A stretch of DNA of 64,000 nucleotides from Macrostomum lignano. Its lineage: Eukaryota. Both the position numbers and the translations under genes were made by a program. Below are positions 1 through 64,000 of the stretch, piece by piece (positions within the stretch are counted from its first letter, which is position 1; every line of letters starts with the position of its first letter). The notes beneath the pieces are model-generated. The model saw only the letters and a list, made by a program, of their open reading frames with translations, made no database searches and was not told the DNA's origin. The stretch spans positions 210,175 through 274,174 of the forward strand of contig NIVC01002656.1 in assembly GCA_002269645.1 (NCBI GenBank). The letters are read 5' to 3'.

Positions 1-997
1 AATTGGGTATATTCCAGTGTCAGAATCCAATCAATTGGGTAGATTCCAGTGTCAGAATCCAATCAATTGGGTAGATTCCTGTGTCAGAATCCAATCAATT
101 GGGTATATTCCAGTGTCAGAATCCAATCAATTGGGTAGATTCCAGGGTCAGAATCCAATCAATTGGGTAGATTCCAGTGTCAGAATCCAATCAATTGGGT
201 AGATTCCAGGGTCAGAATCCAATCAATTGGGTAGATTCCAGTGTCAGAATCCAATCAATTGGGTAGATTCCAGGGTCAGAATCCAATCAATTGGGTAGAT
301 TCCAGTGTCAGAATCCAATCAATTGGGTAGATTCCAGTGTCAGAATCCAATCAATTGGGTAGATTCCAGGGTCAGAATCCAAATCAATTGGTTAGATTCT
401 AGTGTCAGAATCCAATCAATTGGGTAGATTCCAGGGTCAGAATCCAATCAATTGGGTAGATTCCAGGGTCAGAATCCAAATCAATTGGGTAGATTCCAGT
501 GTCAGAATCCAATCAATTGGGTAGATTCCAGTGTCAGAATCCAATCAATTGGGTAGATTCCAGTGTCAGAATCCAATCAATTGGGTATATTCCAGTGTCA
601 GAATCGAATCAATTGGGTAGATTCCAGTGTCAGAATCCAATCAATTGGGTAGATTCCAGTGTCAGAATCCAATCATTTGGGTAGATTCCAGTGTCAGAAT
701 CCAATCAATTGGGTAGATTCCAGTGTCAGAATCCAATCAATTGGGTAGATTCCAGTGTCAGAATCCAATCAATTGGGTAGATTCCAGTGTCAGAATCCAA
801 TCAATTGGGTAGATTCCAGTGTCAGAATCCAATCAATTGGGTATATTCCAGTGTCAGAATCCAATCAATTGGGTATATTCCAGTGTCAGAATCCAATCAA
901 TTGGGTATATTCCAGTGTCAGAATCCAATCAATTGGGTAGATTCCAGTGTCAGAATCCAATCAATTGGGTAGATTCCAGTGTCAGAATCCAATCAAT
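1..997. repeat. 32-bp tandem minisatellite (GATTCCAGTGTCAGAATCCAATCAATTGGGTA)n, runs off the window start
   Basis: About 31 near-identical head-to-tail units with no spacers. Confidence 0.97.
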
Positions 998-1440
998 TGT
1001 TTACAATTGCTTATTAAGCGTTTACTAAAGCATTGAATTAGTTTTAATTTGATTTTTTACTTAAATGGATCAAATATCAGTGCTTTCAGTTTGTGAAGTG
1101 CTGCTTTTTGAAGGTCAAAATGCTTCCAGTTTTCAATTACGCAAAAGGGTTTTTTAGCATTTATTGTTGCCTTCTTTCAAGTCATACCATTATAAAAGTA
1201 TGACTAATTAATTGGAATTCTTGTCAACTATTATTCGGTTATATTCTGTAATAGGCAACCGCTTACAAGCGTTTAGTTATTTTGAAATTAAAAAAATAAT
1301 AAAATACTTCAAATCTGTAATACTTTGTTTGTTCAAAAGTTTCAAAGTAGTAGCTAATTTTATTATTTTACTGTTTATTGTTTAGCTAAGATAATTAATG
1401 CATGGGAACTAATCTCTCATGCCTGTCATATAGTACTCAC

Positions 1441-2606
1441 TGGCACCTGTGATATTAGCACACTGGCACCCGTGATATTAGCACACTGGCACCCGTGATA
1501 TTAGCACACTGGCACCCGTGATATTAGCACACTGGCACCCGTGATATTAGCACACTGGCACCCGTGATATTAGCACACTGGCACCTGTGATATTAGCACA
1601 CTGGCACCTGTGATATTAGCACACTGGCACCCGTGATATTAGCACACTGGCACCCGTGATATTAGCACACTGGCACCCGTGATATTAGCACACTGGCACC
1701 TGTGATATTAGCACACTGGCACCTGTGATATTAGCACACTGACACCTGTGATATTAGCACACTGGCACCCGTGATATTAGCACACTGGCACCTGTGATAT
1801 TAGCACACTGGCACCTGTGATATTAGCACACTGGCACCTGTGATATTAGCACACTGGCACCTGTGATATTAGCACACTGGCACCTGTGATATTAGCACAC
1901 TGGCACCTGTGATATTAGCACACTGGCACCTGTGATATTAGCACACTGGCACCCGTGATATTAGCACACTGGCACCTGTGATATTAGCACACTGGCACCT
2001 GTGATATTAGCACACTGGCACCTGTGATATTAGCACACTGGCACCTGTGATATTAGCACACTGGCACCTGTGATATTAGCACACTGGCACCTGTGATATT
2101 AGCACACTGGCACCTGTGATATTAGCACACTGGCACCTGTGATATTAGCACACTGGCACCTGTGATATTAGCACACTGGCACCCGTGATATTAGCACACT
2201 GGCACCTGTGATATTAGCACACTGGCACCTGTGATATTAGCACACTGGCACCTGTGATATTAGCACACTGGCACCTGTGATATTAGCACACTGGCACCTG
2301 TGATATTAGCACACTGGCACCTGTGATATTAGCACACTGGCACCTGTGATATTAGCACACTGGCACCTGTGATATTAGCACACTGGCACCTGTGATATTA
2401 GCACACTGGCACCTGTGATATTAGCACACTGGCACCTGTGATATTAGCACACTGACACCTGTGATATTAGCACACTGGCACCCGTGATATTAGCACACTG
2501 GCACCCGTGATATTAGCATACTGGCACCTGTGATATTAGCACACTGGCACCTGTGATATTAGCACACTGGCACCTGTGATATTAGCACACTGGCACCCGT
2601 GATATT
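1441..2606. repeat. 23-bp tandem array A (CTGTGATATTAGCACACTGGCAC)n
   Basis: About 50 units, with T/C variants CCTGTG/CCCGTG. Confidence 0.97.
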
Positions 2607-3349
2607 ATTACCCTCTCACACGGGATAATAGTACCCTGTAACCCGTGATATCATAACCCTGTCACACGGGATATTAGTGCCCTGTCACACGGGATATTAG
2701 TGCCCTGTCACACGGGATATTAGTGCCCTGTCACACGGGATATTAGTACCCTGTCACACGGGATATTAGTACCCTGTCACACGGGGTATTAGTGCCCTGT
2801 CACACGGGATATTAGTACCCTTATCACGCGGGATATTAGTACCCTGTCACACGGGATATTAGTGCCCTGTCACACTGGATATTAGTACCCTGTCACACGG
2901 GATATTAGTGCCCTGTCACACGGGATATTAGTACCCTGTCACGCGGGATATTAGTGCCCTGTCACACGGGGTATTAGTGCCCTGTCACACGGGATATTAG
3001 TACCCTTATCACGCGGGATATTAGTGCCCTGTCATACGGGATATTAGTGCCCAGTCACACGGGATATTAGTACCCTGTCACACGGGATATTAGTGCCCTG
3101 TCACACGGGATATTAGTACCCTGTCACGCGGGATATTAGTGCCCTGTCACACGGGATATTAGTGCCCTGTCACACGGGATATTAGTACCCTGTCACACGG
3201 GATATTAGTGCCCTGTCACACGGGATATAAGTACCCTGTCACACGGGATATTAGTGCCCTGTCACACGGGATATTAGTACCCTGTCACACGGGATATTAG
3301 TGCCCTGTCACACGGGATATTAGTACCCTGGCACATGGGATATTAGTAC
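2607..3349. repeat. 23-bp tandem array B (CACACGGGATATTAGTGCCCTGT)n
   Basis: About 30 units directly abutting array A, sharing the GATATTAG core. Confidence 0.95.
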
Positions 3350-3509
3350 ACGTGCACCCACGATAAACGGGTAGATACTAAAGCCAAAAAGTGGCGCAGA
3401 AGCTCCTATCATACTAATACATAGGCATTTCTGTATATTACTAATATATCTTTACCATCTCGACGCAACCATTGGGATTTTCAGTTGCAAATCGCCTAAA
3501 GAATCTGTC

Positions 3510-4521
3510 ATGGACGATCTGTCTGAGGAGAACACATTCAGCGTTGACGAAGTGTCCCAGATTATTAAAGAGGGCGTTGAAACTTGCATCGGCACCAGTC
3601 AGTTTCAGCAGAACAAGGTCAATCAGTGGACTTCTAGCATCATTGAGCACTGTCTCAATCAGCTCACTAAGCTGGGTAAGTGCAGTGTTTTAGCTTATTG
3701 CCTAGTCATCATTTGGGTGAAAGATAAGGTGCTACTAAAGTGTCTACTATTGGTATAGTAGTGCGGCGGTAGTGTCTACTATTGGTATAGGAGTGCAGCG
3801 GTAGTGTCTACTATTGGTATAGGAGTGCGGTAGTAGTGTCTACTATTGGTATAGGAGTGCGGCGGTAGTGTCTACTATTGGTATAGGAGTGCGGCGGTAG
3901 TGTCTACTATTGGTATAGGAGTGCGGCGGTAGTGTCTACTATTGGTATAGGAGTGCGGCGGTAGTGTCTACTATTGGTATAGGAGTGCGGCAGTAGTGTC
4001 TACTATTGGTATAGGAGTGCGGCGGTAGTGTCTACTATTGGTATAGGAGTGCGGCAGTAGTGTCTACTATTGGTATAGGAGTGCGGTAGTTTCTACTATT
4101 GGTACAGGAGTGCCGTAGTGTCTACGATTGGTACAGGAGTGCCGTAGTGTCTACTATTAGTACAGGAGTTCCGTAGTGTCTACTATTAGTATAGGAGTGC
4201 CGTAGTGTCTACTATTAGTATAGGAGTGCGGGAGTGTCTACTATTGATTTAGGAGTGCCGTAGTATCTACCAATTGGTATTGTTTCTACCACAGCTCTAG
4301 CAATGACACTGAATGGCACCAGCAGTGGCATTTTCCCAACCCCACTCGCAGGCAAGCCGTTCAAGTACGTGGCTAACTGCGTGATCATGCAAAAGAACGG
4401 GGCTGGCCTGCATACGGCCTCATCCTGCTACTGGGACAACCAGACTGACGGCTCCTGCACCATCAAATGGGAGAATAAGACAATGCACGTCATTGTCACC
4501 GTGTTCGGCTTGGCCATTTAA
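3510..4521 (+). CDS. DYNLT1: Dynein light chain Tctex-type (DYNLT1/3-like), 111 aa, 2 exons: 3510-3675, 4352-4521
   Basis: Spliced protein [15 protein letters not shown]...LTKLG|[55 protein letters not shown]; GTAAGT donor and CAG acceptor, both phase 1. Confidence 0.95.
3740..4277. repeat. 32-bp intronic minisatellite (GTAGTGTCTACTATTGGTATAGGAGTGCGGCG)n
   Basis: About 16 units inside the DYNLT intron, degenerating at the 3' side. Confidence 0.93.
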
Positions 4522-5619
4522 TTCGCCTGTGTTTGGCTAGCCAAACAGCGTGCCTCCTGTGACTCGTTTTGATTTCAACTCTAAAAAATTTTTTGCTCCA
4601 TAGCTTACCCCTATTTTATGTGTGTTTTGACCACAGATTCAAGAATAGCTACTAGATATTTCACTCGCAAAAAATGCACTATACTACTGTTTTTCAGTAG
4701 TGGAATTAGCATTTTTGTCTCCATATTAGTAAAACTAAAATAAATATAAAAAACACAAATAAGTTTACATATAGGGCTGACTATTGAAGTAAAACTTGAA
4801 AAAACCTTTTCAAACTTGAAAAAACGCTTGTGTCTGCCTGACTTTGACCACTCTCCTTACTGCTCTCTCATTGGCTAAGCTAGACTGGGCCTGCCCCACC
4901 CCGAGGCTAAGTTTCGTCCGTCTGACTTTAACTTCTCTCCTTTCTGCTCTCTCATTGGTTGAGCTAGATTGGCTTGCCCTAGGCTGAGTTGAACATCAAG
5001 TTAATGCTCGCAAACCCCGGCCAAAGAAGGAAAGTAAATTTTAGTGGCATTGTGCAGGCAAACTACTGAGAAAAGAGTAGGCGCTCTGCTTTTTTCACAA
5101 TTTTAATTGCGAGTGACATATCTAATAATCTAGTATGTGTTTTGACCAACAAAATACTTTGTATTTTTTATATAAATAAGTTAGTAGTTAGTAATAAAGT
5201 AAGTCCGGCACTTTCTTTAACTTACCACAGTTCGCAGAGCTGAGCAACAAGCCGTCCACCCCCACTCTTTTTTGTTTATCTGTTCAACAAAAATTAGCAT
5301 AGACTCAGTGTTTTTTTTTCTATACAGCGTGTCCATGCGTTTCATTCCAAAATTATGACCGAATAAAACCTGTTTGAACATTTGTGCGTTCAATTTTACA
5401 CATTTTAAAAAGTAAAAAACACTTTAAGCCTGTTATAATAATACTGAACTTAATTCTCTAATTCCCTCTAATTTACTGATTAGTTGTTTTTTTCTTTCGA
5501 ATACAAATAACATGTTTTCAACGAAGTGTTGCATAAAATTTTAAGCTGCTTTACGAGCTAAGTTGATAATTCTATCCGGACTCTGACTTCTCATCTTGTT
5601 AGCTTAGATTGGGTTGATT

Positions 5620-5968
5620 GAATCGGATAAAGCTTTGTTGATAGACTCTATGGATAGATTTTGTGGCTAGACCTTGGATGAACTTTGTGGATAGACGCTG
5701 AGATGCCCTAGATAGACTAGGGATAGACTTTGTGGAGAGACCTTGTGGATAAAAACTCTGAATAGACCTTGTGGATAGACGTTGAGGATCGACTTTGCGT
5801 ATAGACTTCGTAAATAATCTGTCGATAGACTTCGTGGATAGACTCTTAATAGACTGTGGACAGACTTTGTGGGTAGACTCTTAATAGACTTTGTGGATAG
5901 ACTTCGTGGATAGACTTCGTGGATAGACTTCGTGGATAGACTCTGAATAGCCTGTTGATAGACTGTGG
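5620..5968. repeat. Degenerate ~13-bp repeat (GATAGACTTTGTG-like)
   Basis: Many GATAGAC motifs at roughly 13-bp spacing. Confidence 0.75.
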
Positions 5969-6098
5969 ATATATTGTGAGGCGCTTCTCTAAAGAAATGA
6001 TCACGTCTCTGGCAACCATTTCTTGACTTCTGTCTGCTCTCTAATTCCATCCTGAGGTCGAATAATCCCTCAACCAGAACAAGCAGCAGAAAAAGTCG

Positions 6099-8462
6099 AT
6101 GAAGACGGACTCAGGGCCAGCGGCGGACGAGAAGCAGCCGCCAGCCGCTGCCCTGTCAGACAGGCTCAGTTTAGGCGGCGGCGGCGGCGGCGGTGGTGGC
6201 GGCCTACGCTTCATCTACCCTGTGCTGCACACGTCTCTGCTGGCGCTAATCTGCACGTTGCAGGAAAGCATCAATCCGAATCGCCTCGGCCTCAGCGTCG
6301 GCAGCGGCATCCCCGAAGGCTCCTATTACAGTCTGGCTGCTGTTCTATTCGACTGGCTGGCTCACATGAGCCTGGCCGGGCAAAGCTGGTCTCTGGCTGC
6401 CAATCTGACACTCGGCCGGTGCTTTGTACTGGAATCGGCTGTGTACGCCTGCGTGCTGGCCACCGTGATCGATGTTGACCACTTCCTGGCTGCTGGCAGC
6501 CTCAATCCATGGGTGAGATTTGGGGAGAGGGCCGTAGCCTAGTGGTCTAGCGCTCTCATTTGCAAGCGGCCCAGGCTCGATTCCAAGTGCAGTCGCATTA
6601 ATTTGGGGCTAAATTGGAATCTCAGCTTGGCTCCGCTCGTGCAATTAACGCCCTTGAGGACCAACCCCCAAGGCACAGTGAAGTGTACATGCCTAGCGAT
6701 AAATCAAGTTAGGGCCGCTGTACACTCCTGTGTGAGTGTGTGCCTGTGCGTATGACTGCGGGGGGAGTCGGCGGAATGGGCAGTAATGCCTCTCGCCGGT
6801 TGTGTGACAATGTCGCTTAAAGTGCGTCATGGAGCACATGCACACAGCACCCCGCCAACATGCTTAACAATAGTTAAGTGTCCAAGATAAATGATTAACA
6901 AAATCTCAATTAAGGCAATTCTTGAGCAGTAGTTCTAGTATACTTTAATGCTTCAATTGTCGGGCTGAGCGACTTGCTGACAGCTTTTCTTGAGGTTGTT
7001 GTGTCGTGCAAATCACGCCCCATTAGGGCCAGGGGCCCGTGCTATAGAATCAGGAGTTAGAAGTTGGAGCTAGGACTCAAGAGTACTCTTGACAAGGAGT
7101 GGATGAATTTTGTGTGCTATAGATTTCAGGAGTTAAGAAGAGTTAGGAGCTATAGGAGTTTTTGCAAGGAGTTCAGCCTAGGAGTGGGGGTGTGTTCAAG
7201 GAGTGTTGCGCAATCGTTTAAGGATGATAGAGAATTGTGTGCTATGTCACAATCCTAACTTTACGGTCCTTAAGGATTGAATCTCAGGAGTGAAAATGCA
7301 AATTGCTCTAAAAATATCATTTGTGAGAGCCGTCGCTGCACGCAGAGGTTCTCTTTGGTGCGTTTAGTACAACCATAACTAAGAATGCGAAGATTGCTGT
7401 GTGCACCGTGTTGGATGTTCGATTCTGTGTCGAATTCTATATGTTAGGCTTGAAAGCTGGATCTCGTTAAGTCTAAAACGCATAGCACTCTCGGCTGGAT
7501 CTTCTTCAAAAAAATTAATTATTGCCTTAATTGTCGACAGTGTCCATCATTGTCTCCTTCCTCATCAGAATCCGATTCGCTGTCCGAAAACATTATAATC
7601 CTAGCTTGTCTAAGAGTGAAAATTGGCCCTTGAACTCTTGCTTAGGAGTCAAGAGTTAGGAGCGAATTTTCTCATTCTATAGGACACGCGCTCATAGAAT
7701 CACTCCTAAAAGCCAACTCCTAGCTCCTAGACTTCCTCTCCGAATTCTATAGCATGCCACGGACCTTAATGAGTTCTCCTAAATTCACCCAGGAGTCTCC
7801 TAACGTCCTTAAGGAGCCTCCTAGCTGTTAAAATTTACTCTTGATTCTATAGCACAGAAAAGCCAGCTAGGAGTTAGGAGTTAGGATCCACTCTTAAGGA
7901 TTTAGGAGTTAAGAGTATTCTATAGCACGGGCCCCAGAGCCTAAGACGCAAGATTTATACACGCTCAGTGGTCAGCAGAATGAGCGTGACTGCCGCCACC
8001 TAGCAACTAAAATGACACAATAAAAATCTGCCTTTTCATGTCTTATAAATGTACGAGTCCAAATTTAAAGTGGCCAAAATATTAAAACCTATTTTACAGC
8101 GCGTAATCAACTGTTCAAATTGTCCTCGCGGTGTATTGCACAACAGCCTATTACTGCTGGTCATTGTCGGCCTATTCCTGGCCTATGAGCGGGGTCATCA
8201 GCGCTATCGCGGCAAGCCGCCAGCTGTGCCCGGCCTGGCCTGGCTGACCCTTGTCGCCTGGGGCAGCCATCAGCTGCGCGACGCTCGTCGCCGCGGCCTC
8301 CTATTATGGCCGTTGCAATCTACTCAACCGTTGGGTTTTCACGCCTTTCTACTGTCAATCCTGGGTCTGGCCTGGTCTGTCAGACTGCTGCTGGCCTGGT
8401 TGCGCTACGATGTGCGCAGCATCACTATTAGGCCGCCGCCTGAGGAGCTGCAGCTGGTCTGA
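6099..8462 (+). CDS. TMEM267: Transmembrane protein 267 homolog, 258 aa, 2 exons: 6099-6512, 8100-8462
   Basis: Motifs VIDVDHFLAAGS and WGSHQLRDARRRGLLLWP match TMEM267 (LIDLDHF, WTSHHIRDG.R.GL); phase-0 TGG|GTGAGA donor and TTACAG|CGC acceptor. Confidence 0.85.
6527..6873 (+). mobile_element. tRNA-derived SINE-like element in TMEM267 intron
   Basis: Pol III A-box TAGCCTAGTGG (6535-6545) and B-box GGCTCGATTCC (6574-6584) in a head that lacks a complete cloverleaf; ~290-bp body; 3' end approximate. Confidence 0.6.
7033..7934. mobile_element. Non-autonomous PIF/Harbinger-type MITE (902 bp)
   Basis: 18-bp perfect TIRs GGGCCCGTGCTATAGAAT / ATTCTATAGCACGGGCCC; 3-bp TSD CAG (7030-7032, 7935-7937); subterminal GCTATAG/CTATAGC motifs; no ORF. 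Confidence 0.8.
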
Positions 8463-8534
8463 GTGACGGCTCGGCTCTTTGGAATTTGATTGTCTCGCAA
8501 TCAGGGTGTCATGGCATGTAGGAGGGCAGGAAGT

Positions 8535-10125
8535 GACGAGTGGATGTCTATCCTGAGGATCATGTGTGTGTGAGTGGATGTCTATCCTGAGGATCATGTG
8601 TTGGTGAGTGGATGTCTATCCTGAGGATCATGTGTTGGTGAGTGGATGTCTATCCTGAGGATCATGTGTTGGTGAGTGGATGTCTATCCTGAGGATCATG
8701 TGTTGGTGAGTGGATGTCTATCCTGAGGATCATGTGTTGGTGAGTGGATGTCTATCCTGGGGATCATGTGTGTGTGTGAGTGGATGTCTATCCTGAGGAT
8801 CATGTGTTGGTGAGTGGATGTCTATCCTGAGGATCATGTGTTGGTGAGTGGATGTCTATCCTGAGGATCATGTGTTGGTGAGTGGATGTCTATCCTGAGG
8901 ATCATGTGTGTGTGTGTGTGAGTGGATGTCTATCCTGAGGATCATGTGTTGGTGAGTGGATGTCTATCCTGAGGATCATGTGTTGGTGAGTGGATGTCTA
9001 TCCTGAGGATCATGTGTTGGTGAGTGGATGTCTATCCTGAGGATCATGTGTTGGTGAGTGGATGTCTATCCTGAGGATCATGTGTTGGTGAGTGGATGTC
9101 TATCCTGAGGATCATGTGTTGGTGAGTGGATGTCTATCCTGAGGATCATGTGTTGGTGAGTGGATGTCTATCCTGAGGATCATGTGTGTGTGTGTGTGAG
9201 TGGATGTCTATCCTGAGGATCATGTGTTGGTGAGTGGATGTCTATCCTGAGGATCATGTGTGTGTGAGTGGATGTCTATCCTGAGGATCATGTGTTGGTG
9301 AGTGGATGTCTATCCTGAGGATCATGTGTTGGTGAGTGGATGTCTATCCTGAGGATCATGTGTTGGTGAGTGGATGTCTATCCTGAGGATCATGTGTTGG
9401 TGAGTGGATGTCTATCCTGAGGATCATGTGTTGGTGAGTGGATGTCTATCCTGAGGATCATGTGTTGGTGAGTGGATGTCTATCCTGAGGATCATGTGTT
9501 GGTGAGTGGATGTCTATCCTGAGGATCATGTGTTGGTGAGTGGATGTCTATCCTGAGGATCATGTGTTGGTGAGTGGATGTCTATCCTGAGGATCATGTG
9601 TTGGTGAGTGGATGTCTATCCTGAGGATCATGTGTTGGTGAGTGGATGTCTATCCTGAGGATCATGTGTTGGTGAGTGGATGTCTATCCTGAGGATCATG
9701 TGTTGGTGAGTGGATGTCTATCCTGAGGATCATGTGTGTGTGTGAGTGGATGTCTATCCTGAGGATCATGTGTTGGTGAGTGGATGTCTATCCTGAGGAT
9801 CATGTGTTGGTGAGTGGATGTCTATCCTGAGGATCATGTGTTGGTGAGTGGATGTCTATCCTGAGGATCATGTGTTGGTGAGTGGATGTCTATCCTGAGG
9901 ATCATGTGTTGGTGAGTGGATGTCTATCCTGAGGATCATGTGTTGGTGAGTGGATGTCTATCCTGAGGATCATGTGTTGGTGAGTGGATGTCTATCCTGA
10001 GGATCATGTGTTGGTGAGTGGATGTCTATCCTGAGGATCATGTGTTGGTGAGTGGATGTCTATCCTGAGGATCATGTGTTGGTGAGTGGATGTCTATCCT
10101 GAGGATCATGTGTTGGTGAGTGGAT
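8535..10125. repeat. 34-bp tandem array (GTGAGTGGATGTCTATCCTGAGGATCATGTGTTG)n
   Basis: About 46 units starting ~70 bp after the TMEM267 stop; some units carry an expanded (TG)n. Confidence 0.97.
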
Positions 10126-10708
10126 GTCCATCATAATATCTGATGATCATGAAATGGTCATGCACTCCCGAAACAGCCATATTTGTTTGGGGTTGGGCGC
10201 AACTTTATGTATTCGTATCTCTTTCTCTTTCATATTCTACAATCAACCATGGTTAATTGACAGCACTTGCAGTGCAGGGAGGAAAGCGCTCTCACTCTCT
10301 GTAATGCGTTCTTCCTTATTTAGTTTTTTCTCCAAATGTACAAATATTCTGCCTGAGTATCCGTATTATTCTTTAATCTCCGTACATTGCAGATAGTTGT
10401 TTCAAAAGCACTAAACAACAGCACCTGCATGGGTTACTATTTGTTCCGTTTGTTGCATCATTTTTATCATTTTTTAGGATAATTATGTTAATTTAGCTTT
10501 GTCGCTGAAATATGATCGTCAATAAGAATTTGTAAGTTATAACAGTATTGATAGATTTTAACATAACGCAAATACAGTCACTGGTGATTAATTTTAAGGT
10601 TTGTTTAGGCTCTGATCGCGCCTTTGTGAATCATAGAAATTAAATTTTTAATAGTATATCATTTCAGAGCATTTGTCCGCCACTCCTTGGACTTTGGTGT
10701 TCGAATTA

Positions 10709-11714
10709 CGAAATTATTTTTGGGTGTCCAAAAAGTAGTGATACTTTTAACTGTAGCTCTCATTCTATAGCTTCCTGTGTGATTTAAAATTTTATGAACT
10801 GATAGCGGCAAATCTCTTCTACAGATTGCTTTTTGAATTTTAAAAATTGATACTAGAGAACAAAAGTTATACCCACAAAAGTAACAGTACCTGTACCATA
10901 GAGTTACACAAATTATATCGAAATTTATAATAGTCGACTTCTGCACTCATTCATTAAGATAGCATCGATAAATGTCTTGTTTAAGCAATACCAAAGCCCA
11001 ATTGCAAAATGATGCTCACTGCGACTGACTGAAATTTGTCTATTGACGGGATCATGCGCAGAAAAATAAAGCATTAAATTCATTACTTTACTTGCAAACA
11101 GAGGAGCTTGCATTTTGCAATTCATTCATGATTTCATTGCCCATACTCGACAACACACATGCATGTGCACTCAGTTGTTGCTCAGCAAAGTACCATCTTC
11201 ACTCTCTGGGGTGCTGGCCATAGTGCCTCAGAAATTCACGTAAAACTTTGCTCTGCGCACGGATCCTCTGTGGTCAGCAAAATGACATGAGTTTATCGAT
11301 GGATGGAGCAGTTCAGCGAGGGAAGGACTGACTTGGCAGATCAGCATCGGATGGGGCGGCCATACGTTCATCGACCTGATGTACTGGTGGACTCCATTCT
11401 GAATCTTCTTGACGAGGACTCCCGAATGACCATTAGAGAGATCGCTGACAGGTTGGACAAGCCGAAATTAACAATTCATCGAAGCTTACTCGGAATGGAT
11501 CTCGTGAAGCTCAGCCTATAATTTGTGTAACTCTATGGTACAGGTGCTGTTGCTTTCGTGGGTATAACTTTTGTTCTCTAGTATCAATTTTAAAAATTGA
11601 AAAAGCAGTCTGTAGAGGAGATTTTCCACTATCAGTTCATAAAATTTTAAATCACAGGAAGCTATAGAACGAGAGCTACGGTTGAAGGTTTCACTACTTT
11701 TTGGACACCCCTCG
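10709..11714 (+). mobile_element. Internally deleted Tc1/mariner element with ~200-bp TIRs
   Basis: Inverted repeats 10722-10917 and 11517-11714; right end GGACACCCCTCG|TA; transposase N-terminal remnant QQSTIFTLWGAGHSASEIHVKLCSAHG...YRWMEQFSEGRTDLADQHRMGRP...TIREIADRL (~11190-11521) with an in-frame stop and no catalytic domain. Confidence 0.85.
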
Positions 11715-14161
11715 TACTTTTCTATTTTTGTTATTGTGGATGGATACATTAAAAAATTATACACGCTTGACTTTATTCGAAATGCCGTGTACCACTAGCT
11801 ATATGTATTTTTCATATATTACTATGATAGTACGATTATAGCTCGCATAGTACAATGCATTCGATTTCGCGTTTTTGGCGCAATTTGGTTGCACACATTA
11901 AGACCATTTGCTGACTTAGTGTGCATTTACGAGTACGTCTACTTCGAAGTATTCAAATATAATGAAGGACTAAACTTAACTGATGGTATTTTATTTGTGC
12001 TCCCTATTAAATCTTACTTCGCTTTCTTGGTTTTCAAATCCTTAACCTCTTGAATGTGATGACCATACAGAAAAAGAGTAGCTAACAATCTTGAAAATTC
12101 AGGCAATAAACATATTTACTGATTAACTGGAAGTATCACGCTGGTTTGGTTCTGTAAAGTCTGAAGAATGCGGTTTAAGAGGAGCGAAAAAACGATCCCC
12201 AAAATGGCCTAGTCGGCGATTCATATAATTATAGGTGTTCTAAAAGTGAAAGATTTGTGACGTTCATGTCCATGAATTATTGACCGCGTATAAGGTGTAC
12301 ACTGATACTAAAATATAACTGACTTAGAGCAAATCAATAACATTATTTATTTGTCAGTGTTTACGGCAACTACATATTCCACTTCGTTAGCTGACATACT
12401 GCTGCATCATGTAGTTTCATGTTATACATGTGCAGTAGTCTAATATAAACACTTCAATGCGATACTAACTTATTTAGAAGCACACATAGTAGCCATTCTT
12501 TAAACTATGTTAACTTAAAAAAAGCTTGCAGCATCAGCATGGCGTGTCAAATAAAATTAAATATAACTTGATCTGGACAGTTTCAAACCTAATTAAATTA
12601 TTCGATGCTGCACATGCAGCTAAAAAGTACTATTTTAGAAACAACTAAGTATTTCAAAGTTTTTGATAAAATATTTGTAAAGATACTTTTGAACTTTGTT
12701 GCTTTTCATTCTTGTACTTTAGTTTTACTGTCTTATCTTTGCCGTAAATTTGAATGCATTCTGCATGGACTCGAGCGGACCAATCGGACGCACTAATATG
12801 TCACGATATGCACTTCTACTACTGCTAGCTAGGCCTAGTACAGTTTCGTAGTCTCCTCAAGCGCAGTCATGATTCCAATTACTTGTATTCTTGTTATAGT
12901 CATAGAGGCAGAAGATAAAAGATTAGGGGGGGGCTACTATTTCATTTTTTGTCATTACTACATGAGGTAGGCTATCCTGCAGAATCGTTCGTTAAACTCA
13001 ATGTTCGCACATTTCATTATGCCAGTATTTTAGAAGTGTTTTTGGATTAGAATTGCATCTGTAGGCCTAGGGGTTGTAAGTTAACTTTTATTACAATTTC
13101 TAGGTTTTTCTGGATTTTCTAGACTTCTGCCCCAACATGGATTGTGCCACCTCAAGAGGTTTGTGAATTGTGCAGCCCTTGAACTAACAAATATAGACAC
13201 TTCTAAACGCTTCTAAAATGTTGACATAATGAAAATAAATATTCATTTTTGGAAAGTTCATGTCAATAGATAAAAAAATATGCATACAATGAGTTTAATG
13301 AATGATTCGTAGGATAGCCGGGTTGTGTCACTGTTATATTATTAGTGTTCTGCCATAGCTATAGTATAAGTATAGCTATGCCTATGATATGAGGTCTTAT
13401 GACAAATATAGTAAAATAGGTGCTTATGGCAACTATGGAGATACCTATAGTAGATAGGCCTAGCTGCTCTTATGGCTACAACTACTATGAAAATATAACC
13501 TCGAGTATTTACAGACTGCAGTCATATTCTATAGATTCTTATAGCTGTAAATATAGTTATAAGTTAAAAAAATTAAAAATATCAAAAATAAAGTAAGCTT
13601 AAACAAAAATAGGCCTAGGCCTACTTGGTAAACTGTATAATAAAGATTTAAAAACTTATATGTCCTAAATTATATCTAACCTAGGCCCTAATATAATACA
13701 ATAAAACATTAGGCCTAGCAAATTCTAACCTATCTAACTTTTAATCATGTGAAAAAAGTTGTATCTATCTTTTACTAATAATTGATTTTCAGTAGTAAAT
13801 AAAAAAAATAATCTAAAAAAGTCAAAAGGCAATCAAGTAGTTGTTTAAGTTTCTACCTTAATTTGTAATTGTTTAAGTATTGGGAATCTTATTGATTGAT
13901 TAAAAGTATTTTATTTCCTAGACTTTTTGTTAGAACTATAGCTACAACTATAGGAACTACTAGCAATCAGCATCCCTTGTTAGGGAGCCAAAAAAATGCA
14001 GTATAAGTTTTTTTAATAAACTACATGTAAGTGTCTCTTTGCATTATACCTTATAAGCCTTGATATGTCAGAAAATCCTCCCACAAGCCTTAGCATATCA
14101 ACCCCCTTGACATCTTAGCAATGCCCCATAAGCCTTGAAATCTTAAGAAATCTGTCAACCT

Positions 14162-14235
14162 TCTAACCCTAACCCTAGCCTAACCCTAGCCTAACCCTAA
14201 CCCTAACCCTGAACCTAACCCTAACCCTAACCCTA
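14162..14235. repeat. Interstitial (CCCTAA)n telomere-like tract
   Basis: About 12 units, some variant (CCTAG, CCTGAA); weaker copies at ~14605-14650 and ~17869-17883. Confidence 0.8.
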
Positions 14236-15064
14236 AAGCATTGACATTTCAGTAATTCTCTCCAACAGTCATTATAGCACTACAGCATTATAGCGATTCC
14301 CTGCAAGCCTCAACATTGTAGGGATTCCCAAATGAATCTCTTAACTTCAACATGGAGCTTCTTTTATTTTTTACATTACACTTTTTCTATCAGCGATCCC
14401 TCCCATGAGGAGCCAACAAATAATGAAAAAAAGTTTTCAATAGACTACATGTAGCTTCTGACTTTAGCCTTGACATCTCATTTATACCCCCATGAGCCTT
14501 GACATCTCAGCTATTCCCCCCATAAGCCTTGACATGTCAGCAATGCCCCCCATAAACCTTGATATCTGAAAAATCCCCTGTTAACCTTGGCACCCGCTAA
14601 AATCTAACCCTCAACCCAAACCTGACCTAAACCTAACTTTAACCCAACCTATAAAAGCCTTGAAATCTCAGTAATTCTTCTCCCCTAAGCCTTGACAATT
14701 TAGTGATTCTTTCTTCAAGAATCATAGCACTATAGCAATTCCCTCCAAGCCTTGACATCGTAGCAATTCCCAAATGAATCTTTTAACTTCGACATGACTC
14801 TTCTTTTATGTATACATAGTGCTTCTTTTCTTTTTTACATGACTCTTCTATTAGCGCCCCCCCCGTGGCGAGCCAACAAAGAATATAATAAAAAATTGAG
14901 TAAAGTACATGTACTTTGAAGTAGCTTCTGACTTTTGCTTTGACATCTCAGAAACCCCCCTTCCATAATCTCAGTTATTCTCTGTGAACCTTGACATCTC
15001 AGTAATTCTCCCCAGCACAGCATAATAGCTTCATTTAATTTTTACATGATACTTCCTTCATGTC

Positions 15065-15690
15065 TGACATGACGCTTCTTTTGATTTTGACATGACGCTT
15101 CTTTTGATTTTGACATGACGCTTCTATGATTTCTCAAATGACACTTCCATTAGTTTTTATATAAGGCTTCTATGATTTTTTACATGATGCTTCTATGATT
15201 GTTTACATGATGCTTCTATGATTTTTTACATGACGCTTCTATGATTGTTTACATGATGCTTCTATGATGGTTTACATGACGCTTCTATGATTTTTTACAT
15301 GACGCTTCTATGATGGTTTACATGACGCTTCTATGATTTTTTACATGACGCTTCTATGATTTTTTACATGACGTTTCTATGACTTTTTACATGACGCTTC
15401 TATGATTTTTTACATGACGCTTCTATGATTTTTTACATGACGCTTTTATGATTTTTTACATGACGCTTCTATGATTGTTTACATGACGCTTCTATAACTT
15501 TTTACATGATGCTTCTATGATTTTTTACATGACGCTTCTATGATTTTTCATGACACTTCTATGATTTTTTTACATGACGCTTCTATGATTTTTTACATGA
15601 CACTTCTATGATTGTTTACACGACGCTTCTATGATTATTTTAAATGACGCTTCTATGATTATTTTAAATGACGCTTCTATGATTTTTTAC
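15065..15690. repeat. 23-bp minisatellite (TTTTTTACATGACGCTTCTATGA)n
   Basis: About 26 units. Confidence 0.92.
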
Positions 15691-16469
15691 ATGACTCTTC
15701 TTCTATCAGTGCCCCCCCTGTGGCGAGCCAACAAAGAATGTAATAAAAAAATTGAGTAAAGTACATGTACTTTGAAGTAGCTTCTGACTTTTGCTTTGAC
15801 ATCTCAGAAACCCCCCCCCACGTAATCTCAGTTATTCTCTGTGAGCCTTGACATCTCAGTAATTCTCCCCAGCACAGCACAATAGCTTCATTTAATTTTT
15901 ACATGATACTTCTTTCATGTCTGACATGACACTTCTTTTGATTTTTACATGACAGGTCTTTTATTCTTCTATGACACTTCTATGATTTCTCAAATGACAC
16001 TTCCATTAGTTTTTATATAAGGCTTCTATGATTTTTTACATGACGCTTCTATGATTTTTATATGACGCTTCTATGATTTTTAATGTAGATATTAATTGTG
16101 AACATTCAATGCAAACTAGAACAGTTTAAAAACAGCAGTATGAGCAGCAGTTTAAGCAATTAGGGTATATGATATAGCTATACATGAAAATTTAGCATGA
16201 AAATTGCAAGCTAGAATAGTTTAAAAATAGCAATATGAGCAGCAGTTTAAGCCTCAAACAACAGGCAACCTATACTTTAGCGGATAATAGGTGTCGCAGC
16301 TTTCATTGTTCTGCTAAAGCTGTATTTGTACTGTGAGCTCCACATTTCTGGCAGCTCAAAGTAATACCTATTGAGCTTTGCACCAGTGATTTAAATGCAG
16401 TATGCAGACGTGTGTACAAAGATGAGAAAGACAAAAGCCATTCCTTTGTATGCTCACTATTGTGTAGAT

Positions 16470-16767
16470 CATACATGTGCAACCTCCAAAATTCGGTCAG
16501 CCGTGCGACTTAGTTTTAACAAAAATGCGACGTAGTTTTTGGCCAAAAATGCGACTTACATATAAAAAAACCCAAAAGCAAAATTAACGCAACTTTGGGT
16601 AAACGGCAGGAGTAACTATGACTGTTTTATTAAGCTAAAATGCCTCGTCAGCTACTTAGTACTACTCTTCAGGTTATTTTTTGGGTGGGCATTTTTGCGA
16701 CTTCCTTGATTGGCCGCCAAATCGGTCGGCCGGATCGGCCGACTCGGCCGACTGTTGCGCATGTATG
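16470..16767. mobile_element. hAT-type MITE (298 bp)
   Basis: 14-bp TIRs CATACATGTGCAAC / GTTGCGCATGTATG (1 mismatch); perfect 8-bp TSD GTGTAGAT at 16462-16469 and 16768-16775. Confidence 0.78.
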
Positions 16768-19700
16768 GTGTAGATGTAGCTCAATTGCAGCAGCTGCTTG
16801 TGCTGTAGACTGGACTCGGGCACTGATATAGATTCCCTTCCATACTCTAAACAATTCTTGCACATTGCAAATCTGGTCAAAAACTATCTCTATCTTTTAA
16901 TTTTGAGTCTCTTATTATATATCGGTTATAACAATCCTAATACTAAAGTTGGTGCGATGATTGTTTGTTTGTTTGTTTGTTTGTCTGTTTGTTTGTGTGT
17001 TGCATAACTCCTCCTAGAATACTTGCAAGTCAGCGTTGAAACTTATATGGGTAAACTGCAAATTTTCCAGGGACTGCAGTGGGCTATTTCAATTTTTTAT
17101 TTTCACATTTTAAGATCCCTAAAAAAGCAGAAAACTGCAATCTTGACCTTTGATAATCTTATTTGTCCCCTCTTTCTGCTCGGAGCTGATAAAATGCATC
17201 AATTTTGATTGCTTGCGCCATAACTTTCTCCTATCTCGCCAGTGCATTTCTCTCCAGTTGGGGGATGGGGCGTTCTAAGTGGCTGCGTGTGTACAATTGG
17301 ACCCTAGCTCACTGGCGCACTGTATAGATGATTGCGCAATGATTTGGCTACTGTTAAGTTGTTCTGCCTTTCAATATGAAGCCTGTGTATTGTAGGACAG
17401 TTAAATTCATTGCATAACCTGCGAGTCGCTTTAACAGGCGGTGAGCGTACACTCGATATTTCAATGCTTTAAATCGGAAAGTTGTAAACGCTAACTGCTC
17501 CTCGAGTTCTAAACTTTAAGAGAAGAGACTTATATTGCCGGAAAGAGCTTGCAACACTGAGTTTGGAGGTATAAGTTGTTTGCTTTAAATATGAAAACAA
17601 AAAGGACAGCATTCAAAAACTATTTCCGAACTTTTAACTTTCTGCAAAGATTGCACTTAGTTTCGCGAGACGTAATAGATAAAGTTATGGGAAGGGTTCA
17701 ACTTTTTACTGCCACTGTGTATTGGAGGGTTGATTTAGATTGCGCAATCATTTTGTTAACTTTACCTGAGCCTGAACTGACTAAATGAGAAATCGGTTGC
17801 GCAATAAATTGATTCAATTAATTCAATATTCTTATCGGCGGCTTTCAACCCGCAGCTCTGTGCAGCTCTAACCCTAACCCTAGACCACTGATGGCACTGA
17901 ACCCTGAGAGTTGAGTTCTTTTTGACGGAGAAAATTTTGATTGAGTCCAGTTTTACGGAGAGGATTTCGATGGTTTTCAGTTTCACGGAGAGGATTTCTG
18001 TTTCACGGAGAGGAGTTTGATGGATTTGGAGATGTTTTGATGATGGGATTCGGGTCATGGGATTCAGCTAAGGGGTTTCAGGGAATGGAATTCCGGTGAT
18101 GGGAGTTCTTCCCCTTTCTCCTCCATCAGAGGAGTTGGCCTCGTACTCAAATAATTTTACTTCAGCTATACAACAAATTTGAGCATTGATTGAATTAAAA
18201 AATCATTATATAAAATAAGTACTAAAATAAATATACTATAAAATATTTTATAATATTATATTTATAATATTTTATAATAAACCTTTGTATTGTATAGTTT
18301 TTTATACTTTAAAAAAAACTAAGATGTATTCTAAATTTATTTTTAATGAGCATTCTGACAATTAAATACTATACAGTGTACCATACAAAAATATTACTTA
18401 AATAAGTAATGTAAATAGTAGTAATGTAACCACTCAAATCCACAAAGTCTTGTTATGAACTTGTGAATATATGTAATATATGACAGTGTGACCAACATAT
18501 ACAATGGTACAACATGTATAACAAAGGGCCCTTGTAGAAATGAATGATGTATAATGTATACAATAGCCAGCCTTAATATACCATAGAAATTTCCATTATA
18601 TGTCTATCCTTCCTTCTATCCTTCTATCCTTCTTTCTCTATATCTATCCTTCTGCACTATGTTAGCTATAGCATATGGGCCCTATTTATAGTAGAACAAT
18701 ATATATATAGCTATAGGTTTAACTGCAATCAATCAAGTGTAGACTGCAATATAGCAGAACCTAGAAAAACTATTGAAAGAGGCATCTAGGCATGCAAGAT
18801 GCTTAGACCAATGTCAATGAACTGACAACTACCACAAGGACAAACTTAGGGTCCTTTTTTGGATAAAGAAGCCCCGATGCTAATCTAAATGCTAGGCAAA
18901 TAAAATATAATTAATCATATTAAAATATTCAGTAGGCCCTAAGTTATACTATAGGCATTGGAACATTTTAAAAATTGAGAAAGGCAACTGGCAAGACCAT
19001 TGATGCTCCTCTTGCCTCTCTGTTCTGATATCTATGATCATGATATCCTATTCATTTGTTATAATCAATTAATTACTAATCAAATAGATCTTGGATCTTA
19101 GATCTAACTAAATCTAATCTATATTTTAGTCTTTGTCTCTATGAGATATAAGAGTAGCAAATAGCTATTTAAATAGCTAAAAAATTATAATTTTAGCCTC
19201 CTATTTAGAAAATATATATTAAAAGTTCCTAAAAAAGGAGGGGTGATAAGTACTATTGATGCTCCCTTCCCACTTTCAAAGACATCCCCTTTCTCATTAG
19301 ACAACACCAATAAGCCAGATGGCACTTCCATTGCAAGGGGCCAATCTGTGCCAGATGCTGTCTACAATAATGGCCCTTGGCTATAAAAGGCCATAGCTAA
19401 GCCTATAGCAAATTCCCACTCCTGAATCCTGAATCATTCATTTTTTCCAGTGTATAGTAGACCTAAAAATATGTTGGCAATATAGTATCTAGCATACCCA
19501 ATAGCTATTTCATCATAAATTTATGCACCACTGTGCTGGCATATGGCATAGCAATAGTGGCATAATATAAATTACTTTTTAAAGCAATTTTTGTTAAAAG
19601 TACTAAAACAAAATACAAAAAAACACGAAAACAATCACTATTCTTTCATTTAAAGATTCCTCTGTTTAAAAATAGCTTTAAAATTGATACCTAAAATGTG

Positions 19701-20480
19701 AGTTAAATTTGGCATAGCATTGCAATTTTGTGCAACATTTTTTCTGGCATAAACTTTAATATATAGCATAAAAGGTCATTTTTCTAGCATACGATATAAT
19801 AGATTTGAGAGTGTGATAGCAAGTCTATTTGTATTAGATTTATTATTAGTCTTTTTATTCAAGCAAATGAGATTTATAAAATGAATTAAAAATATTTTTA
19901 AAAATAACTTTGAAAGTCTCACTGGAATCTTTTATTATATTTAGCTCTGTAATTATACTTAAGTAGATTTAATAATATAGTTAGGTAAATGCTTTTGTAT
20001 TAGGTCAATAAATGTTTTAGTTTGCCAATTTTAGATCTAGCCTTAGTTGGCACTTAGTGTTTTAAATGTACTATAAAATTGTACAAACATTCATTTTAAA
20101 ATACAAAAAGTGAATAATGCATTTATTTTAATTAAATATAATGCACATTTGAATTGTGTCCTAGATTAATTTCTAACAAAAACCTATCTAAGTAACAAAG
20201 ACCAGATCCCAAGCAGGCCTCCCACATCCCAATGACAATCCTAAAGTATAGCATGATTTGAAACATCATTGCCTTGTAGACATCTTTTAGATAAAAAGCA
20301 AACTCCACTCCATTAGTAGCCATGGGCATAGATCAAAGAGGTTCCTTTTTGACGACTAAAGTTTTTATTATGACAAAAGTATATAAATCTTTATTAAGTT
20401 GATGCATGAGTAAAATGAAACAGTAATCACTCAACAAGCCTTGGTTTTCATCCTTATTGTTAAAATTAAATTGTTTCCAG

Positions 20481-23400
20481 TCGCAGCCACTACTAGCTGC
20501 AGACGAGTCTGGTTCGGCTTTTGCCGACGAAGCCAAATTACTTAATGATGACGCTCTGGAGCGGCTGGCCAGGCGTCGGTCGCAGGCGGCTCCATCGGAT
20601 CCTCTGCAGAGAATGACGGCTAGGTGAGCGTATTTGGCTGTGAGGCTGTACAATGGCCCTGCTGATAGATTTTACAGGCTGTACAATGGCCCTGCTGATA
20701 TCTAGATTGTACAGGCTGTACAATGGCCCTGCTGATATCTAGATTGTGCAGGCTGTACAATGGCCCTGCTGATATCTAGATTGTACAGGCTGTACAATGG
20801 CCCTGCTGATATCTAGATTGTACAGGCTGTACAATGGCCCTGCTGATATCTAGATTGTGCAGGCTGTACAATGGCCCTGCTGATAGATTGTGCAGGCTGT
20901 ACAATGGCCCTGCTGATATCTACAGTGTAGATTGTGCAGGCTGTACAATGGCCCTGCTGATATCTAGATTGTGCAGGCTGTACAATGGCCCTGCTGATAG
21001 ATTGTGCAGGCTGTACAATGGCCCTGCTGATATCTAGATTGTGCAGGCTGTACAATGGCCCTGCTGATATCTAGATTGTGCAGGCTGTACAATGGCCCTG
21101 CTGATAGATTGTGCAGGCTGTACAATGGCCCTGCTGATATCTAGATTGTGCAGGCTGTACAATGGCCCTGCTGATATCTAGATTGTACAGGCTGTACAAT
21201 GGCCCTTCTGATATCTAGATTGTACAGGCTGTACGGGGTCATGCTCATCTTGTATTGTGTCCTGTACATGACTGCTGCTGTTCACTGTGTTAGTCTGTAG
21301 TAAATATGTACATGGCAGCATGTTAGAGAATATCTTGTCTGCGCCTGTTTTATCCAATTCACCTTGCTCGAGATTAGAAGTACATTGTGTATAGTTCATA
21401 ATTCTAATAGCTTTAATTGAGTCACTAACAGTTCGCTAACGCTGCTCTAACAATGCCGAACCTCAGGGAGCTCAGCGACCACTACGAGAATTGCATCAAA
21501 CTATCGGTCGAAGGGAAGATCTCTTCCAAGAATGCCTTCGCATTGCACCTGATCGACTACCTGCAGGGCACGGTGAAGGGCATCGACAATTTCCAGCTGG
21601 CCAGCAGTTCGCTGGACGCCGGCGCCAAAATCTACGCCGGCCGAGTGGACGCCGTCCACCGCGAAGCTTACAAAGTCATGGGCGGACTTGGCCGAAACGA
21701 TGCCAACCCGGCTGCTGCGGACTCGGACGGTGATGAGGAGGCCGGAGGAGGTAGGTGGAAGTGCGAGTAGCTCAGTGCTACCTGAGCCAGTTCATGTACA
21801 TTCCTCTTATATCTGCACCCATTCCAAATGCACATTCCCCATCCGCTATGTACATTCCCTCATATCTGCACCCATTCCAAATGCACACTCCCCATCTGCT
21901 ATGTACATTCCCTCATATCTGCACCCATTCCAAATGCACATTCCCCATCCGCTATGTACATTCCCTCATATCTGCACCCATTCCAAATACACACTCCCCA
22001 TCTGCTATGTACATTCCCTCATATCTGCACCCATTCCAAGTGTACATTCCCGATCTACAATGCACATTCCATCACGACTGTCACCCATGCGCAATGGACA
22101 TATCATAGCCACCAGTCAAGCGCGTTCTTTCTTACAGAATCAATCTATCTACCATTTTAAATCGCTCTCCAGCCGCCGCAGCCGAAGTCGCAGGTGACGA
22201 CGAGGCCATGCTGGCAGCCCGCGCCGCCGCCGCGGCCAAACGGCGCCAGCGCAAGCGCAAGGCCGTAATCGCTACTAGCCTGACGCGCATCCGCCTGAAG
22301 CCGGCCTCCCTACGCTTTGATGTTGACCCGCTGTTCCACCAGCAGGCGGCCGCCTACGATAACGGCGGCACCGGGGAGATGCGTCTTAACAACGTGTGCG
22401 TCATTGACAATGACTGCGAGATCCTGCTGGACTCCGATGCTACGCTCAATCTGGGCCGCCAGTCCGTGCTAGCCATCGCCAACGTGGCCTGGTCGGATCC
22501 GCCTTGCGACCTGCCCACGCCTGGAGTGGGAGCCCTGGCAACCGTTGCTAGGTCGGCTGCGCATACTATCTGCGGTCACTATGCGAACTTTGTGTTTGCC
22601 AATCCGACAGCTCGCGTTAATGGTGCCGAAAATGACGAGTCGTTGATTGCGACTGTGGCTCCGGTGGCCTCCCAGGCCCAGGATTTGTCTGCTGCCGATC
22701 CTCCCGATGTCGATATGGTCGATGACGACGACGACATTGTCGATGACGATGCACGCGACGACCACGCTGGCGTTGATGCGACGCTGGCGTCCGCGGTTGC
22801 TGATGATAACGCCGGTGGCGATGTCACAATTGTGCCAGGTGGAGCCACCAGCGCCACTGTGTGAGTGCCATTTTGTGAGTGACGTTATGTCACTCCTGTG
22901 CTAGCGTCCGCTGTGCGTCACTAGTGTGCGTCACTCTAATGTTAGTGTGCGTCACTCTAGTGCCACTGTGCGTCACTCTAGTGCCACTGTGCGTCACTCT
23001 AGTGCCACTGTGCGTCACTCTAGTGCCACTGTGCGTCACTCTAGTGCCACTGTGCGTCACTCTAGTGCCACTGTGCGTCACTCTAGTGCCACTGTGCGTC
23101 ACTCTAGTGCCACTGTGCGTCACTCTAGTGCCACTGTGCGTCACTCTAGTGCCACTGCGTCACTCTAGTGCCACTGTTCGTCACTCTAGTGCCACTGCGT
23201 CACTCTAGTGCCACTGCGTCACTCTAGTGCCACTGCGTCACTCTAGTGCCACTGTGCGTCACTCTAGTGCCACTGCGTCACTTTAGTGCCACTGCATCAC
23301 TCTAGTGCCACTGTGCGTCACTCTAGTGCCACTGCGTCACTCTAGTGCCACTGCGTCACTCTAGTGCCACTGCATCACTCTAGTGCCACTGTGCGTCACT

Positions 23401-26349
23401 CTAGTGCCAGTGTGCGTCACTCTAGCTACATGTAAACAGATTAACTCATTTTATTACCAAAGCCAGCTCTTTCTCTCACTTAACTCTTACCAGCTGCTCC
23501 GTAAGCTTCATCGATGGCCTTCGCGATTTACTATGGGGCGACGAGTCCGATTGGGAGCTGGGCGGGCAGCGGCAGGCCAGCTTCCGGCTTGGCGCTTGGA
23601 CCGGGCCCGCTCAGTGGCGGCGCAAATGCCGCCTGACATCTATCGGCGGCGTGTTCGGACCGGCCAGGCTGCCAGCAGCCGCCGCAGCCGAACAGTCGCA
23701 TGACAATCCGGCTGACCAGGGCGAGTCCGCTGCCGGCCCGCCGTCTGCAAAGCGGCCTCGTCGATCAACAACGGCTGCCGCGGCCGCCTTGAAGGCCCAA
23801 ACCAACCGACTGTTAAGCGCCGAACGGATCGACTGGCTCGCCAAGCTGGCTAAGCCGCAGCGGACCGACAATAAAATGAGCGACTGCGTTGTGAACGCCA
23901 ATATGAATCGGGTCCTGGATTTGCCGCCACCAGCTGCGCCTCGGGCCTCGACTATTGGCCCGGATAATTCTGTTGCTTTTTTTAAGGGCGGCTTATTGAG
24001 CCTTACTATTGATAGTCGGCACGTGGTTCGGTTTAGCGCCGCTGGTGAGTTTTAGTCATTCTTGATTGGTGGAGAGATTCGCGAGCTCTGATTGGCTGCG
24101 GGTCGCTTTACAATGTCGAAATTTTACATCATTGGAATCAAATTCATGGGACAATGGGATCTCTAATTAGGGAATCATACCTGACTAACAGGCTCTAATT
24201 AGCAATTAGTACCTGACTAGCGGGGTCTCTAATTGGGGATTAGTACCTGACTAGCGGGGTCACTAATTAGGTATTAATACCTGACTAGCGGGGTCTCTAA
24301 TTACGTATTACTACCTGACTAGTAGGATCTCTAATTAGGGATTAATACCTGACTAGTAGGATCTCTAATTAGGGATTAATACCTGACTAGTAGGATCTCT
24401 AATTAGGGATTAATACCTGACTAGTAGGATCTCTAATTATGGACAGTGGGACCTCCATAATTAGGGATTTATACCTGAGTAATAGGATCTCTAATTAGGG
24501 ATTAATACCTGACTAGCGGGGTCTCTAACTAGGGATTACTACCTGTCTAGTAAGGATCTCTAATTATGGACAGTGGGACCTCCATAATTAGGGATTTATA
24601 CCGGAGTAATGGTATCTCTAATTAGATTTTATTAACTGAATAGTTTTTGACAGTGTGAAAATTTTGACGTTTTGAAATTTCGACAATGGGAAATTGAGTC
24701 GTTGGTTGTGTAGCAAGAGAGTGAAGGTTGAGGGGGGCTGTACACCGAGGCTCATTTAAGCTCCACATTGAATAAACGATGAACTCTCAGATGTCGGCAA
24801 GCAGACGGACACTGGCAGCGACGAAGAAGATTGTAGCGACGACTCTAACAACAATCGGCGCCCTGCTCTGCACGACTTTGCCGGCGTTAACGAAGACGAG
24901 GACGATCATCATGGCGGCTATGAAGAATTCGACGAAGGCTACGAGGGCGCGACGAGGTCTTTTGCTAATTTTCGAACTGCTCTCGACGCTGAAGGCGTTG
25001 GAGATAATCAGGACTACGATATGCTGAACTGCTCTGATCAGCAGCGGCTTTGGCAGCAGCAGAAGAGCGGTTTCCTAGATAATATGTCGCAGGCGCCTGG
25101 CTATCAGGTGCGTCAGGTCATGATCGACTACGCCAAGACTGCTAAGCGGATTAACGTTAAACGGCTTAAGACTAGCATGTGGCGACTGTTGGCTCAGGTA
25201 CAAAATATTTGTTCGAGGCACATTGATTCTGATGCAGTCCTTGAAATTTTCCACAACATTGTTCCATTGTTGCTGAGCAGTGCACCATGATTTCAATCCT
25301 GTACACAATGATCTCAAATCCTGTACACTATGATCTCCAATCCTGTACACTATGATCTCCAATCCTGTACACTATGATCTCAAATCCTGTACACTATGAT
25401 CTCAAATCCTGTACACTATGATCCCAAATCCTGTACACTATGATCTCAAATCCTGTACATTATGATCTCAAATCCTGTACATTATGATCTCAAATCCTGT
25501 ACACTTATGATCTCAAATCCTGTAGACTATGATCTCAAATCCTGTACATTATGATGTCAAATCCTGTACATCATAATCACAATCCTGTACAGCATTATCT
25601 CAATCTTGTACACCATGACCTCAATCCTGTCCAATCAGCATGACCCAATTCCTATGGCGCTATCTTCTACAACACACCTTTAAAATCAGTATACTGCTGC
25701 CCAATACTGAGTGCAACCGCCTGTCATTTCCAACTGTTTGCGCTCTCTCACTAAATCCAGCCGGACGGCATAGGAATTGAGAATCAGCAGCAGCCCGCCA
25801 GCAGCAGTCAGGAAAGCGCCGCTGCCGCGGACGCCGAGGATCAATGGATGCCCGACTCGCCGGCTTCGTTTGCCAGCATGCTGGAGCTGCTGCCTCGTCA
25901 ACTTGGCAGCGCTGCCGCTGTGGAGGATCTGTCCGTGTCTATAGTGTTCACCTGTCTGCTGTACCTGGCAAATGAGAAGGTGAGGACCAGAGAAATCCAT
26001 CTTTCTTTCATAGCTTATCGAAAATTTTGATGGTAAAATGCGATGATAGGCTACTATCAGTAGCGTACAGAGGCCTGATTTTTCTTATCTCCCCGTGATC
26101 ACCTTGCAGAAACTGGATCTATCTTCATCGGCTAGTCTAGCTGATATCATCGTGAGTCCAAAAGCTCCCGACGATCCGGAACTGCTGGCTGCGCAGGGGC
26201 TGAAACTGCTGACAGCCAAGAAAAGCAAGACAAAGATGAAGAAACTAAAGAAGCCCGCTCGCAGTGGTCAGGGTGAAAAGCGCCAATACACCCTGAACGA
26301 AATCTGGGGATCCAGCGATGAAGATGATGAGGCAGATGAAGTTGTCTGA
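20481..26349 (+). CDS. NCAPH: Condensin I kleisin subunit (Barren/CAP-H), 5'-incomplete, >=843 aa. Exons 20481-20623, 21467-21750, 22173-22860, 23494-24044, 24791-25197, 25761-25979, 26110-26349
   Basis: NDDALERLARRR; HYENCIKLSVEGKISSKNAFALHLID...LDAGAKIYAGRVDAVH; FDVDPLF; WTGPAQW; IDYAKTAKRINVKRLKTSMW; FTCLLYLANEK. All six introns are GT-AG with matching phases; total 2532 nt in frame. Confidence 0.93.
20645..21235. repeat. 37-bp (33-bp variant) intronic array (CAGGCTGTACAATGGCCCTGCTGATATCTAGATTGTG)n
   Basis: NCAPH intron, about 16 units. Confidence 0.93.
21795..22070. repeat. 53-bp intronic array
   Basis: About 5 units of ATGTACATTCCCTCATATCTGCACCCATTCCAAATGCAC... Confidence 0.9.
22925..23425. 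repeat. 21/19-bp intronic array (GTGCGTCACTCTAGTGCCACT)n
   Basis: About 24 units. Confidence 0.95.
24160..24630. repeat. 34-bp intronic array (TACCTGACTAGTAGGATCTCTAATTAGGGATTAA)n
   Basis: About 13 units, with variants. Confidence 0.88.
25290..25630. repeat. 22-bp intronic array (AAATCCTGTACACTATGATCTC)n
   Basis: About 15 units. Confidence 0.9.
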
Positions 26350-26806
26350 TTTAAAAAATAATTAAGATTCCAATTTTTAGACTAAAGGAAAGCTGATTAG
26401 TTTAAGCAAAAGGTGCAGCAAAACATTTCTTTAGAATTAGAATCCAACCTTGGTCGAATTAGCATCTGCGTTTTTATCTGTTTAGGTGCTCAAATTTCGA
26501 AGAGCCTACTGCTAGTAGCTCTTTTTGTCAAACTTATTTTCAAAAAATGTTCCAATTTTGTTCTCAAGATCTTTGTGTGCCTATTATTTTTCACATTTAA
26601 ATGCTTCTTTGCAATTTGATTCACATTGTAGTGCACGCCAATTACAAATAGGCTTTGCAATTGTTTTTTTGTGCAGTCTAGCACTGTCTATTATTCTATT
26701 TGTAATGTGACTGTTGATCACATTGTACCCATTTTTGTTCACCTTTCAGGTGTGAGAGACAGATCGGAGTGCCAGTGCAATAGTGTTAGTGCGTAGTGTC
26801 AATGTG

Positions 26807-27362
26807 GCAGCCAATCACAGTGCATCTAGGAGAGAGATAAGAGTCACAGTGTTATCAGTAAAGTGCGGCAGCCAATCACAGTGCATCTAGGAGAGAGATA
26901 AGAGTCACAGTGTTATCAGTAAAGTGCGGCAGCCAATCACAGTGCATCTAGGATAGAGATAAGAGTCACAGTGTTATCAGTAAAGTGCGGCAGCCAATCG
27001 CAGTGCATCTAAAAGAGAGATAAGAGTCAGTGTTATCAGTAAAGTGCGGCAGCCAATCGCAGTGCATCTAAAAGAGAGATAAGAGTCAGTGTTATCAGTA
27101 AAGTGCGGCAGCCAATCACAGTGCATCTAGGAGAGAGATAAGAGTCACAGTGTTATCAGTAAAGTGCGGCAGCCAATCGCAGTGCATCTAGGATAGAGAT
27201 AAGAGTCACAGTGTTATCAGTAAAGTGCGGCAGCCAATCGCAGTGCATCTAGGATAGAGATAAGAGTCACAGTGTTATCAGTAGAGTGCGGCAGCCAATC
27301 GCAGTGCATCTAAAAGAGGGATAAGAGTCAGTGTTATCAGTAAAGCGCGGCAGCCAATCACA
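26807..27362. repeat. 61/59-bp tandem array; every unit contains GCAGCCAATC
   Basis: About 9-10 units. Confidence 0.93.
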
Positions 27363-27921
27363 ATGCTGCTAAAGCGATAAAACAAAGGTCCTCGTGTACT
27401 TTCCGAGCTTTATTTTCATTCTTTTGCAATATCGGAAAACATTTGTAGCATTTGTTTATTTTTTGCAAAAACATATCCTAAAGCGCACCTAATTTGTTTT
27501 CTATTGTTCTTTATTATCACTTGCTTTTCTAAGCAGTTTCGTCCAAGTTTAACATCAATTGCAATTCCCGCAAAGCATAAGCAAATCTGCATTAATATTA
27601 GCCAGTAAAAATCTCACAGTAAATTGGTGCTGTATTTTTCCAGATATTCAGTTTTTTAGTTTTGCTGTTTAAAAGAAAGCATTTTTATTTGGTTTTTCTT
27701 GCAAAAGAATGGCTTGCCAAAATACAAGCAGCTTGCTCAACTGCTTCTCGCAGCTTTTTACGCTGTTCTGAATTTCAGAAGTACTATTTGTACTTTGATT
27801 GCCAGTACAACTACAATAGAAATATAGAATTTGTAAGCATTGGTATCCCCTGTGAGACTCTTACTTCGGAGGCTAATGAGATCTCTGCACATTGTGGTAC
27901 GCTTTTCTCTCAGAAATCTCC

Positions 27922-28340
27922 CTCATGAGATTCCACCCACAATCTCCACCCATGAGATTCCACTTACAATCTCCACCCATGAGATTCCACTTACAATCTC
28001 CACCTATGAGATTCCACCCACATTCTCAACCCATGAGATTCCACTTACAATCTCCACCCATGAGATTCCACTTACAATCTCCACCCATGAGATTCCACTT
28101 ACAATCTCCACCCATGAGATTCCACTTACAATCTCCACCCATGAGATTCCACCCACAATCTCCACCCATGAGATTCAACCCACAAATTTCCATCCATAAG
28201 ATTTCACCCACAAATTTCAGCCCATGAGATTCCACCCACAATCTCCACTTATGAGATTCCACCCACAATCTCCACCTATGAGATTCCACCCACAATCTCC
28301 ACCTATGAGATTCCAACCACAAATTTCCATCCATGATATT
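27922..28340. repeat. 27-bp tandem array (CCCATGAGATTCCACTTACAATCTCCA)n
   Basis: About 15 units. Confidence 0.92.
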
Positions 28341-28453
28341 CCACAGTTTTTATGAAGTTTTATGCATTTTTTTTCTATTTTACTTCAATTTTGCATCAAA
28401 ATAGTTCATTATTACTACTTAACTACTTACAGCGGCAGTAGTACAGCTGCGAC

Positions 28454-30475
28454 ATGGATCGGTTTCGGGCTTCGCTAACAGCCGGGGAGTTGCATTATTT
28501 GTCTAGCAGCAACACTAAGCCCTATCGGCTATTTAAGCAGGACAGATCTCCGGTTATCGCTGCGGCTGTTAAAGGCAAAGCTTTCGATCGGAAGCTCAAG
28601 TCTGAGTGGGCCGCGCTGGACTTGTCGTCTAAGCTATACTACTGCCAGCGTGCCGACTGCTTTCCTGACAAGAGGAAGCTGGACTTCATCCGCCAGTGCA
28701 GGTTTCATGCGGCGTCTTCGTCAACTAGCGAAAACTATGATTTAGACTTCGAGCGGAAGCCTTGTGGGGTGAGTCACCGGAGCTATAGTTGTGTGTGTCT
28801 TCGGCTCAGCGGAAGCCTTGTGGGGTGAGTCACCGGAGCTATAGTTGTGTGTGTGTGCGGCTCAGCGGAAGCCTTGTGGGGTGAGTCAGCGGAGCTATAG
28901 TTGTGTGTGTGTGCGGCTCAGCGGAAGCCTTGTGGGGTGAGTCACCGGAGCTATAGTTGTGTGTGTGTGCGGCTCAGCGGAAGCCTTGTGGGGTGAGTCA
29001 CCGGAGCTATAGTTGTGTGTGTGTGCGGCTCAGCGGAAGCCTTGTGGGGTGAGTCACCGGAGCTATAGTTGTGTGTGTGCGGCTCACTGGCCCCATAGTT
29101 TCGCTTATTCATATTGGGCAGAAACACTTTGATTCTCAACTACACCCTCAGATCCTCAGCAATGCTCTCAGATCCTCAGCAACACTCTCAAATCCTCAGT
29201 ACCACTCTCAGATCCTCAGCAGCACTCTCAAATCCTCAACCACACTCTCAGATCCTCAGCTGCACTCTCAGATCCTCAGCAGCACTCTCAGATCCTCAGC
29301 TGAACTCTCAGATCCTCAGCAACACTCTCAAATCCTCAGTACCACTCCCAGATCCTCAGCAGCACTCTCAAATCCTCAACCACTCTCTCAGATCCTCAGC
29401 AATACTCTCAGATCCTCAGCAACACTCTCAGATCCTCAGCAACAATCTCAGATCCTCAATCACATTCTCAGATCCTTAGCAACACTCTCAAATCCTCAGC
29501 AACACTCTCAGATCCTCAACAATACTCTCAGATCCTCAGCAACACTCTCAGATCCTCAGCTGCACTCTCAAATCCTCAGCCACACTCTCAGATCCTCAGC
29601 AACACTCTCAATCCTCAGCTGCACTCTCAAATCCTCAACCACACTCTCAGATCCTCAGCCGCACTCTCTGATCCTCAGCAGCACTCTCAAATCCTCAATC
29701 ACACTCTCAGATCCTCAACCACACTCTCAGATCCTCAGCTGCACTCTCAGTTCCTCAGCAACACTCTCTGATCCTAAGGCTGAGCCGTACCTCTCAATTG
29801 TCAAAGTTAATGTCCATTAAAATATCCCAGCCGCTATCCCCTATCCATGAGCAACCCTATCCAACTCCTCATTGGCAAACAAAGACACCAAAAGCAGCTC
29901 CGGGCAAAGCTGCATCGTCTGCTTCAACATCGGCTTCGGCTTCTTCCGCTGCTGCAACTGCCGCTAGCGGCATCGGGCGCTACCAGCCGATCCGGCCGCG
30001 CCTGCTGCCGCCATTCCAGTCGCTTCTGTCTCGCCGAGTCGCTTCAGACCCGGCCGGCAGCAGCTCGGTTGACGACTCCGTACAGCTGATTGGCATCGAG
30101 TATCCGCCTGCGGCTAAGCGGCCCCGAGTTGCCGCTAGTAGCACTGTCCGGCCGCCGCCACTATTGCCAGCGTCCTCAGCCACATCAACGCCATCGTCGG
30201 CCAATTCAACTGCCGCGTTTCAATTGCCGCTGCCGCCTCAGCAGCAGCAGCAACAGCAGCAACAGCCTATCGCGCTATCTTTGCCAGTTCCTCACTACTG
30301 CGCCTATAACAGTCATCCTGGCTTCAATAATAATTGTTCGCTTCAAATTTCTCCGCCCTCAATACAGCCGCCGCCGCCGCCGCCGCCGCAATTTCAACAA
30401 CCCCGATATCAGCAGCAGCAGCAATCTGTTTACAATTCTTACTGGCAATTTTATTATTCGGCCTATTGCGCCAAT

Positions 30476-30509
<34 letters not shown>

Positions 30510-31258
30510 TACCGCAGCAGTCGATGCCGAGTTATTACGATCAGGCGCGTTACTACCAGCATCCTTATCAGCAGCAGCATCGGCCAGTCGCCTATACCGC
30601 CTATACTGCACCCAGCCCTGCTGGCTACTATGGAAGACGCGATGTCGCCTCCCAGTTTCCATCGGCTACGCCTCCGCCGCCACCGTCTCTTCCTCAGCCC
30701 CCGGCTCAGGCCTCGATGACGTCATCGGCTTTCTACTCGTATTCTCCAGACGCTTATCTCTTTAGTAGCGACTGCGGCCTGGACGAGCAGTTTCAGCGGC
30801 AGTTTTTGTCGGATTCGCCATCGACGCTGATGCAGTATCATCATCAGCAGCAGCCGCAGCAGAAGACAGCTTGCTTTTGCCAGCAACAGCATCAACAGCA
30901 GCAGTCGCGAGAACAACAAGATTCTAGCAGATTCTCCAGTGCCGACAGTAGCGGATTGTCCGACAATTATTATTATAACTACGGTTCTTATTATGGCAAT
31001 GACGGTGGCCGCTCGCCCAACACTCAGCTGCTCAATAACAACGACAACAACAACAACAACAATAACAATAACAGCAGCAACGATTGCCGACTATCCACAC
31101 CGGAGTGCCCCGTGCCAACCGAATCGCGTGATTTTCAATTTGAAGACGATGACGAGGATGATGAAGAAGAGAGCCTGGAGACTGACCCCAGCGACGGAAC
31201 AGCTGTGGTTAGCGAAAGCGCCTACGTTAAAGCTGAAGATACAAAGCCGTTTGATTGA
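28454..31258 (+). CDS. Divergent HMG-box-like protein with long Q/P/S/Y-rich C-terminus, ~580 aa, 2 exons: 28454-28768, 29831-31258
   Basis: KPYRLFKQDRSPVI...KLKSEWAALDLSSKLYYCQRA fits the HMG-box pattern (Y.LF....R..I...KL..EW..L....K..Y...A); phase-0 GGG|GTGAGT donor joins phase-0 CCCAG|CCG acceptor of a 475-codon low-complexity exon. Confidence 0.65.
28754..29090. repeat. 56-bp tandem array that copies the exon end and donor site of the HMG-like gene
   Basis: Six copies of CGGAAGCCTTGTGGG|GTGAGT; five are preceded by CTCAG. Confidence 0.93.
29140..29775. repeat. 20-bp intronic array (TCAGATCCTCAGCAACACTC)n
   Basis: About 31 units. Confidence 0.93.
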
Positions 31259-31914
31259 AAGTAATCGGAGTTTTTTTAGATTGCTCTCAGGCATTTTCGC
31301 CGGCTTGATTTTTTGTAGAACATTTTGTACTTTTTAATATAGCGACCAAAAGACATTTATTTTCTATATCCGGTGCTAAACATTGCGTCCGCGTTTTTTT
31401 GTTGTTGTTTTTGTTTTGTTTTCACGTTTTCTCTGTAGTATTTTGAGCTGTTTGAACGATTTCTTTCAAGTCCGAGTGATCATAAAAAAGCAGGATTAAC
31501 CTACAGCTCACGCTAGCATTTAGTGAAAAATTAAATAATGCTTTTTTGTCCTCTGTTTACTTTTTGTTCCTATTGTTCTCTGTGTCTGATTATGCTGCAG
31601 TGTGTTTAAATTGGATTTTTACCAGACCTCGCCAACCTGATTATTCAATCATAGACTGACGCGCCTTGCACTCTGGTTTGTACACTTAGCATTGCATGGG
31701 TGCGTTTGCATTTGACTCTGTCAGAATAGGTACTTGCTTTTCAGTTTTTTTTCAACTCTTTATATAATCTCTGTCACTCTTGCTGCTCCTGCTGGAGCTT
31801 TTCACCGAAATATATAAGTGCACAATTTTGTTCAATTAATACTGTCTGTTGTGGCGGCTGATGTTGTCTTCATCAGTTTTAGTATATGGATTATGTGAAA
31901 TTATCTGTCTTTCT

Positions 31915-32875
31915 GCTCCCCTCAGTGTCCTTGAATGTGCCTCTCCGCTCCCCTTAGTGTCCTTGAATGTGGCTCTTCGCTCACCTCAGTGTCCTTGAAT
32001 GTGCCTCTCCGTTCCCCTCAGTGTCCTTAAATGTGGCTCTCCGCTCCCCTCAGTGTCCTTGAATGTGGCTCTCCGCTCCCCTTAGTGTCCTTGAATGTGG
32101 CTCTCCGCTCCCCTCAGTGTCCTTGAATGTGGCTCTTCGCTCCCCTCAGTGTCCTTGAATGTGCCTCTCCGCTCCCCTCAGTGTCCTTGAATGTGCCTCT
32201 CCGCTCCCCTCAGTGTCCTTGAATTGCCTCTCCGCTCCCCTCAGTGTCCTTGAATTGCCTCTCCGCTCCCCTCAGTGTCCTTGAATGTGCCTCTCCGCTC
32301 CCCTCAGTGTCCTTGAATTGCCTCTCCGCTCCCCTCAGTGTCCTTGAATGTGCCTCTCCGCTCCCCTCAGTGTCCTTGAATCTGCCTCTCCGCTCCCCTC
32401 AGTGTCCTTGACCCTGCCTCTCCGCTCCCCTCAGTGTCCTTGAATCTGCCTCTCCGCTCCCCTCAGTGTCCTTGACCCTGCCTCTCCGCTCCCCTCAGTG
32501 TCCTTGAATGTGCCTCTCTGCTCCCCTCAGTGTCCTTGAATTGCCTCTCCGCTCCCCTCAGTGTCCTTGAATGTGCCTCTCCGCTCCCCTCAGTGTCCTT
32601 GAATGTGCCTCTCCGCTCCCCTCAGTGTCCTTGAATCTGCCTCTCCGCTCCCCTCAGTGTCCTTGAATCTGCCTCTCCGCTCCCTTCAGTGTCCTTGACC
32701 CTGCCTCTCCGCTCCCCTCAGTGTCCTTGAATTGCCTCTTCGCTCCCCTCAGTGTCCTTGAATGTGCCTCTCCGCTCCCCTCAGTGTCCTTGAATGTGCC
32801 TCTCCGCTCCCCTCAGTGTCCTTGAATCTGCCTCTCCGCTTCCCTCAGTGTCCTTGAATCTGCCTCTCCGCTCCA
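31915..32875. repeat. 32-bp array (CTCCGCTCCCCTCAGTGTCCTTGAATGTGCCT)n, left block
   Basis: About 30 units. Confidence 0.96.
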
Positions 32876-33130
32876 TCTTTCAGTCCCTAAATCTGCCTCT
32901 TTGCCCCTCAATTATATCCAGTCTATTACGTAATCGGTAATATAGCTATTCTAAAAGCAGGCACATGAACCAGTGAAGCAGTCAGTTTCAACGTAAAATT
33001 GAAAAACAAAAGCCAACAATTTCAGCCGCTAATCGCCAAGACTCTGTCCACAGCCGGACCAGCTCTCTCACTATTAGCTACTATCAGTAGACATTCAAGC
33101 TCTAGCTTTAAAAACATCAAAACTATAAAA

Positions 33131-33757
33131 ATGATTGCCCCAGCAGCGGAGCGCAACAAGGAGCCAATCTTGGCCATCATGCGGCAGTACGTGCCCGCTG
33201 ATGGAGCCGCCTGCCGAATGCTGGAGATCGCGTCCGGCACCGGACAGCACTGTGCTCATCTGGCCGCCGGCCTGGCCGATCGCGGCCTTCAAATCCAGCC
33301 GTCCGAGATTGACAATCAAGACCAGAGCAGCAGCAGCAGCTTTGCCAGCATTGAGGCGCACTGCCGCAGCCTGTCTAATGTCTGCCTGCCGCCCATGCGG
33401 TTGGACATTTCTAAACGGCCGTGTCCGGAGCCGCCTTTCGGCCGGCCGGACATTATATTCTGCGCCAACATGATTCACATCAGCTCCACGGCCGCTGTTG
33501 AAGGCCTGTTCGCCAATGCTGGCAACCTGCTGCCTGCCGGTGGCCGCCTCATCACCTACGGACCCTACGCTATTGACGGCGCCATCTATCCGCAGAGTAA
33601 CGCCGATTTTAATCGGTCGCTTCGCGCCCGAAATCCCGACTGGGGCCTGCGGGACACGGCCTATCTGGCCGGCTTGGCCGAGGCCGCCGGGATGGCCCTG
33701 TCGGCCAGGCACGAGATGCCGGCCAATAACTGGATGCTGGTCTTTGATAAGAGCTAG
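33131..33757 (+). CDS. METTL26: Methyltransferase-like 26 (DUF938 family), 208 aa, intronless CDS
   Basis: MIAPAAERNKEPIL, LEIASGTGQH (SAM motif I), CANMIHIS, GRLITYGPY, SNADFNRSLRARNPDWGLRD, MPANN. Confidence 0.93.
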   Translation: MIAPAAERNKEPILAIMRQYVPADGAACRMLEIASGTGQHCAHLAAGLADRGLQIQPSEIDNQDQSSSSSFASIEAHCRSLSNVCLPPMRLDISKRPCPEPPFGRPDIIFCANMIHISSTAAVEGLFANAGNLLPAGGRLITYGPYAIDGAIYPQSNADFNRSLRARNPDWGLRDTAYLAGLAEAAGMALSARHEMPANNWMLVFDKS

Positions 33758-33844
33758 ATAGGCTTTCTCTCTCAACTCGATGTAGGCATGAGCACGAACA
33801 TTGATAGCAATGCGATGTGCTATTTGGAGCGCAGGTTATAACTA

Positions 33845-34262
33845 CTTGAATGTGGCTCTCCGCTCCCCTCAGTGTCCTTGAATGTGCCTCTCCGCTCCCC
33901 TCAGTGTCCTTGAATCTGCCTCTCCGCTCCCCTCAGTGTCCTTGAATCTGCCTCTCCGCTCCCTTCAGTGTCCTTGAATTGCCTCTCCGCTCCCCTCAGT
34001 GTCCTTGAATTGCCTCTTCGCTCCCCTCAGTGTCCTTGAATGTGCCTCTCCGCTCCCCTCAGTGTCCTTGAATGTGCCTCTCCGCTCCCCTCAGTGTCCT
34101 TGAATCTGCCTCTCCGCTTCCCTCAGTGTCCTTGAATCTGCCTCTCCGCTCCCTTCAGTGTCCTTGAATGTGCCTCTCCGCTCCCCTCAGTGTCCTTGAA
34201 TTGCCTCTCCGCTCCCCTCTGTCCTTGAATGTGCCTCTCCGCTCCCCTCAGTGTCCTTGATT
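33845..34262. repeat. 32-bp array, right block (same unit as 31915-32875)
   Basis: About 13 units. Confidence 0.95.
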
Positions 34263-34489
34263 CTTCATGTTTAGTACTGTTTATAGTAAACTGAATAATG
34301 GTTCAAGCATAATTTTTTTGTAAATTAATAGTTTTATTTAGTATGGACCTATTTATGAGCTTAATAAATATACTAGTTAGGATGTCTTCATTGTGTACAG
34401 TAGCTTGCTTATTAAATTATTTAATACTTCGGCTTTTTTCCAGAATTCCTATGTCTTTGTAGTATATCTCTGTCATCTCTTTCGCCTCT

Positions 34490-34835
34490 CCGACTTATTT
34501 GTCTACTCATATATACGAGTACTTATCTGTCTACTCATTTCTCTACTTACATGTCTACGGCTCGTACTCATCTCTCTACTCATCTCTACTTATCTGTCTA
34601 CTCATCTCTACTCATCTCTCTACTTATCTGTCTACTTTTCTGTCTACTCAACTCTCTACTTATCTGTCTACTCATCTGTCTACTTTTCTGTCTACTTATA
34701 TGTCTACTCATCTCTCTACTTATCTGTCTACTCATTTCTCTACTTATCTGTCTACTCATCTGTCTACTCATTTCTTTACTTATCTGTCTACTCATCTCTC
34801 TAATTATCTGTCTACTCATTTCTCTACTCATCTCT
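34490..34835. repeat. 12-bp degenerate array (CTACTTATCTGT / CTACTCATTTCT)
   Basis: Ends ~35 bp before the RFC3 ATG. Confidence 0.85.
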
Positions 34836-34869
34836 CTGTCGCGCCACCCCTCAGAGCTGACCAGTCACA

Positions 34870-37235
34870 ATGAGTCTCTGGGTAGACAAGTACAGGCCCA
34901 AGCGGCTGGACAAGCTAGACTATCACACTGATCAAGCCGACCGCCTTCGAGCCCTGGTGGAGTCTGGCGACTTCCCCCACCTGCTGGTGTACGGGCCCCC
35001 TGGGGCGGGCAAGAAGACTCGCATTCACGCGCTACTGCGGGAGCTGTACGGAGCCGGCGTTGAGCGGCTCCGGTTGGAGCAGCAGAGCTTCACCGCGCCG
35101 TCGAAACGGAAAGTTGAAATTGAAACTGTTTCGTCGAATTTTCATCTGGAGGTCAGTCCAGGCGATGCCGGCATCTACGATCGGGTTGTTGTCATGGAGT
35201 TGATTAAACAGGTGGCCTCGGTTAATCAGCTGGATGCCAGTCAGCAGCGCGAGTTTAAAGGTGATTTTGCTGTGTATTTGGGCAGCTGATTTGATTGTTG
35301 GTAGCAATATCTCTTTATAGATTACCGGTTATACTGGCTCCTTTTCCTGCATACAGGGGTGTCTCCTACCTGCAGACAGGGGTGTCTCTTACCTGCAGAC
35401 AGGGGTGTCTCTTACCTGCAGAAGGGGTGTCTTACCTACATACAGGGGTGTCTCTTACCTGCATATAGGGGTGTCTCTTACCTACATACAGGGGTGTCTC
35501 TTACCTGCATATAGGGGTGTCTGTTACCTGCATATAGGGGTGTCTCTTACCTGCATATAGGGGTGTCTGTTACCTGCATACAGGGGTGTCTGTTACCTGC
35601 AGAAGGGGTGTCTCTTACCTGCAGAAGGGGTGTCTCTTACCTGCAGAAGGGGTGTCTCTTACCTGCAGAAGTGGTGTCTCTTACCTGCAGAAGGGGTGTC
35701 TCTTACCTGCAGAAGGGGTGTCTTACCTACATACAGGGGTGTCTCTTACCTGCATACAGGGGTGTCTCTTACCTGCAGACAGGGGTGTCTCCTACCTGCA
35801 TATAGGGGTGTCTCTTACCTGCATACAGGGGTGTCTGTTACCTGCAGAGAGGGGTGTCTCTTACCTACAGCCAAGGGGGTCTCTTACCGACAAACAGGAG
35901 TGAATCATTCATACATACACCGATCCTTTCCCTCTGCTAAATAGCAGTATCCTTTGCGACAAAAAACAGTTCTTTCCTATTAAACGGGGATTAATTAAGG
36001 CGCCGTCACATTCTCCTGTTTCTGTTTCAGTGGTGGTGCTAAACGAAGTCGACCGGCTTACAAAAGACGCCCAGCACGCTCTGCGCCGCACCATGGAAAA
36101 GTACATGGCCACCTGCCGGCTCATCCTGTGCGCCAACAGCACTAGCAAAGTTATTCAGGCCATTCGCAGTCGATGTTTGGCTGTTAGAGTATCTGCGCCT
36201 ACAGAGGATGAGGTCAGTTTTATTGCGGGTCTACGGATTCGCTGGGAGTGGGTTTCGGTGGGGAATGAGCGCCGCTGATTGGCTGGGAGTGGGTTTGGTA
36301 GGGAACGAGCGCCGCTGATTGGCTGGGAGTGGATTCGGTGTGTAATGAGCGCCGCTGATTGGCTGAGAGTGAGGTTTGTATGGAATGAGCGCCACTGATT
36401 GGCTTGGAGTGGATTCGGTGGGTAATGAGTGCCGCTGATTAGCTGGAAGTGGGTTCGGTGGGGAATGAAAGCCGCTGATTGGCTGAGAGTAAGGTTTGTA
36501 TGGAATGAGCGCCGCTGATTGGCTGGGAGTGGGTACGGTGGGAAATGAGCGCCGCTGATTGGCTGGGAGTGGGTTCGGTGGGGAATGAAAGCCGCTGATT
36601 GGCTGAGAGTGAGGTTTGTATGGAATGAGAGTTGCTAATTGGCTGGGAGTGAGGTGGGTGTGGAATAAAAGCCGCCGATTTGCTGGAAGTGAGGTGGGTT
36701 ATTTTTAGAACTGTGGATTCCCCACTCTCTACCCTTACAGATTGTTCAGGTGCTGCAAGGCACCTGCCGCAAGGAGGGCCTGAGCCTGCCGGACAGTCTG
36801 GCCCGCCGCATCGCCCAGGCGTCCGAGCGCAACCTGCGTCGAGCCCTGCTAATGGCCGAGGCCTGCAGAGCCCAGCAGCAGCCCTTCGATCCGGACCAGT
36901 CAGTTTGCCTGGGCGATTGGCAGCTCTACCTGAAAGAGACGGCCAAGAAAGTGCTGGAAGAGCAGAGCCCGGCTCGCCTGCTGATTGTCCGAACTCGCCT
37001 GTACGAACTGCTGAGCCACTGCGTCCCGCCTGACCTCATCATGCGCTGCCTGGTCACCGAGCTGATCAGCTCATGCGACGGTACGCTGAAGGCCGAGGTG
37101 CTGACTCTTGGCGCCGAGTACGAGCACAGGATGCGGCTTGGCCAGAAGGCCATCTTCCATCTGGAGGCTTTCGTGGCCAGGTTCATGGCCGTGTATAAGA
37201 AGTTCATGGACGAGGTTATCATGGCCGATTGGTGA
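34870..37235 (+). CDS. RFC3: Replication factor C subunit 3, 355 aa, 3 exons: 34870-35260, 36031-36212, 36741-37235
   Basis: [72 protein letters not shown]; splice phases 1 and 0 are consistent. Confidence 0.97.
35350..35885. repeat. 22/23-bp array in RFC3 intron 1 (AGGGGTGTCTCTTACCTGCAGA)n
   Basis: About 23 units. Confidence 0.93.
36240..36690. repeat. 40-bp array in RFC3 intron 2 (GAGCGCCGCTGATTGGCTGGGAGTG...)
   Basis: About 11 units. Confidence 0.9.
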
Positions 37236-37524
37236 GAGCGGTTGGCTCCGCTATTCACGATGCGTTTACAAATACGACACCTGGCATTTTTACTCCGCAA
37301 GCAGTTTATTCTTCTATTGACTATTTCTACTCGTAATTGATTTGCTTTGAACTGCTCTGTAATACAAAATAACGGCGATTAATAAATGATCAATATACCT
37401 GTAATAACAGCCAGCTTTGCGCGGGTTCTGATAGTTTATATTTATAATCAGTTAATATATAGTAATAAATTCGCAATAATTATCTTCATCCTGTCATTCA
37501 TTCTGTTTAGAGCGACACTTTCTG

Positions 37525-40500
37525 CTATACAGTGCTGCTGTGCATCTGGTCAATGCAGTCTTCTGTTAGTAGGCAGTTTGGTGTCCTGAATGACAACTGC
37601 AGTCCTGCTCGGTTGGTCTGCAATGGGAACAGAAATTAAAAGCTTTTCGTCCTCTGTTCCACCTGCGCCCCGGTCGCTTCCTCATTCCCTGTTCCACCTG
37701 CACCCCGGTCGCTTCCTCATTCATTGTTCCACCTGCGCCCCGTTCGCTTCTTCATTCCCTGTTCCACCTGCGCCCCGGTCGCTTCCTCATTCCCTGTTCC
37801 ACCTGCACCCCGGTCGCTTCTTCATTCCCTGTTCCAACTGCCACTCAATGGCCTCTTCATTCCCTGTTCCATCTGTCCTTCGGTGACCTCTTAATTCCCT
37901 GTTCCATCTGTCCTTCGGTAACCTCTTCATTCCCTGTTCCACCTGTCCTTCAGCGACCTCTTCATTCCCTGTTCCACCTATCACTTAGTGACCTCTTCAT
38001 TCCCTGTTCCACCTGTCACTCAGTGGCCTCTTCATTCCCTGTTCCACCTGTCCTTCAGTGGCCTCTTCATTCCCTGTTCCATCTGTCCTTCATTGGCCTC
38101 TTCATTCCCTGTTCCACCTGTCATTCAGTGACCTCTTCATTCCCTGTTCCACCTGTCACTCAGTGGCCTCTTCATTCCCTGTTCCACCTGTCCTTCAGTG
38201 GCCTCTTCATTCCCTGTTCCACCTGTCCTTCAGTGACCTCTTGATTCCCTGTTCCACCTGTCACTCAGTGGCCTCTTCATTCCCTGTTCCACCTGTCCTT
38301 CAGTGGCCTCTTCATTCCCTGTTCCACCTGTCCTTCAGTGACCTCTTGATTCCCTGTTCCACCTGTCACTCAGTGGCCTCTTCATTCCCTGTTCCACCTG
38401 TCCTTCAGTGACCTCTTGTTTCCCTGTTCCACCTGTCACTCAGTGGCCTCTTCATTCCCTGTTCCACCTGTCCTTCAGTGGCCTCTTCATTCCCTGTTCC
38501 ATCTGTCCTTCATTGGCCTCTTCATTCCCTGTTCCACCTGTCATTCAGTGACCTCTTCATTCCCTGTTCCACCTGTCACTCAGTGGCCTCTTCATTCCCT
38601 GTTCCACCTGTCCTTCAGTGGCCTCTTCATTCCCTGTTCCACCTGTCCTTCAGTGACCTCTTGATTCCCTGTTCCACCTGTCACTCAGTGGCCTCTTCAT
38701 TCCCTGTTCCACCTGTCCTTCAGTGGCCTCTTCATTCCCTGTTCCACCTGTCCTTCAGTGACCTCTTGATTCCCTGTTCCACCTGTCACTCAGTGGCCTC
38801 TTCATTCCCTGTTCCACCTGTCCTTCAGTGACCTCTTGATTCCCTGTTCCACCTGTCACTCAGTGGCCTCTTCATTCCCTGTTCCACCTGTCCTTCAGTG
38901 GCCTCTTCATTCCCTGTTCCACCTGTCCTTCAGTGACCTCTTCATTCCCTGTTCCACCTGTCATTCAGTGATCTCTTCATTCCCTGTTCCACCTGTCATT
39001 CAGTGATCTCTTCATTCCCTGTTCCACCTGTCCTTCAGTGACCTCTTCATTCCCTGTTCCACCTGTCCTTCAGTGGCCTCTTCATTCCCTGTTCCACCTG
39101 TCATTCAGTGACCTCTTCATTCCCTGTTCCACCTGTCCTTCGGTGACCTCTTCATTCCCTGTTCCACCTGTCACTCAGTGGCCTCTTCATTCCCTGTTCC
39201 ACCTGTGCCCCAGTCGCCTCTTCATTCCCTGTTCCATCTGTGCTCCAGTCGCCTCTTCATTCCCTGTTCCACCTGTACCCCAGTCGCCTCTTCATTCCCT
39301 GTTTCACCTGTCCTTTCCAGTGGCCTCTCACCTGTCATTCCTTGTTAATAACGAAATTGGCTTCAAGCATGTCTTGCAACTGTCAATCATTAATTTATAC
39401 CACTAGTTTACATAGTTTTACCATATATTTTAGCCTTGTACTCGTATTTGCCAATAAAGTACACCATCTACTTTTCTGTTAGCTAAAACAACAGTTAGAC
39501 TGCCGCACATTCCATTTCGTTCGTTAGAGTATCTGATTCTGGCTTAGATAACTGAGCATCGAAGCATTAATGAGCATCTGCTGCTCACCTGCCGTACAAA
39601 TTTTATTACGCATTTTCGCGAACCGGCTTTGGCTTGTCTGATTTGCTTTGATTTAAAAAAAAGCAAGACGTTGGTCAGGCGAATTTTCCCTCTGCTCAAA
39701 AGTGGGCCGAATCTTTTTAGTCTTGCTTTCTAGCCAAGAAAGCCGGCTGAGCTCATTAAGACAGCTTGTTAGTCCTCTGCGGTTTCTTATCTTACTCGCA
39801 AACTGTTGTGGGGAACAGCTTTTGCACTCACGGTTCCATTCACTGAGCTGGAGAATTCATCTGTGCTGGCAGTGTGACCCATCGGCTGTTCTCCAATAGT
39901 ATAATATGCTTGTTGCTCTGAAATCATTGCAGTTCTCTTGCATAAACACGCCACAGGGTGAATGAAAGTCAATGATCTAACGTAATCTCCGATTCTCATT
40001 GAAAATATCAGATGATTCTCATGGAATCTCATCGATTCTAACTGATAATCTCATGGAATCTCATTGATTCTTATGGAATCTCATCGATCCTAATGGATAA
40101 ACTCGTGGAATCTCAACGATTCTAATTGATAATCTCATGGAATCTCATCGATTCTAATGGATAAACTCGTGGAATCTCATCGATTCTAATGGATAAACTC
40201 GTGGAATCTCAACGATTCTAATTGATAATCTCATGGAATCTCATCGATTCTAATGGATAAACTCGTGGAATCTCATCGATTCTAATGGATAAACTCGTGG
40301 AATCTCAACGATTCTAATTGATAATCTCATGGAATCTCATCGATTCTAATGGATAAACTCGTGGAATCTCATCGATTCTAATGGATAAACTCGTGGAATC
40401 TCAACGATTCTAATTGGTAATCTCATGGAATCTCATCGATTCTAATGGATAAACTCGTGGAATCTCATCGATTCGAATGGATAAACTCGTGGAATCTCAA

Positions 40501-43500
40501 CGATTCTAATTGATAATCTCATGGAATCTCATCGATTCTAATGGATAAACTCGTGGAATCTCATCGATTCTAATGGATAATCTCGTGTTATCTCATCGAT
40601 TCTAATGAATAATCTCATGGAATCTCATCGATTCTAATAGATAATCTCATGGAATCTCATCGATTCTTATGGAATCTCATCGATTCTAATGGATAAACTC
40701 GTGGAATCTCAACGATTCTAATGGATAATCTCATGGAATCTCATCGATTCTAACTGATAATCTCATGGAATCTCATTGATTCTTATGGATAAACTCGTGG
40801 AATCTCAACGATTCTAATTGATAATCTCATGGAATCTCATCGATTCTAACTGATAATCTCATGGAATCTCATTGATTCTAATGGATAAACTCGTGGAATC
40901 TCAACGATTCTAATTGATAATCTCATGGAATCTCATTGATTCTTATGGAATCTCATCGATTCTAATGGATAATCTCATGGAATCTCATCGATTCTAATGG
41001 ATAATCTTATTGAATCTCATCGATTCTAATGGATAATCCCATGGAATCTCATTGATTCTTATGGATAAACTCGTGGAATCTCAACGATTCTAATTGATAA
41101 TCTCATGGAATCTCATTGATTCTTATGGATAATCTCATGGAATCTCATTGATTCTTATGGATAAACTCGTGGAATCTCATCGATTCTAATGGATAATCCC
41201 ATGGAATCTCATGAAGCGCCACATCAAGCAAGAAGCTCTCGCGCACTCACCCGCTCCGTCCTCGCGCTGCTGCTGCACCCGTAGCCGCCGCGCGCAAGCC
41301 ACGGCGAAGCCGGTCAGGGCGATCGCTGTGATCAGAACAACGCCGACACCGACGCACAGGGTTGCAACGGCGACGGCGAAGACCAGCTTGCGGCTGCCGC
41401 TTCGGCTGGCGGACGCCGCTCCCCACCCCGCTGGCTGCCGCCGGCGCTGTCGCAAGGTGGCCGTGACGAGCAGCCGGTAGGTCCGCCCCGCGGAATCCAC
41501 AGAAACCGCGCGATTCATCAGCCGCATCGGCAGCAGGAAAGTCTTGACCTCCAGTTCGCCCTGTGCAGCGGAGGAACTCTTTGGAGGAAGTCGCCGAAGA
41601 CAGATGCGTTGACTTCCTTTGTCTGGTGGCAGCTCGAAGTGAAGCTCGCCGTGAGAGCTGTCTGGCTGAAGCGGCTGTGGCTCACCGAATGTCGCCTCAA
41701 AGCTGCCGCCAGCCAGCGACGCGACTCCGTAGCTCAGCACTGCGCAGACCGACCGGCCATCCGCGTCGACCACCGCATCGTTGACGAGATCGACAGGCAG
41801 AGGGTCGGGCGGCTCCACGCATCCGCGCTCGGGGACAGCGTGCGGCAGCCGGCACAGTCGTGGAGGAAACTCCGTTACCGGCGGCGTTGAAAACATCGGA
41901 GGAGGAGACGATGACGGCCGACCGACATCGATGCAAATCTCGGCAACTGAAGCCGGTGAATATCCGGTGCCGTGCTCCAGCGGCAGCTCATTGTCGACAC
42001 GCACCCGGAAACGGAACTGGCGAGCCTCCGCAGATGGGGCGGCGTCTCTGAACGGCGCAGCCAGCCGGATCTCCCCGGTGCTCGGGTGAACCTCAAAATA
42101 GCGCCGCGCTATCATCGATGTCATCGTCGCGTCTCCGCTGCCCGTCTGTCGGACAATGCTGAAGCGCAGGCGCCGGTTCCGAGGATCGCCGTCTGCATCG
42201 GCGGCTTCGAGTTGGCCGACGAGGCTGCCAGCTGGCGCCGTCGGATCCAGACGGAATCGCCGCCTGCCCGGCAAAATGATCGGCGCGTTGTCGTTAGCAT
42301 CGACCACTTTAATGACTATGCTCGCTTCGGCGATGGCGGTCGCGTTGCTGGCTGGATCGACGGCCAGAGCGCGGAAGCTGAACGGCCTGCTGCGCTCCTC
42401 AAAGTCCAAGACTGAAGACACTCGCAGCTCTCCACTGCGCTCCTCGACGCTGAACGCCGAAGCGTCTTTACCGTCGAGTCGATAGGCGACACGGTTGTTG
42501 GGTGCGGCGTCTCTGTCCACGGCTGTCAGTCTGGGCAGTGGATGAAGCTCGACAGCGCGGCCCAGCGGCGAGTTCTCCGCCACGCGGCCGGTGTAGGCCG
42601 GCGCCGCGAACTCCGGCGCGCAGTCGTTCTCGTCGGTGACAGCCACGGTTAGCGTTGCTGTTGCTGTCAACTTCGTTGTCGTTGCGTCGCTGTCAGTCCA
42701 ACAGGCGACTCGCAGCAGGTGCTCGGCGATCAACTCCCTGTCGAGCGTCGCCGAGGTGATGAGAAGAAACTCCCTGGCGCCGCCGCTGCCGGGGCCGATG
42801 CCTGGTGCGTGGGTTGCAGCTGCTGGCTGGAGTCTGCGCGATGAAGGTGTTTTCGGACATTCGTGAAATCACGACTTGAAGAAACTGATGTTCGAAGAAA
42901 TAGTGGTACTATTCGGGGTAATGCCCTCCAGAGCGACGCTATGCACGAGCAGAGTGCATACGAGAACAAGGACCACTAGAAGTTGCGTTTGTATCAAGAC
43001 GCAACAGTCACGTTCTATGGACAATCTTCATACGCCGCCAACTTTACCCCACCCAGTCGAGGGTGGCAATAAAACTGATCCACTCTCTCCTTTCAGCAAC
43101 AAAGCCGCCGCCGCCGCCAGCTCCCAGACAGCGGGAGAGAGGCTTGGCTACCACTATTTTTGTTTACAGAAGTTTGTTATTGCCTATAAAATTATATAAT
43201 AAAGTATTAGTATAATACTGAATACAATAAAATATCGCTGATATTTGCCAATCGCTCAACACAATTTCTAGAGATTCCCCTAGCTCGGCTTTGTGCATAC
43301 TTGCGGATTCCTCCATGAGGCGCCTATGTACTCTCATTAGGAGTCTACGGAATTCCCATGGCTTTGCCTGCGGCAGAGTTGAGCTATGCAAACACATAGG
43401 CGCCCTTCTGATCCGGGCCCACGGAATTTCCGTGGCTTTCCCTGCGGCAGAGTTGTGTTATCCTCTACTACTCGTGTTCAACCAAGATAGAAATTATCCA

Positions 43501-45727
43501 CTTTTCCACTTTTTTCCAACACTCATTGGACGATTCCGTACCTTCAACTATCACGTGATTGTGAATCTAGCATGCATTTGGTCCAAGGTGACTTCACAAG
43601 TGCATGGAATTCATTCAGGAAAAAATGCTACTGGAGACTGTTGAACGCGCCAAATCGGAGAAAACTACTGTGTAATGAAAACCTTGGGTTAGCGCTGTTT
43701 AGAGCGAAAGCTACAGTCCCACCTGAAGTAGCCGTTGTCTACGTCGCCCGCATCCAGGCGGCACCGGACGCGTGCTTCGGCTTCGCCTGGCGACGCAAAG
43801 TCCAGGTCCCGTGCCTCCACTGTCGCCACCTGGAGGCCGGGCGGCCGATTCTCCGGGACGTCGACGCGCTGTCGCCTGGAACCGCCGCGCCAGATGGTGA
43901 CTGTCAGCGGGTTGTCGTCTAGGTTGGCAACTGACACAGTCAGCGTGGCGGTGGCGTCGAGCGGCGGACTGCCGAAGTCGCTGGCCACCAGCAGAAACTC
44001 CAGTCGCGGCGTCAGCTCGTAGTCCAGTCCGCGCGGCGCCAAGATCTTCCAGTTGGAGGCGCCTTTCGATAGAAGATCGGAGCCGAAACCTGCACCGTCA
44101 GTTCGGTGCAGCTCCAGGTGACGCTCGGGCAGCAGATGCCGGGCCAGCAGCGCCGCCGGCAGCGGTCTGTTTAACACGAATTCAGGGGGGGGGGGTGCAA
44201 GACTTAACTATTCACCTGACTGCTGTTTATGCCGCCTACAAGGTTAGATGCCCAAGTATGCCACAGTAAAGGAATTCTTTTATATAATAAATGATTGAGA
44301 ATGGGCAACCGACAGCTCATTCGCAGCTATTGCGAGGCGCATCCGAAGGCTGCGTACGGCTGTTCAGTCCAAGGACTTGGGAGTCGCCACACACACCCTC
44401 AATTACCCCAGCTAATGCTGTCACCCATTTACAGCTGGGTGAACTGAAGCACAAATTGCACAAATCTGGACACAAATTGTACCAGACGACCTTTCAGTAG
44501 TGAGTCCGACGCTACAACCGAGACTACAACCTACCCTATAATGGCACTTTGACTTTGCAAGGTCCATCAAAACAGACGCACCTGATCTGACAGCTAATTC
44601 GCCCATTCTCTCCAAGGTCTTCATCCACAACTGCGAATCGAATCAGCGAGACCGGGCGGCTTGTCTCGTTAACTAAAATTGCGGTCAAGCCAGATTGCAC
44701 TGGCCAGACAAACCGCGGTCGTCGATCATTGACGTCTACGACCTCCAGCGTTACCGTCAGGCAGCCGGTCAGCGCAGGTTCTCCGCCGTCCACTGCCGCC
44801 AAGACGAAGCCAAAACCGTCAGGATTGGCCTCTCGATCCAGTGGCGCCAGCAGCTTCACTGTCGGCTGTTGAACTTCGCCAGACTCGAGCGGCAGCAGAC
44901 GAAAATGCCGATCGAACTGCGCCTCGTCTGGCCGCTTAGCAGCCAGCCGGTACTCGCTTATCGCCCCGTTCAACCCCGGCTCGTCGGCGTCCAAAGCGAC
45001 CGGCAGCGGCAGGCTGAATCCCGACGGCGTGTCCTCTGGCAGCGCGTAGCGGCGACGGCTGCCGTCTTGAAACACTGGCGGGTTGTCGTTTACGTCCAAA
45101 ATTACAATCTGGATTGTATGAGACGATGAGTAACAACACTTTAGCTGCTGTATTTGCTTGGGCTCTGGAACACCTTAATCCGGGCGGGATCTTTGCCGTC
45201 TGACTCGTGCTCGTAATTTGCAAGGTTGTAAACAGTACTTTCAAGTCATTGTCACCAACCACTAACGCAAATATAAGCGCACTGATGCATCTAATTTCGC
45301 CGCTTTTGTTGAAAATATGAAAGATTCTGGCACTCACCTTCACTAAGCTGAATTGAGGTTGATAGAAACCCACTGGTTCCAGTCTGAGCAACCGACAGCA
45401 CTCAACTTGGCATTGCGATGACTGCCCCCCTAGTGCGCCGCACAGTGCCTCTCGGTCAAGCGGCCCGTTCAACGTGAGCCACCTGCCCGCCTCAATCACA
45501 AACGGTTGCGCGGCCGCAGCACCTCGGCTCAGTGCGAAGCCGCTTTCGCTGACTGGCAGCGGCAGGTCTGACAGCTGGACGCGAAAATCGTCACTGGAGG
45601 CGCCTTCGCAGACGGTCAGAGTGGTGGCCAACTTGGACGCCCGCGGACGCCCTGCTGCTGGAGCTGGCAAATCCGCTGCGACTGACTGGTACAGAGTCAG
45701 TAGAAGTGCAACAGTGAGCAGAAGCAT
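37525..45727 (-). CDS. Protocadherin-like single-pass protein, ~1052 aa. Exons (minus strand) 45727-45338, 45108-44582, 44166-43723, 42833-41251, 39917-39796, 37617-37525; the last two exons are less certain
   Basis: Signal peptide; EC1 LDREALC..C; repeated DxNDNxP, LDRE/LDYE and A.D.D cadherin motifs; TM segment LVFAVAVATLCVGVGVVLITAIALTGFAVAC; all five GT-AG introns are phase-compatible (3159 nt). Confidence 0.85.
37655..39330. repeat. 35-bp array (TCTTCATTCCCTGTTCCACCTGTCCTTCAGTGGCC)n with higher-order structure
   Basis: About 47 units; a 420-bp (12-unit) block is repeated. Confidence 0.96.
40012..41212. repeat. 32-bp array (TCATGGAATCTCATCGATTCTAATGGATAATC)n with 96-bp trimers
   Basis: Fills protocadherin intron 4. 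Confidence 0.95.
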
Positions 45728-48700
45728 TGCTGTCCTCTGATTTTCCAGTAGCAGCTATTTATATTATAGTATCGCAACTTGTACGAAGCAGGCTTATTGA
45801 AGCTTTGTGCACTTGATGCATAATTAGTGGCGGCTTATTGCATATGGCACATCTAGAGTTTGACGCCTAAAGTAGAAAGACGAATGTGAAATCCGTCCTC
45901 CAAATGCTATTTGCTGAGGCCAATACGAGATTGCAATTGGAGAGTTGAAAAGAATGCCATTGGATGGCTTGATGATTGGTCAGTGTACCGCTGTTGATAG
46001 TCTGCCTTGGGCCACTTTACATCCTGTTTGAGCGTGTGCACATGCATGAGTGCGTGCCTGTGTACAGTATTGGCGTTTGCTTAGGAGTCAGCGAAATGTC
46101 CAGAATTGCCTCGGTGCTGGCTGTGGGATTGATTTCGCCGTGAAGGCGTTGCGTCAGGGTTTCTAAAACGTTTTCAAATTGCAGTGAACTGGATTAAGTT
46201 CTCAGTGACTAAATGAGCTTACGAGCTCGTAATTATGAGTATGTTATTCAACAGATTATTTTTATATCAAACCGATAAAGGCTTAGAAAATGTTTCAAGC
46301 AACCAGCTTTCACTTTGAAACTTGACCTACCGCGTATCTGGTAAGACAAGGTGCGACGTGAGGTGTTGAGTTTGCGGAACAACTGGCCTTATCTCATCAG
46401 CTGTGCATCGCTGTGCCTGATTCGGCTTTGAACAAGAAACAGGGTGTGAAGTCTCGGCGCGAGAGACAATTTTAACACGCGCCTTTCCCAGCACTTAAGC
46501 CAGTCAGTTGCAATTCGACTGTCAAAGCTTCTTAAGTCCGGACTGACTACATACAAGGCATACATGCTTTCAGCCGTTGGGAACTTCATCCGTCGAAACC
46601 TTTTACCGTTTGGTGAAGAAAAGTGTCCGAGAAAACGACGCGCTGAAACCTGTCATGTCGGGATTCCAGTCCTTTATACCGATGCGAAGTATTTTCCGGA
46701 ATGGGAGGAAACGGAGGAAGGCCTGCATGGCAGCGGGGACTTCCGATAAAGAGATTTAGATGCCTGAATCTGCGCTCCTCGAATCTCAGCTTTACGACGC
46801 ATCGCCATGTTCGATGATCGAATTGCACTCAACTCGCTTGCAATTCGCTATCTGATGCCACAGTGTGCACTGTAAGAAAAATGCAAAATCCTCTGGCTAT
46901 ACATCTGTTGGAACTGCACTTTTGTCAGTCTCCGATAGGGCTCGGTCGGCCAGGAAAAGTTGGGACAGTCGGGAATTCAATTCAAGAACCAGGAGAAGCT
47001 GCATGAAATTAGTGATGTTATATGACCTCCTTTGTTTATTTTTAATAGAGTATAGTGAGGCAGAAATATTATAAGCCTGTTAGGCCTTTGCATAGGACTT
47101 CTCTAGACATGGCTGCTCAGTCAGGAGCCACTAGCTAAGCTGCTAGGTGATATCGAGCGCCTGTCATTCTTAGCATCGCAGCTATGGCTCGAGAGAAAGC
47201 GGTGGTGACGTGTCGATCAACAGCTGCCCGATTAAGAAGTACAGTTTAAGAGTTTCTTCCCGACTGCGACAGGTTTGGGAAGTTCCAGTTGTAATCCGAT
47301 AATTAAAACATTACACTGTAATAGAGAGCCTTTGCGACAGAGCAGCTCAGCGGTAACGCGTTCGACTCTCCAGGCCGGGTTTGTTTCCGCGTGTGGCCGC
47401 AACAAATTGCCTCAAATGGCCTCAAATTAGCACAGAGTGTGCACTCCTGACGATCGGAAAGCCAGGACCGCTGCACACCCTGTGCGAGTCTGTGCCTGCG
47501 GAATCAACAAGACCATTTGTCTCCTAGCTGGTGACAGGGTCAGTGTCCTAAAGACTCGTTTACAGTGCCATAAAATGAGCCGTTGGATCACACGAGTTAT
47601 GGTCAAAGTGACGACAAACTATGTATACAAGCCGTGTGACCGACTTGATTTGATGGCAATGTAAACGAGCCTTAAGCCAGCTTCAACAAATTAATCGTAG
47701 TTAAAGCATAGTCCAAAGTCTGAACCCCGAAATTGCACGAAATCCCATATGAAGCGAAAAGTCACGAAAACAAGTCGTCCAACAGTCGTTGTGTTAGCGC
47801 TTAACTTTCTACTAACTCAAGTAGACTAAACAGAGTTGTTAGAAATGCGAGATGCGATTCAAATTCATAAATTGATGCAGATGCGCTTTAGACGCAACTC
47901 AGTTATTCTAAAGCGACTCCAGCACGCCTCAGAAACGACTCTATGGCCCCAGAGACATTATAGAAGCGCCCCAAAGTCTCTTGCGTCGTCCCATGCAGTG
48001 TCGTTTGAGAGTCGCAACTCTTTGACGACTTTTGGGCGACTTTCACTGTTACATATATCGTTGTCTTAAAGTCATTTAGAGTCACTTCTTTCCTATTTTA
48101 CCTGCGTTACCTACAAAGACTCTGAAAAGACTCTGGGGGCGACGCAAGTGACTCTGGGACGCTGGGTTTATATAAGCTTTGCGTCCAGATGCAATTAAAG
48201 GTGCTTTCAGAACAAAACTTTATGCTGCAGTGAAGTGTCGAGCCTTTTTCCACTCATTTTTTCTATAAAAAAACCGCACGAGGAAGACGCCATCCCCACT
48301 CTTGACAAATTTTTCGATGCCTAATTCTTCGAAACACTTGAAGCTTGGGTGCACACAATTTAACAAAATGCAATAAGAATCCAGTTGACAACGGTCATGA
48401 CTATAAAAATATTCAAAGATGTATAGGATGTTTCAATCAAAACTAGGGGTTTTTACATTTCCAGCATCAGCCAACCAGGACTTTAACGAAGCACAAATAA
48501 AATAAGTATAACTTCCCACATGATCCAAAATGCACTCAATTTTCACTGCGGCTCAGTAGCACTCTGAGTCCCGCCCATCGGAAGACTATTTTTACCATGA
48601 AATTGTGAGTGACACGGCGATTTTGACCACTTTGATCAATATTTCAATCAAAGGAAGACAAGAATATGAAGTGTGATAAATGAATAATGTTTTTCCGTTG

Positions 48701-48855
48701 TATACTTTTTTAATTAAAAAATAATTAGAAATATAATTTAAGAAGTACTCTGAGCGTGGAAATACGATACATCAACATCAGCAAATCAAGACGGCAGTGG
48801 TGGGCAGAGTCCGGTCCGTGTCCGAGGTCAGTCGGTGCAGCGGAGCACCTGCGGC

Positions 48856-49131
48856 CTACTTGCCTGGGAACGGCAAGTGGCGGTAGATCCTGTAGGCAGT
48901 GCGAACCACGCGGTACACCCGCCTCCACCTGATGCGGATGCGACGGAATCTGATGCGCCACTTCTTCTGCAGCTCAGCAGCCTTCTCGTCCGTCATCTCC
49001 GGCTCGTCCATGTCAGCCAGAGCCTCCAGAGCCGCCATCGACTCCGCGTCCTCCTCCGACATCTCCTGGCTGGGTCTGGCGACGGCCAGAGCTGCGCACA
49101 GCAGGAGTCCGAGAACGAACTGCCACCTCAT
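48856..49131 (-). CDS. Secreted cationic peptide precursor, copy A1 (91 aa), putative antimicrobial peptide
   Basis: Signal peptide aa 1-18, acidic propiece aa 19-57, KK, then WRIRFRRIRIRWRRVYRVVRTAYRIYRHLPFP-GK*; intronless; paralog at 58219. Confidence 0.85.
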   Translation of the reverse strand: MRWQFVLGLLLCAALAVARPSQEMSEEDAESMAALEALADMDEPEMTDEKAAELQKKWRIRFRRIRIRWRRVYRVVRTAYRIYRHLPFPGK

Positions 49132-49408
49132 GCTTGCTTGGTTGAGTTGTGTAGCCTGATGAAGCTGAGAAGCTGAGAGATATCTCGTTTGCTGTTGGTT
49201 TATTTTTGCTCTCTCAGGCGTCTCGTATTTATGCAGAGAAACTCGGCACGTTTTTCCGCAAGTTGTTCTTTTTCTGTTTTCGCAATGGCCTTCACGAGCG
49301 GCTGCTTTCTTTTAGACTCAGGTCAGGAACAATAAAATTGCTTTCATATCTTTGAACGCTGTTGCTATTATCATAATTGGGCACTTCTCAAGAATAGAGT
49401 GGCATTGA
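49132..49408 (-). promoter_or_regulatory. Conserved upstream region of the peptide genes
   Basis: About 90% identical by eye to 57948-58218 (inverted) and alignable to 51055-51330; contains TATA-like GCATAAATA and TTGCG(G)AA motifs. Confidence 0.6.
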
Positions 49409-49980
49409 CCGCAGCTACTGTCACCCATTTTGGTATTGTATTTTTCTGCAAAGCTTCGCGGAATGCAAGCCGTGTTTACATAGCCAGAAATCTTGCCATG
49501 CCACATCAGATAGCAATTTGCTCTTATTGTGGCCCTGAGTTCGTCGGCACTGCAAGTTCAGATGAAATTGCACTGCATTATTGATGCTTACTGAGAAGAA
49601 CTGCATGGAACTGCAATCTGATTCGATTCAATCTGCTTCGACTGGTTCTGCTCGGAAATTTCCTATCGAATTGAATTCCTTTATGATTTGCTTATAGCTT
49701 TTGCAGTTCAGTTTCCAGTCTGAATTACGAACGGATCTCATAATCGTATTAACCTTGGTACGATATAATGCTCCTATTTTATTGAGTTTTTTACCTGTAC
49801 GAATGCAAGAGCTGAGGGCACCCTGCCTCAATGCATTGTGGGAGACCACGGTCATCAGTTCCATGGAGCTGTCACACGATAAATACAAAGCCAAAGCATT
49901 GGCTTTCCAGCCTCAACAGGGTGATATGGTACATTGTCACTTCTGCAGCAGCTACCTAAGGGCAGCTAGGAAAGCAGCAG
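49409..49980. repeat. Segmental block B, copy 1
   Basis: Near-identical direct copy at 61528-62100; inverted partial copy at 59811-60216; diverged partial copy at ~51325-51520. Confidence 0.9.
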
Positions 49981-51028
49981 TCTGTGCCTGTCTGTGCCTG
50001 TCTGTGCCAGTCTGTGACAGTCTGTGCCAATCTGTGCCTGCCTGTGCCTGTCTGTGCCTGTCTGTGCCAGTTTGTGCCAGTCTGTGCCAGTGTGTGCCTG
50101 TCTGTGCCTGTCTGTGCTAGTCTGTGCCAGTCTGTGCCAGTGTGTGCCTGTCTGTGCCTGTCTGTGCCTGTCTGTGCCAGTCTCTGCCAGTCTGTGCCAA
50201 TATGTGCCTGTATGTGCCTGTCTGTGCCTGTCTGTGCCAGTGTGTGCCAGTCTGTGCCTGTCTGTGCCTGTCTGTGCCTGTCTGTGCCTGTCTGTGCTTG
50301 TCTGTGCTTGTCTGTGCCAGTCTGTGCCAGTCTGTGCCAGTGTGTGCCTGTCTGTGCCTGTCTGTGCCTGTCTGTGCCTGTCTGTGCCAGTTTGTGCCAG
50401 TCTGTGCCAGTCTGTGCCAGTCTGTGCCAGTGTGTGCCTGTCTGTGCCTGTCTGTGCTAGTCTGTGCCTGTCTGTGCCAGTGTGTGCCTGTCTGTGCCTG
50501 TCTGTGCCTGTCTGTGCCTGTCTGTGCCTGTCTGTGCTTGTCTGTGCTTGTCTGTGCCAGTCTGTGCCAGTCTGTGCCAGTGTGTGCCTGTCTGTGCCTG
50601 TCTGCGCCAGTGTGTGCCTGTCTGTGCCAGTGTGTGCCTGTCTGTGCCTGTCTGTGCCTGTCTGTGCCTGTCTGTGCCAGTGTGTGCCTGTCTGTGCCTG
50701 TCTGTGCTAGTCTGTGCCAGTCTGTGCCAGTGTGTGCCTGTCTGTGCCAGTCTGTGCCTGTCTGTGCCTGTCTGTGCCTGTCTGTGCCTGTCTGTGCCAG
50801 TCTGTGCCAGTCTGTGCTAGTGTGTGCCTGTCTGTGCCTGTCTGTGCCTGTCTGTGCCAGTCTGTGCCAGTGTGCGCCTGTCTGTGCCTGTCTGTGCTAG
50901 TCTGTGCCAGTCTGTGCCAGTGTGTGCCTGTCTGTGCCTGTCTGTGCTAGTCTGTGCTAGTCTGTGCCAGTCTGTGCCAGTGTGTGCCAGTATGTGCCTG
51001 TCTGTGCCGGTCTGTGCCAGTCTGTTCC
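49981..51028. repeat. 10-bp satellite (TCTGTGCC[T/A]G)n
   Basis: About 105 units; shorter copies at 59410-59810 (inverted) and 62100-62375. Confidence 0.97.
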
Positions 51029-51054
51029 AGTCCGAGAACGAACTGCCATCTCAT
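51029..51054 (-). pseudogene. 5' stub of a third peptide gene copy (A3): MRWQFVLGL fused to the 10-bp satellite
   Basis: ATG AGA TGG CAG TTC GTT CTC GGA CT is identical to copy A2; the upstream region is retained to ~51330. Confidence 0.85.
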
Positions 51055-51791
51055 GCTTGCTTGGTTGAGTTGTGTAGCCTGATGAAGCTGAGAAGCTGAG
51101 AGATATCTCGTTTGCTGTTGGTTGAGTTCTGCTCTCTTAGGCGTCTCGCATTTATGCAGATAAACTCAGCACGTTTTTCCGCAAGTTGTTTTTTTCTGTT
51201 TTCTCAATGGCCTTCACGAGCGGCTGCTTTCTTTTGAGTCTTTAGGCCAAGTGCAATAAAAAATTTTTACCGCTTTTTCAATTGTCACCGCTGGGCGCTT
51301 CTCAAGCATAGGGAGGGGGGCATTGACTACAGCTGCTGTTAGCCATCTTTCTTTGCATTGTCTTTCTCTGCACAGCCCTTCGCCCTGCCAAGGCCGCTTC
51401 GTGGAATGCAAGCCGTGTTTACGTAGCCAGAAAACCTGCCACATAAGATAGCAATGTGCTCCTTTTATGGCCCGAGTTCGTTGGCACAGCAAGTTCAGAT
51501 GAAATTGCATTGCAATTATACTTATACCCAGACGCAATAGCAAAATATTTTGGCCATGATTCCACACTTTTCAGGTTCTAGGCCATAGACAAAAGGATTT
51601 GACAGTAGAGGCTTCCTTGAAATAATATATATATTAATTGATATTGAACAAATGCAGTGTTGAAAACGCCAAATTACATGAAAAAATGATAATTATCTTA
51701 AGCAAAACTTTTGCAACACACTTCATCAGTTTGTATAGTCAACATTTTACAGCGAGTGTTTACTTATCGCCCCGAAATAAAGCTGCAGTTC

Positions 51792-52100
51792 TCAAAGCGG
51801 CAGTTCCATCTGCTCATTGAAGCCACTCACTTCCGGCAGGTCCGGCAGTTCTTCAGTTCCATGGTCGTTCTCAATCCAATCAATGAAATCCCGCAAGGCC
51901 TGGTCATCGTGGTGGTCCGTTGAACTGAGCTCAGACAGCAGTTGCAACTCGTCCATCTTGACTCCGTTTAGCGAGTCCGCGGGAAGATGTTTCCAGTAAT
52001 AAGCGCAGCCATAGTTGCCTTGTAGAGAGAGAGCTTGAATTTTTGAGAACCGCATAACATAATCAAAGACTTTGAGGAAACTGTTTTGTCTATGGCCCAT
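51792..52100 (-). mobile_element. Crypton-like 5' remnant (acidic N-terminal segment only)
   Basis: WKHLPADSLNG..DELQLLSELS..DDQALRDFIDWIE..LPDLP aligns with the N-termini at 52500 and 60561. Confidence 0.5.
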
Positions 52101-52221
52101 CTAATTATATGGTAGACCTCGTATAGCTCTCGTGTGTTTCGTCTATGGTAAACTAAATCGCAAAACAGCCAATAGCACCAGGGCCAAGAAGTGTTGAATA
52201 ATGGCAGCGACAAGTGTTAAA

Positions 52222-55200
52222 TAATGGTAGGTTAATATGAAGCACAAATTCACGTTAATGGCCAAGGGTACGCGCACGAGTGGCAATTTGGCCATTAACT
52301 TGAATTTGTGCTTCGTATTAGCTGCATTGATTGAATTGTCTATGGGTGAAAAGGCAGGAAAGAAAATATCGATGCGTACACTTCATGTCAATGGCCAGTA
52401 CCGCAGATAACATTGGTGAAGCAGTTGTCTATGGCCGAAATTGGAGGCAGAAATAATAATAACGCAGAAAGAATACAGACTTTGGACAGAATTTTCCCCA
52501 GTTGCTCTACTGTAGCTATGTCCGTTATCAACTTAATCAATTGGGGCAATTTGCCCTGCGACGAACTTGGCAACATAACGAGTTCGGAGTTGGACTTCGT
52601 TGCTGCTGCTTCTGCGAGCGAACGCCATGACGAAGAGTTCGCAGCTTTTTTGCAATTCATTCAAGAGCCACCTTCGGATACCAGCAGTTTGCCGTTGCTT
52701 GAAGAAGACACGGTTGATATATCGGAGATGGACAGAGTTGAAATCGACAGTTTGCCACAAGACACAAGGAAACAAATGTACCAGTTTGGACAACGCTTCC
52801 AGGAGTTCATAAAGTCCGAGAAACTAAAAGATATTGAATTCACTACAAACGAAGCACTGAATCAGTATCTACGTTATTTTTCTATTTCAAGCTAAAAAAG
52901 CAGGAAGGATCAGTCTACTCTCCAGCAACGCTTATATGCATTCGGGCCGGCATTCAACGTTTTCTGCGGATGGTTTTGAAACGATCGGTTGACATCATCA
53001 ATGGTGAGGAATTCCGATCGAGCAACGAAATGCTGCGCGTAAAGGTGCGCGAATTCCATCGAGCTGGACTGACCACTAAACAGTACAAACCAATCGAGAC
53101 TGGTGATATGCAAAAGCTTGCATGCTACTTTGAGGGAGGTACGGCAGTGGCAGAGCAGGACAAATTTCTGTTTTGTCCTTTATTGCTTGAGCGAAAGAGG
53201 CCAAGAGCACCTGCAGCATCTGACACGACGAGATGCATTAGAGCTGCACACCGACTCTGATGGTAAGGAGTTCTACTGTCTCCCGCCCCTTCCGTCTAAG
53301 AATAAGTCCGCGGATCCAGTGAGAAGTAAAGCAAAACCCGACAACAAGCAGGCAAGGATTTACGATACTGAAAAGGTACGACGGTATCTAGACCTTCTAC
53401 CAGTTGAAACCAAGGATGAAACCAAGTGAGGAGGGCAAGGTGGAGACCAAGAAAGACGGGAAGCGCGCCGCTCCCGGAGCTGGGGCTCAGGCTCCGCCGG
53501 CCAAGCGGCAGCAGCAACCCGATTCCGAGCCTAAGAAGGCTATTCGCGCTGCTGAGTCCGCCTCGCGCGGACGTAGACCCGCCCGCAGTAACCGGCGGTC
53601 CGGTCTAATCCAGCGCGCACTTGACGAAGCTCAGTCTCTGAGACTTCACCTCGAGCAGACTCGTGCCGCTCGCAAAAGCACTGAAAGCCAGCCGAGGGAA
53701 CTGAACGACGGCATGGCTCAGCCTTCCAACTGGTGGGATTACCACCAGCAGGACGCTGCCGGCCGAGCTCAGACTCCCGACGGCGGGGCGCAAGGCGAAG
53801 GCAGCAGCCGTACCCCAGTCGCTGGGGAGGAGGGCGGTGTGGCGCGGCTAGGTGACTCACCTGCCGTGGGCGCCGTGTCCGTCTCCGCGGCGGCTGGGGA
53901 GGCGGCTGAGCCTGAGCCAATGGAAATTGGCGACTCAACTCTCACCGATGAGGCTGAGAATGAGTTGCTTTTCTCCTCCCCTGGACAGTAGACATGACTG
54001 TCTCCCAGGGCATCCACTGCTTGCAGGTCAACCTGCAGCACAGCATTGCTGCTTCAGTCAACCTCTTGAAGCACACTGACCAATACGCGCCAGGGATTAT
54101 CCTTATCCAGGAACCTTGGACGCTAAGGGGCAGTCCCCAACATGTCCCCACCGGCTACCAGTGTTTAACCGCTGGCACCCCGGGAGGGAAACCTGGCACC
54201 AAGATCCTGCATCATGGTGTCCAATTCTATTAACGCATGGCTCAGATCGGACCTGTCCACCAGGGACATCTGCGTCATCCAATCTGAAGACATACTCCCT
54301 GGGAGGACTACCCTCATCGCCTCGGTTTACCTACCGGGCGACGGCGAGATGATCCCAGTAGAGCTTGTCACACTGGTCGAGCTCTGCTCCACCAGAAATT
54401 ATGAGCTGCTTGTGGCAGGCGATATCAATGCCCACCACACCCACTGGGGCAGTTCTGATATAAACCAGAGAGGTGAAGACTTCCTGGCTTATATTGCTAC
54501 TACAACCCTTGAGTTCTGTAACTCGGGTAGTACCTCTACCTTCAATAACGGACGCCGATCGGAGGTGCTGGATGCCACCCTCGCCACGCCCAGGCTCTTC
54601 CAGAGCACTAGGGAGTGGCGAGTGCTTTCTGAGACGTCCCTCTCCGATCACAAGTTCATCTCTTTCACGCTGACCAGCGCCCGAAACGCAGGCCAGCTTT
54701 ACTGGAAACGGAATGCTAGGAATACCGACTGGACCGCCTTCAGGCTTGCCCTGGAGGAGACCTATCGTTGCACTAGCACTCCAGTCTCCATCAACACCTG
54801 CGAGGAAGCAGATGAATTTGCGGCCGCACTTACGGACTCGCTCACTGAGAACCCAGGAGAAACACTGGAAGCGATGCTAACAGCGTTTTTTCCGAACGAG
54901 CCAGCCAGGCCCGACCCCCCTGATCACTCAGTGGGCGGACACGTACTGGCCGACTCAATCATCACGGAGGACCGCGTTACTAAAGCAGTCTCCTCCTTCA
55001 AACCCTTCAAATCCCCAGGACCGGACGGCGTTGTGCCAGCCTTCCTACGGGAGGCGGTGAAATGCACACTGGTTTTCTGCGGAACCTTTGCCGGCTTCTG
55101 AAAGCCTGCATTGTTCTCGGCTTTGTTCCGAAACCCTGGACCGAGGCCAAGGTGGTCTTTATCCCCAAGCCCGGCCGACCGGACTACCGGTCCATTAAAT

Positions 55201-57947
55201 CCTTCAGACCAATTAGCCTCACCTCCTCATTGGTGAAGCTGTTGGAGAGACTGGTGCTTTGGCGCCTCCTCTCTGTGGAACTAAAGAACAAGCCGCTCAG
55301 TGAGAACCAGCACGCCTTTCGGGTAGGCAGGTCCACGGAGAGCGCGCTTCACGTTTTGGTTGACATGCTGGAGAAAGCCGTTCTTGGTAATGGCTACGCT
55401 CTCGCTGTCTTCCTCGACATTGTTGGAGCCTTCGATAATGTCCTCTTTGAGGCTTTTGACAGAGCTCTACGTGCTAGAGGAACCCACTCGCACCTCACCC
55501 GGTGGATCATGTATATGATCAGCCACCGTACTGCCACCGCACACCTGTTGGGCCACCAACGGACGGTTACCGTCTGCAAAGGCAGCCCCCAGGGCGGTGT
55601 CCTCTCTCCAGTTCTCTGGAACATGGTCATCGATGAGCTCCTCCAGGACAGCCATCTTGACCCCATCCTTAAGGTCGGTTACGCCGATGATGTCACAGCC
55701 GTGGCATCCGGACCGTCACCTGAAACCCTTAGGGATCTTCTGCAAAACTTTATTTACTCTGCTGAACGATGGGCGGACAGGTGCGGCCTCAGGCTCTCTG
55801 AGACCAAAACTGTCGCGATCATGTTCACCAGCAGGGTAAACTGGCGTATTCGCCCACTAAAGCTTTACGGGGTGGAAATTCCATCCTGCAAGCAAACCAA
55901 GTGTCTCGGCGTGACGCTGGACCATCGGCTGAGCTGGTCCACCCACGTCCAGGCCAAAACCAAAAAAGCCCTCGCGATTCTTGCGCAGCTGCGCAGAGCC
56001 GTCGGCACCACCTGGGGCCTCACCCCGAAACGGCTCTGGTGGATCTATACCGCAATGGTCCGACCGGCCGTTACTTACGCCCGCCTGGTCTGGACCAGCG
56101 CCTTGCAGATTAAAACCTGCCACGAAGCCCTCAAAAAGGTGCAGGGACGTGCATGCCGCATGATCCTGAATGCCCCGCTCTCTGCTCCCTTTGACGGCCT
56201 CAACGCCTTTCTTTGCCTTCCGCCTCTGGACATCTTTGTCCGTCGCGAGGCTGCTAAAACGACCCGCCGGCTCATCGAGGCTGGCGTTAGCTTCAAGCCA
56301 CAAAGAGCGATGGCGAAGCGCAAGCTCCTGCCGCACTCTGACCTGTGCATTAAAGTTCTGGAGGAGAGTGGGAGTGCGGCTGTCCTGTCGGACGCTGAGC
56401 CGCGCTCCCTCAATCTCTACCAACGCTTCAAGGTCACTATCCCCTCCAGGGAGAACGCCAACGACAGCTGGGCCCCTCAGGAGGTTCACTGCTTTACTGA
56501 CGGATCCTCCAAAGACGGTTTATCCGGCTTTGGAGTCTGCATCCTTATCAACGGCCGCGTGATTGCTACTCACGCCCAACACACTGGCAGACTCTCCAGC
56601 GTCTTCCAGAGTGAAGTCCTTGCTATCAGCTCCTGTGCAGCTGAACTCCACTGCAAGGACTTCAAGGACAGAAGAATCTTCTTCCACTCTGACAGCCAGG
56701 CCGCTTTACAGGCCCTGTGTCACACCACTACGAACTCCCGAACAGTCCGCGACTGTATCGGGCAGCTCAACAAGCTGGCTCGGAGGAACACCGTCCGGCT
56801 TACGTGGATCCCAGGACACGCCGGCTTTAAAGGTGAAGACGCCAAGCACTTCGTCTGCTACTGCCCGGCCTTCAACCGAGACCGGCTCAACCACCTCGGG
56901 CCCAACCCGTCCCTGGACGACGTTTGCCGGCCCGAGAACATCCCACGGCTCATCCGGTTCCTCCGGGCCACCAAGCGAGCCTCCGTCTTCCTCACCGAAG
57001 ACAACGCTGCAGACAGGACCGGCAGACCTCCCTGACCGGCCCCGCGCCCTAGCCTATGCGGGTCTTTCAGGGATTAGCGGAATGGGCGACGCTCGCCTCC
57101 CCGCTGCGTCTTCGGACCGCCCTGCAGCTAAGTCAAAGTAAGTCAAGGATAACCATCTATTTCCACAAACTCTGCGAACGGAAGTCCTACGTATTCAACG
57201 AAGCAGAATCGCGGTGTCAACTATCTTGTTCGATTCATGCATAACTTGAGCGAGAAGGCTGGGCTATCAAAGATGTATTCCAACCATTGCACCAGGTAGT
57301 ACGACTAATTTTTTTGATCTCGAAAATAACAGATTTTAGATCTTTAATTTATGAGAGAAACATTGTAAACTACATGCATTAGTAATTTAACATCATTAAT
57401 CATATTTTCTTAGGGTCACCAGGATTACGGATCTAGAGGCCGCGGGACATAGCATGGCCGACATTATGTCCATCACCGGCCAGACATCTGAACGAACGGC
57501 ACGCAGGTACCTTACAAAACGTCGGGACCGATCTCTGCAAGCGAGCAGCTCTGCTGTGACATTGGCATTGGCACTGCAAACTAAAGAAGAAGAAGTTAAA
57601 GTTGACCAGGCCGGACACGTAGGACCAAGCAATTCTGGGGCCAGTGAGCTTGATGTCAATGTGGTGTCAAACATGCAAATCACCGGCGTTAATCAGGAAA
57701 ATCTGGCGACGGCGAAGTTTAGCTTTAACAACTGCACCTTCTCCGAATGCAAAATCGTTTGATAAATAAGACAGCTAATGATATGAAGCTTAATACGACT
57801 TGATAGGAATTTACCATAAATAATTTAAAATAAATTGTTGCTTCGTTTGTCTGGTTTGCCCTTTACATTAAAATAGCTGTTTGTCTTACAGTTAATGATC
57901 GGTCATTAATCAGAGGACATTAACGTGAAGTGACATTTCGATCAATG
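52222..57947 (+). mobile_element. Crypton-type DNA transposon (tyrosine recombinase, DUF3504/KCTD1-like), degenerate, interrupted by a LINE
   Basis: Coding 52413-53417 plus 57151-57762, with at least 3 frameshifts: YFYFKLKKQEGSVYSPATLICIRAGIQRFL, RGQEHLQHL, NHCTR (HxxR), TGQ, RRY; GT-AG intron 57296-57413; short AATG-core terminal direct repeats and a palindromic left end. Confidence 0.8.
53418..57143 (+). mobile_element. Non-LTR retrotransposon, R1 group/LOA-like (APE-RT-RNase H), 5'-truncated and degenerate
   Basis: ORF1 tail to 53991; ORF2 from 53994: QVNLQH/IQEPW/GDINAHH/SDH (APE), FRPISLTS, FLDIVGAFDNV, GSPQGGVLSP, GYADD (RT), FTDGS/SEVLAI/SDSQAA/WIPGH (RNase H); two frameshifts; AAGT(C) tail; TSD CAAGGAT at 53411-53417 and 57144-57150. 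Confidence 0.92.
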
Positions 57948-58218
57948 CCACTCTATGCTTGAGAAGTGCCCAATTATAATAATTGCAACAGCGTTCAACA
58001 ATATGAAAGCAATTTCATTGTTCCTGACCTGAGTCCAAAAGAGAGCAGCCGCTCGTGAAGGCCATTGCGAAAAAAGAAAAATAACAACTTGCGGAAAAAC
58101 GTGCCGAGTTTATCTGCATAAATACGAGACGCCTGATAGAGCAGAACTCAACCAACAGCAAACGAGATATCTCTCAGCTTCTCAGCTTCATCAGGCTACA
58201 CAACTCAACAAAGCAAGC

Positions 58219-58491
58219 ATGAGATGGCAGTTCGTTCTCGGACTCCTGCTGTGCGCGGCTCTGGCCGCCGCCAGACCCAGCCAGGAGATGTCGGAGGAGG
58301 ACGCGGAGTCGATGGCGGCTCTGGAGGATCTGGCGGGCTTGGACAAGCCGGAAATGACCGAGGAGAAGGCCGCTGAGCTGGAGAAGAAGTGGCGCATGCG
58401 TCACCGCATCCACTTCAGGTGGAGGCGGGTGTACGGCGTGGTCCACAGGGTCTACAGGGGGTACCGGCGCATCATCTGCGGAAAGCGCTGA
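58219..58491 (+). CDS. Secreted cationic peptide precursor, copy A2 (90 aa), putative antimicrobial peptide
   Basis: Same signal and propiece as A1, KK, then WRMRHRIHFRWRRVYGVVHRVYRGYRRIIC-GKR*; AATAAA at 58662. Confidence 0.85.
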   Translation: MRWQFVLGLLLCAALAAARPSQEMSEEDAESMAALEDLAGLDKPEMTEEKAAELEKKWRMRHRIHFRWRRVYGVVHRVYRGYRRIICGKR

Positions 58492-59045
58492 AACTCAAGC
58501 AGACTCTCTGCAAAACAAGCTGAGCCGGACCTGTCTAAACTCGAGTAGTGACTCGAACCACGAAAAACAGCACAAATTTGTTACCCTTCAATATGTAATT
58601 TCAATATTCTAAATGTATATTAAGCTGCATTAAATACAACGGTCCACAATTATCGATCATCAATAAAAATTATGATCATCTCTTTTTATCGGTCAATCGG
58701 CCGCGAACTTTATTGATCAAAATTTTTCAAGGATGGAAGTCTTATATTTGTTCCTATGACGGTATTGAATTAACTTAGCGAGCATTTTTGCTGCATTTTT
58801 GATATTTGTTGGCCGCTGAAATTTCATAAACAGATTGCCGGCCAATGTAGAGCTGGGCTCAGTGCCAACTGGGAACAGAGGTAACTATAGATTTGGCCTG
58901 GCTGCGAAGTTTGACAACCTTGAAGAATGCCAGGTAAGCAAGCAAACTTTAACTCACATCATAAGATTCATCACTCCACTGCCACGGTCGCCGACCAACC
59001 AAATAGTGGGCGCTTCCTGCCAGGGGACGAGACTGAGCTACCATT

Positions 59046-59405
59046 CAGGTTGCTCGGCTGAGGAGTGGCCACTCAAAGCTCTCCACACAGCACAACTCAA
59101 CTGCTCAACTGCCCGGCCAACAACTCCGACCTGGAGGTCATCGACCTCTGGCAGCGGCCAGTGAAGGCCGCCGGTTTCCTCTGCCTTCTTGATCAATCTA
59201 CTGAGCAATGGTCAAACAGACACACATACACACACTCACTCACTCACCCACCCACTCACACACTCACTCACTCACCCACCCACTCATTCACTCACTCACT
59301 CACTCACTCACTCACTCACTCACTCACTCACTCACTCACTCACTCACTCACTCACTCACTCACTCACTCACTCACTCACTCACTCACTCACTCACTCACT
59401 CACTC
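59046..59405 (+). mobile_element. 3' fragment of an I-group-like LINE followed by a (CA)/(ACTC)n tail; inverted copy at 62376-62750
   Basis: SPHSTTQLLNCPANNSDLEVIDLWQRPVKAAGFL resembles the PH.T.HL..CP....L...DLW..P..AA.FL ORF2 C-terminus; followed directly by a microsatellite. Confidence 0.55.
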
Positions 59406-60216
59406 TGCCAGGCACAGACAGGAAAAACAGGCACAGACAGGCACAGACTGGCATGTGGACTGGAACAGACTAGCACACACTGGCAGAGACTGGCACAGAC
59501 AGGCACAGACTGGCAGAGACTGGCACAGACTGGCACAGATTGGCACAGACTGGCAGAGACTGGCACAGACTGGCACAGATTGGCACAGACTGGCACAGAC
59601 TGGCACAGATTGGCACAGACTGGCACAGACTGGCACACACTGGCACACACTGACACAGATTGGCACAGACTGGCACACACTGGCAGAGACTGGCACAGAC
59701 TGGCACAGACTGGCACAAACTGGCACAGACTGGCACAGACAGGCACAGACAGGCACAGACTGGCACAGACTGGCACAGACTGGCACAGACAGGCACAGAC
59801 AGGCACAGACTGCTGCTTTGCTAGCTCCTCTTAGGTAGCTGCTGCAGAAGTGACAATGTACCATATCACCCTGTTGAGGCTGGAAAGCCAATGCTTTGGC
59901 TTTGTATTTATCGTGTGACAGCTCCAGAGAACTGATGACCGTGGTCTCCCACAATGCATTGAGTCAGGGTGCCCTCAGCTCTTGCATTCGTACAGGTAAA
60001 AAACTCAATAAAATAGGAGCATTATATCGTACCAAGGTTAATACGATTATGAGATCCGTTCGTAATTCAGACTGGAAACTGAACTGCAAAAGCTATAAGC
60101 AAATCATAAAGGAATTCAATTCGATAGGAAATTTCCGAGCAGAACCAGTCGAAGCAGATTGAATCGAATCAGATTGCAGTTCCATGCAGTTCTTCTCAGT
60201 AAGCATCAATAATGCA

Positions 60217-61280
60217 ACTGCCATAGCGTCGAGGCCGGTAGGCTGAGACGCGGTAAGGCAGTTGTGTGTTAGGCGTGAACTCTCGATACACTGTAGTGGA
60301 ATTGTGTCTAGTTTCGTCCAAAAACCAATTCAAAAAAGCTAGGACACAACTTCCCAGACGGGAATTGTTCACTAAGCGATTCTAGGGATTTGTGTCATAG
60401 GCATTTTCCACTTGGCGCAAGCCAAATGATGGCCATAGACTAAACGTATGTGGCCATTTAACCTTCATTTAAATGTTAAATGAATTGCGGTCTTATAAGC
60501 TGGAACTCTGCAGCAGAGGGTACATGTTCCTGTTTCCTCCGTTTGCCCTAACCTCTATTCATGCCACTCATACGAATGATAAATTGGTCGAATTTGCTGA
60601 TTGAAAGCATTGACGGCTTGAATGGAAATGAGGTCAACTTTCTCAGCGACTTGAGTATGGGTGGACGTGATGAGGCGGATGACAAAGAGTTGATGGAGTT
60701 CATCCGATTCATTGAATGCGGTACCGATGATGCTCTGCCAACACTGCCAAGCAAAGAAGAGGCTTGCCCTGAGGATTCCATGCGGAACAAGCCGTGCGAT
60801 TCGGCCGATGTGAGTGTAATTATTGTCGATTATAGCTCTACTCATCGATTATTGCGAACAATTGGTCTACGTTTCATTATGCCCACGTTACGGCCGTTTT
60901 CGTACATGTATACAATCTGTTTATTCGGCTTTATTGTATTGAATAAAAAATATCCTCGCAAACGCATTGATACAGGAATATACAGATTGCTTATCTGCAA
61001 ATAGGTATATCCAAATATAACCCGTTGGGAATATCCAAAGATGGGGGCGGCTTGACCATAGACTATTCGCAGATAAGCAATCTGTTGTATTCCTGTTTCG
61101 ATGCCTGAAAGGCGCGCAAAAATTTACTTAGTTCACAATTTCCGTCGACGCAATCGTTTGTGGCCCAAACGAAACTAGACACAATCTACCATTGTGTGGT
61201 ATGCAATTGAGTTGAATAATGGCCAAAACACGAGTGCGCGTAGCGCACGTATGTCTATGGCCATTATTCAACGAAGTTAC
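60217..61280 (+). mobile_element. Crypton-derived non-autonomous element with N-terminal remnant ORF 60561-~60800
   Basis: Starts at GCCATAG; internal inverted motif GAATTGTGTCTAGTTTCG / CGAAACTAGACACAAT; terminal palindrome GTTGAATAATGGCCA...TGGCCATTATTCAAC (61211-61272). Confidence 0.5.
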
Positions 61281-61356
61281 GAGTACATACCATACAAGTG
61301 CATTGTATTTATGCTTTTACCCCGGCACCATGTCGTTATTCCACACTTTTTGGCGG

Positions 61357-61527
61357 CCATTGATCGAAATGTCACTTCACGTTAATGTCCTCTGATTAAT
61401 GACGGTCATTAACTGTAAGACAAGCAGCAATTTTAATGTAAAGGGCAAACCAGACAAACGCTACGCGCACTCGTACCCTTGGCCATTAGCTAACTTGAAT
61501 TTGTCCTTCATATTAACCTACCATTTA
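61357..61527 (-). mobile_element. 171-bp mini-Crypton (both ends of the 52222-57947 element joined)
   Basis: 61357-61462 is the reverse complement of 57843-57947; 61467-61527 is the reverse complement of the left end 52222-52285. Confidence 0.8.
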
Positions 61528-63701
61528 CCGCAGCTACTGTCACCCATTTTGGCATTGTATTTCCCTGCAAAGCTTCGCGGAATGCAAGCCGTGTTTACAT
61601 AGCCAGAAATCTTGCCATGCCACATCAGATAGCAATTTGCTCTTATTGTGGCCCTGAGTTCGTCGGCACTGCAAGTTCAGATGAAATTGCACTGCATTAT
61701 TGATGCTTACTGAGAAGAACTGCATGGAACTGCAATCTGATTCGATTCAATCTGCTTCGACTGGTTCTGCTCGGAAATTTCCTATCGAATTGAATTCCTT
61801 TATGATTTGCTTATAGCTTTTGCAGTTCAGTTTCCAGTCTGAATTACGAACGGATCTCATAATCGTATTAACCTTGGTACGATATAATGCTCCTATTTTA
61901 TTGAGTTTTTTACCTGTACGAATGCAAGAGCTGAGGGCACCCTGACTCAATGCATTGTGGGAGACCACGGTCATCAGTTCCATGGAGCTGTCACACGATA
62001 AATACAAAGCCAAAGCATTGGCTTTCCAGCCTCAACAGGGTGATATGGTACATTGTCACTTCTGCAGCAGCTACCTAAGGGCAGCTAGGAAAGCAGCAGT
62101 CTGTGCCTGTCTGTGCCTGTCTGTGCCAGTCTGTGACAGTCTGTGCCAATCTGTGCCTGCCTGTGCCTGCCTGTGCCTGTCTGTGCCTGTCTGTGCCAGT
62201 TTGTGCCAGTCTGTGCCAGTGTGTGCCTGTCTGTGCCTGTCTGTGCTAGTCTGTGCCAGTCTGTGCCAGTGTGTGCCTGTCTGTGCCTGTCTGTGCCTGT
62301 CTGTGCCAGTCTCTGCCAGTCTGTGCCAATATGTGCCTGTATGTGCCTGTCTGTGCCTGTCTGTGCCAATCTGTTCCAGAGTGAGTGAGAGTGAGTGAGT
62401 GAGTGAGTGAGTGAGTGAGTGAGTGAGTGAGTGAGTGGGTCGGTGAGTGAGTGAGTGAGTGAGTGAGTGAGTGAGTGAGTGAGTGAGTGAGTGAGTGAGT
62501 GAGTGAGTGAATGAGTGGGTGGGTGAGTGAGTGAGTGTGTGAGTGGGTGGGTGAGTGAGTGAGTGTGTGTATGTGTGTCTGTTTGACCATTGCTCAGTAG
62601 ATTGATCAAGAAGGCAGAGGAAACCGGCGGCCTTCACTGGCCGCTGCCAGAGGTCGATGACCTCCAGGTCGGAGTTGTTGGCGGCAGTTGAGCAGTTGAG
62701 TTGTGCTGTGTGGAGAGCTTTGAGTGGCCACTCCTCAGCCGAGCAACCTGCAAGGACTACTTAACAACTCAGGACGCTACACTCGCGAATGGTAGAAATT
62801 CTAGAAAAGGCCGCTTGCTTTAGCTGTGTCTATGGCAATGAAGCCTTTTCACTAACATTCTTTCATATTCTCAATGCTGGTTCAGACCAGCACTGCTGGT
62901 TTGTAGCAATAATTTGTTTTCGTCTAAAATCTTGATAAATAGCAACACTCTTTTTCATCAAAATGCCAATGAAGTGCTGCATCCCTGGATGCAGAAGCAA
63001 TTATAAGAGCGGTGAAAAATGCACTGTTTTTGGCTTTCCAAAGGAATAAGCTGAAGCTGAGGCATGGCTCCATGCGTTGCCTGTGCAAATTAAGGTAATT
63101 TATGTAGCCTTTTGAACCTAATTTTCGTTTTTACTATAAAGATACTTATATTAACTGAATTGTGATGATCATTCCATTCTATCTGTAGAAGGCTAGCATC
63201 TACATGGGAGTCTGCAAAAATCACTGGCCTGAAAATGCACCAATGAGACGAATTAACCGCCATACACGCCCATCGACCCACCCTCAATCTTTAAAGATTT
63301 TTCATTGACTTCCCTGCGTCAGACTGTCTCAAGTAAGTATGAATGGTTGTGTACTTAGTTTACTTACTAAGTTGTATCAGCCTGTTTCAAAATTTTAGGA
63401 CGCTCTAGAGATGCTGGTCGGCGAGCGTGCTGTTAGTCGACAGAGCTAGGGCCCCTGATGAATTGACTGCCTTCAATTCTGTCGACAGAATTGTCTCGTG
63501 GGCACTATTCATTACGTCAGCTTTGAGCCTGGATTTTGTTACCTCGGAGGCTGGATTGTTCAATGTCAGGATTTGCGAGTCGATTTTTGCTCATTCATGA
63601 GCGCACTGTTGAGTCTTCCGTTCGAGTTAAGAGCGACTTCACAGTCTTGGCGTATCGGCGCGATGTGCTTGTAAAAAATTTCTGACATATTAGGTTTTCA
63701 G

Positions 63702-64000
63702 CACAGGCTGCAGCGCTACAGTCAGCTGGAAGCAATTGCCAACAGGACGCGGAGCTATGAAATCTCTGCAAGCTCTGCAGCTCAGTCACACATAGATGCG
63801 CTTCAGTCGATCTGTCTGGAATCATCTGATCCACGTCAGCAATATCTTCTACGCCAATTTCAGCTAAGCTTTAAACCACCGGTGGCGCTCGTACAACTGC
63901 ATGGATATTTTGATGCGCTAAGATATATTTTGCTGGAAGACAACGTACCGAGCTGCGAGAGAACTAGCGTGTCTGCCTCATCCAGCTACTCTAAAACGGC
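63702..64000 (+). CDS. Possible coding exon of an unidentified gene, open to the window end
   Basis: TTTTCAG| acceptor, then 99 stop-free codons (HRLQRYSQLEA...FKPPVALVQLHGYFDALRYILL...); family not recognised. Confidence 0.3.

Follow-up and report, generated by a model that had tools for sequence, protein, structure and literature searches.

Several families of antimicrobial peptides (AMPs) in Hydra are bipartite in charge, encoded by clustered paralogs and restricted to a genus, and one of them, periculin, occurs in the female germline. In Hydra arminin, a signal and an anionic N-terminal part precede a cationic Arg/Trp-rich C-terminal peptide (arminin 1a-C, KPWRFRRAIRRVRWRKVAPYIPFVVKTVGKK-NH2). 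Amphibian preprodermaseptin-type AMP precursors, reportedly treated by Vanhoye et al. in Eur J Biochem in 2003, are encoded by a multigene set of intron-containing skin-gland genes, in which a conserved signal and an acidic propiece ending in a dibasic KR site are joined to a hypervariable cationic peptide, mostly a Lys-rich helix, commonly followed by a Gly-Lys/Arg amidation signal. Cathelicidins place structurally unrelated C-terminal peptides behind one conserved pro-region; these peptides may be helical, Pro/Arg-rich (PR-39, Bac5/7), Trp-rich and amidated (indolicidin) or disulfide-bonded. In spider latarcin precursors (Pfam PF10279), a signal and an acidic propiece precede a cytolytic peptide that is linear, cationic and in some cases amidated, and flatworm NPF, FLP and npp neuropeptide precursors carry a signal, basic sites and a C-terminal Gly. 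To our knowledge, few or no gene-encoded AMPs have been validated in free-living flatworms.

The 64,000-nt window, the whole stretch of Macrostomum lignano DNA analysed here, contains two genes, A1 and A2 (78% identity), that form a head-to-head pair within a tandem and inverted paralog cluster:

48856..49131, minus strand: A1 open reading frame (ORF), 91-aa precursor
49227..49258, minus strand: A1 core promoter module, CGGAAAAACGTGCC-N11-CATAAAT, with its TATA box 102 nt before the start codon
49132..49202, minus strand: A1 5'UTR, starting at the putative transcription start site ~31 nt past the TATA box and containing CAGCTTCTCAGCTTCATCAGGCTACA, invariant in 6 paralogs
49078..49131, minus strand: A1 signal peptide MRWQFVLGLLLCAALAVA, 18 aa, with predicted cleavage after A-V-A (-3/-1 rule)
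48961..49077, minus strand: A1 acidic propiece, 39 aa (RPSQ...ELQKK), 13 Asp/Glu, KK-terminated
48865..48960, minus strand: A1 predicted mature peptide WRIRFRRIRIRWRRVYRVVRTAYRIYRHLPFP, 32 aa, 12 Arg, charge +12
48856..48864, minus strand: A1 Gly-Lys-stop, putative amidation and carboxypeptidase signal
48709..48714, minus strand: A1 poly(A) signal ATTAAA, 141 nt past the stop codon
58219..58491, plus strand: A2 ORF, 90-aa precursor
58092..58123, plus strand: A2 core promoter module, CGGAAAAACGTGCC-N11-CATAAAT (motif match)
58219..58272, plus strand: A2 signal peptide MRWQFVLGLLLCAALAAA, ending AAA, as judged from sequence
58273..58389, plus strand: A2 acidic propiece, 39 aa, ending ELEKK, KK-terminated
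58390..58479, plus strand: A2 predicted mature peptide WRMRHRIHFRWRRVYGVVHRVYRGYRRIIC, 30 aa, 10 Arg, 3 His, charge +10
58480..58491, plus strand: A2 Gly-Lys-Arg-stop (by translation)
58629..58634 and 58662..58667, plus strand: A2 poly(A) signals ATTAAA and AATAAA (motif match)
51028..51182, minus strand: truncated third copy, with promoter, 5'UTR and first 9 codons (MRWQFVLGL) intact
49980..51025, no strand: (GTCTGTGCCT)n minisatellite, ~105 copies, in place of the body of the truncated copy
54214..57035, plus strand: non-LTR retrotransposon between A1 and A2, context outside the peptide family

Both ORFs lie exactly where the original prediction had placed them, at the lengths it gave, and translation of their parts returns the layout it described (signal, 39-aa propiece, KK, mature peptide, GK or GKR) along with its counts of Arg, His and acidic residues. 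Ahead of KK, the A1 propiece has a net charge of -11, and the predicted mature peptide of A2 carries a single C-terminal Cys. GenBank includes A1 solely within a chimeric model and presents A2 solely as a frameshifted ‘partial’ model; an exact-sequence look-up of A1 and A2 in the contig index gave no match. The gene models covering both derive from RNA-seq, and a 501-nt transcript (RNA815_1838.3) represents the sister paralog A3, compared with ~509 nt predicted for the A1 mRNA; transcripts, whose absence was to have counted against the original prediction, thus exist. That prediction also spoke of two intronless paralogs. The intronless state holds for A3, since the genomic distance between the transcript-derived primers used for its in situ hybridisation (ISH) is exactly 364 bp, the predicted probe length, but the number two does not stand, given the truncated third copy (coding remnant at 51028-51054, minus strand, cut short by a 10-bp satellite) and a large superfamily.

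This superfamily comprises at least 27 distinct precursors with a common signal peptide, acidic propiece and promoter module; the original prediction had noted neither its size nor the very short alternating peptides of most members. Family members are dispersed at other loci. Frameshifted copies also occur, and pseudogenes together with truncated copies are a sign that the clusters evolve by birth and death. The promoter module is conserved superfamily-wide, implying co-regulation; it occurs twice in the window, against 0 occurrences expected by chance, both times upstream of a family gene, and contains a TATA box ~100 nt upstream in each gene. A poly(A) signal follows 127-206 nt downstream in five of six paralogs and 359 nt downstream in A6.

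Purifying selection acts on the signal peptide and propiece and leaves the mature part almost free of constraint: across six intact paralogs, pooled pN/pS is 0.16 for the signal, 0.35 for the propiece and 0.71 for the mature part, where some paralog pairs reach ~1 and in-frame indels occur. A pN/pS above 1, which would have demonstrated positive selection, is not seen in the mature part. The reading frame is kept in all six intact paralogs, with indels in-frame only. Across the superfamily, the propiece is an acidic stretch of 33-38 residues whose charge follows that of the peptide inversely (Spearman rho -0.84, with phylogeny ignored).

No member of this superfamily belongs to a named family that we could find, as the original prediction had anticipated. 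A HMMER profile searched against 1.84 billion protein representatives found no homolog outside Macrostomum and no Hydra protein; the homologs consist of M. lignano ‘hypothetical proteins’ and one SRA-derived contig, nothing else. All 24,736 Pfam families, including Latarcin (PF10279), cathelicidin and dermaseptin-type families, gave nothing above the gathering threshold, the best relevant match being Latarcin (sub-threshold E = 0.059, in one of 14 members), and phmmer with the mature peptide found no match in the PDB. All other Pfam matches, among them those of the acidic propiece to HCMV_UL124 and Lock_Gag1-like, were below cut-offs and were set aside as chance. A protamine-like sperm nuclear protein was likewise rejected, because of the hydrophobic signal peptide, the ~50% hydrophobic/aromatic content and the amidation signal. 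Literature searches returned no Macrostomum AMP paper, no description of the superfamily and no infection data set, and full-text searches did not find its gene IDs, transcript IDs or peptide strings. The supplements of Wudarski 2017, Grudniewska 2016 and 2018 and two papers from 2023-24 hold nothing on the family, and other family IDs are absent from those of Brand 2020.

On this single prepro scaffold sit peptides of very different design. Predicted products are 28-34 residues long in the A subfamily and 6-10 in most other members, many of which encode only a 6-10-residue alternating peptide (e.g. FVRVRVRL-G) with a strand-type hydrophobic moment of 1.1-1.45; further designs are repetitive in Pro and Arg (P0006), carry two Cys (P0008) or are rich in His, and the set, with its helical amphipathic members, resembles several classic AMP classes. 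In A1 and A2, hydrophobic moments agree with the beta-like N-half and helical, amphipathic C-half originally proposed: N-terminal windows have strand-type moments of up to 1.52 (A2) and 1.17 (A1), and C-terminal windows helix-type moments of 0.9-1.04. The helix moment is 0.51 for A1 (shuffle P 0.05) and 0.62 for A4 (P 0.01). An AlphaFold model of the A1 precursor (mean pLDDT 71) places helices at residues 3-18, 27-41 and 48-85, with two helices predicted for the propiece; the mature peptide is a predicted helix (AF2, pLDDT ~80), for which the model is weak backing.

How these products would arise can be proposed from the layout of the precursors. Each gene would act as a compact intronless unit of ~0.5 kb driven by the shared promoter module, and its signal peptide would direct the prepropeptide into the ER; the anionic propiece may neutralise the cationic part of the precursor. 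A prohormone-convertase-type protease would cut at KK, and the C-terminal Gly (with Lys/Arg) would allow carboxypeptidase trimming followed by conversion to the amide by PHM/PAL, yielding strongly cationic, amphipathic peptide amides. Flatworms possess PC2 and PHM/PAL and produce amidated peptides, in agreement with such a scheme, and the same enzymes presumably serve both flatworm neuropeptides and the superfamily. The predicted PHM/PAL substrate, a Gly right after the product end followed by nothing or by basic residues, is present, and a terminal G[KR]0-2 (G, GK or GKR) closes 22 of the 27 distinct precursors, hypervariable though their peptides are, which strengthens the amidation originally proposed. 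Arguing against convertase cleavage, the junction is EK or LK rather than KK in three subfamilies; convertases also favour KR and RR over KK. The most likely activity of the products would be binding and disruption of anionic membranes, of the host-defence or antimicrobial type, and they may serve in or near the gonads, protecting gametes and eggs.

In design, with no demonstrable homology, the precursors resemble Hydra arminin, with which the superfamily shares clustered paralogs and restriction to one genus. Arminin 1a-C is used in amidated form, as predicted for the flatworm peptides, but arminin is expressed in the endodermal epithelium, whereas ISH of A3 is annotated ‘gonads’. There is a local motif likeness (WRxR...RxRWR[RK]V, 8/15 residues identical), but homology was not significant by BLASTP and shuffling: mature A1 against arminin 1a-C gave E = 50 in a comparison restricted to the C-terminal 31 aa of arminin, and Smith-Waterman scores against shuffles gave z 2.8-3.9. 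The selection pattern measured in Macrostomum is that of the preprodermaseptins, but no sequence similarity to them was found; the flatworm genes are intronless, use KK, and encode Arg-rich peptides with many products of 6-10 residues. Cathelicidin diversity is mirrored by the A-type, P0006, P0008 and short members, with a short acidic propiece in place of the cathelin domain. The latarcin layout is likewise similar, but processing motif and taxon differ.

We give an even chance to the reading that these genes constitute a new family, known to date from Macrostomum alone, of membrane-active peptides that are secreted, processed by a convertase, amidated and of the host-defence type, a function that we infer. 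Secretory signal, processing site and cationic amphipathic product, the layout of an AMP precursor, are all present (by sequence and the -3/-1 rule), although the absence of a terminal Gly from five of the 27 members counts against amidated host-defence peptides. That the ORFs are instead non-functional passengers on a repeated or transposon-associated segment is extremely improbable. Their setting of satellites, segmental duplications and a retrotransposon (endonuclease ORF 54214-55101; RT and RNase H ORF 55062-57035) would suit such an origin, as would truncated and frameshifted copies, but frame-keeping indels, the pN/pS values of the prepro region, conserved promoter and poly(A) signals and RNA-seq-derived gene models show that these two ORFs did not arise by chance, and the transcripts and the members dispersed at other loci point the same way. 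A rather unlikely alternative, still the one with most to be said for it, holds that these are reproduction-related secreted peptides (acting on gametes, egg envelopes or mate interaction) that evolve fast by sexual selection, with no main antimicrobial role. The sole localisation on record, annotated as gonads and not as epidermis or a gland, is the ISH of the A3 transcript, reportedly by Ramm et al. in 2019 and made in a study of genes whose expression is sensitive to social conditions; the probe shares 86-87% identity with A1 and A2 and therefore probably reports the whole A subfamily. Macrostomum reproduction-related genes evolve rapidly, and the family is taxon-restricted and expanded. 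Positional RNA-seq, in contrast, indicates low, non-regional expression (49-176 reads per ~50 million): neither the testis nor the ovary region is enriched, and fragments consisting of the head alone reach the level of those that include the testis. Moreover, a cationic, amphipathic, amidated product with a neutralising propiece is a generic design for membrane-active peptides, and nothing comparable is known from the sperm, egg or seminal proteins of flatworms. The low expression and its disagreement with the ISH annotation also weigh against the host-defence reading.

Signal, dibasic site, C-terminal Gly and one short product are also the canonical layout of neuropeptide or peptide-hormone precursors, whose amidated products would act on receptors; flatworms use many amidated neuropeptides, and some neuron-derived peptides of Hydra are also antimicrobial. 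We nevertheless regard this identity as unlikely. At least 27 hypervariable paralogs with a conserved prepro region reverse the usual pattern, in which the peptide is conserved and orthologs span the flatworms: here the peptide is the most variable part, no orthologs were found outside Macrostomum, charges of +10 to +16 and 35-45% Arg are unlike known neuropeptides, and A3 ISH gave gonads, not nervous system, so that, measured against the general pattern of flatworm neuropeptides, conserved peptide, orthologs and neuronal expression are all lacking. Somewhat more doubtful still are gland secretions, either cytolytic and defensive against diatoms or predators or self-assembling, strand-type and secretion-structuring. 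An alternating hydrophobic/cationic design favours sheet assembly, and the short members would be perfectly alternating amides (FVRVRVRL-NH2, FIHIHF-NH2; amides predicted); the Latarcin match of one member also speaks for such secretions. However, the ISH screens have categories for pharyngeal glands, rhabdites and adhesive glands, none of which was assigned to the A3 transcript.

Whichever role applies, this undescribed superfamily offers a tractable system for the evolution of hypervariable secreted peptides in a species with established transgenesis, ISH and RNAi. Its conserved upstream region of ~130 bp can serve directly as a promoter in reporter lines, and the very short Arg-rich amides are cheap to synthesise and can be tested for antimicrobial activity. 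Should the gonad expression be real, the peptides would be linked to gamete and egg protection in a hermaphrodite used in sexual-selection research. A bolder proposal, to which we attach little probability, is that the superfamily supplies germline-associated weapons: ultra-short amides of the (hydrophobic-Arg)n and (hydrophobic-His)n types that form strands, together with longer helical derivatives, which would self-assemble on membranes or on gamete and egg surfaces and serve egg and sperm protection or sexual conflict rather than classical epithelial immunity. Such peptides would parallel, in nature, the alternating peptides that have been designed to form sheets. Elsewhere in the window, arrays related to the (GTCTGTGCCT)n minisatellite lie at 59411-59812 and 62099-62367.

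The two ORFs, A1 and A2, originally proposed to encode paralogous Arg-rich, amidated peptides are both present at the predicted coordinates. They share 78% identity and lie head-to-head, ~9 kb apart, separated by a truncated third family copy, repeats and a retrotransposon.

Features of the window
48856-49131, minus strand: A1 ORF, 91 aa
58219-58491, plus strand: A2 ORF, 90 aa
51028-51182, minus strand: truncated third family copy between A1 and A2, with intact promoter, 5'UTR and first nine codons (coding remnant 51028-51054)
49980-51025: 10-bp minisatellite (GTCTGTGCCT)n, ~105 units, which cuts off the third copy and replaces its body
54214-57035, plus strand: non-LTR retrotransposon between A1 and A2 (endonuclease ORF 54214-55101; RT/RNase H ORF 55062-57035)
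32999-33757, plus strand: neighboring DUF938 (methyltransferase-like) ORF
41186-42733, minus strand: neighboring long exon with cadherin domains

Translation of the individual precursor parts bears out the predicted architecture. An 18-aa signal peptide is followed by a 39-aa propiece that ends in KK and, in A1, contains 13 Asp/Glu; the mature peptide has 32 aa and 12 Arg in A1, against 30 aa, 10 Arg and 3 His in A2, and the precursor terminates in GK (A1) or GKR (A2). The Arg/hydrophobic alternation described for the N-terminal halves is reflected in strand-type moments of up to 1.52 (A2) and 1.17 (A1), and the helical spacing of the C-terminal halves in helix-type moments of 0.9-1.04. Given an alignment of 14 family sequences, AlphaFold2 folds the entire mature region into a single helix (residues 48-85, block pLDDT 79-87), a prediction that hints only weakly at a helical mature peptide.

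Contig NIVC01001664.1 (GCA_002269645.1) aligns collinearly with the window at 97-99% identity. On this older contig, two intact paralogs, A3 (88 aa) and A4 (95 aa), and a pseudogene with one stop codon and one frameshift lie just past the right edge of the window; two more intact members, A5 (P0002) and A6 (P0003), are encoded on other contigs. Conservation in a DNA alignment of these six paralogs starts ~130 nt 5' of the ATG with the module CGGAAAAACGTGC[CT]GA...[CT]ATAAAT, whose TATA box precedes the ATG by 101-107 nt. The conservation extends across an invariant stretch of 5'UTR and the sequence coding for signal peptide and propiece, then fades in the mature-peptide region, whose indels are all in-frame. 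Pooled over all paralog pairs, Nei-Gojobori pN/pS rises from 0.16 in the signal peptide (pS 0.095) to 0.35 in the propiece (pS 0.247) and 0.71 in the mature peptide (pS 0.359), with several pairs close to 1 in the last. The low values for signal peptide and propiece indicate purifying selection on the prepro region; the mature part is either diversifying or close to unconstrained, and its pN/pS does not demonstrate positive selection. Five of the six paralogs have a poly(A) signal 127-206 nt 3' of the stop codon, and A6 has one at 359 nt, which predicts mRNAs of ~500-560 nt and ~690 nt, respectively.

The paralogs carry two unrelated 3'UTR types, one in A1, A3, A5 and A6 and the other in A2 and A4. 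The latter two also share the C-terminal end ...YRRIIC-GKR, and the common end and 3'UTR together (58455-58700 in A2, compared with 48700-48890 in A1) suggest exchange of a 3' module between paralogs. Through their single C-terminal Cys, A2 and A4 could form disulfide-linked dimers.

GenBank gene models, built from RNA-seq and transcript assemblies, cover both A1 and A2. Mlig001477g4 (P0001, 139 aa, L004:5001-32330, where L004 is a GCA_002269645.1 locus) is a chimera that begins with the A3 ATG and joins the A1 5'UTR through a 27-kb splice, leaving A1 and A3 without correct separate annotation. The A2 model Mlig001660g1 (P0004) is labeled 'partial' owing to a missing G in the signal-peptide codons of the older assembly, a 1-nt deletion at L004:21290-21354; the codons are intact in the window (58219-58272). 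The discrepancy reflects an assembly error, or else a difference between alleles or paralogs. Given this conservation, selection and annotation, A1, A2 and their relatives are very probably genuine secretory prepropeptide genes, and it is scarcely credible that they are non-functional ORFs.

Both paralogs belong to a far larger superfamily. Searching 1.84 billion representative proteins with a profile HMM and 5.8 billion with profile words recovered, in total, about 30 gene models, all from Macrostomum lignano (where the A1/A2 homologs are 'hypothetical proteins') except for one 929-bp contig from SRR31628392; removal of chimeric and partial models leaves 27 distinct precursors. These open with a shared signal peptide, M[KR]WQ[LFI][AV]LGLLLC.., followed by a 33- to 38-residue acidic propiece whose net charge ranges from -4 to -16. 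The junction is KK or KKK, except in three subfamilies that have EK or LK, and leads into a hypervariable, cationic C-terminal tail, terminating in G, GK or GKR in 22 of 27. Peptide charge is tracked by propiece charge (Spearman rho -0.84, a statistic that ignores relatedness). In most members the peptide is very short and perfectly alternating, either with Arg (FVRVRVRL-G, FVRVRARIRL-G, IFRVRVRI-G, WLRVRARVRI-G, IFRVHVRF-G) or of a His type (FIHIHF-G, GFHVHFH-G); strand-type moments are 1.1-1.45 in the Arg-containing short members and ~0.6 in the two His-only types. Designed metal-binding, sheet-forming peptides resemble these His-alternating hexa- and heptapeptide amides. The window-type A subfamily has peptides of 28-34 residues, and other members encode a Pro/Arg repeat (P0006, FLRVRLPRVRMPRVRLPRVRLPRLRVRFRWSKK), a two-Cys peptide (P0008) and a His/Arg/Tyr-rich 37-mer (P0030). 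Clustering extends to the short-peptide genes: four fall in a 10-kb stretch of L006 (NIVC01000181.1), at 1175 (minus strand), 2898, 6732 and 10047, encoding FVRVHVRF-G, FIHIHF-G (twice) and WLRVRARVRI-G.

The superfamily also shares a promoter module. Upstream of A1 and A2 (CGGAAAAACGTGCC) it occurs at 49227-49258 and 58092-58123, the only two occurrences in the window, with none expected by chance; among the fetched loci it occurs five times in L004 and four times in L006, each time adjoining a family gene. Short-peptide genes carry it as CCGGAAACACGTGCC-N12-14-GCATAAAT; in its superfamily-wide form, CGGAAA[AC]A[CT]GTG[CG]C precedes a TATA box by 12-14 nt, and the module pairs a GGAA core of ETS type with an ACGTG/CACGTG core resembling an E-box. 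On the 929-bp contig (L005, Logan SRR31628392 contig 42504), a divergent member that is absent from NCBI M. lignano proteins has this promoter module and encodes a Pro/Arg-repeat peptide.

The predicted novelty of the family holds: no Pfam family matches at threshold, PDB sequences yield no match, and the searched literature contains no mention of these genes, transcripts or peptide strings. The sole thematically relevant Pfam match is Latarcin, a spider precursor (E = 0.059, one of 14 members). Mature A peptides share a motif, WRxR...RxRWR[RK]V, with Hydra arminin 1a-C (8 of 15 residues identical; arminin sequence checked in PMC6217004); this resemblance falls short of significance (BLASTP E = 50, shuffle z ~3), and the profile search of 1.84 billion representatives returned no Hydra proteins. 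We read this likeness as probable convergence of design. Hydra AMP families display bipartite charge distribution, tandem paralog clusters and genus restriction, and periculin is expressed in the female germline; the overall syndrome of the flatworm superfamily is the one described for these families. Amphibian preprodermaseptins and cathelicidins exhibit the same syndrome; the latter combine one conserved pro-region with peptides that are helical, Pro/Arg-rich, Trp-rich amidated or disulfide-bonded. As a new family inside a well-known kind of system, the superfamily is not categorically new.

The family is transcribed: transcript RNA815_1838.3 (501 nt) corresponds to A3. It served as an in situ probe annotated 'gonads' and mapped to Mlig001477.g4 in Table S11 of Brand et al. 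2020, which cites Ramm et al. 2019 for the hybridization (PMC7336406). Both primers match A3 exactly (L004:4977-5340); on the genome they span 364 bp, the same length as the probe deduced from the transcript, and A3 therefore has no intron within that span. Probe identity is 86% to A1 along the entire probe and 87% to A2 across 267 nt, and the probe probably detects the A subfamily as a whole. Positional RNA-seq (Arbore et al. 2015, PMC4490696) classes this transcript as lacking regional enrichment, with 93 reads in head only, 94 in head + testis, 49 in head + testis + ovary and 176 in whole worm. Expression is low, and the two methods disagree on its location.

The best-supported reading is that the superfamily comprises new, taxon-restricted, secreted prepropeptides of host-defence type. 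The prepropeptide would be cleaved by a convertase at KK, trimmed of C-terminal basic residues by a carboxypeptidase, and amidated at the exposed Gly, yielding strongly cationic amphipathic peptide amides predicted from their design to bind and disrupt anionic membranes. PC2 and PHM/PAL are present in flatworms, which make amidated peptides. We consider it likely that the products are amidated cationic peptides; that their main role is antimicrobial or in host defence is about an even call. The original interpretation stands for precursor design and family novelty, whereas function is something we infer and the expression data are equivocal.

The gonad hybridization of the A3 transcript favors a reproductive role without antimicrobial function, which we nonetheless judge unlikely. 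Neuropeptide or hormone signaling fits the precursor layout but not the evolutionary pattern, and appears quite improbable; that the peptides are cytolytic or self-assembling gland secretions is very doubtful. With its size, common promoter module and very short alternating amides, the superfamily is an experimentally cheap, worthwhile lead in a tractable model flatworm, to which the possible gonad association adds value.

Two truncated copies like that between A1 and A2 are found in the older assembly (L004:28519 and 30162). The retrotransposon's endonuclease ORF overlaps its RT/RNase H ORF, which uses another reading frame, at 55062-55101; two upstream ORFs (52413-52895 and 53404-53991), which have no Pfam match, could be its ORF1. 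Segmental duplications also lie between A1 and A2; a 0.6-kb duplication (49404-50001 and 61522-62119, 99% identical) flanks satellite arrays, and (CACT)n and (GAGT)n microsatellites occur at 59229-59405 and 62379-62569.
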